Positions 1-64,000 of a DNA stretch of 64,000 nucleotides are shown here, one piece after another (position 1 is the first letter of the stretch; each line of letters begins with the position of its first letter). Origin of the DNA: Rozella allomycis CSF55 (lineage: Eukaryota); NCBI GenBank assembly GCA_000442015.1, contig KE561209.1, forward strand, positions 431,607 through 495,606, in the 5' to 3' direction. The translations under genes were made by a program, and so were the position numbers. Below the pieces are notes generated by a model. That model ran no database searches. It had not been told where the DNA came from and saw only the letters and a program-made list of their open reading frames with translations.

Positions 1-460
1 TGGCTATTTCGTAGCTTTCTTGTTTCTTACTATATTGCGGCGTTACAACGTCAATGTTGAATTTGTTAAAACTATTTCTTTTAGCTTGTATCTGCTGATA
101 TACACGTAAGGAGTATTCACAAGAGCCAAAGTATAAAATTCTCATTCAGTGAATTTACAAACCATAAAGATGGGGTTACAAACTTACAATATATTTTTAT
201 TATTTTAATGTACGTAAAATTTATTTTTTTCCTTTCTTCTTTTTCCCTCGGCTGCATATTTGATGCAATAGGATTGGAACGTTTTTAATTAGCTTAAAAT
301 ACATTGGTAATCTTCAAATTCAAAAGGTTGAATCACTTCAAACCACCATTTTAGACCGTTACTTGATTAATGCCTCTTTACCAATGTCGCTCCATGCGCT
401 TATAGTATCTTAATCCTCATAAATTGGATAGTAAGTCGTAAGATAATAGAATAAAACAGA

Positions 461-969
461 TGTCGATTGAGAATGGATTATCCTCCGTTCTATTTATTGA
501 TATCTCCTTTGAGTTTTATATGGTTGATTCTTTCTATAAATAGTATCCTATTTATAGATCTATCATATTAAGAAATCCATATTGAGTCCTCATCAATGAG
601 TATTGAATATGTGTTAGTTATCACTAGACGAACCTTAATAGCTTTATTAAGGTTGTGATCTCTATGCTATCGTCAATGACCTTGGCAGGGTATTGTCTAG
701 CATAACTTATCCATATTGGATCTTCATGAATGAGTATGAAATCTATGTTAGTTATCAATAGAGAAACCTTAATAGCTCTATTAAGGTTGTGAACTCTATG
801 CTATCGTCAATGACCTTGGCAGGGCATTGTCTAGCGTAACTTAAGATTCAGATCCTCAATGGATGGATGTTATCATTGTATTCAGTACTACTGAGAGTAC
901 CTTCAGATATATGTCAGGGAGTTAGTACTTATGCTACCGTCATAGACCCTCTCTGGGCCAGGAATGACA
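461..969 (-). mobile_element. LTR (3' LTR of a minus-strand LTR retrotransposon)
   Basis: Inverted ends TGTC...GACA. A purine tract abuts it on the minus strand. Its sequence recurs at 4361-4391, next to Gypsy integrase sequence, and at 14787-14870. Confidence 0.75.
587..843. repeat. ~134-bp direct tandem duplication inside the LTR
   Basis: 587-709 and 721-843 are near-identical (AACCTTAATAGCT.TATTAAGGTTGTGA..TCTATGCTATCGTCAATGACCTTGGCAGGG). Confidence 0.85.
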
Positions 970-981
970 TTACCCCCTTCC
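970..981 (-). other. Polypurine tract (GGAAGGGGGTAA) preceding the LTR
   Basis: Minus strand reads GGAAGGGGGTAA immediately before TGTCATTCC. Confidence 0.65.
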
Positions 982-1064
982 AGTAGTTGGAAGCGTTTAC
1001 TGATTTTGATATTTCCTATCTGTTTCCATAGTTCCATTCCTGAAAATGTGATTGTTTGAAGTTG

Positions 1065-1160
1065 GTAGATATAATAATGTGTAAGGAAGTATCATTCGGA
1101 ATGATTACTTGATTATATGGGTGTTCATGTGGATATAATAATGTGCAGTGCGAGTATCAT
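1065..1160. repeat. Degenerate ~65-bp minisatellite, array 1
   Basis: GATATAATAATGTG...AGTATCAT units; the same family occurs at 2118-2350. Confidence 0.65.
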
Positions 1161-1344
1161 ANCAGTCCTCTTATAAATTTAGCTGTTGCGTATGCGTATC
1201 GCAAAATGATTTCAGAAACAATTTTCAAAGTTGCATGTCCAACCCTGGTCCTTAAAATAGATACCAAAATTCTATTCCATCGTTGTTTTCAATGATTTGA
1301 GCAAATTCTTTTGATGGTAAATCGTGGACCCCTATCTATTCGCA

Positions 1345-1700
1345 AAGCGGTGGCAACAATNTTTGGCCATTTTATCTGCCTGCGAGTTCATTTAGCTCAA
1401 TGCCGGAGTTTGCATTTACTTTAACCAATGTTGTTGCGGCCTGGCGTTCCGCTAGTAGTTTACGGAGTAGCAGGCGGATGCCCAAATTGTTTGTTTTCAA
1501 CAGTTCCCGGTTAGTTTGGGGCTGTTGGAGGCGTTTTATTATTTCCATAGTTGTCGCCGAATCAGTGTGGATTGTGAGGGGCCAGTTGATTGGGCTGAAC
1601 CATCGGTATAAGCTAATGTGTCCACCACCGGAAGTTTGGCAGGTGCGCACGAAGTAATTGAAGGGCATAGTTGTTGCCGGCGTTTAGGTATCGGTCTTGC
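1345..1700 (-). pseudogene. RNase H domain fragment, probably from a non-LTR retrotransposon
   Basis: LAYTDGS in one frame, then TIHTDS...LVKVNANSGIELNELA in another. These are RNase HI motifs separated by a frameshift or deletion. Confidence 0.6.
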
Positions 1701-2117
1701 TATCATCCTCTGTTGTAGCCTTGAGGAACCGTACATATTGNAGTCAGCAACATCAGAGCAGCCTTCTGTGGAGACTTTGTCCTTGTAGGTCTTGTTGCCG
1801 AGTGCGAGTTGAACGAAATGAAGCGTCATTTTCAAAGTTGAGGTATAACTACTAAATTACTTAAACCTTATCTTAGACTTTACTTTTTGTTTGTTAAACA
1901 ACATTTTTTCCAGGTGTATCTGCATTCGTGAAAGCAGCTTATAAAACCATAAGTAGGTGAGTAGGTGAACCCAAATAAAAGAGTAGTTAAACTTTATGGC
2001 CTGTATTTTGTTTTAATTGTTTTATTCATTTTGATGCTTTATTTATTGTGATGATGTTTCACCCTGCGCTGCTTTTAGCGTCCATTCATACACTAAAAAC
2101 ATTNATTTGTAGTATAT

Positions 2118-2350
2118 ATAGATAATAATGTGCAGCCAAGGATCATACGGGATGATTACTTGATTATTATGTGTATATTTATTGTTAGTGGATATAATAA
2201 TGTGTAAGCAAGTATCACTCAAAGGGATCACTTGATTATAATATGGGTTTTCATGTGGATATAATCATGTGCAGGGCGAATATCATGCGGCATGGCTAAC
2301 TCGATTATTATATTTGATTATTCGCAAGGATAAAAATGTGTAAGCGCAAT
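2118..2350. repeat. Degenerate ~65-bp minisatellite, array 2
   Basis: About 4 diverged GGATATAATAATGTG..ATCA..GAT.ACTTGATTAT units. Confidence 0.65.
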
Positions 2351-2365
2351 TATGACTCGGAGTGN

Positions 2366-2668
2366 GTTATACCCCACTCCTCCAGTCGCACCAATAATTA
2401 AAATTAATCATCCTCTTTACCCGCCAACATCATAGTCCAAGCACTTAGTTGATCTTTACTTTCCACACGATGCATTCTTGTGAAATGACCCATCATAGAT
2501 TCGTATATCGCAAACCATGCTGCACAGCCTATACTTTCTTAAACGTTATATTACCAACGGTCTCTCGTAACATTGTTCCCAAATGCCCGCTATACATTCC
2601 ACTCAATCCACCTCGTTTAACAATATTCTTAAAGCAATCAAATGATCCCCTATGTTCAACTTTGCTAA
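2366..2668 (-). CDS. Internal fragment of a mitochondrial carrier gene (ornithine/carnitine carrier-like), bounded by Ns
   Basis: Spliced translation RGSFDCFKNIVKRGGLSGMYSGHLGTMLRETVG-CAAWFAIYE...WTMMLAGATGGVGYN, with two short introns. Confidence 0.75.
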
Positions 2669-2779
2669 NGTCTTCAACCTTAATCTACCTGTCGCGGCTT
2701 TTCCAAGCTGACGATCCTATGCTGATTTCGTCTTTTTTCCCAGTATTTTTGAATCGGTCTATTATCATGGAAGTCTTCT

Positions 2780-3900
2780 TCTTGAACTCACTCGTTATGG
2801 GAGTCATCTAGATTCTTCCATTGCACCAAGTATTTATCTTTATTGTTATTCATTCTCCTATGTTGTAGGATCTTTTCCAATTTGTGTGCAGAAGTGTCTA
2901 TATTCGGGATTATCCCCTTAAAAGGTTTTAAGACATGAGGAGGTCTAGTGTATAAAGTTCCATCTGATCCTAGTAAGATGTATGCCCCTCCTTTGTTTCG
3001 TCTTACAATTTTGAATGTCCCTGTGTAGAAGGGTTCTGATTTCTTAGACCCCCTGTGTCTGGATATTCTGTTGACTTCGGGATATACAATCTGTCTCATG
3101 TAATTGAGTCTCTGTATCAACTCTTTTTCAGATATTTCTTGAAGAGTTGTTTCATTATTGAAATCTTTGAAGTAATTCGGTCTTCTCGCGATCATTAAAG
3201 AAAATGGAGTGGACTTGGTTGTGTCGGACAGTCTCAAGTTTAGTATGTATTGAGTCTGATCAATAAAATAATCCCATTCTGTATCTTTTCCTCTCAAATT
3301 CTTGTAGAATGTATTCGCTACTGTCCCAATAAACCTTTCTGCTATTCCATTAGCTCAAGGGTTGTACGGTGTGATGAACCTTTGATTAATGTTTGATAAT
3401 TTCATCATTTCGGAAATGATTCTATTAAGAAATTCTCGACCGTTGTCCGGTCGAATGCTCTTTGGGAACCCAAATTAAATTCACAAAACAGAGAAAACAA
3501 TGTGGTTGCTATTGTTCTCATTTCCTTATCTTGTAGGGCTCTAAGAAATATAAATCTTGTACAAGTGTCAACTATAAGTAACAGTTACTTTTTTTTCTTT
3601 TGGATAATGGAAATTTTTTCAAGTCCATAGAGACCTCGGCGAATGGTTACATACAAGTTGTGGAATTCAACGGATGAAATCCAATTGTTCCTATGTTGAA
3701 CCTCTGACAGTGACAGCCTATGCATTTCTGGACTAATTTTTCACAGTCATATCTGATGGATGGCCATTTGAAGCCCTTCGACCTTATCTGCGTCACCAAT
3801 GATTTCTCCCCAAAATGTCCTATTTCATGAGCTTGTTTAATTAGATTTTCTCGTTGTTCCAGAGTTGGATTTTGTAAAGAATCCTCCTGGAGGGTTTCAA
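2780..3900 (-). pseudogene. Gypsy integrase (zinc finger, DDE core, GPY/F) plus C-terminal chromodomain
   Basis: AHEIGHFG...C..C; PFYTGTFKIV; LEKILQHRR...YLVQWKNLDDSHNE. Confidence 0.85.
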
Positions 3901-5799
3901 CAATTTTAATCTCCTTGATCGGAATGTTGATCTGTGAAATGTCTCTCACTTCCTGTTGAAACTCTAGCTCTGTATAATTGAAAAATTCAATGTTTTTGTT
4001 TTGCTTTTCTTTTGTATCAATTGTTCACACTACATATTGATTGTATGAAGGAATGTTTCTATTCATCTTCACAAATGTTTCTTCACTAGTCATGATTATT
4101 ATTGGATTCGAGATTGCGTATCCCTTTAACAATTTAGACCAAGATTCACTTTCTTTCATCGGTGTTAAAAGTGATCCCTTTGATTTATCCATGATTAATT
4201 TCACTAGACGTTGGTGAATAAGATCTTCCTTGGGTTCTGTCCAAATAACTTCTTTTGCTAGTGTTGGTTTGAAACATTCTTTTTCATTGATGCAGAAAAC
4301 AGGTAGCATGTTATTTCCAGGATTAGCCAAGAGCTCTATAGAGAAGGGTCCCCTATGTNCTTATCCTCCGTTCTATTTATTGATATCTCCTACCATTAGC
4401 TCTAGGGTTATATGGTGTGATGAACCTCTGATTAATGTTGGATAATTTCATCATTTCGGAAATGATTATATTAGGAAATTCTCGACCGTTATCCGATCGA
4501 ACGCTCCTTGGGAACCCGAATTCACAAAACAGAGAAAACAATGTTGCCGCTATTGTGTTCATTTCTTTATCTTGTAGGGCTCTTAGACTTGTACAGGTAT
4601 CAACTATAAGTAATAGATACATATTCTTTCTTTTGGATAATGGGAATTCTTTCAAGTCCATAGANGGAAATGATTATATTAGGAAATTCTCGACCGTTAT
4701 CCGATCGAACGCTCCTTGGGAACCCGAATTCACAAAACAGAGAAAACAATGTTGCCGCTATTGTGTTCATTTCTTTATCTTGTAGGGCTCTTAGACTTGT
4801 ACAGGTATCAACTATAAGTAATAGATACATATTCTTTCTTTTGGATAATGGGAATTCTTTCAAGTCCATAGAGACCTCGTCGAATGGTAACATACAAGTT
4901 GTGGAATTCAACGGATGAAATCCAATTGTTCCTATGTTGAACCTCTGACAGTGACAGCCTATGCATTTCTGGACTAATTTTTCACAGTCATATCTGATGG
5001 ATGGCCATTTGAAGCCCTTCGACCTTATCTGCGTNGACAATGTTAATCTTCGTGATCGGAATGTTAATCTGTGATATGTTTCTCACTTCGTGTTGGAACT
5101 CCAGCTCTGTATAATAAATAAATTCAACGTTCTTGCTTTTCTTTTCTTTTGTATCAATCGTCCATACTATATATTGATTGTAAGAAGGAGTGTTCCGATC
5201 CAACTTAAGAAATGTTTCTTCATTAGTTGTGATGTCTATTGGATTGGAAATTGTATACGCCTTTAACAATTTAAACCAGGTTTCGTTTTCCTTCAACGGT
5301 TGTTAAAATTGATCCTTTTGTTTTATCCATGATAAGTTTCACTAGAAGTTTGTTTATAAGATCTTTCTTGGGTTCTGCCCAAATAACTTCTTTTCCTAAT
5401 GGTAATTTGAAACATTCNAAGAATGTTTCATCATTAGTTGTGATGACTATTGGATCGGAAATTGTATACTCTTTCAACAATTTAAACCAAGTTTCGTTTT
5501 CCTTCAACGGAGTTAAAATTGATCCTTTTGTTTTATCCATAATTAGTTTCACTAGAAGTTTGTGTATAAGTTCTTCTTTGGGTTCTGCCCAAATAACTTC
5601 TTTTCCTAATGGTAATTTGAAACATTCCTTCTCATTAATGCAGATCACAGGTAGTTGTTATTTCCAGGATTAGCTAAGAGCTCCATAGAGAATCAGAAAG
5701 GTCCCCTATGTTTTTCAATCCTTCTGCAGATCCTGTCTGATAACATCAAGGGTTGTTAACAAGTCCTTCTGCTTTATGTATTTTCATGATCATAGGTTG

Positions 5800-8100
5800 T
5801 TCACCTTCATTCAAAGGACTAGCGTCGTAAATTCGACTTAGTCTGTCAGGGAGAATATTTAGTATTCCCGGCCTGTGTATGATTTGGAAATCATACTACA
5901 GTAATAACGCCATCCAATTGTTCATCATGGCATTGACATGCTTTTGTGTAAAAAGAAAAGCAAGAGCTCGATGATCTGTATATAGGGTAAAATGGCTTTC
6001 ATAAACATAGTTATAAAAGTTCTTTAAGGAAAATATAGTTCCCGCTAATTCTCTCTTCGTTGCAATGTAGTTTCCTTCTCCTTGAGTTAATGCTCTTGAA
6101 GCAAAACAAACATATTGATCTTCGCCATCCTCTTGCTGATAAAACACGGCTCCGAGGCCTCTGCTGGAAGCATCAGTGGCAACAGTAAAAGGTTTGTTAA
6201 AATTTGGATGCCTTAGCATTATTTGACTCCAGAGGACATCTCAAATTGTGTCATATATTCTCTGATATTCTCCTCTAAACCACTTTCTTAGCCGTTCGTT
6301 CGCAATTTATTAAATGGTTGTGTGAGCATGGAATAATTTGGTATCATGTCTCTGAAGAAATTAAAGAATCCCAGCTGCTCAATCATATGACCATTGACTG
6401 GTACTTCCCAGTCATCCATTATTNTCATAAACATAGTTATAAAAGTTCTTTAAGGAAAATATAGTTCCCGCTAATTCTCTCTTCGTTGCACTGTAGTTTC
6501 CTTCTCCTTGAGTTAATGCTCTTGAAGCAAAACAAACATATTGATCTTCGCCATCCTCTTGCTGATNGAAAATCCTGTCCGATAACATCAATGGGTTGTC
6601 TATAAATCCTTCATCTTTATATATTTTCATGATCTTAGGTTTTTCATTTTCTTCCAAAGGACTAGCGTCGTAAATCCGACTTAATTTGTCAGATAGAATG
6701 TTTATTATTCCCGGTCTGTGTATGACTTGGAATTCAAACTCCAATCATAAGTCTATCCAACTATTCATCATGGCATTGACATGCTTTTGTGTGAAAAGAA
6801 ACCGCAAGAGCTCGATGATCTGCATATAAGGTAATTTGGCTTCCATAAACCTAGTTATGAAACTTTGTTAAGGCAAAATAATTCCCGCTAATTCTCTCTT
6901 CGTTGTACTGTAGTTNGCATTAATGGGTTGTTAACAAGCCCTTCTTCTTTATGTATTTTCATGATCTTAGGTTGTTCACCTTCTTTTAAAGGACTTGCAT
7001 CGTAAATCCGACTTAATCTGTCAGGAAGAATATTTAGTATTCCTGGCCTGTGTATGATTTGGAAATCATACTCCAGCAATATATCCATCCAACTGTTCAT
7101 CATGGCGTTAACATGCTTTTGTGTGAAAAGAAAAGCAAGAGCTCGATGATCCGTATATAGGGTAAAATGGTTTCCATANAATTTCCTAGCTTTTCGCAAT
7201 TAATCTAGTGGTTGTGTAAGCATGGAATAATTTGGTCTCATATCTCTGAAGAAACTGACGAATCCCAGCTGTTGTTTAATCATATGACCATTGATTGAAA
7301 CTTCCCAATCATCCATGATTAATAGCTTTTCCGGCACAATAGTAATTCCATTTCTGTATATGTTGAATCTGAGAACATGTTCTCCAACCCGTGATATTAC
7401 CAGCTACATCCTNATGAGTTAGTGCTCTTGAGGCAAAACAAACATACTGATCTTCACCATTCTCTTGCTGATAAAGCACAGCCCCGAGGCCTCTGCTTGA
7501 AGCATCTGTGGCAACAATAAAAGGTTCGTTAAANGTAGACGGTGTGCAATCTGGTATTGTTTCTTGAAGGCTGGAGGGTTGTCGCCTGTATCGATCCTTA
7601 TAAATGCATTAGGAAGCGTAAAACATCCTTTTATGGATTGATTGATCCTTAATAGGGGCTCTAAATGATCTTTCAAATGATCGGCATATGCCTCAGTAAG
7701 AAAATCGAAGTAGGTTGAATTNCATGATTAAGAGCTTTTCCGGCACAATAGTAATTCCATTTCTGTCTATTTTGAATCTGAGAACATGTTCTCCAACCCG
7801 TGATATTACCAGCTACATCCTTCTTGGCTACAACGACTATTCCATTCAGAATGCCCATTCAGCTCCTTAATCAAACTATCTTTCTTCCATTTTTCAACTT
7901 GTGAGGTAACTATCCGTCTTAGACGGTGTGCCATCTGATATTGTTTTTTGAAGGCTGAAAGGTTGTCACCTGTATCGATTCTTATAAAAGCGTTTGGAAG
8001 TGTACAGAATCCCGTTATGGATTGATTGATTTCAAATAGGGATTTTAGGTGATCATTCAAATGATCGGCATATGCCTCAGTAAGAAAATCGAAGTAGTTT
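5800..8100 (-). pseudogene. Gypsy RT/RNase H fragments (several copies)
   Basis: ORFs 5896-6219, 6412-6744, 6888-7199, 7419-7676 and 7806-8060 carry RT and RNase H motifs. Confidence 0.85.
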
Positions 8101-9329
8101 GAATGAATTTGTTCTATTTCCTCTCAGAATTAGATTGTTTGTTGAAGGTGTGGTTTAGGACCAGTGTTTCCCTTCTCTTTAATATCTTCCTTGGCTACTT
8201 GGCTCCTGCTTGTCATTTGAAAAATAGACTCGGAGTCCTTCAAACGACAATTCAAAGCTTAGACATTGTATCCAGTCCTAGGACGATATTAATGGTAGTG
8301 CCATTATTGTCGCCCATTTTAAGGACCTCAACGCGATGCTTAATATTCTTTTCCCTTTTTCGTAAGGTTGTGCACATTTGTCACAGAGATTCTTGACAAA
8401 AACTATTCTGGTTTCTCTTCTCCTCCGTTTTCCCTGAGTTATTTCCCTTCCGCCCTTGCGCGCTCTACAGTCCTCACTGTTATGTCGGACTCTTGGATTT
8501 CAAGGTGTCTACCTCTGGGGTCAGGTCCCCTTCGTTCTCGTCTTAGTCGACTTCGTCGATAGAGTCCATCTCCATTACGTCGCCCGCTTCTCTTTCAGTA
8601 GGTAGATGTTCTACCGGCACTTCTATTGAAAAGGTTGAATCAGGTGTAGATTCGCTCATCCTTTTGTTTACGTGGTTACCCTGGCTCGTATCACTAGGGC
8701 AATAAGAGATCTGGAAATTTAGTAATTCCTCTCTCGGTTACCTTATTTAAAGTAATTTCTCTTACTTGTCCAACTTTCTAATGAATGGATGGATGGATGT
8801 CTTAAGAGATGAAAGTAAGATGAATTAAAACCAATCAAATAGAGATTGAGGTAGAAACGANCTTTCACTACAGTCATTTCCAGTGTAAAAACAGAAATAA
8901 ATAGAGTGTAGCACATAAACGGGGCTCTTCGCGAATTAGAAATCAGGATTCTTTAAATGTTTTTTGATTCATCGTTTTGCTTTCAAACATATTGCGAATA
9001 CATTGACCTTTTTTGTTGAACACGTATAAAGGGCTGTTTCATGTTGCTCCGTCTCTGCTTTGATCCTTGCAGAAAAGGGGTAATTTAATAAATTTCCTTA
9101 ATTTTTTAAGGAAATTTGCTCCGCTTTCTAGCGGAACAAAATCATCTCCGCCACAAAGCGGAGCATCTACGCTTTCTCTCCTTTTGCACACCAAGCAATA
9201 ATTTTTTAGACATATTATATTAAAATATTTTTGATCACATTTTTCAACTTTTGGCAGCTCCAGATCGTTGTTAATTGCATAAAATTAGTTTGTTTTGTAT
9301 TTATTGAGTTGAGTCATAATTTGAAAACT

Positions 9330-10490
9330 GCGTTTGGTTCTACTAGTGTTAAAATTGACAAGTTGGTAACCATGATGGCTTTAAGTAAACTAGATGGAAA
9401 TTTTTATCATATTCGTAATTTGCTTGAAACATGGGACACGCATTTGACAATCGATGATATAGAAAGAAGATTGCTAAATGAAAGAATCANCAATTCGGAA
9501 ACATGGATGGGGTTCGAAACATGCACCTAGACGTCCTAAAGCATCATAGTTTGCCACTATACCACCGGACAGTCTGAAGTAAGATTATCGATTCTACTTT
9601 TCGATGTTGCAATAACGAAGAATTTCTGATATTTTTGATGCTTCATTAGGCTTTAAAACTAGTTTTTACTGACCTATATATTTTTGCATCCAGTCGGTCT
9701 CATACGATAGACGATACTTACCATCTTCAGGTTTTATCAATGCGAGAAATATGACGTTTTAATGCGAGCGAATCGAGTNCGGGTACACACTTGGTGTCCC
9801 TAGGTCAGGTCAAGACCAAATACAACTTGCATGTAGCTAACGTGCGTATAAATTGTACTCAAAATGGATGGGTTATTGGGGCTCATGTTTTTGAACATAA
9901 TCATCCTCCATTAAAAGAAGTTAACGTTGACGTATTAAATAAATCTGCTTCTGAAGCTTATATGTCTTTTCTGTGCGAACTGCGAGTCTGGTTCGAATAT
10001 TCATTTGACAAAAACTTTATCGTGTATTACTAATACTAGGCCTTCGAACATTACTAACTCTACTGCTGGTCAGTCTACAATATCAACAAAGTCAGTAGGA
10101 AGGTTGANTAGAGTCAGTCTACAATATCAACAAAGTCAGTAGGAAGGTTGAACTCTGTCTCAAACATAGAATTTGTTCATTATTGACCTCAAGTATCAAA
10201 GTCTATTATTAGTGCAGGAAGATTGTGTGACGCGGGAAGTATTGCTATACTAAATGAAAAACGTTGTTATGTATTGAAGACAAAAGATGAGATAATTGGT
10301 GCTATTGGGAATATTATTGACTCAAGTTCGTCTCAGAATTTATTGATTTTGCAAGGTTATAGAAGCTCAAGTGATTCATTGTATAGAATTGATTTGCCCC
10401 TTGTACATGGTGAGACATATTCTGCCTATACTTCACACCAACCAAATAAGCTAACCTTATCTGAACTTCAATATAGATTTAGGCTAAAGG
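9330..10490 (+). mobile_element. Ty1/Copia remnants (gag UBN2-like and pre-integrase region)
   Basis: MMALSKLDGNFYHIRNLLE...LTIDDIERRLLNE; KSIISAGRLCDAG...ILQGYR..SLYRIDL...LSELQYRF. Confidence 0.65.
9791..10033 (+). pseudogene. Possible FAR1/MULE-type transposase fragment
   Basis: W-V-x-HNHP motif (GWVIGAHVFEHNHP) only. Confidence 0.3.
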
Positions 10491-11709
10491 ATATTACACC
10501 CCGGGTGCTAGCACACCCCATAGGTGAAACGAAATATGCTTGGTTGAATGGAATGGCAAGTAATGCGCATCACTGGTGCGAGTTAAATCCATTTCGGCTG
10601 AGTGAAAACTTTAAAATAGATTACTTTCGAGAAATCTACGTTTTTTTTAATATTTAATTATTTGGTGTGAGACTTTTGGATGATACTAAATCAGCTGGTA
10701 CAGGTAGGATGTTGGGGAGTTGGTATTTTCGCATCGTTACGAACGTCAAGAATATTCCGGTTTGATTTAGTAGTCACTGGTGCGAACATTCTGGGCTTAT
10801 ATGCTAACATATTCCTCTCTACATTTTGTCCTCTTTGAGTTTGATTTTTCTGAATATTCTTGAATAGGATGGACCGATGGTAATAATATCCTTTATATGC
10901 ATTACATGCGACATAATCTGAGTGTGTATAGATTACCAGGTTCACCCGATTTCTTAAATTTTGTAGGTAATTTTGAAATCGATTTTTTGACGATGTGATC
11001 CTACATCCTTAATAAATACGATTTTTGAATTATTTGTATATATTTAAAAAGAAATATCTACACTTTTTTTCGGAATAATCCAAGTTCAAAAATGGGTTAC
11101 CTATCAAGGCTTGGGCTGAAAAACTGAAAAATAGAGCCAACAAAATTTCCAAGTACTCATCCACCGAATGGCAACAGGCATTTCGAAACTACACAAACAG
11201 AATCAAAACAGAACCACCGAATAAACAGATGCTTTACGACAATAACAATTTTGACTTTGAAGTTGCTGAAGATTTATGATAATGTGAGTACTGAATGCGA
11301 GGAAGATTCCTTTTCCTATAATAGAAAGCAACAAGCCGAGCGATTGCGTTGGATATCATTTATCAATCAAGCCAGATATTCAGAAGTAAAACATGCAGCG
11401 GTAGAGCATGTTCTATCTTTGACTGACATGAACCTGCAAATTGCCGATGTTCATCCTGCCTATTAAATCCCGTTTTCTGTAACAGTCATGGTTCATTGCA
11501 TGTGAGTAATATGATGATGTGCTTAGTAGTAAATAAAAAGCAAGAATTATCAATATATCAATTGCACGGAACGGAGTCTGTGAAGAATTTTCTTTTGGCC
11601 ACCGTAAACGGTTGGAATTACGTGTTGACGATGCCCGTTGACGAATTACTTGCGCTCAGCTTCTTCGGGGAATCTGACTGTTGCGTTTCATTGAGCATTG
11701 TTGGAATCG

Positions 11710-12290
11710 GGGTGGGCAATGTACCTAAGGGGTTATAACCCTTGTCAGCATGATAAATATTTAGGAAAAGATAGGAGCCAGTTTCCGGTATCATTGTTCT
11801 CACGGCCAAACAGGCCAACATGGCTCGTACCAGACACATCCACGGCTCAGAGTTGTTTGCGTGACGGAAGAATGTTGGTTCACCTAATAATGACTTTGCA
11901 GCAATGTACCTCCTGCTTAAAGTGGTTTTCTGTAATTTAAAACGAGTGTCATGGTACTAATTTAAAATGCGGTAAAATTAATATGTCTCGTTTCAATTTG
12001 AAGCACTTCCTGTATGTTAAAAAAACGATGAAACGTTATGACTGCCAGACAGCGAAATGCGAGAGGTAAGGCCTGCGTTCTCAATAATAGATCGGTACGA
12101 TATTTCAAAAACCACGCTTTTAGATCTTGAGAATTAATGTTGATGTTGCGCTCGTAGTCTTGCTGCTCTCGTGATTTTGCCCTTTTGATTTTTAAAGAGA
12201 TCATGTTGTGATAAAGTATTTGCATAGGCATGGATTGCCTATGTTGGCATTCTTTAACTTTATGTACATCTCCGAGCCTATAGGTCTTAA
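11710..12290 (-). pseudogene. Degenerate tyrosine recombinase (DIRS/Crypton-like)
   Basis: GNPCL..., MISLKIKRAKSRE..., FHRFFNIQEVLQI, LVLNYRK, EPWMCLVRAMLA..GSYLF. These resemble fungal transposon tyrosine recombinase motifs; stops and frameshifts are present. Confidence 0.6.
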
Positions 12291-12791
12291 GAAATCCATG
12301 ACGTACTATTCTAGATTTATGACTATTGGAACATTCGTAGACTGGTTAGAATCATGATTTCCAGAAAATTTCCTGGACTCCCCAAAGGTTCGTTTCAACA
12401 CCGATCGAGAGTTTTTAGAAATGCATGTCAGAGTTATCTTGAAAACATTACATAAAAGATCGACGCACTATTTGGGACCAGTATATGAGTAAAAACTGTC
12501 AGGACCCCCAAAAGGGAGTTTCAACAGAGCGTTTTTACAAATGATTGTCAGATTTATGTTAAAACCATCGCATAGGTCATCAACGCAGATACAAGAAACA
12601 CCTTTCGGAACCCTAAAGTAAGAAATGTATGATATCGAGGAAGTCTTCGAATTGTGCAAAAAAGGTAATTCCTATGACTGAAGATGTCGAAACTGTTGCC
12701 GCCATGTGCCCAATTCCAAGGGTTGTGCCATGATACACATAATAGCTATCCTGACTACAGGCGTCATCTGTATGTTTTGTGTGGCTATGGC

Positions 12792-12823
12792 ATGAAATGA
12801 AATGAAATGAAATGAAATGAAAT
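12792..12823. repeat. (ATGAA)n microsatellite
   Basis: About 6 perfect pentamer units. Confidence 0.9.
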
Positions 12824-13179
12824 TTATTTAACGAGGGGATTCCGNTGTGGCTATGGCATTCATGAGGGGGTCGGGCAGCTTGTCATAGTAAGACGGCAGG
12901 TGGCTCTAAAAGCATTTCCTCTAGCAAATCCCGTAAACGGGTGGCCTTAAATTTTAGTGAGCGATGTGATGATAAAACAAATTGAGCCCAGAGTGTGCGA
13001 ACTATTTTATTGCTTGGAGCCCACTAGCCAATGGAATGATTTTGGAATCTAATTTAAAACGTGTTATTGAACTTGATAAGGACAAAAACGACAAATTGTC
13101 ACGAACGATTTCGCCATCCGATTTGCTGTCGCAATTGTCAATACGAATTGATGTGGATTCCATTATCAAAGTCAAAAGT

Positions 13180-15160
13180 GCAGTCCTGTCGGCGTGTTGG
13201 AATCATGTCACATTATTGTTAAAAAATGAACAGAGTTGCGCATACTTAAAGCGGCTGACGACATGCGATCTGTAGCACACACACTAGACCATCCGAGTGG
13301 ACAATCTATTCGTAAATGTAATCACTGCCCACAATTATTTTGCATAACGACGATATGCGGATCTTTAAACCGCTTTTTAATACTGGCCGTCCATAATATG
13401 CCGTGGTACACATTGCAGCATATAATTCGCGTGATTGTGTTAGGTCGGTCAGAATCTCATGTCGTCGCCGGTAGGCAAAGATATCATCGATTGGTACCAA
13501 GATCCAAAACGGATGCTTATTGGGCTGCTACATAAAATTGAAGGTATTGCTCTCCTATCAATTTCAAACGAATCGTATGTCGCAATAACGGCCCATTGGA
13601 TATATGAATTATGTATTGCGTGGGATGAAGTATTCGGCCTGGGCGTTGCATTCGTTTCTTAACAATATCCTTGACTAATTCTGCATGTTAAACAGTATCG
13701 TGTCAAACTTCTTAATGGTTCTGTAGCTTGCTGCATATACCTTGCCTGGCACATATGTTAAACCTTATATTGTCACGGACGATCTTGCACAATATTAGTA
13801 CGACTTGTGTTTCGGGAGCCTGGTAATAGAAACTGTCGAAACAATGCGCGACAAATATATGACCTGAATGCGAAACATGCACTTATTGTTAAACTTCGAC
13901 GAATTGTTACCTGTATTCTGGCTCAGACCAAAAATGAGAATTTGGGGACGCACAAAAAAGGCTCGCAAAATATAAAGGCCCTGGGCAATTTGATTCTCTT
14001 GCAAAATAAGTAACAACTTTCATTTTAAGTCACTTCGGTTCAAGATGTCGACCCAATGAAATTTAACTAACATGATGATAACGAGTGCCATAAAAGCAAA
14101 ACTCGCAGTGTCGTCGGCGGATCGGATATTGAAAAAAAGGATACTTCATTGAAAATAGTCACTCTGACCCACGGCGAATGGATTTAACTCAAAACAGACT
14201 GTGGCGCGCAGTGGAAAATCAACGGCAATTATTTCTTTCGTGTTAATGTGGTGGACTAGGTTTAATACATTGACATGATGGCGATCACCACGACCAGTTG
14301 GGTGAATGATGTCAGTATCGTGTAACGTCATCATAGAGAGTGAACTGTAGAATGATTGCCAGACGACAAAAAGATAAGATGACTCCGCACGTTTTCATCG
14401 CTTGGTTTGGATGTAAGGATTTTTGACCGAATTTGTCCTTCGTCCGTCCGTCGTTATTCCTAAGGACAAACGGGACGTGATTAGGAACATTATTCTAGAC
14501 ATGGTGAATTTTTTGGACAAAACTAATAATGAATCTGTTTTTGAAACTTTATCAAATGTTGCTGCCCCATCAAATAAGAAAAGTCAAAGGGAACGCATGT
14601 TTGATCAAGTTTTAAAACCAACCAATTAGGACGATATACAAAGTACTGGCTGTGTGTTGAAGCTAAATATAAATAGCTAAGTGTAGAACTTCCTTATCGG
14701 GACCAATGTTTTACTCTTTTATCTTACGATTTACTATCCAATTTATCAGGATTAAGATACTATAAGCGCATGGAGCGACATTTTTTTCGATTGAGAATGG
14801 ATTATCCTAACTATTTATTGATATCTCCTTAGAGTTTTATATGTTGGTCCTTTCTATAAATAGTATCCTTTCCATAATTAGTATCAGAATAGAGATCCAT
14901 GAATTATGACTCCTCTCTTTGATAATTATTCTAAGAAGGGTGGGATGAGAATCCCTCTATGAAATGTGGGATGAGAATCCCTGGTACGACATTTACAAAC
15001 TCTTGTCCATTCTTCAGTAGCCTTTTTACTATATCAAAACACTGTGACATATACGACGAGGAGTTGAAGTATTATCTGCGATTGGACCGTGCTAGTATTT
15101 ATGCTAAAAATTTGGATGCCTTGACCTGGTGGAAGGAGCATGGGGAACAGTATCCACCAG
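13180..15160 (+). mobile_element. Degenerate hAT DNA transposase
   Basis: BED finger (W.H...KCNHC...GSLNR), SYVAITAHWI, HIPCLAHMLNLIL (~13735), decayed QDV.TRWNST (~14040), and dimerization domain ELKYYL...DALTWWKEHGEQYP. Confidence 0.8.
14786..14991 (-). mobile_element. Short, diverged solo LTR inserted in the hAT remnant
   Basis: The first ~85 bp match LTR 463-550. It ends in GACA and contains an internal 17-bp direct repeat, GTGGGATGAGAATCCCT. Confidence 0.6.
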
Positions 15161-15277
15161 TTTGTTGTAAATTATATACAGTAATGGCTGATGCGATAAT
15201 AACATGCGTAAATTTTGACATAAAAATGAAGCAAATAGTTCCGACGCCAGCACCTAGGTCCTAGACCATGGTATAAT

Positions 15278-15374
15278 CTGCGGGCTGGGTCGCCGGACAA
15301 GATTTTGAAAGTTGAAATTGAATGGGGTGGGTCCAAATTGCAGGTCTTGAAAATCCGACCCATGCAGGGCTCTG
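15278..15374. mobile_element. Possible hAT terminus or mini-element with imperfect inverted ends
   Basis: CTGCGGGCTGGGTCG ... CCGACCCATGCAGGGCTCTG; a GC-rich island just downstream of the hAT transposase. Confidence 0.35.
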
Positions 15375-15473
15375 CCCAGAGGTATCTAGTGGAAGTGAAA
15401 CTGGTCATGTATCTGGATCGCTCCTCAGTCTTAGACATAAACAGACACAATAGTACTACTAAACTACTACTGA

Positions 15474-16872
15474 CTAGTCATGAACACTTTTTATTTCATT
15501 TTCGGGACGAAACATTAGAAATTCCAAGAGGTAAACAGCTACACCCGGCTTTCCTAAGAAGTCTTTACTTGTTATATATCCCTTCTTTTTGCTGTCCAGA
15601 GCATCGAAGGACTCACCCTACCTTTACTCACAGGGATTTTCCATACGATTATTGACTTCAAAGTATCGACTGTAGTTCTATCCTAAATTGGCCTATAAAA
15701 GTAATCAAGACCTTTAGGAAAGAAATGCATGTGATCTCATCTACTCTGTCTTGATTCAATATATCGAAGCATGCAAAAAGATATTGAAGGGAATATCGGT
15801 TTTCTGGATTCTTGACACAAAAATAGAGAATTAAGAAGTCCATGAATGCCTTTAAGTAATTTTAATAATAAATTACCATTCCATTATTTTTTCCATATTT
15901 TTTAGCGATCAATGCATCGATAAATTTAGGATTCCATTGTCTTTCTCCTATCATATTTATACGTGAATAAGGTATCACTTGGCTAGTGCTGTTATCTTTA
16001 ATTTCTTCAAAATAATCTTTACAAAAACATTTCAATTTTTACCCCATAAATCTAGTGCTCTTTCGTAACAAAATGGATGTTGACTGAATTCATCCATTGT
16101 TTGAATATCATTATCCCGTACTTGTCCAAGCCAAGTGAGTTGATTGGATTTTAAGAGATCCGCGATGTTGAATTCTTTTTTCCCATTTTTACAGTTTTTA
16201 CTGTCATTCCTTGAAGGCACACCAAAAATGAAATTTGTAACAATGAAAGGAACATATACCTCTTGTATTAGAAAGTCTGATAAATTTCTTTCAATGTAAT
16301 TTATCTCTTTAGACACACTGAGTACATATTCAGAAAGATCTTCAATTGATAAACAAAATTGCCTTTGAGTAGGTCCCATCCTTTGCGAAGAAAAGCTCAG
16401 GAGCTCAACGAATAATCGGGCAATAGATACTAATAATAAAATGCGAAGAACATTGTTTACTTTGATTCATGAAATAGTTTTCAGACTTTTCTGAGTTAAT
16501 GTTGCCTCCATGCTCGAGTAACTCAAATGTTCTGTCGTCCAAATAAGTAGCGAAGAAATCTGGAACTAACTCCATTGTTGACACTTTTTCTTTCACCGAT
16601 AGCCGCTTTGACGGAATGTGATTTCATATTACCTTCGGAACGCCAACTTCTTTTAAAATTTTTAGCATCGCAGACAATTTTGCGTCACTAAAGTTTTTCT
16701 TTACAAGCTTTTTAGCCTCTGATAGTATCGTAATATCTAAATGGTTTGATTTGGCCCATTGTTTTATGAATGTATAATCTGGGTCGGAAAAAATCACTTT
16801 CAAATTTTGGTGATTAGAATCTGCCTTTAGGCGTCTTTTCCAAGCGCTTTGAGAGCTACTATTTTCACACAT
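15474..16872 (-). CDS. Divergent PP2A B'' regulatory subunit (PPP2R3C/TON2-like EF-hand protein), ~6 introns
   Basis: Short GT-AG introns join the ORFs into one frame: LSIEDLSEYVL, FNIADLL, FCYERALDLW, SLQYLFACFDILNQ, and EF-hand FDALDSKKKGYITSKDF. Confidence 0.6.
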
Positions 16873-17021
16873 ATCAACTGAAAGATGTTTATAAAATGGT
16901 AAATACCAATCAAAATAATTGCCATAACTATTGCAATCAAGTTATCTTGCAGAAATTTTAAAAATAGATCAAAAGGACTGAAAGATGTAACCTTACCCCT
17001 GTTGTTACTAATATCAACTCA

Positions 17022-18548
17022 ATGGAAACGGCGAAAAGAGATCTAGTTTTGGGTTTATGCGAAGTTATTTCTCGATGTAGAAATATTAAAAATTCTCCTA
17101 TAAACGAAATTGAATATTCCAGTGTTATTTACTTGGACATTCAGTCATCACGAAACGGTCCTTTACTTGAAAGAACAGTTGTTTCATTTAAAAGGTAACA
17201 GATATTATATCATATTAAAAGAAATTTGAAGTCAATTGATGAAGTATGTCGCTTTATTGCAGAATATGAAGATGTAATTAAGGCATTGCCTTTGGCAAAA
17301 CAGGACAACTGGGATTTGGCTCTAAAGTAATCAACATAATCTACTATAAGAATTAGTGCCTATGATCCAAATGTTAAAAATCCTATTGCTACAAAATTTG
17401 ACCTCCATTCAGAGTTGCAAACTGTAAAGATTGTGAGGGATGATTATCAAGTTTCTATCGTTTATGACGTTCTTAGAGTAATAAAATTAGTTATTAGTAA
17501 TCAGAAAAGAAATGTTAGTGTATTTAATGAGAATGTCAGGTCCTCGTCTCCAGTTCCTTCGGATGTTGAAAAGAAAAAGGTGTCGTATATACTTATCAGA
17601 AAACAAAAATTAAAATCAAATTATGCGAACGGGCCATTTACTCGAATTGTTGAAAAGAAATTGACCATTAGCGAAAATAGTTCAGAAAAGTGCTTTTTTA
17701 CTACAGCTTCTGATGATGATTCAGACAGTGATAATGAAATGGATTTCGCAAGCATAAGCGAATATAAAATTACATCACCGTTATCCAGTTGCCCTTCACA
17801 TCCTTGGTTGAATATACCTAGAAATAATCGAAGAAATGACCTGGAAAAAATGAAGTATCCTTTTGAAAGTGCTACAAGGTTTGTGGGGTCCTTTGAGCAA
17901 TCCTTGATATCAGGGAGAATGGCAATGTCTCCATCGAAACCCATCATGTTCACAATGCAATTGTCCGTTCATAGTCAAAAAATATCTAGTTATAGCAGAT
18001 ATACATTTGAATTTCCTGCATATTTTTATTGTCATGACGACTTTATTTCTCCATATGTTGGTCTAGTAAATCTTGAAAAAGAAATACAAATGGGACCTAT
18101 TAATGGATGCTATAGAATTCCGCCAAAGGGTCAACTGCAAATAGTTATTAAATCTCCAACTGGCGGAATAATCAAAGTATTTTTAATTCCCTATGATTTT
18201 AAAGACATAAATGATTTTTCGAAAATATCGCTACGTCAAAAAACTTTCACACGGATCAATGGGTCAGAATATATCCGTTATGCCGTCCATTTAAATTTCA
18301 TCAAAGGAAACAAAGGGAGATACTTCTTGCACAAGAATATTCGCATAATATTTAGCAACCGTCAAACTGACGAATCGCTACATTCGTCAACTACCCTTTC
18401 AGATATTTATCCTATTAAGAAGCCATTAGTTTCAACTGTTGAAAAGTATTTTTTCAAAAGAATGGCTAAATTCAATGAAAATTCCGATTTTGAGTACGTC
18501 GCTTTTTCAAAATCTAGGTACAGCCCACTTTCTTCTATTTATCGCTAG
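17022..18548 (+). CDS. Atos/FAM214-family protein (DUF4210 plus Chromosome_seg domain)
   Basis: FVGSFEQSLISGRM; YRIPPKGQLQIVIK...KVFLIPYD; LRQKT; RYAVHLNF. 5' exons are joined by short introns. Confidence 0.8.
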
Positions 18549-19218
18549 TTCAAAAGATCGTCTGATTTCAAGATGCCGATCTTGTCCCCTTCTTATTGGT
18601 CATACCTTTAAAGAAGATTTAAGTATAACAGAAGGTTATTTTCTAAGAAGAATAGTTTCAACGCAAGATGTTATGACATACAAAGCGAATGAGGAACTTC
18701 TCATGTCTGAAGTCGGACAATAAAGTCATTTAACATGCATTTCATAACTTTCCATTGTAAAGATGATCCAGATTTATTTATGAATTTACTGTTTTTGTTG
18801 GTGGAACTCCATTCATGGTATTCATGAAGTTCTAAAGAAGAATGTGTCCATAAGAAATGCATTAAGATCAATACAACTTTACTGTGAAACTTCATTAATT
18901 TTTTTTAAATATATACAATTAAGTCAATAATCGTATTTATTAAGGATGAGGGATCCACATCGTCAAAGTCACCAAGGAGAATGAGAAAGTTGATGTACAA
19001 GAAATCCTCCACTAATTTTAAGTGGGCTTCTGACAGTGAGGCTGTGTCCTTGGAATAAGGATTCTCGCAGGAAGAGAGGTATCTTAGTTGAAATTGCCAA
19101 TTGGTAACTAAATCCAGAGTCCCAGACTCAATTTTCTAAATTGACAGCGTTTATAGTTTTACGAGGACTTAACGCAGAAATTGAACGAAAAAAATAGTTA
19201 CATTGAAAAAAATATATG

Positions 19219-20404
19219 TTAAGTATTCTTTATACATATTTCTTTCAGTGCTTCATATCCGATAAATGCAACAGAAGACCCTGGCACTGACACATAAATT
19301 CTCGGTTTAGCCCCCTTGTACATGCCCCTAATACCCTCCTTTCTGTATATTTCACCTATCATATTGAAGAAGCCCTTTTTTAAACTATTTCTGTCTTTTA
19401 GACTATCATATTGTAACAATTGAATTCTGGTTCGGGCAACGTCTAAAGGATTAGTTCTAAATTATGTCCGTATCTATTCTTTACACTAAAACAGCACATG
19501 TACCAGCCATTGCCCCGCTTATTAATGGATTAAAGTATCGAGAGATAGATGGGCTGTCGGCGATAGGCCACCCCGTTTTATTCTGCAAAAAATGCCACCC
19601 GCTGTACAAAGATTTTTTGAATAATTCATAAGATGCCCACCATACAGCTGAACCGGGTCCAAATGCGATGAAGTATGGAATGTATCCCCGGTAAAACCCT
19701 TTCCAGCCCTCAGTCAGGTAAATGTCTTTTATAACCTCTTTATGAATAATTAGAGTATAATACCTCTAGTATTTGCATACGTCTTAAAGTTTTGACCCAA
19801 CTCTTTGGTAACTTGCAATTTTTGGCTTATTATATCTGAAGGCACATAACAAAATGCAGAGGTTGCCTCTGCCAAAAGTCCCGCGGCAGAGTTTGATGCG
19901 AAATCTTTTTGAAGAATCTTAGTATTTATACCGATTGCATGGTTGTTTAAGCACGATGATATTTGACTTTTCTTAATTTTATCTGACAAAGTTTGGTTTA
20001 ATATCTCATAGGCTACATAATACAAAGATTGTCCTGGAAATGAGCCGATCGCTAATTAACATACTTTTGAAGCTTTACAAGCAGATATATAGCCCCCATA
20101 AAGGCCTAGTTGGTTGAAAACAAAGTTGTTACCTCGTAGTCCTTCCCTTTTCCCAATGTTATATAGCATTCTATGTAGTTTTTGATCTTTGTATACATCA
20201 AACTTGATAAGTATGATTGCTATTAAGTACTTTGTCCGCTTGCAACCTTGTCCTAAGCACTTCGGCCGGGTAGAATAAAGTGTTAATGGAAAATACAAAT
20301 ACGGAACCATAGTAAGTGTAAAGAGATGTGTCCATATCTTTCCATGTAATTGATTTTTGAGATACGATGTTGTGTGGATCTTTAAGCCCGTCAACTTTAG
20401 ACAT
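19219..20404 (-). CDS. Mitochondrial carrier (SLC25A44-like)
   Basis: Three Px[DE]xx[KR]x[KR] repeats (YPAEVLRTRLQ, VPSDIISQKLQ, NPLDVARTR); EGIRGMYKG. Confidence 0.85.
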
Positions 20405-20460
20405 TAGCAAGGAAACAAGCTATTATTAGAAACTTTTTCAAAATAATTTATTGTCGGAAT

Positions 20461-23400
20461 TTAACTTTGCAATTTTATGTCCTGTAGGGCATTCTCTATT
20501 TCCCGTTTTGAAAGTGCAAATCCCGGTCTAGGAGGCATTTTCTCATTTTTGATTTGTTCTTTTATTATATGCTAATTTCATTTATTTGAAAGATTTACAT
20601 TAATAGACTTTTGTAAACCGACGATCAGCATTAAGAAAGGTTCGGGATCTTTGGCTGAAGGCGAAAAGTACCTTATTCCATCCATGAGCAATTTATAGAC
20701 TTTTTGCCATCTTTGCCTTAGAGAAGCGGTGAAATTTTTATTATCCGATATAAAATTCTTAATTATGAGGATATTATCTACTTACTGATACGTAAGAGTG
20801 GCTTGAGGCTTCGGTGGTAACGCAATTCATTTCAGATGCAAATTGATTTATTGTTGCCGACAGGGTTGGAAAGTGAACTATGATAACTTTTAAATATATT
20901 TACTTTTTAAGCACTTTTCGAAACAATTAATTTCTGTGATTAATTCTAAAATATCAGGGTTTTGCTGTACCAAATAATGTAAAAGCGTTGGAATTTGAGA
21001 ATTTCCAGTTTTGACTTCTTTGAGCTTATTTAAATCGTTTAATTTGAATCCAAAGGCGCTTCCTCTGAGGGTGGAGCCATTCAAGTAATTTCCAACTGCG
21101 AGAACCAATTCAAGGAATTTCTTAAAGTTATCGAAATTGGAAATTTCATTAGCCACAATTCTAACTGCTTCAATTTGAACTTGAATTTCTTGTTTTTCAG
21201 TGTTGAATTTTCTAATGTAGAGGATTGATTTGATTTTGTTTGACATATTGGGGATGATTTTAACTGCATGAATGAACCTCTCTGCGACGTCTAGATGGGA
21301 TGCATCGCCTTCAAAGCAATTTAGCAAATCTATTTCTTCTTCAGTTGGTACGCAATTGAGTAAACTGTGTAATTGATCGTTTGTTAGTTTCTTGTCATAG
21401 TCCATGTTTATGAGAATGTTGCTAATTTCTTCAAAGCTGAACTTTATTCGTGAAATCATTATAGCTTTTTAAATGGAATCATGATTATTACCGATATTTT
21501 TACTTCTTGTTGGTTGAAGAAGAGATATGAGTTTCTTTTGGCAAGGCTCTGTTGGTTTATTTATTTCTTTCTTTGAATTATCTGAAGATGTAGATTCAGT
21601 GTTATTTTTAGCAAACAAGTCTTCAATGAAATTTTGGTCTAGTTTGATATTTAGATCGTCAATGTCTTCCCATACAGTACCTTTAATGTCGTTGAAGGGA
21701 ATCTTATTCCAATAGAGTGGCTAATTGAATTAAATAACGAGAGTTACTTTTAAAGGTTTGCTTGGTTTTACGGTAGGTTTAGTGACAATATTCATTGGAG
21801 GTGGTGGTGGAGGAGAGAAAGAAGAAGAGGCTTGATTTGAACCAGGAAGAGGAGGAGGTAATGGGATATTTTCCATATTTTTTCCTGGTAATAGCGGAGG
21901 AGGTGGTGGTGGTGGTTGTAGAACGCTTTGCACTGGCAGTGGAGGTGGTGGAGGCACAGTGATTTGAACCTGATCTAATGAAGGAGAATTGGATGTAATT
22001 TTAATTGCTGAACATGAAGGATCAATTTTTAATTCTTTTTCGAGAGAATGAATTAAATCTGACCATTTTTCATTTGATAAAGAAGGATGTAGAGATAATT
22101 CATTGATGATTGAAGTTGCCATTTTTAAGTGAGTTGGAACGTCCTTTTTAAGATTGAGAATATTTATGATAGCCAAGCCCATTTCATTTAATAAAGTTGA
22201 AGAATTTGATTGAATTATTTTCCAGGGAGAAGATTGTTTCATTTGATTTTGATCTGATAGTTTCTTGTTGAGAAAGATTGAATAAATGTCATCTATAGAT
22301 TGGAATTGATCAGCATAAATCTGAACAATATTTTCAAAATTTAGATTGTTTAAGATTTGATAAAATTGAAATCTTTCTTCAATTTCTGGATTTAAGACTA
22401 CTAAGCCACAAACTAAACGAATTAAATTAATTAAAGATTCTTCTCTTATTTCATTTGAAATTTCATGGACAAGCATTCTAAATCCAGTTTTCTTTAAATT
22501 AAAATAAATATTGAAATAATTTAACGTTGTGTTGTAATCATGGCATAACATTGAATAAACTAGTTGTGTAGAGAATGTTAAATGTTCATTAATGTACAAG
22601 AGAGACACACTTGCTCTGATTACAGAATTTTTAATGATTGGCGACATTTCTTCTAAATAATCATGGACTGTCAAACTAAGAAAAATACGTAGAATTAAAT
22701 CTGTGACATCTAATCTTTGTTTTTTTTCTACAATATAGACAAGGGTTAATAATATATCAGATTCTAAAAATACATTCATCCAAGCATCATCAGCCACTCT
22801 AACAATTTCCATTAAATACAAAATATATTTTCTTAAATTCTTTTCACTATTTATCAATCATCAATAAAATTACTGAATAGAAAGTTTTTGAAGCCAATAT
22901 GATGGTGGCTTCAATATTTTACGTAGCAGAAATTTATTTGAAAATCTTTCATATCGACTTTCAAAATTTTCATTTAAACTACTAGAAGATTTATTTTCTG
23001 ATAATGATAATTTGCTTGATAAATCTATTTCTTCCAAAATATCTCCATCTGATATCAAAATTTCATTTTCTTTCATCTTTTGAATAAACTTTTCATATCC
23101 CAATGAATGAGACTGAATTATTTGCCATTTCAATTGTGTCGACATCATCTTGGCCTTTTCCATGTTCACATTAAATGGTCTAATCAACTCTTCAAATTGT
23201 GAATTAATCTCAGAAAGTGAAACTTGAATGTCTTGCTCTACAACACTCTTCCTCTTAAACATGTTCTTCAACGCTTTATTTAAATTTATTATATTATTTA
23301 CAGAATTGATACTTGGCTATCCTTGATCTTCCTTGGATATAGAATATCGTCCTCTTGTCATGCTTCTCTGCCCTCTTCTTAAATGAAAGTGGCCTATCAG

Positions 23401-23921
23401 TCAACAACAGTGGCTCCTTTTCTACATTCCCTCAATCTTAACTACTTACGCATATCGCCACTCTTGGATATATATGCTACACTAAATGTATAATTCTCCA
23501 ACTTCAAATCCTTCAACAATTGAACTGCTAGTTCCGCTATCGTCATTTGCTCAGTAACAAACACCGTTTCTTCTTGCTCATTATCCATCAACGCAACTTG
23601 AATAAAATGCTGGTTATTCACTAACATAACCTCCATTCCTCTTTTCGCTATTGGTAACACCGCATCATCGTGCTTTATCACACATGTTTCTAATCCTTCC
23701 CCATAGCCTCTTTCACATTTTCATTATATTTTACTTTTGTTCGAATCTATTTTCAACAGCTCGCATGACATTATTCGCAAGGCTAATTGCTCTTCACTCT
23801 CAGACGGGTACAGTTTGCCCAAAACTGTTCTAATAACATTCTGTGCTAGTGTGTGTTCATTCACATGAAGCTTTTTTCTTGATTTATCGGGTAACACTAC
23901 AGTCAGAAACACTCCAGTCAT
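20461..23921 (-). CDS. Formin (N-terminal extension, GBD/FH3, polyproline FH1, FH2)
   Basis: Polyproline tracts at 21797-21955; FH2 motifs LAVGNYLNG and AFGFKLNDL. Upstream exons splice in frame. The frame of the last exon is ambiguous (stop at 20461 or 20496). Confidence 0.85.
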
Positions 23922-24103
23922 TCTAAAATTTGACCAAGCCACAAAATAAACACTGTATCTTTTAACCTTTGATTACTATTTAACGTATCAGAATATAATA
24001 CTCTGATTTCTAATCTTTATCGCATTATATCATTTCTCCATCGTCTCCATCTTTTGGAAATATACTTTCATGGCCCTTGACAACCTATAGTTTACCTTTG
24101 TAT

Positions 24104-27100
24104 ATGCCCAAAGAAAAAAAGGAAACACAGCAGACTTTGCAGTTATCTTCTATTCACAAACAGTCATTAAATGAAGTATTCATTATTATTCTTAATTGAT
24201 AGAATGGATGGAAAGTTTGCAAAATCTTTCTCTATTCTGATCCAAACTCTATACCACAAGTAGATTAATGATAATATTAAAATGTAATAGAGCGGGAAAC
24301 AGGCAGATATATTAACTCAATTGACTGATACCATACTAATCGGCAATAGGCCTCGTTTTTCGTATATAAATTCAAAAGATATTATTCAATTCATACTAGA
24401 AACTGCCAAGATCTATGATTGTTCTTTTGCTGCAAAGCCAATAATTGATAGCAATGGAGGCAAATTGGATGGCATTTCTGCTGAATTGCTCGCAAAGGTT
24501 ATAAAAACTTACTTGCTGGTGTTGAAAAAGAATGCACTTGAACAAAAGGCGGCGCTAGTAATGAATTATTTAAATATATTTAGGCTGCTCAAGCGAAAGC
24601 GGAAGCCGAAGCAATGGCCCTAGAAGCTGATGCCAAGAAAAAGGGGGTTAGAAGCAAATCACCAACAAAAGCAAAAGGTAAAAAGAGTTTTGTTTATAAC
24701 ATAGGTAAAAATATAAAATGTCTTTGATTTGATGAACCAGGTTCAGCGGATAAGAAAAAGAAAAAGCCAAGGGAACGAATAATTGGTGATGAACCAGCCG
24801 AGGGGCCGAATGTTTATTATGTTTTTAGAGATATGAATGTCGAAGTAATTGAGTGGCTGGAAAAGGAATGCGATATTGGAATAGATTTGTGTTATTGCCA
24901 AGGGTCCAAAGTTGAAGAATTGAACAAGGTAGTCTTGAATGAGAAGAATACCGATTCTCTTATTAAACAAATGATAGTTAAACAAATTCCAAATGACATC
25001 AATGATGGAAAAACTTTATTTGATAATTTGGCCAAGACTATTTATGACATTTTTGAAAAGAAAAAGATGTGGAAAACATTGTATGAAAGAACCAAAGTTT
25101 TACCAGTTAACAAAAAGATTGAGAATGTAGATATGAGGTAACATTAATTAATTTTGATAAAAGATATTACAATTCAATCTTAAATGATGTTCCCATGGAG
25201 AGCGTGACTGTAGAATTGATAATTGAGGCGATAATAGAAGACGTCATTCATGGGGAAGAAATGATTAAACAATCACAGCTTTTAGATTCTGAATCTGCAA
25301 ATAATTTAACAAGCAATATCTTCAAAGTATACACAGATTACTTGAATGTTCATAATACAGACAGTTTAACAAACAACAACTACAACTTTGCTTCAGAAGA
25401 AAGAAATTTGCCAGTTATAATGTTTGGCGATGAGCTGTTTGAAAAAAGTCAAAGCATCAAGGGGAACATCAAGTTTGAAGTGTTGAATAAACTAGAGAAA
25501 AACAATATTATAGAATCCAAATATGATAGAGTAGATTTGAACGATACATTTTTGAGAGGAGATGATTCGAATGTGAAATACAAAAAGTTAAACATGCTGT
25601 TTGGAGGCCAATGTGACCCCTTGACTGAAAGGCAACTGATACTATTAGAATTTGAAGCAATAATGGATTACATCAAGGGCCAAAGAGATGATTCAGAGGA
25701 ACAATCATCAAATCATGAAAATGAAGAGATTACAGTGACAGTAGAAGATGAAAGCAAAACAGAAAATGATAGAGTTGAAAATGTTGCGTTAAATTCCAAT
25801 AACTCATCAAATGCTAATGCAAATGCTAATGCAAATGTTTCAAATAATTTAAATCCTAACAATTTAGGATTTAATGGATTTTTTGAGCAAATTAGAGATG
25901 TTCCTGTAAATTTAGTTCCATCAAATCAGCCAGCCATTCCTTCTGTTCCCATCATCATAACCGAAAATGAGAAAGAAATACCTGTAAAGAAAATTAGATT
26001 CCCTAAATTTGACTCTAGCCAATACAACATTCATGAATACTTGGACCCAACAGTTTTTAGTCAGGTAAAATGATATTAACAATGCCATCTATTTAGAGAC
26101 TGCAAGGGTTGATTAATGAATTTCCAAAACTTTATATTCAGGAATACCCCGACGAAAGATTTAAGCTTTTAGTATTAAAAGAATTCAACGATCAAGATAT
26201 TCAAAGTGATTTAGCCAATGGAGGACCATTAAAGGAAACAAAACAAGGCTTTTTAAACCATGGCCATAACTGTTACGAATACAATGTTAAATATTTTCAT
26301 TCATTTAGTAATTTTTATGATAAAGTTATAAATAAAAATATTCCAATATCTGAATTTATTTGTGGCAATCAAATTTTGGACACAGGGGACTCCCATCTTG
26401 TGGGTGGAGACGATAATCAATCATTTTACCCCTGTGATGGCTCCCAAATAAAAATTCAGAATTTCCATTCAAAAAATAATTCATTTAAAAGAAAACTAGT
26501 TCTTTTTAAGAATCATACATTTTCATATCAAAACAAAATCTTTTCAGCACATTTTGATGATGACACAATAATATCCATTTCAAAATCACCAAACAAGAAA
26601 TTGTCTATTGCATTAAATGATGGGACTTTGGTTGAATTGCTAGCAGACGGTAGCATTCTAACAGTTGATCCAGTGGAATCGGACGAAAATTTTAAATTTT
26701 GTGTAATAAAAAGGAATGGATCTCTTTATTATTTTAATGAAAATTCCAAAGAAGGAGCTGTCTATTTAAATAATGGAAAAATAACAAAAACTAATCACCT
26801 TGGTATTTCTAGTGTGGTTGAAATGGATGATATACCAGACAGTCGAATTAATAGTAATAATGATATAAACAAATCAGCTTCAAATTTCAATCAAAATCAA
26901 TTAATAGTCCAACATTTTCCTGAACATAATCAAACAATCGTTACTAGAGGCGACTTGACAGTAGCCACTTTACAAGGATCCACATTAACAGTAGAATATC
27001 CAAACTCAACAAAAATTACTACTACATTGAAGAAACATATTAAGTTTTCAAAATCTGAAATTGATTTGAATTCAACAAATCAAATATCCGTTGAAAAAGG

Positions 27101-29255
27101 ACCGCTGAACGTTCAATTTAGTGATGATGGCTTGAATATATCGATACGTGATATCAAAATTGATTTTTCTAGCAAAACCAAAATTACCAGGGTAAATAAT
27201 GCAAAATTTCCAAAATTTTAGACTAATAATTCAGAAATTTGGGTTGATGGTGATAATGTGTATTTTAAGCTACCTACTTTTACTACAATAAATCCAAAAC
27301 AGGATTATCGATTAATATACACGTTTAATTTGCATGATGCACAAATATCAGTAAAATCAGTTTTCAACACTGAAACACTAATTTCTACTGTAAATGATAA
27401 AATTGAGGTCAATGAACTATTTTATAATGCTTTTTGTCAAGAAATGGAGAGTATACAATCAAAGCTTGACGAAACATTTAACAATATGAAAAAATCAACT
27501 GCTAGCATATCAAATTCAGTTCAATTGTTATCAGCGGCAATAAAGAAAGAGTCGAATCCTATTCATCAGATGCTGACAACTAAATCTTTTCCATTTTTTA
27601 GTAGGGATCCAATGTTTGGACCAAAGTTATTTCTCGTCAAGGAAGATGGATCAGCCATTGAGTTTCTAAAATATGATGACCTGATCCCCTTTTTGGTAAA
27701 GGAAGTTGCAAAGGACTGTCACGTGGTTGAAAAGCCACTTGAAGAATCAGATGGTATTTGTTTGACCTTTCTTAAAAAGAAAAATGACACCAAGAATCCA
27801 TACATTTTATACAGACAGGTAATTAATTAATTTAAGAAACAAAGATAATTTATTATCCACCTTGTTCTTTAACAGAAAAGAAAAGTCTAGTTGAAGATTT
27901 GAATATTCTGGAACAAGAATGGGCAAATGAAGATTTAAAAAGCAACCTAGCTCTAAATGAACATCCTCCAACCTTTAGTTTTGTTACATTTAGTGGTTCG
28001 TCAATGACACATAAAGATATTTTACAAAAATATCATCAGATTGAATTAAATAAAAAGGCACAACAAGAAATTCAAGCTAAATTAAAGAGAAAATTTAATA
28101 AAGAAAATCGTCCAAATAGTTCATTAATTCATCGTCAAAGTTATTCATGCACCGGAAGGGATAAAATCAACTTGGACAAAAGTTCAAAGTTGGAAAACAA
28201 CAAATTGCTTGGTAAAGTTTGGTCAAACTATTGTCAACGAATGGAAAAGGCCAGAAAGAATGTATGTTATTTTGATTCAGAAGCAGGAAAGTCATTTTTG
28301 AAGAAACAAGTAGAATTTTTCTATTATTTTAAATAGCAAACAAATAAGCCAGTTGAGAAATTACCTGTATCTAATGTGCTACCAATTTCTCCGCTGGAAT
28401 TGGCATTGCCCGTGGATTCATTTAAAAACATTCCCATTTACATTCCAGATTCAGTTAAAGATTATAGAATAGGAAAGATTGAAAATCAAGAGGAATTAAA
28501 ATCACAGTTGAAAGCTCCAAAGAAACAATTAGAAAAACAACCCTTGAATCAAAAGCAAGAATTACCAAAGAAAAAGAAAGTTTCTCTTGTCTATGAGAAT
28601 AAGAATTTAAAGTTGCCTAGCTACATGAAATGTGGTCAACCTGGGCTTAAACTAAACGTTACCTTAGAAGGCCCTGTTCATAAAAGGCTTTATACGGCTT
28701 CAACTGCCTCCATCAAAAGTAAAGCATTGAAAATAAATTATATTCTAGGCGAAAAATTGGCGCAAGGCATTGTTTTGAGTCCTAATAAACTCGACTTTGG
28801 CATTCTTTGCCAAGGCTTTAAATATCGCACAGTTTTGAATATTTATAACGTCGGAGTCGATTCATGTAGATTCAAAATCAAGCCTTTTCCAAAAGACAGT
28901 CGAATAAAGTTAACTTATGACCCGGGCCTAGTAATACGAGTTAGCTTTGAAATTATCATAGATCGCCGCTGGAATGTCAGTTAAAGTAAAAGTTGATTTA
29001 GAAACATCACTTCCAAATCCTCAAATGGTCTCATTTGATTTTAAAGACTCGATTCAGATCGATACAGAGTCAATGTCTCTTCAAGTTCCAATAACTGCAT
29101 GTAATTTGATTTAAATATTTTAAATAGTAATGTTAAGATTCAGTGCTTATGATGAAAAGAAGAAAAAAGAGAAAAAAGCACTACATTCCAAGGACATAAA
29201 GCTCATTTCAGCTGACGGTCAAAAAGAAGAAATACCCATTGATGAATTGTATTAA
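24104..29255 (+). CDS. SPAG17: Sperm-associated antigen 17 / PF6-like flagellar central-pair protein
   Basis: GDEP.EGP, VTRGD...VEYPNSTKITT, PKLFLVKEDGSAIEFL, and C-terminal PapD-like LDFGIL.QGFKY...NVGVDSCRFKIK; about 11 introns. Confidence 0.75.
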
Positions 29256-29357
29256 TAAAATTCATAAAGAAAAAGTTAAATATTTGTTTTGAATTTGGCT
29301 CAAACATTAACTCCTTCTAGTCGTATTTCAATATTTCTGAAATTTTCGGCGCCATTT

Positions 29358-31038
29358 ATGGATTTTGAATTCCGGTCTGATCTCTCAACTTCTCCTATTC
29401 TGGACGATCCTAATATTGAACATGACTTTTTTGATGAGCTAAAAGCTGAACCTGAATCATACCTGAATTGTTTGCCAAGCAAAATGGATGAAATTGTGGT
29501 TAATATTTCTGAAGCGCACAGACCCATTTTAATCCCTCCAGTGGAGCTAGATGCATCTTCTGAAATTGACTTAAATTTAGAAAATTTTGTTAAACGCCAA
29601 GTAATAGAAGTTGAAGAAGAATTGTCATTGAAAGACTTGAACGAAAAGGGATCAACTGATGAAGGTATGTCATATATTTAAATTATAAAAAAGCTTCTGT
29701 TATTCAAATGCCCTCGCCGATACCGTCGGAAAATGCAACGTCCTATTTGTTTAATAACCACAGGCCTATTACAGCGAATTCTGATCATAGTAAGTAAATT
29801 CTATTACAAGCATAGATATTCAAAAAACATTAAATGATTTAAAAGAGAGGGTAGAGCGGATGGAGTTTGAAAAGAAGCAATCAGACATTGAAATAAAGCA
29901 CCTAGAATGGGAGAAATTAGACCTCCAAAAAAAATTAGAAGAAGAAAACATTAAAAGGGAAACTGAAATGAAAAATAGAAAGCAAATACAAAGTGAATTT
30001 TCTCAGACTCTTCCCACGGCGATGAACTCCTCGAATCCATTCTTATCAAGTGAAAAAATTGATATACCAAAAAGAATTGAAAACAATTCTATAGTTTTTG
30101 ATATTTTAAATGACGGAAACAAGGAAAAGGACAAGACTATTAAAGAGCTCACTGAGAGACTTTCAAATGCAGAAAATGAAATTAAAAGGTTGGAGAATTT
30201 AATAAAATCAATGCAACGCGATCAAATTCATTTTGAAACCTCTGAAAAAGAAACTCCATTATTCTCCGTCCCATCCAGCAAAGGGGAAACATTGGAATTG
30301 CTGGAAAAAGAGATTCAGAAAGAAAAAGAGCATCAACAGCAACTGTTAAATAAAGTTGAAAAATTATCTCAAAATTACAAATTGTCAAATCCGGTCAATA
30401 AAGCAAAACACACAAAAGTTGTATCAGTTAATAAAATGGCATGGATTGATCCTAAAGAAGCAAAGAAAACAAAGATTGGGCCACCCAAAAAGTCGAACTC
30501 GACAATAAAGTCTTTTGAATCTTTTAAAGATAAAATTGATAAATCATACCCTGTGCCGCTCGCTAGTCGAGCTCAATCGACGACTTCCTTGAATAAAGTG
30601 CCATTCTTGGTGGGGAAAGTATGATTTTATATTTTATTATTTTAGAATCCAGGGAAATCACATTCAATCGTTGCTCAAGCCCAACAATCGCTTGGCCAGA
30701 AAAAGCAAAAGTCTGAAATTTCGTTAACAAGCCATAAATTATGCCCGCCAAGTCAGACATTAAGACAAATAGAGGATGACTTGTTATTACTCAATAAAAC
30801 ATATCAAAAAACATTATTAAGATATCAAAATTTATCCAGATCATCAAAGCCTGATCCCTTAGCCTTTGACCATCTGGAAGAGCAACTAAAGGATCTTCTA
30901 GAATCAATGGATGCGAAAGTAACTTAAATTTGTGAATATTATCAGGGAAAACAACTTTTGACGATTTCAAGTTTGGTAAAGAAGAATAAAAAGGAAAATA
31001 TTTTTAAACAAATGCTTAAGGCAAACGATCCTCAATAA
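29358..31038 (+). CDS. CEP57: CEP57/translokin-like centrosomal coiled-coil protein
   Basis: VPFLVGK-NPGKSHSI motif and a C-terminal microtubule-binding-like helix (IEDDL...LKDLLESMDAKGKQL). Confidence 0.6.
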
Positions 31039-31087
31039 AATGTATTTTTGAACTTTTGAATTTATTTATCTATCGTGGTTATTAATA

Positions 31088-32440
31088 TTAATCGTCCCAA
31101 CCGCCAATGTCTTGAGTAATCCCTAACCTTGAATTTTCTTCCTTTTCTTCAATTTTATCCATTTCTTTGTTTACGGTAACTTGCGTTACTAAAAATTCTT
31201 CATTATTGCTTCCTGATTCAACGTTTTTTGGCGAAATATTTAATTCTTCGTTGGACGCGATTTCAGGTTTTTCATTGTTGTCTTTACTTGATGAAATTAT
31301 CTTGTTTCTCTTTTCAAGTTTCTTTTTTCCCGTCTCATTTTCATTCATTTTAAAGTTTTTAACATTATTCCTTTTTGAGAATTCTTCGATATTTTCAACG
31401 CCTACATTGCTTGATTTTTCGTTATCTTTTTCATCTTTCTTTATTCGTTTAACTCTACTTTCATTTTTACCCTCTCTATCCGATGGCTTATTTTTGTGAC
31501 CGCCACCCCTCTTCAGCTCCATAATGTTTCTCTTCAATTTTCGTTGCAAAAATTTAGGATCAAACCTTTCATTATCCAAAATTCTCAACGATGGAACCAT
31601 TTGTTTAATCTATTTAAGATTACTCCCTTTGTTACCTTTTCCTTGTAATTTTCGCTCAATTTATTTCCTTTCACGGTAACGTTCACAAGCTTGTTCAATG
31701 TTTTCAAGAAATCAATTTTCTTAATTTCGTTTGAACCAACTTCCAATATTACTAGACTATTCAAGTTGACTTTGATTATGCTTACCAAGTGGGCAGCTCT
31801 GCGTTAATTTCTTTAATTTTATTCTTGTTGATTCTAAGCTCCTTCAACTTTTCCATTAGGCTCAAGTCGGGAAGTTTTATGATTAAATTATTAGAAAGGT
31901 TCAGTTTTGTCAATGATCTGCATTTCTCTAAACCAGAAAGATCAGTCAATGCGTTATTAGATAATACTTTTATAAAGTTTACGTTTAATTATTACTTAAA
32001 CATTCTAAAGTTGCAGCTAATGCGGCTACATTGCTGGTTGTTTCCAGCTGATTTTCATTTAAGAGCAGCACTTTTAAACTGGAAAGATTACAAATTTCTG
32101 CGGGAATATATCCAATGTTATTCCCAGTAAGTTTTAAAACTTTTGTTAGTGTTATCAGACTTTTACTCATAAGGTTCTTTAGTTTGCATAGATTAGTCAT
32201 ATCAGATAGTTCACAGTATGAAAGATCCAAGTCTTTTAAATTTACTAGTGATATTAATCCAGCCAAATTCTGTGATTTTCTTAGAGGGTTGCTTTTTAGA
32301 ATCAATCTTCTCAGGCTGGTGCACTGTGAAACATCTTTAACAACTGCTACTTCCTTGTTTGTGGCATCTACAAAATTGATTTCTTCCAACTCTTTTTCTG
32401 AATTCCAGCCTTTAATCAAAGATGTCGTTAATTCTAACAT
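31088..32440 (-). CDS. SDS22-type leucine-rich repeat protein with charged C-terminal tail
   Basis: Repeated LxxLxLxxN; LRR cap VPSLRILDNERFD; 3 introns. Confidence 0.75.
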
Positions 32441-32509
32441 TTTTATGGCCAAGCCACACTTAGACAAAATGAAAGGAAAACAGCATTTATATATATTTAA
32501 ACTAGTTTA

Positions 32510-33554
32510 TTATATATAAAACAAGGCCAAAGAAAACAAAATTGTTGCTCCAATTGGTGAAAACGCGTCGGCAGCGCTTGCACTCAGAGTGGGGACATTT
32601 CCAGTAGTAATGCTGTCATCTGCCAGTTCCGAATTATTTCCTTTATCTGAGCTGTTACCAGTATCCGTATCATCTGTGCTTTTACCACTATCGGTATCGT
32701 CGGTGTTAGTATCTGTAACCTCTGGATCATCTCCATGTGTACTTTCCTCGTTAGAATCAGAATTTTCGTTATCGTAGCTAGTCTCTTTGCTCTCGTCATC
32801 GTTTTCGCTCACTGAGGCTTGACCTTCTAACGTATCAGCTACATCTTGAAGATCGGACAAATCGTCTGAAATCAACTCGTTATCAGAAGCAACATCAATT
32901 TCACTATTTGAAGTATCGCTTTTCTTGGCATTTTCAAATTGATTTGGACCTTCATTTGATTGAACTGGTCCCATATTTTCAACTTGTTTAGGAGTTGGTT
33001 CAGTTATTGTGGTCGTTGTTGTGACCGTTTCAGTTGGTTCATTGAAATCTTCAGTTGGAGATGCATTCTCGCCATAAAGTTCTTCTTCCAAGGGTGAAGT
33101 TTCTATTTCACTGTCAGCTTGCTTTGACGGTCCCTCTGCTTGTTTTGAAGGGGTTTCAGTTGCTTGTTTAGACGGTGCCTCTGCTTGTTTTGAAGGAGCT
33201 TCATCTGCTTGTTTTGAAGGCTTCACTTGCTTGTTTTGAAGGAGCTTCACTTGCTTGTTTTGAAGGAGCCTCGCTTGCTTGTTTTGAAGGAGCCTCACTT
33301 GCTTGTTTGTTTGTCTCGTTAGCCTTTTTGTGAATGTTAGGTCCAGAAACTTCATTCGCTTCGACCATATTTGAATTATCTTTTCCATTCAAGTCCGTAC
33401 CTGATGCGAAAAGGGACAAAGCTTTGTCGACAATGACTTTGATTGATTTTCTGATGTCAGCTTCGGACCAATTTGAATCACTATTGGGCCGAGGGACTGG
33501 CAACGTGAATACAACAGCCAAAAAGAAAAGAATGACTAAACGCATTTGATGCAT
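32510..33554 (-). CDS. Secreted, probably GPI-anchored acidic surface protein with KQASEAPS repeats; frameshifted in this assembly
   Basis: Signal peptide MRLVILFFLAVVFT; D/E/S/T-rich body; hydrophobic C-terminus after small residues. 2 nt are missing at 33220/33221. Confidence 0.7.
33115..33310. repeat. 21-24-bp coding tandem repeat (EAPSKQA[S])
   Basis: About 8 copies of GCTTGTTTTGAAGGAGC.TC. Confidence 0.9.
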
Positions 33555-33631
33555 TCCCCTGTTTGTAGCGAGCTTTAGGGGGTGAATCTAATTTTAGCAA
33601 TAATGTCAATAAAAATAGAGATTTAATTTAT

Positions 33632-36473
33632 TTATATCAATTGGTTAACAAACCGAGCAATTTCTTCTTTAATATAATTATCTTCACATAATTCCTGAAT
33701 TACTTCCCTATTTTTTTCCGTTGACTCACTTTTCTGAAGGTAACTGTGGCAATGATCAATTTTAGCGATCAAATCATTTAAGTTTGACACCTTGATTTTC
33801 TTTTCATTATTTTCCACCAACGAGGCTTTTCTTTTTGCCAAAGCAAGAACCGGGGTAGGGAACTTTGCCAATTTGGCAACATGAATACCAAAACTTTGAT
33901 CGCAAACACCTGATATAAATTTTTTAATTATTTTACCTGGCTTTACTTTGTAAAGAAGAGTAATCTTTGAAGTCTCAGTGAAGGCTGAAACATGAAAGTT
34001 TTTTACGGTGTTAATTTCTTTTTGAAGAACAGCCAATTCGTGGAAATGAGTAGCGAAAAAACAAAAGCAGCCAATTTGAGTGGCAATGTAGCTTGCAATG
34101 GACCAAGCGAGGCCAAATCCGTCATACGTGCTGGTTCCTCTACCCAATTCGTCAATGATAACAATTGAGTTTTTCGTTGCAGTCTTTAAAATGATTGATG
34201 TTTCCAACATTTCTGACATGAAAGTCGAAATTCCTTTTAGTTGATGATCACTAGCGCCAACTCTGGCTAAAATTGAGTCCCTGATGGATATTGTGGCTGA
34301 TTGACATGGAACAAAAGAACCAATCTGAGCCATCAACACAATTAATGCTGTTTGTCTTATAAAAGTACTTTTTCCTCCCATATTTGGCCCTGTTATAATG
34401 TGAAAAACACTTTCATCTTTTATAAATTGAACGTCATTGGCAATGAATGAGACATTTTCTTGTACCTCCAAACAAGGGTGTCTACCGCCATAAATTTCAA
34501 TATTCCCAAAACCCAATCCAGTAATTTTTGGTTTAACGTAAAAAGAAGAAGAATTTGTGACCAGGGTGGCAAATGACAAGATGACGTCAATGTAGGCAAA
34601 CCAATTATTGAGATTTTCAAACACCGAATGATACGTAGAAACAACTTTGACGAGTTCCTTGACGAGTTTTCTTTGCTTTGATTGAAAGTTATCTTTTAAT
34701 TCGATGATTTGATCACTCAAGGACTTTAATGTCTCTGTAGTCAAGTAGATCCCATTCTTTTGAGTGGCTAGTTCTGTGTAGCTTGATTTTCCATCTAGGT
34801 TGGTCCAATCCTTTTAAAATATAAACATTATGATTACATTTCTTGATATTCTAAAGAAATGACCATAAATTGGATTGAATTCTAATTTTATCTTTTTGTA
34901 AATTTCCAAGTGAAGGTCTTTGGAAGCATTTTCCAATTCAGGCTCCATTTGAAGCTCTAGAGAATTTATTTCTTCTTGAATCTCGTTTAATTCATCATCA
35001 AATGTTGATTTTAAAACGTATTCATGTCTATCTGCTTTTTCCAAGTCAACTGTTTGTTCAATGAGCTCTGCAAACTTTTGAACATTTTCTATTATTGTCA
35101 CTAGTGGGGAAACAAACTCGTTGAAAATTAATTCTTTGTGAATTCCCTCAAAGGTCATTAGTCTATCCCTGATGGGTAATAGGGACAATGCAACTTGATA
35201 CAAACGAATTAAATCCTAATTTTCTGCTTAAATTAAAAATTACTTGAATATTGGCGCTTCCTTTAAGTAGTTTCTTTACCATCCTTTGTAAATTGGGCGT
35301 TGTTTTGAACTCTTTGTTTCTTAAAGCATCTTTGATTTCAAAATTTCTAACAAATGCTTCAGTGAGGTTTTGTCGTTTTTCTATTTCAATGCAGTCAATT
35401 AGAGGTTGTCTAATCCATTGGCTTAGCAGAATTGACCCCTGTTGAGTGCAGCACGAATTTATTAATCCAAACAACGAACTTGTTTTTATTTCATCTTTAT
35501 TTGTAGGAAATAAATTCAAAGCGTGCATCGCTGCTGAATCTAACCTCATAAATTTATTGATGGGATAAATTTCAAGTTTAAAATTCTTATGATTAAATTG
35601 ATCAGCTATTAAATGAAGATAATCAACAAGACAATTCAAACAATCCAAAGAATAAGAATATTCTTCGCTGCTAGCCTTAATAACAGGAATATCTTCTTCT
35701 TTTATCAATCTACTCAATTCCTCTTCATTAAAGTCATAAAATTCTGTAACAAAGCTCTTAATGTTTTACTCTTCTTCCTTTCAGTTAATAAAATAGCCAA
35801 TCTCTCTTCAATCATCTTTTTCATTTTCCGGTATTCCAGAGATGAGTCCAAAGGCAACACTACCTCTTTAACTCCTAATTGAATAAGCAACGCTTCGGTG
35901 GTCGTAAATGAATCATTGGGATCTAAATATTTTACAATACCAAGTTTTCTCGTTGTCGTGTCCACAAACGCTGCATTCCAATACTTTTAAATAAATCAAA
36001 TGAACTTACAGGCTCATTGAATAAAAGGCTTATCACAACCGCCCCATCATTAATTTCAGTTTCACTGTTCAGCCAATCATTTTCAAATGCAACCATATTT
36101 CCAGGTGACGCCTTTTATAGAATCATCCATTTTTATTTACTTCTTTGATGCATTTATATTCTCCCCCTGCCTTATTATAAACGCGAACTCTCTTCCCATG
36201 TGTTAACAAACAATCTCGTATAAAACCATCTGCTTGTGCTCTGCTAAAACTAACATACACACAGTCATTATAAAATTTTAAAACAGATGTAGTATTGAAC
36301 AAGTATTCTGCAACAAATTGGGCATCTGAATCATGAACAGTAAAGACATCGCCACGATCAAAAAACAATATGGCGTCTTCTTTCTGTTGCCTCAAAGTTT
36401 TAAATACAGTCAAAAAACTTGAATCGAAAGGAGAATTCAAAGCTTGTGTGGATTTTTTAGAATACTGTTGCAT
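33632..36473 (-). CDS. MSH2: DNA mismatch repair protein MSH2
   Basis: FFDRGDVFTVH..DA; MRLDSAAMHALNL; GRHPCLE; TGPNMGGKSTFIRQ; DELGRGTSTYDGFGLAW; DQSFGIHVA. Confidence 0.95.
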
Positions 36474-36538
36474 AAAAGGGTGCGCTAGAGTGGCTAAGAC
36501 GTCTTCTTTTAAAAATTGGGAATGATGAAATTCTAATT

Positions 36539-38710
36539 TTATTCTATATTATGTTTCTTTAGTAAATCTTTTTTCAAGTCTTGGTCCAAATAGGTTTCAA
36601 AACTTTGTCTGGAAGTTAATGAATATGAACCAAGATTTGTTTCATTTAGAATGGAGCTTTGATTGTCAAGAGGTTTGTGTCGTTGCATGCAGAGTACTGA
36701 ATTATAGAGGTTCGAATATGCTTGAACTGGACCATTTTTTCTGACCCAAGAGTATGTCGCCGCTTTCCAAATATTCGTCAATGCCCATATATCCTTTTCT
36801 CTAGTCGTTAAAGATAACCAAAATTCGTTCATTTGATTTAATGCCCTTACCATCGAGGAATAATCATTCTTATTGAAAACAAATGCATTGAATACGAAAG
36901 GTGACCATTTTGGTCCATTCCAGCAACGAGGGCTTGTATCTCTATGGCCTTCGATGAGATGCTTTATACATGAATCGCTTTCCATCATAAACTTGTCATA
37001 TAAAGTCTCATGTCTACTAAATACGGAAACATGTTTCTTGAAATTTTCGTTATACGGGATGAGAAATCTTTTCAATCCACCCACACCTGTTGTTAGAACG
37101 ATTTGGCCAAACAGAAGAGCCTCAAGTCCAACCAAACCAAAAGATTCTGTAAGTGATGGGATAAATGCAACGTCACTGGCTGCTCTTACAATAACACCAA
37201 TATCATCTTGGATCTTTGGACTATCAATAATCCACAATGACGCCGGGTAAAGAGACTTCATTCTTTGAAGGTATAAGCGAGTATCGGATGACCATTGTGA
37301 TTGGCCCATTAAAATTAGTAGCCATCTTTGGTGCATAAATCTCAAACGCTTATTATGATATTCAAACGCGTCTAATGTAGATTCAATGAAATGAATTCCT
37401 TTATCATGAGTGAATCTACCAATAAACAGCATCCATTTAGCTTCTACCAAATCATCATTTTTCAAATAGCCTTTATGCAACAGGAACTCTTTCATACTCT
37501 TTTTCACTTCGAAAATGCTGCTGCCATTTTTCAAGTTGAAAGGATATTTTATGGGCAAAGATGCATGGAAAAATGGATTTAAAGACGAGTCCAATCTATT
37601 TTGGTCAGTGACTTGAATTGCATTCTCTATATCATGAATTCCTTTTTTCAAAATAATATTTTGCACATTCATCTTTATATGATTATAATGGTAACCACCA
37701 TTAACTCCTGTAAGCAGAATATCTTTGGCGTCTTTTGAAACGGTCGTAATGCTATGACTAAAAGCCATTCCTATCAAAGATGGATGGACACCAGAATTCA
37801 GATCACTAAGATGTGTTTTTAGCACTTTTAATGGAAAAAATCGCTTCAATATCTGTACATCCAACCTAAACTCGAATTCCATGGATACATCGTGAAGTGT
37901 GTAAACGAACTTGACATTGTCTCTTGAACTTTCAACACGAAAAAGAGAAATCAAAGAATTAGTAGCTCCGTGAAGATGAACAATAACATTTTCATGTTCC
38001 ATGATGGAAATCATAGAGTATATAGATCTATTAAAAATAACATCCTTCATATTTCTTTTTAAAGGCTGATTATAAATCATAGAACTGTCTTTGGCATCAT
38101 AAATGTGAGCTAAGCTTTTATGGTATGGGGCACCTATCAGTAGTACATCTATCCCAGTTTTCTGGTCCTTGACTTTGTAAATTGGGACAAGGACTTTAGT
38201 TGTTTGGCAAGTAGAAGTATCCTCACAATCATCAGATATTTCAAAGTTGACTTCACAAAAAATATCCAAAAAGTCATAAGTCTTTTGTAAAAAAGAATAA
38301 AATGGAATGGCGACTAGCACATCATCGCCTTTAAATTCGGTCGACTGCACCATAGCCAATGCAGTGACTATGGAGCCCAGACCGCCAACTTTTGCCACAC
38401 TGAATTCTCTTGTAACATGTATAATTCTTCTTGACGGTATTCTGCAAGTATCGAAGGATTTTCTATAACTTTCACAGTCAAGGCATTGGACGACAGCATC
38501 TCATTACGTAAAACAATCACTTTTACCTTTATGAATATTCAAGAATCTGGTTATTTCATGACGATTATTTGTTAAAAACAAGTTAATAAAATAGACCAAG
38601 AAAAAAAGAAAAAATGCTCCAAATGATTTCCGGCGAATTGATGGCCTAAATTTAAGGTCTTTCCTGATGTCAAAAAATTTAGCAAACTTTGGTCTAGAAA
38701 GGTTGAACAT
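36539..38710 (-). CDS. GT5-family (starch/glycogen synthase-type) glucosyltransferase with N-terminal signal anchor
   Basis: IIHVTREF..AKVGGLG; FIGRFTHDKG; IPSLTESFGLVGLEA; VGGL. A 27-nt intron at 38500-38526 joins the transmembrane exon in frame. Confidence 0.8.
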
Positions 38711-38834
38711 GTCTATGTTCTAGATTGTTTGTTTACCCTTTAACATAACTGTGGCTTAGGAAGTAATTTAACTAGATCCACTGGACAAATTTAAAAATAA
38801 GATATTCAATGAATAAAAGTTTATTATTTGAGAA

Positions 38835-39677
38835 TTATTGGGCAGATTCGAGATCTAAATTATCCATCCTCATCCTTTTTCTAGCTAGGTAGCGTTCTCT
38901 GGCATTATTGATAGTGGCGACATCGTTATTTTTAGTCTTCAAAACTTTTTTTACATCTACATCGCGATTAATATTATTATGTGCAAGATTCTTTTCTAAA
39001 GATTTGTAACTCAAAGGCAAGTGTTGTATTTCCTTGGTTTCAGGTTTATAATCAACGAAAATTGAAGCGTCTGAGTTTTTATCCGCAATTTTACTAGCCA
39101 CGACTCTTGATTGCTCTGTGGTAGATTTATCATCTGGTTTGGCGTCTAAGCTATTGATAATTCCTTTGTAAAACATGACCATGTCTTTTCGCTCATTACG
39201 TTCTAAATCATCCTTAATTCTTTCATCCTCCACCTCTCTTTCTGCTTTCAGTAGCTTTTCTTTATATGCAGGAGTTATAAATTTCTCTGTTATGTTTTCC
39301 TGTTCTGAAGCTATTTGCTTCTGAATTTTTCTTTCAATTACTTTATTTCTCTCATTTTTTCTATCCTCTGCAGCCTTCTTTAGTTGTTCTATGTATTTGG
39401 GTTGTTTGGATTCCTTTCTAACAACCTCTGGCTTGGAATCTTCATAAGTTTCATCATAGTAATAAATAGAATCATTTGTATCACCGCAATTATACTTTGT
39501 GACGTTTTTCATCTTCAAGGACATATAGTTTACAGATGCCAAGTCTTTATTGACTTTGCCTTTAAAATCCAAATCTATATCATTCTCATTATCTTGCGAT
39601 GAAAAAAGATGAAGTTTTGTTGTTGTATTTTTGTTTGGTTTCCCATTTTTGAATGACAAAGATATCCCTTTGTTCAT
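38835..39677 (-). CDS. NSRP1: Nuclear speckle splicing regulator NSRP1/CCDC55 (DUF2040)
   Basis: IYYYDETYE, PKYIEQL.KAAE.RK, EKFITPAYKEKL, ARERYLARK. Confidence 0.85.
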   Translation of the reverse strand: MNKGISLSFKNGKPNKNTTTKLHLFSSQDNENDIDLDFKGKVNKDLASVNYMSLKMKNVTKYNCGDTNDSIYYYDETYEDSKPEVVRKESKQPKYIEQLKKAAEDRKNERNKVIERKIQKQIASEQENITEKFITPAYKEKLLKAEREVEDERIKDDLERNERKDMVMFYKGIINSLDAKPDDKSTTEQSRVVASKIADKNSDASIFVDYKPETKEIQHLPLSYKSLEKNLAHNNINRDVDVKKVLKTKNNDVATINNARERYLARKRMRMDNLDLESAQ

Positions 39678-39693
39678 TTAAGAAAATTCAGAC

Positions 39694-40419
39694 ATGACAC
39701 AAGACATCAATTGTGGCGATTTTAGTGTTTCTCTTGAATGCGATTTATGTGAAGATTCTTTGTCACTTTTATTTGAACCAGATTTTGACTTGTCATGCAC
39801 AACAGCGTTTAAGGTGTGGGAAGGTGCATTGACTTTGGCAAACGTCCTATCTGAAGCAAAAAACAACCAACAAAAAATTGAATTAAAGAATGTTCTTATG
39901 AAAATTTTTAATGATACGGGTTTATGTGTAGAACTTGGGTCCGGTACTGGATTTTTGTCCATCTTACTTGCCAAATTAGGAGTAAAGGTAATCGCAACTG
40001 ATATAAAGAGTGTTTTACCCAATTTAACAAGAAACATTAACATAAATTGTTTAAACAGTAAAGACATATCATGTCAGACCCTTGACTGGTCAGTTCCTTT
40101 ATCTGAGCAGTTTGACCCTTTCCATGCAGTATACTCTTCACCAATAACAATATTGGCTTGTGAAACAACATGGCTGAAATCCCTTTCTGAAAGCCTAGTT
40201 GTGACGGTAGATTCTCTATTGTCTATATTTCCAAACCGAAACAAATGTATTTGGATTTACAAAGAGAGGGGAAATGAAAACAGTCGTGTATTTACTACTC
40301 TAAATGAGGTCATTTATTTATTTGAGCGCAAAAAATGTTTAGTCGTGGAGCTAGATAGGATACCAAGTGAAGAAGACGAAGGAAAATTTGTTATTTTCCA
40401 TTTAATTATGAAAATATAA
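39694..40419 (+). CDS. Methyltransf_16 protein-lysine methyltransferase (METTL21/EFM-like)
   Basis: KVWEGALTLA; VELGSGTGFLSI; VIATD; LDW. Confidence 0.8.
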   Translation: MTQDINCGDFSVSLECDLCEDSLSLLFEPDFDLSCTTAFKVWEGALTLANVLSEAKNNQQKIELKNVLMKIFNDTGLCVELGSGTGFLSILLAKLGVKVIATDIKSVLPNLTRNININCLNSKDISCQTLDWSVPLSEQFDPFHAVYSSPITILACETTWLKSLSESLVVTVDSLLSIFPNRNKCIWIYKERGNENSRVFTTLNEVIYLFERKKCLVVELDRIPSEEDEGKFVIFHLIMKI

Positions 40420-40626
40420 CTCGAAAATTCAATAAAGTGTTTTGCATGCACGTAATTAGGGTTAATTGATGTTATTTATTAAGCTTGTACAGAATATGTT
40501 TTGGAAACTGACAAGTTACTAATCGGTTCCGGTTTAAGACGTTGAATCTTGTGTAGACCTTGATCACCCTGGTGATCATGATGATATCTTTCCGATACAA
40601 ATTAATTTAGGCGTGACGAAAGACAT

Positions 40627-42190
40627 ATGAGTTTAAGGATGGCATTGCTCAAAGGAAGACTTGTAACATTGGTATATTATTTTGAATAGTGCAAAGGAAT
40701 TGCTAAATTTAAATATCTCCGCTTTGTAGTTCTTGCGTTATCATCATTGCTTTTAGTAGGAGGTTACTACGTAAGTTAAATTCCTGATTTCCTTGTTCTA
40801 TTTTCAATCTTTATATTGCTTAGGGTTTTCAAAAATTTAAATTTAGAGTTACGATAATCCAGCTTACCTCAACCTTCTCCTGCAAGACTGGATGAAGACG
40901 GATTCAAAAAGCCATCAGTATCAAATTGCATCGTTCTATACTGCCTATTCAATACCTAATATTGTTTTACCATTTTTTGGCGGCATGATGGTTGATAAAT
41001 GGGGAAATAGGAAGTTGATAATTTCATTTTCTTTGATTGTGTGTGCTGGTACTTTATTTACTTGTTTCTTATAAGGTCAGTTGATGTTTGCAGTGGCCAC
41101 AGCTTATAGATCTTTCATATTCATGCTCCTTGGAAGGATATTGTTGGGCATTGGTCTGGAATCTTTAGGTGTTGCTCAAACAACATTTATTACATCATGG
41201 TTTCGAGGACAAGAATGTGCATTTGCTCTTGGTATTGTTCTTAGTGTATCTAGGTTTGGTAATGTCTTGAACGACAATTTGACGCCTTATGTGGCAAGTC
41301 GTTTTAATGTGCCAATATCATTATTTGTGTCTTTCATATTATGCATATTTTCTTTTATTAGTGGATTATTTCTCATCGCTATAGATTGGGCGGTGAAGGA
41401 ATACAACAAAAGTACATCACCACGCTCCATTGCAAGTACGAGGGATGAAGATGAAAAATCTACTACTGAATCTACTACTGAAAGCAAATATTCCACCTAT
41501 TTTTCACAAGTCAAGAATCTCAATTCGACATTTTGGCTATCTTGTTTATGCGTAATTTGTTATTATGGCGCCACAACCCCGTTTAATAATATTTCCTCTC
41601 AACTATTGCAAGCCAAATGGAAAGTAGACCCAGAAGAAGCAGGTTCTCTGATGAGCATTACCGACACTTTAAGTGCAATCTCCGTACCATTTTTTGGACT
41701 TGTATTTGACAATTATGGTTTTAGATCGGTAACAATGATTATTTCAGGAGTTTTTATTGGATTGTTTCATTGTCTTATCAGTTTTACGCATTTCCATCCA
41801 TCACTACCTTTGACAATTCTTGGGTTATGCTATGGCATGTTTGCATCATCATTTTGGTCATCTATATCCTTGCTTGTGCCTCCATCAACACTGGCTTCTG
41901 CTTATGGCATTGCCACTGGCGCATTAAATGGGTCATTATCTATTGCTCCTCTTTTTGTGGCATATTTAGTTAGCTACGATTATACGTATGCGGCAGTAGA
42001 AATGGCGTTCTTAATTATCATTGTATTTGGAACTATTCTAGCAATTATAATCAGACTTTTAGATAAAGGCAATGATAATGTTCTGGATAAGCCTGAAAAA
42101 TGCATGAAGATTGAACACGAAATTGATGAAACTGAAAACCTACTAACTGAAAGGTGCTTAAGCCTTAATACCCATTTATGGAATAGATAA
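40627..42190 (+). CDS. MFSD1: MFSD1-like lysosomal/vacuolar MFS transporter (start approximate)
   Basis: YYSYDNP, YSIPNIVLPFFGG..VD, GRILLGIG.ESL, WFRGQE.AFALG; multiple transmembrane segments. Confidence 0.8.
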
Positions 42191-42258
42191 ATAAATATTT
42201 TTATTTAATCTGGATTTTGTTTCCTATTTTCAAAATTGTATACCTAATACCCTTGCAT

Positions 42259-43194
42259 ATGTCTTGGTCATCACTTCGCCAAACCTGTTTGTTAAAGCAA
42301 CCACCGCTTCAATCAACTATTAGTATTAATCCAATTCGCCAAACTTTAACTTTCTTTAGCCGACCAGTGGTTAAGTATACTGCGTCAAGTGAAAAAGAGC
42401 TTGATGGATTTCATGAAGGAAGTCACAGGTCTTTAAGAATTGCGCAATTTAAAAATGATTCCAAAGGAATTAGATCAATTACAAATTATTTGAGTAATGT
42501 TTCTTAATGCAATAGAAATAGAGCCAGCGCCATTGTTTACTAATCAGCGTCGTCATTATTCAAGCTCCAATGATGGATTTTTTATTGCAAAAGAAGATCC
42601 TAATTATGAAACAACTCAGGCGCCAGATTGGTCATACATGAGGCGCCAAAACCCTAATGCTGATGACAACCGTACTTTTACATATCTGGTGGTTGGTGCA
42701 TACAGTGTCTTTGGTACTATTGCTGCTAAATGCACAGTGGCTACTTGTTTGGAATATTTGGCGCCCCCTAAATGTGCTATTGCAGCTGGATCAGTTGAAG
42801 TAGATTTGAGCAATATTCCTGTAGGAAAAAGTACAATTGTAACTTGGAGAGGAAAACCAATTTTTATTCGTCACAGAACAGAAGATGATATAAAATTGGC
42901 CAATGATGTAGATTTAAGCACACTGCGTGATCCGCAATCAGATAGTGACAGAGTCCAAAAGCCAGAGTGGTTAGTAATGATTGGTATATGTACTCATCTT
43001 GGATGTATTCCTACTGGTGATTCTGGTGACTTTAACGGATGGTTCTGTCCATGTCAGTAAGTGTGATCTTAATTTGAAACTGTAGTGGATCTCACTATGA
43101 TAGCAGTGGAAGAATCAGACTTGGACCAGCTCCGCTTAATCTTGAAGTACCAAAATATGAATTTCTGAGTGATACTACGATTAAGCTCGGTTAA
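42259..43194 (+). CDS. RIP1: Cytochrome bc1 Rieske iron-sulfur protein
   Basis: [29 protein letters not shown] split by an intron at 43057-43085, [10 protein letters not shown]. Confidence 0.97.
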
Positions 43195-43253
43195 TAAATG
43201 TGCCTTTCTTTCATTTTGTTTCTATTCTTTGTGGCTTGTGCCAGGCTGCCAGC

Positions 43254-46549
<3,296 letters not shown>

Positions 46550-46630
46550 TATTTTGAGTAAATTATGTTTTATTGGGGAAAATTTACATAACGATTAAAA
46601 TTGTTTCTAGAGATTTAGTAATTTTCGAGA

Positions 46631-49600
46631 ATGAATCGCGCCAAAACTACGTTAGAACTTGAAAAGGAAGTGGAACATCTTTTAAAAGAAAAGAGGTTAA
46701 AAGGTAACCATTTTAAAGATTTAACAGAGAAAATCAAATTGACGCTCTTGAAAATGCACTAAACACTAGTAGAAAAAAGGGTGATACATTAAAGGAAGAT
46801 TTGCTGAATTCCCAAAAGCAATTAAATCAAGAGAGAGAAAACATAAGAGAAATGGAATTAGATTTAAAAAAGAAGGGAGAAGTAAAAATCTATAAAATGT
46901 AAAACAGGAAATCAAGCACTTGACGATGAATGTTGAAAAGCAGAATCGCGATAATCAAAATCTAACAGAGAAATTTAATCAAGAGAAAAAGACTAGATTG
47001 CATATGCAAAAAGGTAAATTTTGCGATTAAGTATAAGAATAGTTGTTGACAATTTGAATATGCAAGTGCAACACTTGAACCAGCAGATAATGAAAATGAA
47101 GGATCAAAAAGAGAATAGCCTGATAGGATTGAGGAATAAAGAAAACGTTTCGCCGATATCGAATATTCCAAACCCAACGAAAAGTTTAATTCCTAATCCC
47201 ACTAATTTTAAAAAGACTTCTGATGACATTAAAGGTGGGGAGATGCCAACCCCTTTGATGTCATTTAATGCACCTAATCCGCAGCTTGCTTCATTGAAGA
47301 CTGTGAATGTGAAATTGGAGAATGAATTGATCGTTTCGCAAAAGAAGAATGAACAACTTGAATCTAATGTGAGTGATTTGATGAAAGAAAAGAAACGAAT
47401 GGCGGAAGAAATCAAAGAATTGCAGGGGTCGATAATGAAATTTCAGAATTCAAATAAACAAGAGCAAGAAAAGAATGTCTTGTTGAATAAACAAATTGAA
47501 CATTTGAAATCTGAATTAGAAAAGAAACAAATGGAGGTGAATGAGTCTCAATTGACATTGTTGTCACATGATGATGAAGTGAACCAATTGCAAAAAAAGA
47601 TGAAAATATTCCAACAGGATTTTGAAAAGAATGAAAAGGAAATAAAAACTTTGAAACAAGGGTATCAAGAAAAGGAAAGAGAAAATTCAGAAATAAAGAA
47701 AGAGATTGATGAATTAAAGGAACACGAAGATCAATTAATAAAAGAAAATGATTTTTTGAAAGCAAAGCAAGAAGGGATTATAAGAGAGAATGAAGATCTG
47801 AAGAGAGGGTTGGAAAACGTAAAGTCAGAAATTGAAAAGAAGAAAGTAGAAGTTAAATCTAAAGAAGATGAAATGAAAAAGATTGAAAAAGAGTTTGAAA
47901 AGAGAGAAAATGATTTGAAAAATGAAAATTTAGAATTTAGAAACCTTTCTGAAATTTCTGAAATAAAGATTAAAAATATTGAAATTGAAAAGAATCAAAA
48001 ATTGAAAGAAAAAGAAGCGGAAATCAATAAAAGAGATGAGGAAATTAAAAATTATTTGATAAAGATGCAACAAGTTGAAAAGGATTATCTTTACAAGATT
48101 GAAATTGAACAGAAGAAACAAAGGGAAATTTTGCAGCAATTGGAAGAGCAACAACAGCAAGTTAGAAGGAAGACTGAAGAGAATGAAGCGATTGAGAAAA
48201 ATAATAGCAAGTTGAAATGTGAATTGAATGAAAAGGAAGAAGAAATAAATAAATTGAGAAATGAATTGAAAAGTTTTAAAGTTGAAATGATTGAATTAAA
48301 GGAAGCGCAAAAGATGAAAGAAGAAATTGTAAAGGAAAGAATGCAAGGGGAAATTAATGAAAAAGAAGAAGAAGAAAATTTGAATGAAATTCTTTTAGAA
48401 AAATTACGAAATGAACAAATAAATTATTCTTTATTGTTGGAAGATTTTGATTCTGAAAGATTAAAGTTACAAAATGAAATTAAAAAAATAACCCTGGAAA
48501 AGAATAATCTAATCTCTGAATTTGAAAATGAAAAATTGAATTTAATAAATAAATTTTCAAATGAAATTGAATCTGAAAAAGAAAATTCCAAATTGTTGAA
48601 TGAAAATTTGAATTTTGAATTGAAGGAATTATCTAGATCTATTTCTGAAATTTCTAAAGTAAATGAAAATTTAAAATCTGAAAATTTAAAAATAGATCAG
48701 GAAATTTCTAAAATAAAAGAAGAAAATTTTGAAAAAGAAAAAGAAAAAATGAAAGAAATTTCAGAATTAAATCAAAGAATTTTTTCATTAAATTTAGAAA
48801 TTGAAAATTTGAAGAAAGAAAATAAAGAATTATTAATTTCTGAACAAGGTTTATTAGACAAGATTGAATCATTTTATATGAAGAATTCTATTCTTGAAGA
48901 TCAATTGAAGAATTTAAATCTAAAATTAGAAAATGAGATTTTTGAAAAGGAAAACATTTTAAAAGATTATCAATTTAAATTAAATCAAGCCGATCAAATC
49001 ATTCTGAAAAATCATCAAAATATTTTAGAATTAAAATCAAAAATTAAAGAATTTGAAGGTGAAGGTGAAGGGGTTAAAATGGAAGGAAATGAGATTGAAG
49101 AAATTGAAATAGTTAGAGTCGATGACGAAGAAAGAGTTAGAGTCAATGAATCTCTCAGGGAAGAAGAATCTCTAAAGGAAGAAGAATCTCTCAGGGAAGG
49201 AGAGTCTCTTAAAGTAGAAGAATCTTTAAAGGAAGAAGAATCTATTAAAGTAGAAGAAAAATCATTTAGTGAAATTGGAATTCAAGTGGATTGTTTAATT
49301 AAAGAAAATTCAATTTCTTCAATTTTAAATTCCTTGTCACAATCTGAAAATCATTTAAATCAACTTGATTCATTCATAGATCATTCAATAGAAGATCAAA
49401 TTTATTCTTTAATTTATGAATTAATTGATTCATCTTGCAATCACACAATTGAAAATAAAATAGATGTTAATAAAGCAAATATCGAGGCCGATATTGATAT
49501 CGCAGCTTCTAATGTCTCTTTATCTGTTGTCTATTCGACTACCCCTCTTGAAGCTACTGTTGATAATACCTCTGCTAATCACGCGCAAACTATCCAGAAG

Positions 49601-49759
49601 GATTTACCAGTAGCAAAAAGAATTGAGATTGATGAAAATATAAACACTAATCAAATCTCAACGATAAACACAAAAAAGAGAAAATCAATTCATGCATCAA
49701 CCCCCGTAGCCTCAAAGAGAATCAAAGAATTTCAAGACGATAATTGCAAACAACAATAA
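46631..49759 (+). CDS. Long coiled-coil protein with KEN box, basic NLS and C-terminal CaaX (CKQQ)
   Basis: E/K-rich heptads over about 700 aa; ends TKKRKSIHASTPVASKRIKEFQDDNCKQQ*; 3 short 5' introns. Confidence 0.75.
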
Positions 49760-49816
49760 ATTCATTTTATTTTACTCATCTAATAACATTATTCTGTACT
49801 ATTCTCACTTGTTAAT

Positions 49817-49882
49817 TATCATTCATTTTACATCTAAATATCATTCATTTCACATCTAAATATCATTCATTTCACATCTAAA
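49817..49882. repeat. 22-bp tandem repeat x3 in intergenic/promoter DNA
   Basis: TATCATTCATTT(T/C)ACATCTAAA three times. Confidence 0.9.
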
Positions 49883-49912
49883 TTTCTCTCTTTCCTCCAT
49901 AGTGGCTTGGCG

Positions 49913-52888
49913 ATGAAGGATTTTACTTCAAGTTGCGTTCAAGGAACAAACGATAGTTCTTCAAAATCTAAAGCCTCTATGGAATCCCTTGGCTATTTAC
50001 CAAATTCTAAAATTAATCTTTTTCTCTCCCAAAAAGTTCCAAAAAGAGCTCCTTTGATAAACAGAGGCTACTATCTAAGATGTCATATTATTCAATCTTT
50101 AATCAAAAAGTTAATAACTGAAAATGAAATACATCAAATTATTAACATTGGCTGCGGTTTCGACACTCTCTTCCATTCTATCCTCGAGAATTTCAAATCT
50201 GTCAAATTCATCGACGTTGACTTTCCTGAATTACTAGAAAGAAAAAATCAAATTATCAATCAAAATGTTTTTGGCAATCTAGAAAATTATTCTTCAGTTG
50301 GTTGTGATTTAAGAGATTTGAATAACGTGGAAGCATTGCTTGTTGAAAATGGAGTTGATTTTAGTAAAAAGACTTTATTTTTGGCTGAATGCGTTTTAAC
50401 TTATGTGCCTCATGACCAAGTTCAAGCAATATTATCATGGATGACTCGTAAATTTGATGCGTGTGCCTTTATACTTTATGAGCAGGTTATAACCAAAGAA
50501 TCAACTTTTGCACATTATTTTGATGATGCTTTTACGTTTACTATGCTTAATCACTTTGAGAAATTACAATCATCGTTACGCAATATAAGAAAATATCCCA
50601 CTTTGCCATCTATTAATAAAAGATTAATGTCATGTGGATTTGATAATGTATTGATTCATAATCTAGGAGAGTATTGGTACCATTGGCTTGATAATGATGA
50701 AAGAAATAGAATTGCCTCGTTGGAAATGTTTGATGAATACGAAGAATGGGATGTTAAAATGGGTCACTATTTTGTTTCACTGGCTTTGAAGAATATTAAG
50801 GTTGAGAATATTGTATCTAAAAATGAATTCAAGGAAACGATCACTGGGAATGTTACTTGTTTGGATTCAGTCACCTTGTCAGACTTTTGCGAGCTATCTT
50901 TACCGTTTGAAAGATGGGGACACACATCAGTACCATTGGGTAATAAAATTTATACATTTGGAGGCTTCGGGAAACAAAGATTGGATGATTTAATTATAAC
51001 AAATGCTGATGGTGAGTCTTACCCTTGCTATTCCCTACAATTCCAAAATTCATATTTGACGGAATTGAAAAAGCCTTGTGCCAGGGTATATCATGCTTCA
51101 ATTCCTATTAATAAACATCAATTTATCGTTCATGGAGGAAGAAAAAGTCCCAAGGATGCATTGAACGATTTAATGCTTTACGATATTAATCTTGATAAAT
51201 GGTTTCTAGTGAATACAATAAATAAAGGACCAAAAAGATTTAGACACAAAATACTTGCAAAGAATGGAAATATTTATGTCATTGGAGGATTGGGTGAAGA
51301 CATTCAAGACAGTTTGTGGGAGTTAAACGTGGAAAGGATGGAATGGAATTGTATTTCAAGTGAACAAAGTCTTTGTAGATTTTCTTTTACATTAGAAATT
51401 TTTGATGATAAAATTTATGTTTTGGGTGGAAGATCGTCACTTTGCCCAGAAAGCGACACTGTCATTCCATTCGTTCTTAATTTCTCTATAGAAACGTTAA
51501 AATTTAGTAGTTTTGATCTTTACAGCTCTGAAGGTGATAAATTGCCACTTCGTTATTCTCATTCTTCAACTCAATTATGGGGTGCTTCTGTTATGTTGAT
51601 AGGAGGTGTTTCAAAGGGTCTAAATCATAACACTCCAAATATTGATCATTCTTTAACAATTTCTGTTATAGATTTAGCCAATAAAAGCTGGATAAACATC
51701 CCAAGACCTGATAGTGTTGTTGCGAAACATTACACATTCGATGGCGTTAGTCAGTCTTCTTATGAAAGAGAGCATCTTTCAATGTGGATTGGTCATTCTT
51801 TATGTGCTTTCAGTAAAGAAGATAATCAAATTGAAGTTTATTTGATGGGCGGTGGGATGACTTGCTTTTCAATGGGGACTTTTTATGATAAACCTTGCAC
51901 ATTTAAAGTTAAAAGGAATTTAGTAGATGAATTGATCGTTGATATGAAACTTGAAAGCTCGCCATTTAATAAAGTTGATATAATAGAATGCTCAACTCCA
52001 GAGCATTTTAATCAAATCCTCTCAATGGATCGCCCTGTAGTTATCAAAAAATCATTTCCGAAATTTCAGAGTGTAATCGATTTGAAAAGATACTTTAAAG
52101 AAACAGATTTGGTGTCAATTCATACATGTGAATCTGAATATTTGCAATTCACTCCCAGAAACTATACATTTGAAACAATTTTAGCTCATAAATTTCTAGA
52201 TAATATTTCTCAACACAAGACCTTTTGCTACTTGAGATCCATTGGTGAGAATCCAAGAAAACAAGCTTCTGACATTTTCTCTTCAATTCCTAATCTTTAC
52301 GATGATTTAAACATCGAAGAAGTTTTTCCATTCACGAATCCTCAAAATCCAAGATACTTTTCAAGTGTCTTTAGAGTGTCTTCTGCTGGCTTAAGATTAT
52401 GGACCCACTATGATATCATGGATAATATTTTAATTCATTTATGTGGAAAGAAAACTGTCACCTTATGGCCTCCAGAAGCTGTTGCTCATCTCTACACCCA
52501 AGGATCATCTTCTCCTGTCATCCACTTTGAAACATTAGAAGATTTAGTTTCTCATCCATTGTTTTCTAGATTCAAACCAGTTCAAGTTACTCTCAATCCT
52601 GGTGACATTTTAGTTTTGCCTTCTCTCTGGTTTCATCATGTCTATTCTCATCCTGAGGTACCGACTCTGTCCATCAATGTATTCTTTAAATCTCTCGAAA
52701 ATGATTTATATGTCAAGAAAGATCTTTATGGAAATCGTGATTTGGCCCCCTTTGAAAAATTTCAAGAATTGACCAATGATTTGATTGTCAAACATTTTGA
52801 CAAATTGCCTGAAAAGTTCAAAAAGTTTTACTCGCTGAAAATGGTCATGTATTGGAAAAATTATTACAATCAACTAGTTGAAAAATAA
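49913..52888 (+). CDS. PPM2: tRNA wybutosine enzyme: LCM methyltransferase plus kelch (TYW4/PPM2) fused to JmjC hydroxylase (TYW5-like)
   Basis: VQGTNDSS..SKAS, RAPLINRGYYLR, GCGFDT, LAECVLTY; kelch GG repeats; LWTHYD.MDN and WFHHV JmjC triad; intronless. Confidence 0.9.
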   Translation: MKDFTSSCVQGTNDSSSKSKASMESLGYLPNSKINLFLSQKVPKRAPLINRGYYLRCHIIQSLIKKLITENEIHQIINIGCGFDTLFHSILENFKSVKFIDVDFPELLERKNQIINQNVFGNLENYSSVGCDLRDLNNVEALLVENGVDFSKKTLFLAECVLTYVPHDQVQAILSWMTRKFDACAFILYEQVITKESTFAHYFDDAFTFTMLNHFEKLQSSLRNIRKYPTLPSINKRLMSCGFDNVLIHNLGEYWYHWLDNDERNRIASLEMFDEYEEWDVKMGHYFVSLALKNIKVENIVSKNEFKETITGNVTCLDSVTLSDFCELSLPFERWGHTSVPLGNKIYTFGGFGKQRLDDLIITNADGESYPCYSLQFQNSYLTELKKPCARVYHASIPINKHQFIVHGGRKSPKDALNDLMLYDINLDKWFLVNTINKGPKRFRHKILAKNGNIYVIGGLGEDIQDSLWELNVERMEWNCISSEQSLCRFSFTLEIFDDKIYVLGGRSSLCPESDTVIPFVLNFSIETLKFSSFDLYSSEGDKLPLRYSHSSTQLWGASVMLIGGVSKGLNHNTPNIDHSLTISVIDLANKSWINIPRPDSVVAKHYTFDGVSQSSYEREHLSMWIGHSLCAFSKEDNQIEVYLMGGGMTCFSMGTFYDKPCTFKVKRNLVDELIVDMKLESSPFNKVDIIECSTPEHFNQILSMDRPVVIKKSFPKFQSVIDLKRYFKETDLVSIHTCESEYLQFTPRNYTFETILAHKFLDNISQHKTFCYLRSIGENPRKQASDIFSSIPNLYDDLNIEEVFPFTNPQNPRYFSSVFRVSSAGLRLWTHYDIMDNILIHLCGKKTVTLWPPEAVAHLYTQGSSSPVIHFETLEDLVSHPLFSRFKPVQVTLNPGDILVLPSLWFHHVYSHPEVPTLSINVFFKSLENDLYVKKDLYGNRDLAPFEKFQELTNDLIVKHFDKLPEKFKKFYSLKMVMYWKNYYNQLVEK

Positions 52889-52935
52889 ATCTTTAAAATA
52901 TTTTATATACAAAAACGATTTTATTGGTATTTATA

Positions 52936-53853
52936 TTATTCGCTACTTGAAGGCTCAGAATCTGATCCTTTCAGATTAGCCCGGGAATTAGACCATGATA
53001 CCAAAATTTGAGCTGCTTCAAGCATTTGCACTTGTTGATGTTTGGATAACGATAATTTGCTGGCTTCCTGCCAATGAACTGTATGCTCCCAGCGATGTTT
53101 TGTTAAACAGTTCAAATGTTTGTATCCTTTACCACAGTCAGGGCATTGATACACTGTTTGTCCATTTTGTTTCTTAACAATCACCTTTTTATGCTCTTCA
53201 GTATCAGATAAAGGGTACGTGTGAGTCATCATCTTTCCTTTTGTTCGAGAAGGACCATGATAAGGTAACGAAGGTCTTCTATGTTGAATATTAGATGCCG
53301 TCGATCCATTTTGATACGGATGCACAAGTGTTGGGACTGATTTTCTTCTTAGATCTGCCGCTTGCCTCCTAAGGGCATAGTCATAAGCTAACCATTCTTT
53401 TGTTGCAAAAGGCTTCGTTTCTTGTAATCTATGATGAGCTGGCACATGTGGCGAGGGTTGTTGCCCGTTTTGGTCGTTTTGGGAATATGATGCTAGGTTG
53501 ATCGGGCTATTGGGCTGCTCCAAAACTGATGTAGAAACTAGTGCATCGCTTGGCGACGATTTTGACAGGTATTGTGAAAATGATGTTTGCAAGCCACCAT
53601 TAGTTTCCCTGGAAGAGGACATTTGCAATGCTCCGAGGCGCTGTTCCATTGTTTGCAATTGTGACATTTGTGAAACCTTGATTGGAACTGGGGGAGGCTG
53701 TGTCGTTGATAGCTTTTGGTAATTGTTGTGTTCAGTCGATGCCAGCAACTGAATCGAAGAGTGAATCATATGAGGAACTAGGGGTTTATGGGTACGTTCG
53801 TTGGAAGAATTTGCAGACGCGTCTATAGAGGAGGTAAGTGTAGAAGTTGTCAT
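52936..53853 (-). CDS. Fungal single-C2H2 zinc-finger protein
   Basis: YQCPDCGKGYKHLNCLTKHRWEH followed by SKHQQVQMLEAAQIL. Confidence 0.8.
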   Translation of the reverse strand: MTTSTLTSSIDASANSSNERTHKPLVPHMIHSSIQLLASTEHNNYQKLSTTQPPPVPIKVSQMSQLQTMEQRLGALQMSSSRETNGGLQTSFSQYLSKSSPSDALVSTSVLEQPNSPINLASYSQNDQNGQQPSPHVPAHHRLQETKPFATKEWLAYDYALRRQAADLRRKSVPTLVHPYQNGSTASNIQHRRPSLPYHGPSRTKGKMMTHTYPLSDTEEHKKVIVKKQNGQTVYQCPDCGKGYKHLNCLTKHRWEHTVHWQEASKLSLSKHQQVQMLEAAQILVSWSNSRANLKGSDSEPSSSE

Positions 53854-54763
53854 CAAGAAGTCCAGGTGGCGTTGTTTGGTTATTAATTTGAACGTGGGTG
53901 GCGAAGCAAATTTAGGCCAAATTTTAAATTAGCAATTATTGAGAATCAAATTTTTTTATAGAAATAAAGCGAAAGGCTAAATTTATCTCGGTAGTATATC
54001 CCATCTACGCTATTGTATTCAAATTAGCCATCATTTACCTCTGGGACATTAGACTTTTAACGGAAAAAATCTATTTCAACTTAATTGGCATTTTTGGCTT
54101 CAAAGTCTTAATATTTTTTTATTTACTCGACAAATTCAAGGCTATTGAGGGATGTAGAAGTGAATGGCGAGAGCCGATGCTCACATTGACGTTTTGAACT
54201 TAGACATACGATGACCATAGTCCATAGTACATACTAAATGTTTATTTTTTACAGAAAATAACGGTGACTATTTAATCTATTTAATAAATCAGTGTCACAC
54301 ACGTATTTCATGCCCTTGAGGTTGTCTTGAAGAATTAAGTATTTCTTGAGAAAAACCTCCAACTGCCATGACCAATTACCATGGAAAAAGCGGTAATTGG
54401 TTCAAGTCAACGCTTTTTTCGCCTTCCTTTGACGAAGGATCACTAAGCCAAGTTCAGCCACATTTGTTCAACAACAATTGACAAAAGTCTCCAAAAATAG
54501 CTTTTGTGCAGTCGATAATAATTAATGATTATATTGTATTGATTATGTTGGTAGTCCTTTAAAGTTATGGGTAACAAATCAATAAAATGTTAATGCTTTC
54601 ATTATATCATATTTTCAATTCATAGTGCATTTGAGATTGCCCTGAGACACAAATTTTCGCTGAATTACGTTTTGAAGATGTAATTAAATGATTTGATATG
54701 TTTACAGATCACTTGTAAATGTGAAAATTCCGAATAGGCCGGGGCCAGTAAACAATTGTGAGA

Positions 54764-56880
<2,117 letters not shown>

Positions 56881-56917
56881 ATAAATATTACCTTTCAAAA
56901 TTTAAAACTAGTTTTAT

Positions 56918-57823
56918 TCATTTAAAGTCATAAGTCATGTTTCGTACTTTGGCATTAACATTATCTTTTGGTGTATCACTGTTAGTTTGAACATTGTTGG
57001 AGCTAGCTGTGGCCGACTTTTGCGACGACGAGATCGATGTAGTAGATTTTTGGTTACTTGTTTTAGTTGAAACTGCATTGAGTTTTGATTTCTGGTTTGC
57101 ATTTGAACTTTGTTTATTTTTTGCTAGTTTATTTGAAGAAACAACGAATGCGTCAGAAGAAGCCAATATATCCTTTGACGCAGATTTTTTCTTTTTGGCT
57201 GAAGAATTTCTATTCTTTTTCGAATCTGTAGCGGCTGCCGAATTATCTCTAACCTGCCTCTTTTCCTCCGTAATTTTGAAATATTGTATCGGTACCTTGG
57301 TCCAGTGTTTTCTTTAATTCCTCGTCGCTTGTAACTTGCGAGGGCATCATGCCGGCATTATTTGGAATTAGAGCATTTACGCCAGCGCTGAGCAAGTAAT
57401 CAACTGCTTCATTTTGATTCCCGACTGCAGCGAAATGCAGAGGTGTTGAACCGTAGTGATCCTGTTTGCTTAAATTTGCAACAGAGCCATGTTGAACCAA
57501 GGAAGATAGAATGCTGTTGTGGCCGTTTGTAGCCGCCCTTTGCAATTAATGTGGTGTGATTACCAATGAAAAGGTGTTGTTCCATAGGAATCTTCGCCTT
57601 GAACAATTGCACCGTTTTCAAGCAATAATTTGACAATCTTGTCGTAACCGAATTTAGAGGCTAGAATTAGAGGACTATTTGTGTGATATAATATTTTTTA
57701 CGTTGTACCATTTGATTTTGATTTGCAGTTAATGTTTACGTTTTGCCAGATGCATTGGTATACTTTTTCAAAGTCGCCCTCTGCGCATGCATGTAAAAGG
57801 TCATCTTCATTGTAAGGAGCCAT
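56918..57823 (-). CDS. Ankyrin-repeat protein with K/S-rich tail
   Basis: TPLILASKFG, TPFHWAATNGH, TPLHFAAVGN. Confidence 0.85.
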
Positions 57824-58014
57824 GAAAACAGAGGAATGTAAATAAACAAAAAGATTAAAGATAATAAAGGGAATTGATTACTGAATAATGAATTCATAAC
57901 TTTTATATAATTTTCATACTAGTGTAATTTCTATTGACCAATTTAAGTTAATTTTCACCTCAAAATTAAAAGGGGTAATTCTAGAAATTTCCATTTTGCG
58001 AGAACCCTTGTAAA

Positions 58015-59831
58015 ATGCAGCAGCAGCCAGTGATAGTTTTGAGTAAATTAGATAAATGTAGGATAATAGATACAAAAACGGAGCGAACCCAAGGACGCAG
58101 TGCGCAGAATGCGAATATAGTAGCTGGCAAGACGGTGTCTGATATCATAAGAACGTGTTTGGGGCCACGGGCGATGTTGAAGATGTTATTGGATCCTATG
58201 GGAGGGATAGTGTTGACAAATGATGGGAATGCGATATTGCGCGAGGTAGAGGTAGCGCATCCCGCAGCGAAATCAATGGTAAGGGATGATGAAGAGTGAT
58301 AAAGATTGAAATAGCGAGAACGCAGGATGAAGAGGTTGGCGATGGAACTACGCAGTGATAGTGTTGGCAGGAGAGATATTGGCGAGGAGTGCGACGTGTT
58401 TGGAGAAGAATGTGCATCCTGTGATTATAATAAAGGCGTATAAGAAGGCGTTGGAGGAGTCTTTGAAGGTTATTGAGGAGATTAGTTTGAAGGTTGATGT
58501 GAGTAAAGAAGAGGAGGTGTTGAAGGTGATTAAGAGTTGTATTGGAACCAAGTTTAGCAGTAGATGGAGTGATTTGATGTGTTCGTTGGCATTCAAGGCC
58601 GTGAAGACTGTTTCTATTGATAATGATGGGGTTAAAGAGATTGATATTAAAAGGTAAGAGTGAAGAATGGATGAGAGAATAGATATGCCAGGGTAGAGAA
58701 GATACCAGGGGGAGAAATTGAGCAGAGTGAAGTTTTGGATGGAATTATATTGAATAAAGATGTGACTCATCCAAAGATGAAGAGACGAATTGAAAACCCT
58801 AGAATTATCTTGTTGGATTGCCCATTGGAGTATAAAAAGGGAGAATCACAAACGAATTTAGAATTTTCCAAAGAAGAAGATTTTGCCAGGGTGTTACAAA
58901 TTGAAGAGGAGCAAATTAAAGAGATTTGCGAGAAGATTATTTCATTGAAGCCAGATATTGTTATAACAGAAAAGGGTGTGAGTGATTTAGCACAACATTA
59001 CTTTGTCAAGGCTAATATTACAGCGTTGAGAAGAGTTAGGAAGACAGACAATCATAGAATATCGAGGGCAGTTGGGGCAACGATTGTTAATAAAGTGGAT
59101 GATTTGAAGGAGAGTGATGTTGGAACAAAATGTGGATTGTTTTACATTGATAAGATTGGAGATGAATATTTTTCATATTTTGTTAAATGTAAAGAACCAA
59201 AAGCATGTTCAATTATTCTAAGAGGAGCTTCTAAAGATATTCTTCATGAAATTGATAGAAATTTACAAGATGCAATGGCAGTAGCCAGAAACATTGTATT
59301 CAATCCAAAACTATCACCAGGTAATGAGAAATGTTAAATATTTTAATTAGGTAATTAATTCTTTTTAAACTTAACTTCAGGTGGTGGTGCAACTGAAATG
59401 GCTCTAAGTGTGAAATTGGCTCAAAAGGCTAAAGAAATTGGTGGGATTGAACAATTCCCATTCAAAGCATTAGCTGAAGCATTTGAAGTTATTCCAAGAA
59501 CTTTAATTCAAAATTGTGGTGGAAATGTTATTCGTTTGTTAACTCTTTTAAGATCCAAACATGCTTCTAATCAAGGTTCATCATTTGGTGTTGATGGCTG
59601 TGATGGAAAGATTGTTGATATGAAAGATTATGGAAGTATTTCATTTCTCTTTCAATAATTCTAGTTTGGGAACCAAGTGCTGTTAAAATTCAAACTATTA
59701 AAACTGCTATTGAATCTGCTTGTCTTTTATTAAGAGTTGATGATATTGTTTCAGGGGTTAGCAGAAAAGATAAATCTACTCAGCCACAACAACAACCTCA
59801 ACCTGAAGAAGCTGAGCAACCAGAACGTTAA
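58015..59831 (+). CDS. CCT3: Chaperonin CCT/TRiC subunit gamma (1-nt deletion at ~58352 in this assembly)
   Basis: RTCLGPRAMLKMLLDPMGGIVLTNDGNAILRE; LNKDVTHPKMKRRIENPRI; PGGGATEMA. Confidence 0.96.
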
Positions 59832-59988
59832 TAAATTAAATTGAGGTATTAAGAGAGAGGGTTTTAAAGGGGTTGAAGGGGTTAAAATGGGTTGAGTTGA
59901 AAGGGTTAGGGTTGTATTAGGTGAGACGTGAGACGTGTGAGTACATGGATGTCAAATTAATTCAATTCAAACTAAGTCAAATCATTTT

Positions 59989-61298
59989 TTATTTATTTAA
60001 TAACTTTTCTACTCGGCTGCAAATTAGTTCAACTGATGGTAACGATCTTTCTTCATAATTCTTTGCATATGGCATTGGAATGTCTGCACCACTAATTCTC
60101 TCAACTGGACCATCCAAATAATCAAAACACTCTATATTATTCTACATGTATTCTTTAACCTTCCATTGCCATTGCACTGATCTCTGATCCAACCCCAAAA
60201 TGTGGCCATCCACCTTCAACCGTCACCAAATAGTTTGTCTTTTTAATTGACTCTCCAATAGTCTTGAAATCAATCGGTCTAATCGATCGCAAATTAATCA
60301 CCTCATCTTTAAATTCATTCTATTGTTACTTCAACACTTATTCCCTTTTCTTTCAATATTTTAGCTGCATCTATCGCTAATCCAACACTCTTTGAATGTC
60401 CAACAATCGTCACATCATTTCCTAACTAATACCCTCTATTTAATCTCTACCTGCAACTTCTACTTTGCATTTCCCTATTTCAACTACAAAATCTTCCTTT
60501 AACGCTTCTTCATCCATCTCAAATGGCACTCCATACAACAATTCATTCTCTAATACAACAACTGGATTTGGATCTCTTATTGCTGCCTACTCCATCCACA
60601 CCACATTACTCACCTTCAATAGTCCTCTAGCATCTTCACTGGAATACGGTGACACAACCTTCAATCCTGGCACCGATCCGTACCACGATGCAAAACACTG
60701 CGAATGCTGTGCTCCAACACCCGCTGCGGCTCCATTAGGCCCTCTAAACACTATAGGCACAGGCGCAACCCCTCCACTCATATACAACGTTTTCGCTGCT
60801 GAATTCACTACATGATCAATAGCCTTTATCAACCACCACCTCTCGTTACCTGCATTGAAAAATTAAACGTCATGAATTCACAAATAGGGCGCAAGCCAGC
60901 TAATGCAGCACCTCATTCACCATCTTTAACATTTTTACCTTTTCATCTAAATTCAACTATTTTACCTATTATTTCATTCTCAAAATATTACCTACTGCTA
61001 TTCCTGCAAATCCCATCTCGGTAATTGGTGTATCAATAACTCTGTTTTCGCCAAATTTATCCAATAGTCCTCTACTAACCTGTTATATTTTTTAAATATG
61101 TTTGTCTACTTTGTATGCGCCCTGGTATCTGGCTACTTCTTCGCCCATCAGAAATACTCGCGAATCACGCTTCATTTCATCTTCCATGGCACTGTTCAGA
61201 GCATCCCGCACCGTCATCTGCTATTTTTATTCTATTTAGTTTACTTTAACCTTGTCTGATAGAGTCAAAGAACGATTAAAACATCGTCTAAATAACAT
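59989..61298 (-). CDS. PDB1: Pyruvate dehydrogenase E1 beta subunit
   Basis: [60 protein letters not shown]. Confidence 0.96.
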
Positions 61299-61447
61299 TG
61301 GACCAGGGTTGTCACTAAAGCCAATATGTTTCTAGCAGTGACATTAAGATAATAAAACTAAATTGTTAAGAATCTTAAGATAAAATTAAAGAAATCAAGT
61401 TGAAGAAATCAGGTTGAACAAATCATCAAGTCATGTTGGCATGTTTA

Positions 61448-63502
61448 TTAAAAGAGTTTGATTTTATCTTTTTCGTCTTCAGACATGTCATCAAAATGAT
61501 CACGGTCTGGTGATTCTGGCTCAGCTACTACTGTCATCTGAAATTTCAAATAGGTATATTATTTACTGGAAACTCTTTCTCAAAGTCTAAACCTGCGTAT
61601 GAATCATTCTTAAGAACAACCTTGATTGGATACTTTCCTGGCGGAATGTTCAAATAAAATTGGACTTTAACCTAATTATTGAAATAAATAAATAAAAATT
61701 ACAGTCTTTGATTTCCCAACGTTGTAGAGAACTACAGGGTCACAAATTGTTCTATTTTGAATAGTAAGGAATAGCCACCAACACGAACTTTTTTCTTTCT
61801 TGTAGAATGGACAATAAACAGACTCATCTTTTGCATCATTTGTAAGAAATGATTTCAATCTGCCAGATGGAGTTTCATCATCTATCCCTGGTAAAGCTTC
61901 TGTCACATCATCAAATGAAACTGTCTCTTCTGGTGCATTTTCATCCATAATTAATTGAACAACAGCAGTAATAACAGATCCAGAATAAACATTGTCTTCG
62001 CCAAGGGTAGTGTACTTGACATTAACCTTCTTTATCACTGGGAAAGATTTCAATGCTTCCATGACCTCTTTTCTTTCTTCGCTCTTTAAATCTTTCAATA
62101 GAGTTTGCTTTGTTTCTTTTGGCAGAGAAACAAACTTTGGAATATCTAAGCCTCCTTTGGCGCCACTAATCGTCAATGACAAATCATGAGTAAGAAATGG
62201 AAGTTGCCAAAAGCTAATCGTTGGATTAGGAAGAGCTTGAATTATCATTTGCGAAACCGATATCATTGACAATAAACTCTCATGATGTCCTTTAGCCATT
62301 GCAATCTTTATCATAGTTGGAAGAAACTTTATGGATTGTTCCAGAACTTTTTGCTGCTCTTCATGAAATTTCTCTGGGACCTCAACCCTGAAAATATGCG
62401 CGTAAATTAAAGTATGAACTTTAACAGCTATAGCATTCGTGAATTTACGAGATAATTCGTAATAATATCCGTTTTTATCAGCAAATCTTTGTAAATCACT
62501 CATAAGCTTTTATATTTTAACATTATCTCTTACCTCCTTTAGTTCTTCATGATCAGGAGTAATCAACGTTTCAAATTCAGATGCGCCACTGATTGCTTCA
62601 ATAATATCACCAGGAATCATAACATCCTCAATTAAATGATAAAATGTTTTCGCGGATTTCCTGTAAACCTTCATTTTGGTGTATTTTTTCGATTTTGACC
62701 ACCATTGACCCTGGTTAACAAAACAAGTGGCTTTGTACAATTTTATAAGGCATAAAAACTGCCATCAAGATTCCATACAGAAATAAAACTTTAAATCCAT
62801 TTTCCTGAGAAACAACCCATGCTGGAAGCGCGATGCCTAAAGAAAATGCTACATCAAGAGACTGACTATCGCTTACTTTGTTGTCCATCAGGATTTCCAT
62901 ATTCTTCCCAGTTTTTACGAATATCTTCATCAGTCAATGCTTGGTAAGCCTTTGAAATTTGAATAAACTTTTCATTTGCTTCATCCTTCAAGTCATCAGA
63001 AACTTTGTCAGGATGCCTTGTCAATCAACATAACATTACGTACCATTGTTGCGACAATTTGTAAAACTTTTTCTTAATTTCAGCAGGGCTGGCAGTCTAT
63101 CTTTGAGGGACGAAAAACATTACCCTGTCAATTTCTAAAATTTTAAAGGGATCATAAAATTGATCAACTACTTCCGTTGTGTGGATCACATAATAAGAAT
63201 AGCCAGCTACTAAAATTGCAATCAAAAGTAACAAGTTCCTTTTGTTGTCGACAGGGGAGATGCTTACCAAACCCAAGTGTTCTCTTTGTTTTTACGACTT
63301 TCCAGATATCTAACTTTTCTTTGCATAGGTGGAAATTTTGAAGCCTTGCTTTTAGTGTCAACTACATTTTCTATGGTCTAAAAGTGATGGGCATACTTTT
63401 TTTAGTGCACAAGGCATAAAGGCGTTGCAAAATAAAAATCACTGATACTGTTAGAGTGAAAAACGCAAACGTTAAACCAGTTTCATCAAACGTGTACTTC
63501 AT
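61448..63502 (-). CDS. SEC63: ER translocon J-protein Sec63
   Basis: MKYTFDETG; transmembrane segments; J-domain YDPFKILEI...[23 protein letters not shown]; Brl domain. Confidence 0.92.
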
Positions 63503-63559
63503 CGAACTGTAAATTTCAGAATGATTGTCAACTTTTGAGGGATATTTCCGTTTTCAGTT

Positions 63560-64000
63560 ATGAGCTGCTTGAATCCATTGGCTATTATTGGTGCTACAGC
63601 AGTCGGAAAATCCAGCATGGCAATAAACGTAGCGAAAATAATAGGGGCTGAAATCATATCGTGTGACAGTGTCCAAGTATCATTCATAGTTTTATAAAAG
63701 ATGGTGTATAGAGATTTAACTATTGGATCTAACAGGGTTGTAAATTACGAAAATGTGCCCCATCACCTAGTAGGGTTTCTAGATCTCGATCAACAATTTT
63801 CTGCTGGTGACTTTTATCGCAGTTGTACACACTTAATAAAAGTAAAAGTTGCCCTAAAACATCACAGGAAATACAATCCAGGAACAAGGTACCTTTGATT
63901 GTTGGCGGCGCCATGTTCTACTTGAAATGGCTTTTTGAAGGCCCTCCCCCAACTCCCTTACCTACCCCGATTAAAATAAGAAAAGAAACAGAAAAATTAA
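63560..64000 (+). CDS. miaA: tRNA dimethylallyltransferase (MiaA/IPT family), runs off the window end
   Basis: IIGATAVGKS, EIISCDSVQ/VYRDLTIGS, VPHHL, FSAGDF, VPLIVGG; 2 introns. Confidence 0.88.

Follow-up and report, generated by a model that had tools for sequence, protein, structure and literature searches.

Candidate tandem mini-introns abutting at zero-length exons in two adjacent genes of Rozella allomycis

The CCT3 gene of Rozella allomycis CSF55 carries a 60-nt interruption that divides exactly into two abutting GT..AG units, and its neighbour PDB1 an 80-nt interruption that divides into three. We think it rather probable that these arrays are tandem mini-introns with zero-length exons, removed unit by unit, as the spliceosome would accept only about 24-32 nt. 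The sequence gives good support to the anatomy itself, the CCT3 60-mer being read as a putative concatemer of two independent ultra-short spliceosomal introns that meet at a zero-length exon; from the same letters we infer the use of the internal sites, the order of the steps and an upper length limit of the spliceosome. The reading is built on two clear cases in adjacent genes of one 64-kb window, by which we mean the whole stretch of DNA that was analysed.

Anatomy of the CCT3 and PDB1 interruptions

The window is eukaryotic DNA with a G+C content of about 35%, and CCT3 (TCP-1 gamma) is coded at 58015-59834 on its plus strand. Exon 3 (58683-59320, +, ending in CCAG), translated from 58684, was 100% identical over 212 amino acids to P0001, the annotated CCT3 of R. 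allomycis CSF55, and 76-83% identical to many fungal CCT3 proteins; with full-length similarity and the PF00118 domain precomputed on the matches, the host gene is CCT3. Its coding sequence is interrupted four times. Ordinary introns on the plus strand lie at 58279-58304 (26 nt, from the gene model) and at 58654-58682 and 59636-59664 (29 nt each, from the gene model and site scores). The remaining interruption, at 59321-59380, measures 60 nt from GT to AG and is split by an internal AG|GT at 59350/59351 into 30+30 nt. Unit 1 (59321-59350, +, splice-site score 15.7) begins GTAATGAG, ends AATTAG and contains an in-frame TAA; unit 2 (59351-59380, +, score 12.9) begins GTAATTAA, ends CTTCAG and has an in-frame TAA two codons in. 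The two 30-nt units with GTAAT 5' ends and AG 3' ends, set in CCAG|..|..|GTGGT, that an earlier note on this DNA had described are therefore borne out by the sequence. At 59349-59352 (+) an AG acceptor is followed directly by a GT donor, which makes this junction a zero-length exon and a candidate recursive splice site; the same arrangement occurs at both internal junctions of PDB1.

Translation of the partial products agreed with the earlier claim that retention of either unit gives an in-frame stop. Loss of unit 1 alone leaves ..LSPGN followed by a stop, and loss of unit 2 alone, or of no unit, leaves ..LSPGNEKC followed by a stop, so that either retained unit ends the frame within 2-5 codons. 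CCT3 homologues were gap-free in 119 of 119 cases over the 20 columns round LSPGGGATEM; on this evidence and that of the stops, all 60 nt must go. Removal of the 60 nt and of the 29-nt intron at 59636-59664 yielded 352 residues from exon 3 onward that are those of P0001 residues 195-546, including LSPGGGATEM, whose restoration had also been predicted. Exon 4 (59381-59635, +) accordingly starts GTGGTGGT (GGGATEM..), at a junction gap-free in all 119 homologues. In the public annotation (P0001) the 60 nt are modelled as one intron.

Coding sequence of unit length stands on both sides of the CCT3 array: a 25-nt GT..AG stretch, GTATTC..ACCAG, at the end of exon 3 (59296-59320, +) and a 28-nt one, GTGGTG..CTAAG, at the start of exon 4 (59381-59408, +). 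Judged from their sequence, these flanking stretches could be cryptic splice substrates. Further upstream, in exon 2 (58340-58352, +), a 1-base frameshift separates ..EEVGDGTT from VIVLAGEILARSATCLEK, the two parts being open in different frames. We take this frameshift, in an essential gene, as a probable error of the assembly. P0001 masks it with a false short intron, reading GDGTTQ|SATCLEK, and the conserved VIVLAGEILAR is lost.

The neighbouring gene PDB1 codes for pyruvate dehydrogenase E1 beta on the minus strand, from an ATG at 61217, and the two genes are convergent. Seven interruptions were modelled in PDB1, of which the single introns measure 30 nt (61109-61080), 26 nt (60849-60824), 27 nt (60613-60587), 29 nt (60450-60422) and, at 60329-60302 and 60159-60132, 28 nt. 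The composite intron at 60991-60912 (-) is 80 nt long and consists of abutting GTAA..AG units of 26 nt (unit 1, 60966-60991, score 13.8), 27 nt (unit 2, 60939-60965, score 14.8) and 27 nt (unit 3, 60912-60938, score 14.8). When all 80 nt are removed the protein reads GIAVG|AALAG, gap-free against P0164 from Allomyces and P0126, a metagenome protein, and the annotated Rozella protein P0124 has the same GIAVGAALAG; any unit or pair of units that is kept brings a stop within seven codons. The earlier note had presented CCT3 as a second case, independent of PDB1 and with the same AG|GT exon context. The shared context stands, being CCAG|..|GTGGT in CCT3 and GTAG|..|GTGC in PDB1; PDB1 is a real case beside CCT3 and the stronger of the two, and its array has three units (26+27+27).

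Elsewhere in PDB1, the public protein P0124 reads KEKGINEVINL at 60329-60302 and starts at MEDEM (61217-61185, minus strand); with our 28-nt intron model and the upstream ATG, both resulting stretches match P0164 and P0126. The public gene models of CCT3 and PDB1 both contain errors tied to tiny introns. The sense strand of the two genes is also unusual in composition: it is C-poor in the 5' part of CCT3 (58015-58700, +; 33% G versus 10% C) and in PDB1 (59990-61217, -; 28% G versus 11% C), where the introns are purine-rich too, and neither the 3' part of CCT3 nor its introns share this bias. As introns take part in it, the bias looks regional or transcription-linked and not a codon effect.

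Ordinary introns of the window and the chance of internal splice sites

GT..AG candidates were collected by an ORF-bridging scan with reversed-sequence controls, which at 26, 27, 28 and 29 nt returned 40, 40, 33 and 42 candidates against 16, 6, 15 and 9 in the controls. Introns were then taken from a self-built Viterbi gene finder with a flat length prior of 18-130 nt and site matrices trained on its own predictions. The intron boundaries that it sets can be misplaced by 3 nt, an example being the DEAH helicase intron near 44888. Of the 156 introns that it predicted in the whole window, 76 were 24-32 nt long and the other 80 were thinly scattered over 19-130 nt. The retroelement-rich first 13 kb were left out of the final set. 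That part of the window (1-13000) is retrotransposon-like: the minus strand carries ORF fragments that resemble integrase and reverse transcriptase, pieces of ORFs recur (e.g. 4432-4782 and 4664-4915), the reading frame is broken many times and there are 22 single Ns. Outside it, single introns (n=72) measured 24-31 nt, with a mean of 27.67, a standard deviation of 1.64 and a mode of 27. They start with GTA in 69 of 72 cases, usually GTAA; position -3 is T in 39 and A in 19, A is favoured at -4 and -5, and the interior is 82% A+T. A positioned branch-point or 4-mer motif was sought in the interiors of the 72 introns and none was found. With a narrow length distribution below about 32 nt, GT..AG ends and reduced internal signals, the introns of this window belong to the ultra-short class. 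Depletion of 3n lengths was absent (29 of the 72 are 3n). A late internal AG, at position 22 or beyond, is present in 12 of the 72, which led us to reject a strict 'first AG' acceptor rule and indicates that an internal AG alone does not force its own use. The AG|..|GT exon context found in both arrays surrounds only 2 of the 72 single introns (AG upstream in 17, GT downstream in 7).

Two putative introns of about 30 nt are mentioned in R. allomycis S23 (PMC6349667), so that the literature already knew of tiny introns in this species, if only in passing. The mitochondrial carrier gene at 20132-20052 (-) has a 27-nt micro-exon (20105-20079) between two 27-nt introns; splicing of both gives ..EGLRGLYGGYISASIGSFPGQSLYY.., a typical carrier motif, where the gene finder had taken all 81 nt as one intron.

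Outside the first 13 kb the gene finder also predicted 54 introns longer than 32 nt, which were judged by eye against the ORF table and not each against homologues. Long introns proved to be over-called by both its first and its re-trained version, which bridged intergenic DNA, frameshifts and the retroelement. The calls with good flanking exons were of three sorts: some, for instance those at 31470-31435, 62876-62837 and 35984-35923, wrongly skip coding sequence; others (21747-21703, 21503-21465, 19763-19726, 26065-26141 and 23480-23417) each combine a 26-33-nt intron with a wrongly skipped piece of exon; the remaining well-flanked ones are bridges across intergenic DNA. On this by-eye judgement of the 64-kb window, the CCT3 60-mer and the PDB1 80-mer were the only interruptions accepted that clearly exceed about 36 nt. 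There may be a few single introns of 33-36 nt (24705-24740 and near 23449), and the upper length limit is therefore not sharp.

The five array units (30, 30, 26, 27 and 27 nt; scores 15.7, 12.9, 13.8, 14.8 and 14.8) all lie within the range of ordinary introns in both length and splice-site score, the single introns having a median score of 13.0 and a 10th percentile of 9.6. We estimated analytically, with a first-order model of intron interiors, the chance of AG|GTA cuts that leave units of 24-32 nt. It was about 0.0015 for such a cut at one of the five allowed positions of the 60-mer, the one seen being at 59349-59352, and 4e-6 for two suitable cuts in the 80-mer. Among the GTA..AG segments of 52-64 nt on both strands of the window, 8 of 1014 were divisible into two units; five of these lie at the CCT3 and PDB1 loci and three elsewhere (a background of 3 in about 1009). 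Segments of 76-90 nt were divisible into three units in 3 of 1169 cases, all at the same two loci. The internal AG|GT of CCT3 is more than a chance occurrence. A scored scan for tandem pairs found 6, where 40 Markov controls had 1.15 on average and never more than 4; two of the four loci of the scan are false or unclear (19385 and 8765). The match at 19385-19328 lies inside an exon of a carrier protein and that at 8765-8711 in the retroelement region; a further one, at 60487-60426, was discarded as its first 'unit' is PDB1 coding sequence.

A possible third tandem array was seen at 24678-24740 (+), where a 27-nt GTAAAA..ATAG unit is followed by a 36-nt GTAAAA..CCAG unit (24705-24740), with AG|GTAAAA junctions and the AG|..|GT exon context. 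The first unit, which may be exon since its frame is open (GKKSFVYNI), falls in a lysine-rich, unconserved region for which three in-frame models are possible.

Similarity between the units was compared with that between unrelated introns. The CCT3 pair scored 0.167, a value reached by 36.5% of 2556 null intron pairs, and the scores of the PDB1 pairs were reached by 10-52% of the null pairs. Units that are no more alike than random intron pairs argue against a recent duplication, and likewise against the doubt raised by the earlier note that the assembly had merged two haplotypes. Under an origin by duplication, the signals at the junctions must have outlasted the similarity of the interiors, since the units have fully diverged. 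Neither array folded better than its shuffled versions (z = 0.24 and -0.13; 110 and 84 of 200 shuffles, respectively, folded as well), and no Rfam match was found in 57900-61400 at E values up to 1.

Proposed stepwise removal and rival explanations

Introns held to about 24-31 nt with little splice signal suggest that length itself is probably a recognition signal, and a length window in intron recognition is an idea cited for tiny-intron organisms (PMC5014332). Interruptions of 60 and 80 nt are far outside a class with a standard deviation of 1.6 nt, and we therefore propose that each unit is recognised and excised separately. If unit 1 of CCT3 left first, ..CCAG would meet GTAATT and a predicted usable 5' splice site would be regenerated, in the manner of a recursive 'ratchet point'. 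Our donor matrix favours AG at exon positions -2/-1, which the regenerated CCAG|GTAATT fits. This would be the likely order if splicing is co-transcriptional. If unit 2 left first, the ..TTAG end of unit 1 would abut exon 4. Either order would lead to an identical mRNA, and an intermediate that escaped the second step would carry an early stop; in both arrays, every partly spliced product has a stop within 2-7 codons. The AG|..|GT context, by which all junctions share four bases, would favour resplicing, and the AGGT repeats that flank the units may have served as sites for exact duplication or loss of a unit.

Metatranscriptome contigs with the same species label (word share 0.00) were compared with positions 54500-63900. 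They gave 18 matching pieces, in conserved parts only and none at least 99% alike (two at 95-99% and 16 at 90-95%); these pieces are foreign and none bears on 59321-59380. The sole joint, 55449/55569, came from one contig with one side of 27 letters.

Comparison of the intron position in other taxa had been called for and was carried out on metagenomes. A scan with CCT3 exon 3 gave 80 loci with 59-78% identity, which were then searched by tblastn with P0001. At the CCT3 junction 78 loci read straight through or are transcripts, and a break was found in two, the near-identical L067 and L068. Here a single GT..AG intron of 95 nt (2743-2837 in L067) with a pyrimidine tract occupies the position and phase of the CCT3 array; it is undivided and has no internal AGGT. 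L067 and L068 come from a eukaryote with 36% G+C that is at most 68% identical to any of 120 CCT3 proteins. Tiny introns were sought among the 80 metagenome loci and none was found. One locus, L002, had been considered as a tiny-intron relative and was rejected on account of its 50% G+C and ordinary introns.

The CCT3 interruption could instead be one ordinary 60-nt intron excised in a single reaction from 59321 to 59380, its internal AG|GT being either left over, unused, from an old duplication or insertion, or a decoy whose use is optional, harmless since a partial product can be respliced. We regard this as unlikely, though it deserves serious weight: the public annotation does model a single intron, the shared position and phase of the 95-nt intron in L067 and L068 make one-step removal the probable ancestral state, acceptor choice does not strictly follow the first AG, and there may be single introns of 33-36 nt. 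A site out of use would, however, be expected to decay, yet the GTAAT and TAG of the junction are intact while the interiors differ like those of unrelated introns. The low chance of such a site in CCT3, and the still lower one for the two sites of PDB1, also speak against a relic, as does the fact that no interruption beyond about 36 nt was accepted that lacks such sites.

The extra length might also be functional, either by looping out as a hairpin, so that the effective intron becomes shorter, or by housing a small RNA. Long yeast introns can contain zipper stems, and introns are known to host snoRNAs, which gives this idea its precedents. The zero-length-exon case of Schizosaccharomyces pombe lies, in addition, in a snoRNA host gene (10.1101/226894). 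We nevertheless hold a functional length to be very improbable, for both arrays fold no better than shuffles, Rfam is silent over the region and 60 nt at 82% A+T leave little room for a structured RNA. Even less credit can be given to an assembly artefact, by which a single 30-nt intron would have been doubled through the tandem merging of two haplotypes or of two reads. The assembly is imperfect, as seen from the frameshift in CCT3 exon 2 and the single Ns of the first 13 kb, but the two CCT3 units align no better than random intron pairs and a like architecture, with three different units, recurs in PDB1.

Returning to the tandem mini-introns, the metagenome loci suggest that the CCT3 intron position is old and that the Rozella array may descend from a longer intron, with parallel gain as the alternative. 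The shared position and phase of the 95-nt intron favour one of two origins. Either an old, longer intron would have been partitioned by new internal splice sites, or a unit would long ago have been duplicated exactly between the AGGT repeats found on both sides of an intron in AG|GT exon context.

A stronger form of the proposal is that the spliceosome has a hard limit near 32-36 nt, that every longer intervening sequence is a concatemer and that recursive splicing is obligate genome-wide. We advance it tentatively and consider it somewhat doubtful. If it were true, intron lengths should peak near 27, 54-60 and 80-85 nt, the concatemers would stem from partition of long introns or from exact duplication between AGGT repeats, and they would mark an intermediate stage of an intron reduction that ends in Microsporidia. 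Were stepwise removal confirmed, Rozella would offer a natural means of reading how intron length is measured by a minimal spliceosome. As a member of the sister group of Microsporidia it would also show how old introns are remodelled in a lineage whose introns shrink to about 27 nt. Gene finders used to annotate such genomes should permit zero-length exons and 27-nt micro-exons.

Comparison with known systems

Recursive splicing at zero-nucleotide exons, or 'ratchet points', is described in long introns of Drosophila and vertebrates (10.1101/006163). The Rozella arrays resemble these in having AG|GT inside the interruption, a 5' splice site that would be regenerated, a proposed piecewise removal and one final mRNA. 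They differ in scale, ratchet-point introns measuring tens of kilobases and the Rozella arrays 60-80 nt, with each piece a normal-sized intron. Either order of removal is possible in Rozella on sequence grounds and, unlike the ratchet points, the arrays are known here from DNA alone. Where recursive splicing is known for very long introns, Rozella would represent the opposite extreme, a way round a maximum intron length.

A second parallel comes from S. pombe, in which spliceosome profiling revealed two zero-length exons, one of them in the 336-nt intron of SPNCRNA.445, a non-coding snoRNA host; its authors call this, to their knowledge, the first recursive splicing documented in a yeast (10.1101/226894). 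Both organisms are fungi, and in each an intron contains a 3' splice site that is followed at once by a 5' splice site. The S. pombe intron, however, is longer than the norm of the organism and non-coding, whereas the Rozella arrays interrupt protein-coding housekeeping genes and are made of units of modal size. For Rozella, a length limit is proposed here as the cause.

Fungal stwintrons and complex intervening sequences, known from Lipomyces and Hypoxylaceae, comprise more than one U2-type unit, excised consecutively, and an origin through new splice sites inside an existing intron, 'stwintronisation', has been proposed for them (PMC7138796). With these the Rozella arrays share the presence of more than one intron unit per interruption, and by analogy a stwintronisation-like origin is plausible for them. 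They are not stwintrons in the strict sense: there, the internal intron interrupts a signal of the external one and so fixes the order of excision, whereas the Rozella units only abut, neither depends on the other, and each has a complete GTAAT donor and AG acceptor without overlap.

In intron size, finally, Rozella joins a series of ultra-short-intron genomes that includes Paramecium and Nyctotherus with introns of about 25 bp (PMC5014332), myxozoans with 22-27 bp and the likewise ultra-short introns of Dicyema (PMC13644364), and microsporidia (PMC6349667). It shares with them a narrow length class below about 32 nt and weak internal signals, and differs from the ciliate pattern described in PMC5014332 in that 3n lengths are not depleted. 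A literature search, with supplements outside its scope, returned no account of mini-introns joined in tandem, either for Rozella or for other organisms with tiny introns, and no intron-length statistics for Rozella. Recursive splicing at zero-length exons, complex fungal introns and classes of tiny introns are already known; the Rozella arrays differ from these in scale and in the cause supposed for them, their pieces being full introns of modal size and each array as a whole only two or three times that size.

Follow-up and report, generated by a model that had tools for sequence, protein, structure and literature searches.

The window, meaning the whole 64,000-nt stretch of Rozella allomycis CSF55 DNA that was analysed, carries on its minus strand the gene for the beta subunit of pyruvate dehydrogenase E1 (PDHB). 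One of the intervening sequences of this gene, 80 nt in length, is filled by three abutting units that each have the borders of an intron; this arrangement is referred to here as an array. The features of the locus are listed below, with splice-site scores given as percentiles relative to 100 solitary introns of the window.

59989 to 61298, minus strand: whole PDHB (PDH E1-beta) gene, including a probable 5' exon (gene model and parse).
60992 to 61079, minus strand: PDHB exon upstream of the array, 88 nt, ending in AG (gene model; matches the public proteins P0121 and P0004).
60966 to 60991, minus strand: array unit 1, 26 nt, GTAA at its start and AG at its end; 5' site at the 72nd and 3' site at the 73rd percentile.
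60939 to 60965, minus strand: array unit 2, 27 nt, GTAA to AG; 5' site at the 84th and 3' site at the 68th percentile; TGA in frame if it is the sole unit retained.
60912 to 60938, minus strand: array unit 3, 27 nt, GTAA to AG; 5' site at the 100th and 3' site at the 11th percentile; TGA in frame if it is the sole unit retained.
60850 to 60911, minus strand: PDHB exon downstream of the array, 62 nt, beginning with GT (gene model; matches P0121 and P0004).

Read on the minus strand, positions 60991 to 60912 are occupied end to end by units of 26, 27 and 27 nt, with two AG|GTAA junctions located at 60966|60965 and 60939|60938. The exon before the array ends in ...GTAG, and the exon after it begins with GTGCT. 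The original prediction had described three abutting units of these sizes with GTAA starts and AG ends, a description found to be exact to the base. The three units contain no C at all, compared with 8% C in solitary introns. A hand-built model of the gene comprises eight coding exons, which begin with an ATG at 61217, end with a TAA at 59989-59991 and are separated by introns of 30, 80, 26, 27, 29, 28 and 28 nt. An additional 5' exon encoding the presequence, together with its intron, is probably also present.

Translated, this model yields the pyruvate dehydrogenase E1 beta subunit in full. When the 70-residue exon at 60614-60823 was used as query, a 100% identical protein, P0004, named for Rozella allomycis CSF55, was retrieved. 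A second public version from Rozella allomycis CSF55, P0121 (326 aa), belongs to the same cluster, and the model protein from 61217 on is identical to it along its entire length, which bears out the gene assignment made earlier from the letters. With the 80 nt removed, the translation across the array was found to be identical to both P0004 and P0121, and six other fungal homologues are colinear with it; the conserved stretch IAVGAAL, predicted to be restored by removal of all three units, is the same in both public proteins. Since the public proteins and the six fungal homologues are continuous at this point, the entire 80 nt must leave the mRNA, with nothing inserted. In-frame stops, which had also been anticipated for retained units, were observed in all seven partial-retention forms of the array.

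Two further observations were made with these proteins. At the intron at 60302-60329 (minus strand), P0004 reads KGINEVINL, whereas P0121, the model and the fungal homologues read KGISVEVINL; it appears that one annotation took an adjacent GT..AG pair, an alternative choice that illustrates the weakness of the splice signals. In a metagenome scan for which P0004 was the query, 80 loci were obtained, none above 69% identity and nearly all colinear, with no sign among them of a close Rozella relative.

The introns of the window were collected with a Viterbi gene parser, which combined codon log-odds, splice-site weight matrices and ATG-to-stop gene models and was run on the 64-kb window. A check against homologues covered two genes, PDHB over its full length and the neighbouring CCT3 for the two exons that flank its own array. 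The parse gave 107 intron units in 22 confident gene models, all of 25-32 nt apart from one of 36 nt, with a mode of 27 nt; 91 of the 107 are 26-29 nt long, so that the unit size of the PDHB array is indeed that of the window's introns, as had been claimed. None of the 100 solitary introns exceeds 32 nt, in a parse that carries a length prior. The peak at 26-29 nt is not imposed by that prior, since it was already present (87 of 105 units) in an earlier parse that gave equal credit to all lengths of 24-32 nt. The length distribution is narrow and unimodal near 25-30 nt, as in ultra-short-intron regimes. Intron density comes to 2.61 units per kb of CDS, in agreement with a published value of 2.53 per kb for Rozella allomycis (PMC8476143). 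Internal exon lengths (n = 88, median 147) begin with 0, 0, 0 and 0 and continue with 27, 36, 50 and upwards, and because of this jump from 0 to 27 the zero-length exons form a class of their own and not the tail of a distribution.

Splice signals in the window are weak: the median score is 6.5 bits for 5' sites and 5.8 bits for 3' sites. The 5' consensus is GTAA, in which A is found at position 3 in 90% and at position 4 in 74% of introns, and the 3' end is T/A-AG. A search of the window introns for a branch-point motif defined none, the one feature seen being an enrichment of A at -3 to -6. Considering weak signals together with a tightly fixed length, pairing of a 5' site with an AG about 27 nt downstream looks to be the main rule of recognition.

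Other parses and scans were less informative. A parse with a flat length prior was unreliable as a test for long introns, as it ran through intergenic and antisense DNA and skipped homology-verified exons. A model-free scan for tiled gaps with at least 30 open codons on each side was non-specific, giving 3 hits against 3 in reversed-sequence controls, and PDHB was missed because its flanking exons are short. Six long jumps (71-194 nt) in an unconstrained parse were gone once an ATG start and a stop end were required; by eye, several resembled gene boundaries and one resembled a mis-parse beginning with a 27-nt intron. Same-strand gene models were observed to lie about 60-106 nt apart at 29252-29358, 43191-43254, 46546-46631, 20404-20464 and 33554-33635, indicative of extremely short intergenic spacers, and such spacers were misread as long introns in the unconstrained parse.

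The PDHB array is not the only one in the window. CCT3 (TCP-1 gamma), the neighbour of PDHB on the plus strand, contains an array of 30+30 nt about 1.5 kb away from that of PDHB, and a third array is possible elsewhere:

59321 to 59350, plus strand: CCT3 array unit 1, 30 nt, GTAA to AG (flanking-exon homology).
59351 to 59380, plus strand: CCT3 array unit 2, 30 nt, GTAA to AG; 3' site at the 9th percentile (flanking-exon homology).
24678 to 24740, plus strand: candidate third array of 27+36 nt (24678-24704 and 24705-24740), called by the parser in a gene model of 1601 aa.

The sequences flanking the CCT3 array align to residues 203-414 and 416-498 of the yeast CCT3 chain 5gw4_g. The sole residue missing between the two exons is a split Gly codon, showing that all 60 nt are removed. 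The possible array at 24678-24740 likewise has AG and GT as its exon flanks; its 27-nt unit could be coding, since it holds no stop if retained and is located in a Lys-rich stretch.

Could such tilings arise by chance? In a simulation of 200,000 introns of 80 nt, generated by a first-order Markov model for which the 100 solitary introns had served as training set, full tiling by units of 24-36 nt was obtained once when GTAA..AG borders were required, 9 times with GTA and 74 times with GT. Random scatter of 107 units over 40,956 nt of CDS is expected to give 0.14 abutting pairs, against 3 verified junctions (P = 4e-4). The PDHB array is confirmed to be real and far from chance. Its units are not copies of one another, as originally stated: unit pairs within arrays were no more alike than random intron pairs, with a fraction of 0.12-0.57 of the 4950 background pairs scoring as high or higher. 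Comparison of the array units with each other and with the 100 solitary introns, within the window, gave no similarity above background, and they do not behave as introner-like elements. Unit interiors have no residual similarity, yet all junctions read AG|GTAA and all units are of modal length, which suggests that the junctions have been maintained. Folding of the RNA of the three arrays gave structures no more stable than those of shuffled sequences (z = -0.13, 0.24 and 0.70), arguing against a stem that would shorten the distance between the outer sites.

How, then, would the 80 nt be cleared? The reading that we consider moderately probable is that they constitute three independent spliceosomal introns, cleared in three successive reactions with zero-length exons between them. 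Through intron definition, each unit would be recognised separately by its GTAA 5' site and an AG about 26-27 nt downstream; each has what the other introns of the window have and may be expected to be treated as one of them. A spliceosome assembled on one unit would hold the next unit as its 3' exon. Simultaneous removal of abutting units would thus be impossible and the reactions would have to be successive. Each reaction would join the same exon end (...G) to the next GTAA and so regenerate a 5' site. On paper, removal of unit 1, and again of unit 2, leaves an exon end ...TAG followed by GTAA, with 5' scores at the 84th and 100th percentiles, respectively. As to the order of removal, 5' to 3' in the course of transcription would be a guess. 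The spliceosome of this organism would presumably not handle an 80-nt span in a single step. The idea of a length-measuring spliceosome, part of the original prediction, draws on a length distribution taken from a parse that uses a length prior. Weighing against this reading are the low 3' scores of the last units of the PDHB array (11th percentile) and the CCT3 array (9th percentile). Overall, the indirect evidence favours removal in three steps.

The main alternative, which we regard as rather unlikely, is a single intron of 80 nt that leaves in one step, bounded by the first GT and the last AG, its internal AG|GTAA sequences being unused relics of growth by duplication or insertion. Both public gene models excise all 80 nt and give the right protein, which fits one-step removal equally well. 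The low 3' score of unit 3 (11th percentile) does not discriminate, because the same site would be used in one step. However, several features sit poorly with a single step: 1) both internal junctions are intact although the interiors of the units have diverged to background similarity, 2) all PDHB unit lengths are held at 26-27 nt, 3) the parsed solitary introns, found under a length prior, stop at 32 nt, 4) an AG at the preferred 26-nt distance from the first GT would have to be skipped, together with several further AGs, 5) no RNA structure shortens the 80-nt span, and 6) the same tiling is seen again in CCT3.

Mixed routes, in which removal is mostly stepwise, some units are skipped (53-54 or 80 nt at a time) and stop-bearing partial products brake expression through nonsense-mediated decay, are improbable. 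Stops in all of the seven partial products would suit such a brake, and the weak signals at both splice sites would permit variable pairing. Against this, in-frame stops are expected by chance alone in A/T-rich stretches of 27 nt, and nothing indicates regulation of PDHB and CCT3, which are housekeeping genes.

Contigs of four runs, X3, X4, X5 and X6, were found to behave as DNA, without splice joints. An X3 contig running from 60147 to 63895 is gap-free and differs from the window at 2 letters; an X4 contig covers 60166-61005 with zero differences, extending only 14 nt past the array on one side; either X3 or X4 may itself be the source of the window sequence. An X5 contig at 60292-60973 covers unit 3, unit 2 and 8 nt of unit 1. 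No indels were found inside 60912-60991 in the contigs aligned, and the call for a check of the DNA is answered by X3 and X4, whose contigs cover all 80 nt without indels. An assembly or sequencing artefact is hardly credible: the window does contain 22 isolated Ns, but none is found beyond 12845, contigs of two runs (X3 and X4) cover the full array, and a collapse or expansion error is unlikely because the units are not repeats of each other.

In the same region (54001-64000), X5 and X6 contigs are 95-99% identical to the window, with many substitutions and small indels, and those of X3 and X4 are near-perfect. The divergence of X5 and X6 suggests a second allele or strain in the sample. In CCT3 unit 2, changes of the X5/X6 type comprise a base inserted after 59371, A>T at 59373 and a base missing at 59375, and the unit stays at 30 nt despite all three. 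At 59840-59937, 96 nt are missing from one contig of X5 and from one of X6, probably a deletion polymorphism; the site, which is C-rich on the minus strand and holds short direct repeats, comprises the 3'-terminal part of the CCT3 model plus the spacer toward the convergent PDHB.

Where do arrays occur? The three arrays, the candidate included, are all flanked by AG and GT in their exons, a combination that 2 of the 100 solitary introns have (P = 5.7e-5 by Fisher's test); with the candidate at 24678-24740 counted instead as a solitary AG|GT intron, the P value is 1.9e-3. The window thus has five AG|GT-flanked intron positions, two or three of which are arrays. The sole solitary introns with such flanks are located at 56672-56701 (plus strand) and 33910-33936 (minus strand). 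Their frequency is that expected from independent flanks (26% x 8%, about 2%), and so there is no general sign of proto-splice-site insertion among solitary introns. The association of arrays with AG|GT exon flanks is a new observation.

With regard to origin, the arrays fit either repeated insertion at a proto-splice site or duplication of whole introns through AGGT microhomology at both borders. Tandem duplication between AGGT sites has been put forward as a model of intron gain (PMC3265369, PMC4974935). This model places AGGT at both ends of the repeated unit, like the arrays described here, and predicts copies that are similar, at least initially, whereas the present units are at background similarity. 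The dissimilarity of the units disfavours a recent duplication and is still compatible with an old one followed by divergence. The repeated gain at one AG|GT site that was originally proposed is therefore upheld in part: all arrays lie at exon AG|GT and their units are dissimilar, but an old AGGT duplication may also account for them.

Splicing through zero-length exons is already known. Recursive splicing at ratchet points with zero-nucleotide exons has been described in long Drosophila introns (10.1101/006163), and zero-nucleotide-exon splicing in long vertebrate introns is cited within a later report (10.1101/224170). The latter also gives one fungal case, BOT1 of Cryptococcus neoformans, in which an intron of 375 nt is divided into pieces of 210 and 165 nt. 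Recursive splicing involves AG|GT juxtaposed inside an intervening sequence, and both PDHB junctions match this. It also re-joins the upstream exon to a regenerated 5' site in several reactions per gap, and the same is predicted for PDHB. Differences are equally clear. Known cases concern long introns, of kilobases in animals and 375 nt in C. neoformans, whereas Rozella arrays have units of 26-30 nt in a whole gap of 60-80 nt; the 80-nt gap of PDHB is threefold the mode of 27 nt, not a hundred-fold as in animal recursive splicing. Further departures from the known cases are the two ratchet points in succession in the PDHB array and the occurrence of arrays twice, possibly three times, within 64 kb.

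Stwintrons (spliceosomal twin introns) are known from filamentous fungi and Lipomyces (PMC7138796). These complex intervening sequences leave the transcript in consecutive standard splicing reactions, a serial removal that the array described here would share. A stwintron is defined by an internal intron that disrupts the donor, branch or acceptor element of the external one; the PDHB units, by contrast, keep uninterrupted GTAA and AG elements and abut without being nested, which sets them apart from stwintrons. Ultra-short-intron regimes have been reported in Paramecium, Nyctotherus and myxozoans (PMC5014332, PMC13644364), and resemble that of Rozella in a narrow length range near 25-30 nt, weak signals and stops in retained introns. 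A term search of these two papers found the words tandem, consecutive and recursive to be absent. For Rozella itself, two nuclear S23 introns of about 30 nt and without conserved motifs are mentioned in one paper (PMC6349667), and the word 'intron' is absent from the Paramicrosporidium genome paper. In the literature searched, no account of abutting mini-introns in Rozella or other organisms was found. What would be new here, relative to zero-length-exon splicing with its one fungal case, is an array of minimal units of 26-30 nt.

If the units are removed singly, recursive splicing would occur at the opposite size extreme from that of its discovery. Its purpose would then not be the management of long introns, and its cause would be a machinery that accepts one narrow intron length. 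Such a system would offer a natural test bed for the measurement of intron length by a spliceosome with very weak sequence signals at its disposal. The tie between arrays and AG|GT flanks also bears on the origin of new introns, as arrays would be sites at which intron number grows with the gene kept intact. Since zero-length exons lie outside what gene predictors can represent, arrays enter annotations as single long introns, which distorts the intron statistics of the lineage.

A broader proposal, which we put forward tentatively and hold to be possible but doubtful, is that the Rozella spliceosome has a limit of about 35 nt and that longer gaps may exist only as chains of mini-introns growing at AG|GT-flanked introns. 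In that case, chains would grow through re-insertion or whole-intron duplication, amounting to a genome-wide multiplication of introns by concatenation. Secondary peaks of annotated intron length would then be expected near 54-60 nt and 80-87 nt.

Some features of the surrounding DNA were recorded as well. GC skew is +0.40 over 58-60 kb and turns to -0.31 over 60-62 kb, at the meeting point of the convergent CCT3 and PDHB genes, and the coding strands of both genes are G-rich and C-poor. The 22 isolated Ns of the window are confined to 1162-12845, and gene models in 1-13000 score poorly; this part of the window looks to be of lower quality, or of different content, than the rest. At 49838-52885 (plus strand), an open frame of 1016 codons was found to combine leucine carboxyl methyltransferase, Kelch repeat and Cupin_8 domains. 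Other long ORFs of the window match the MFS_1, MutS domain V and glycosyltransferase families, a context of ordinary housekeeping genes.
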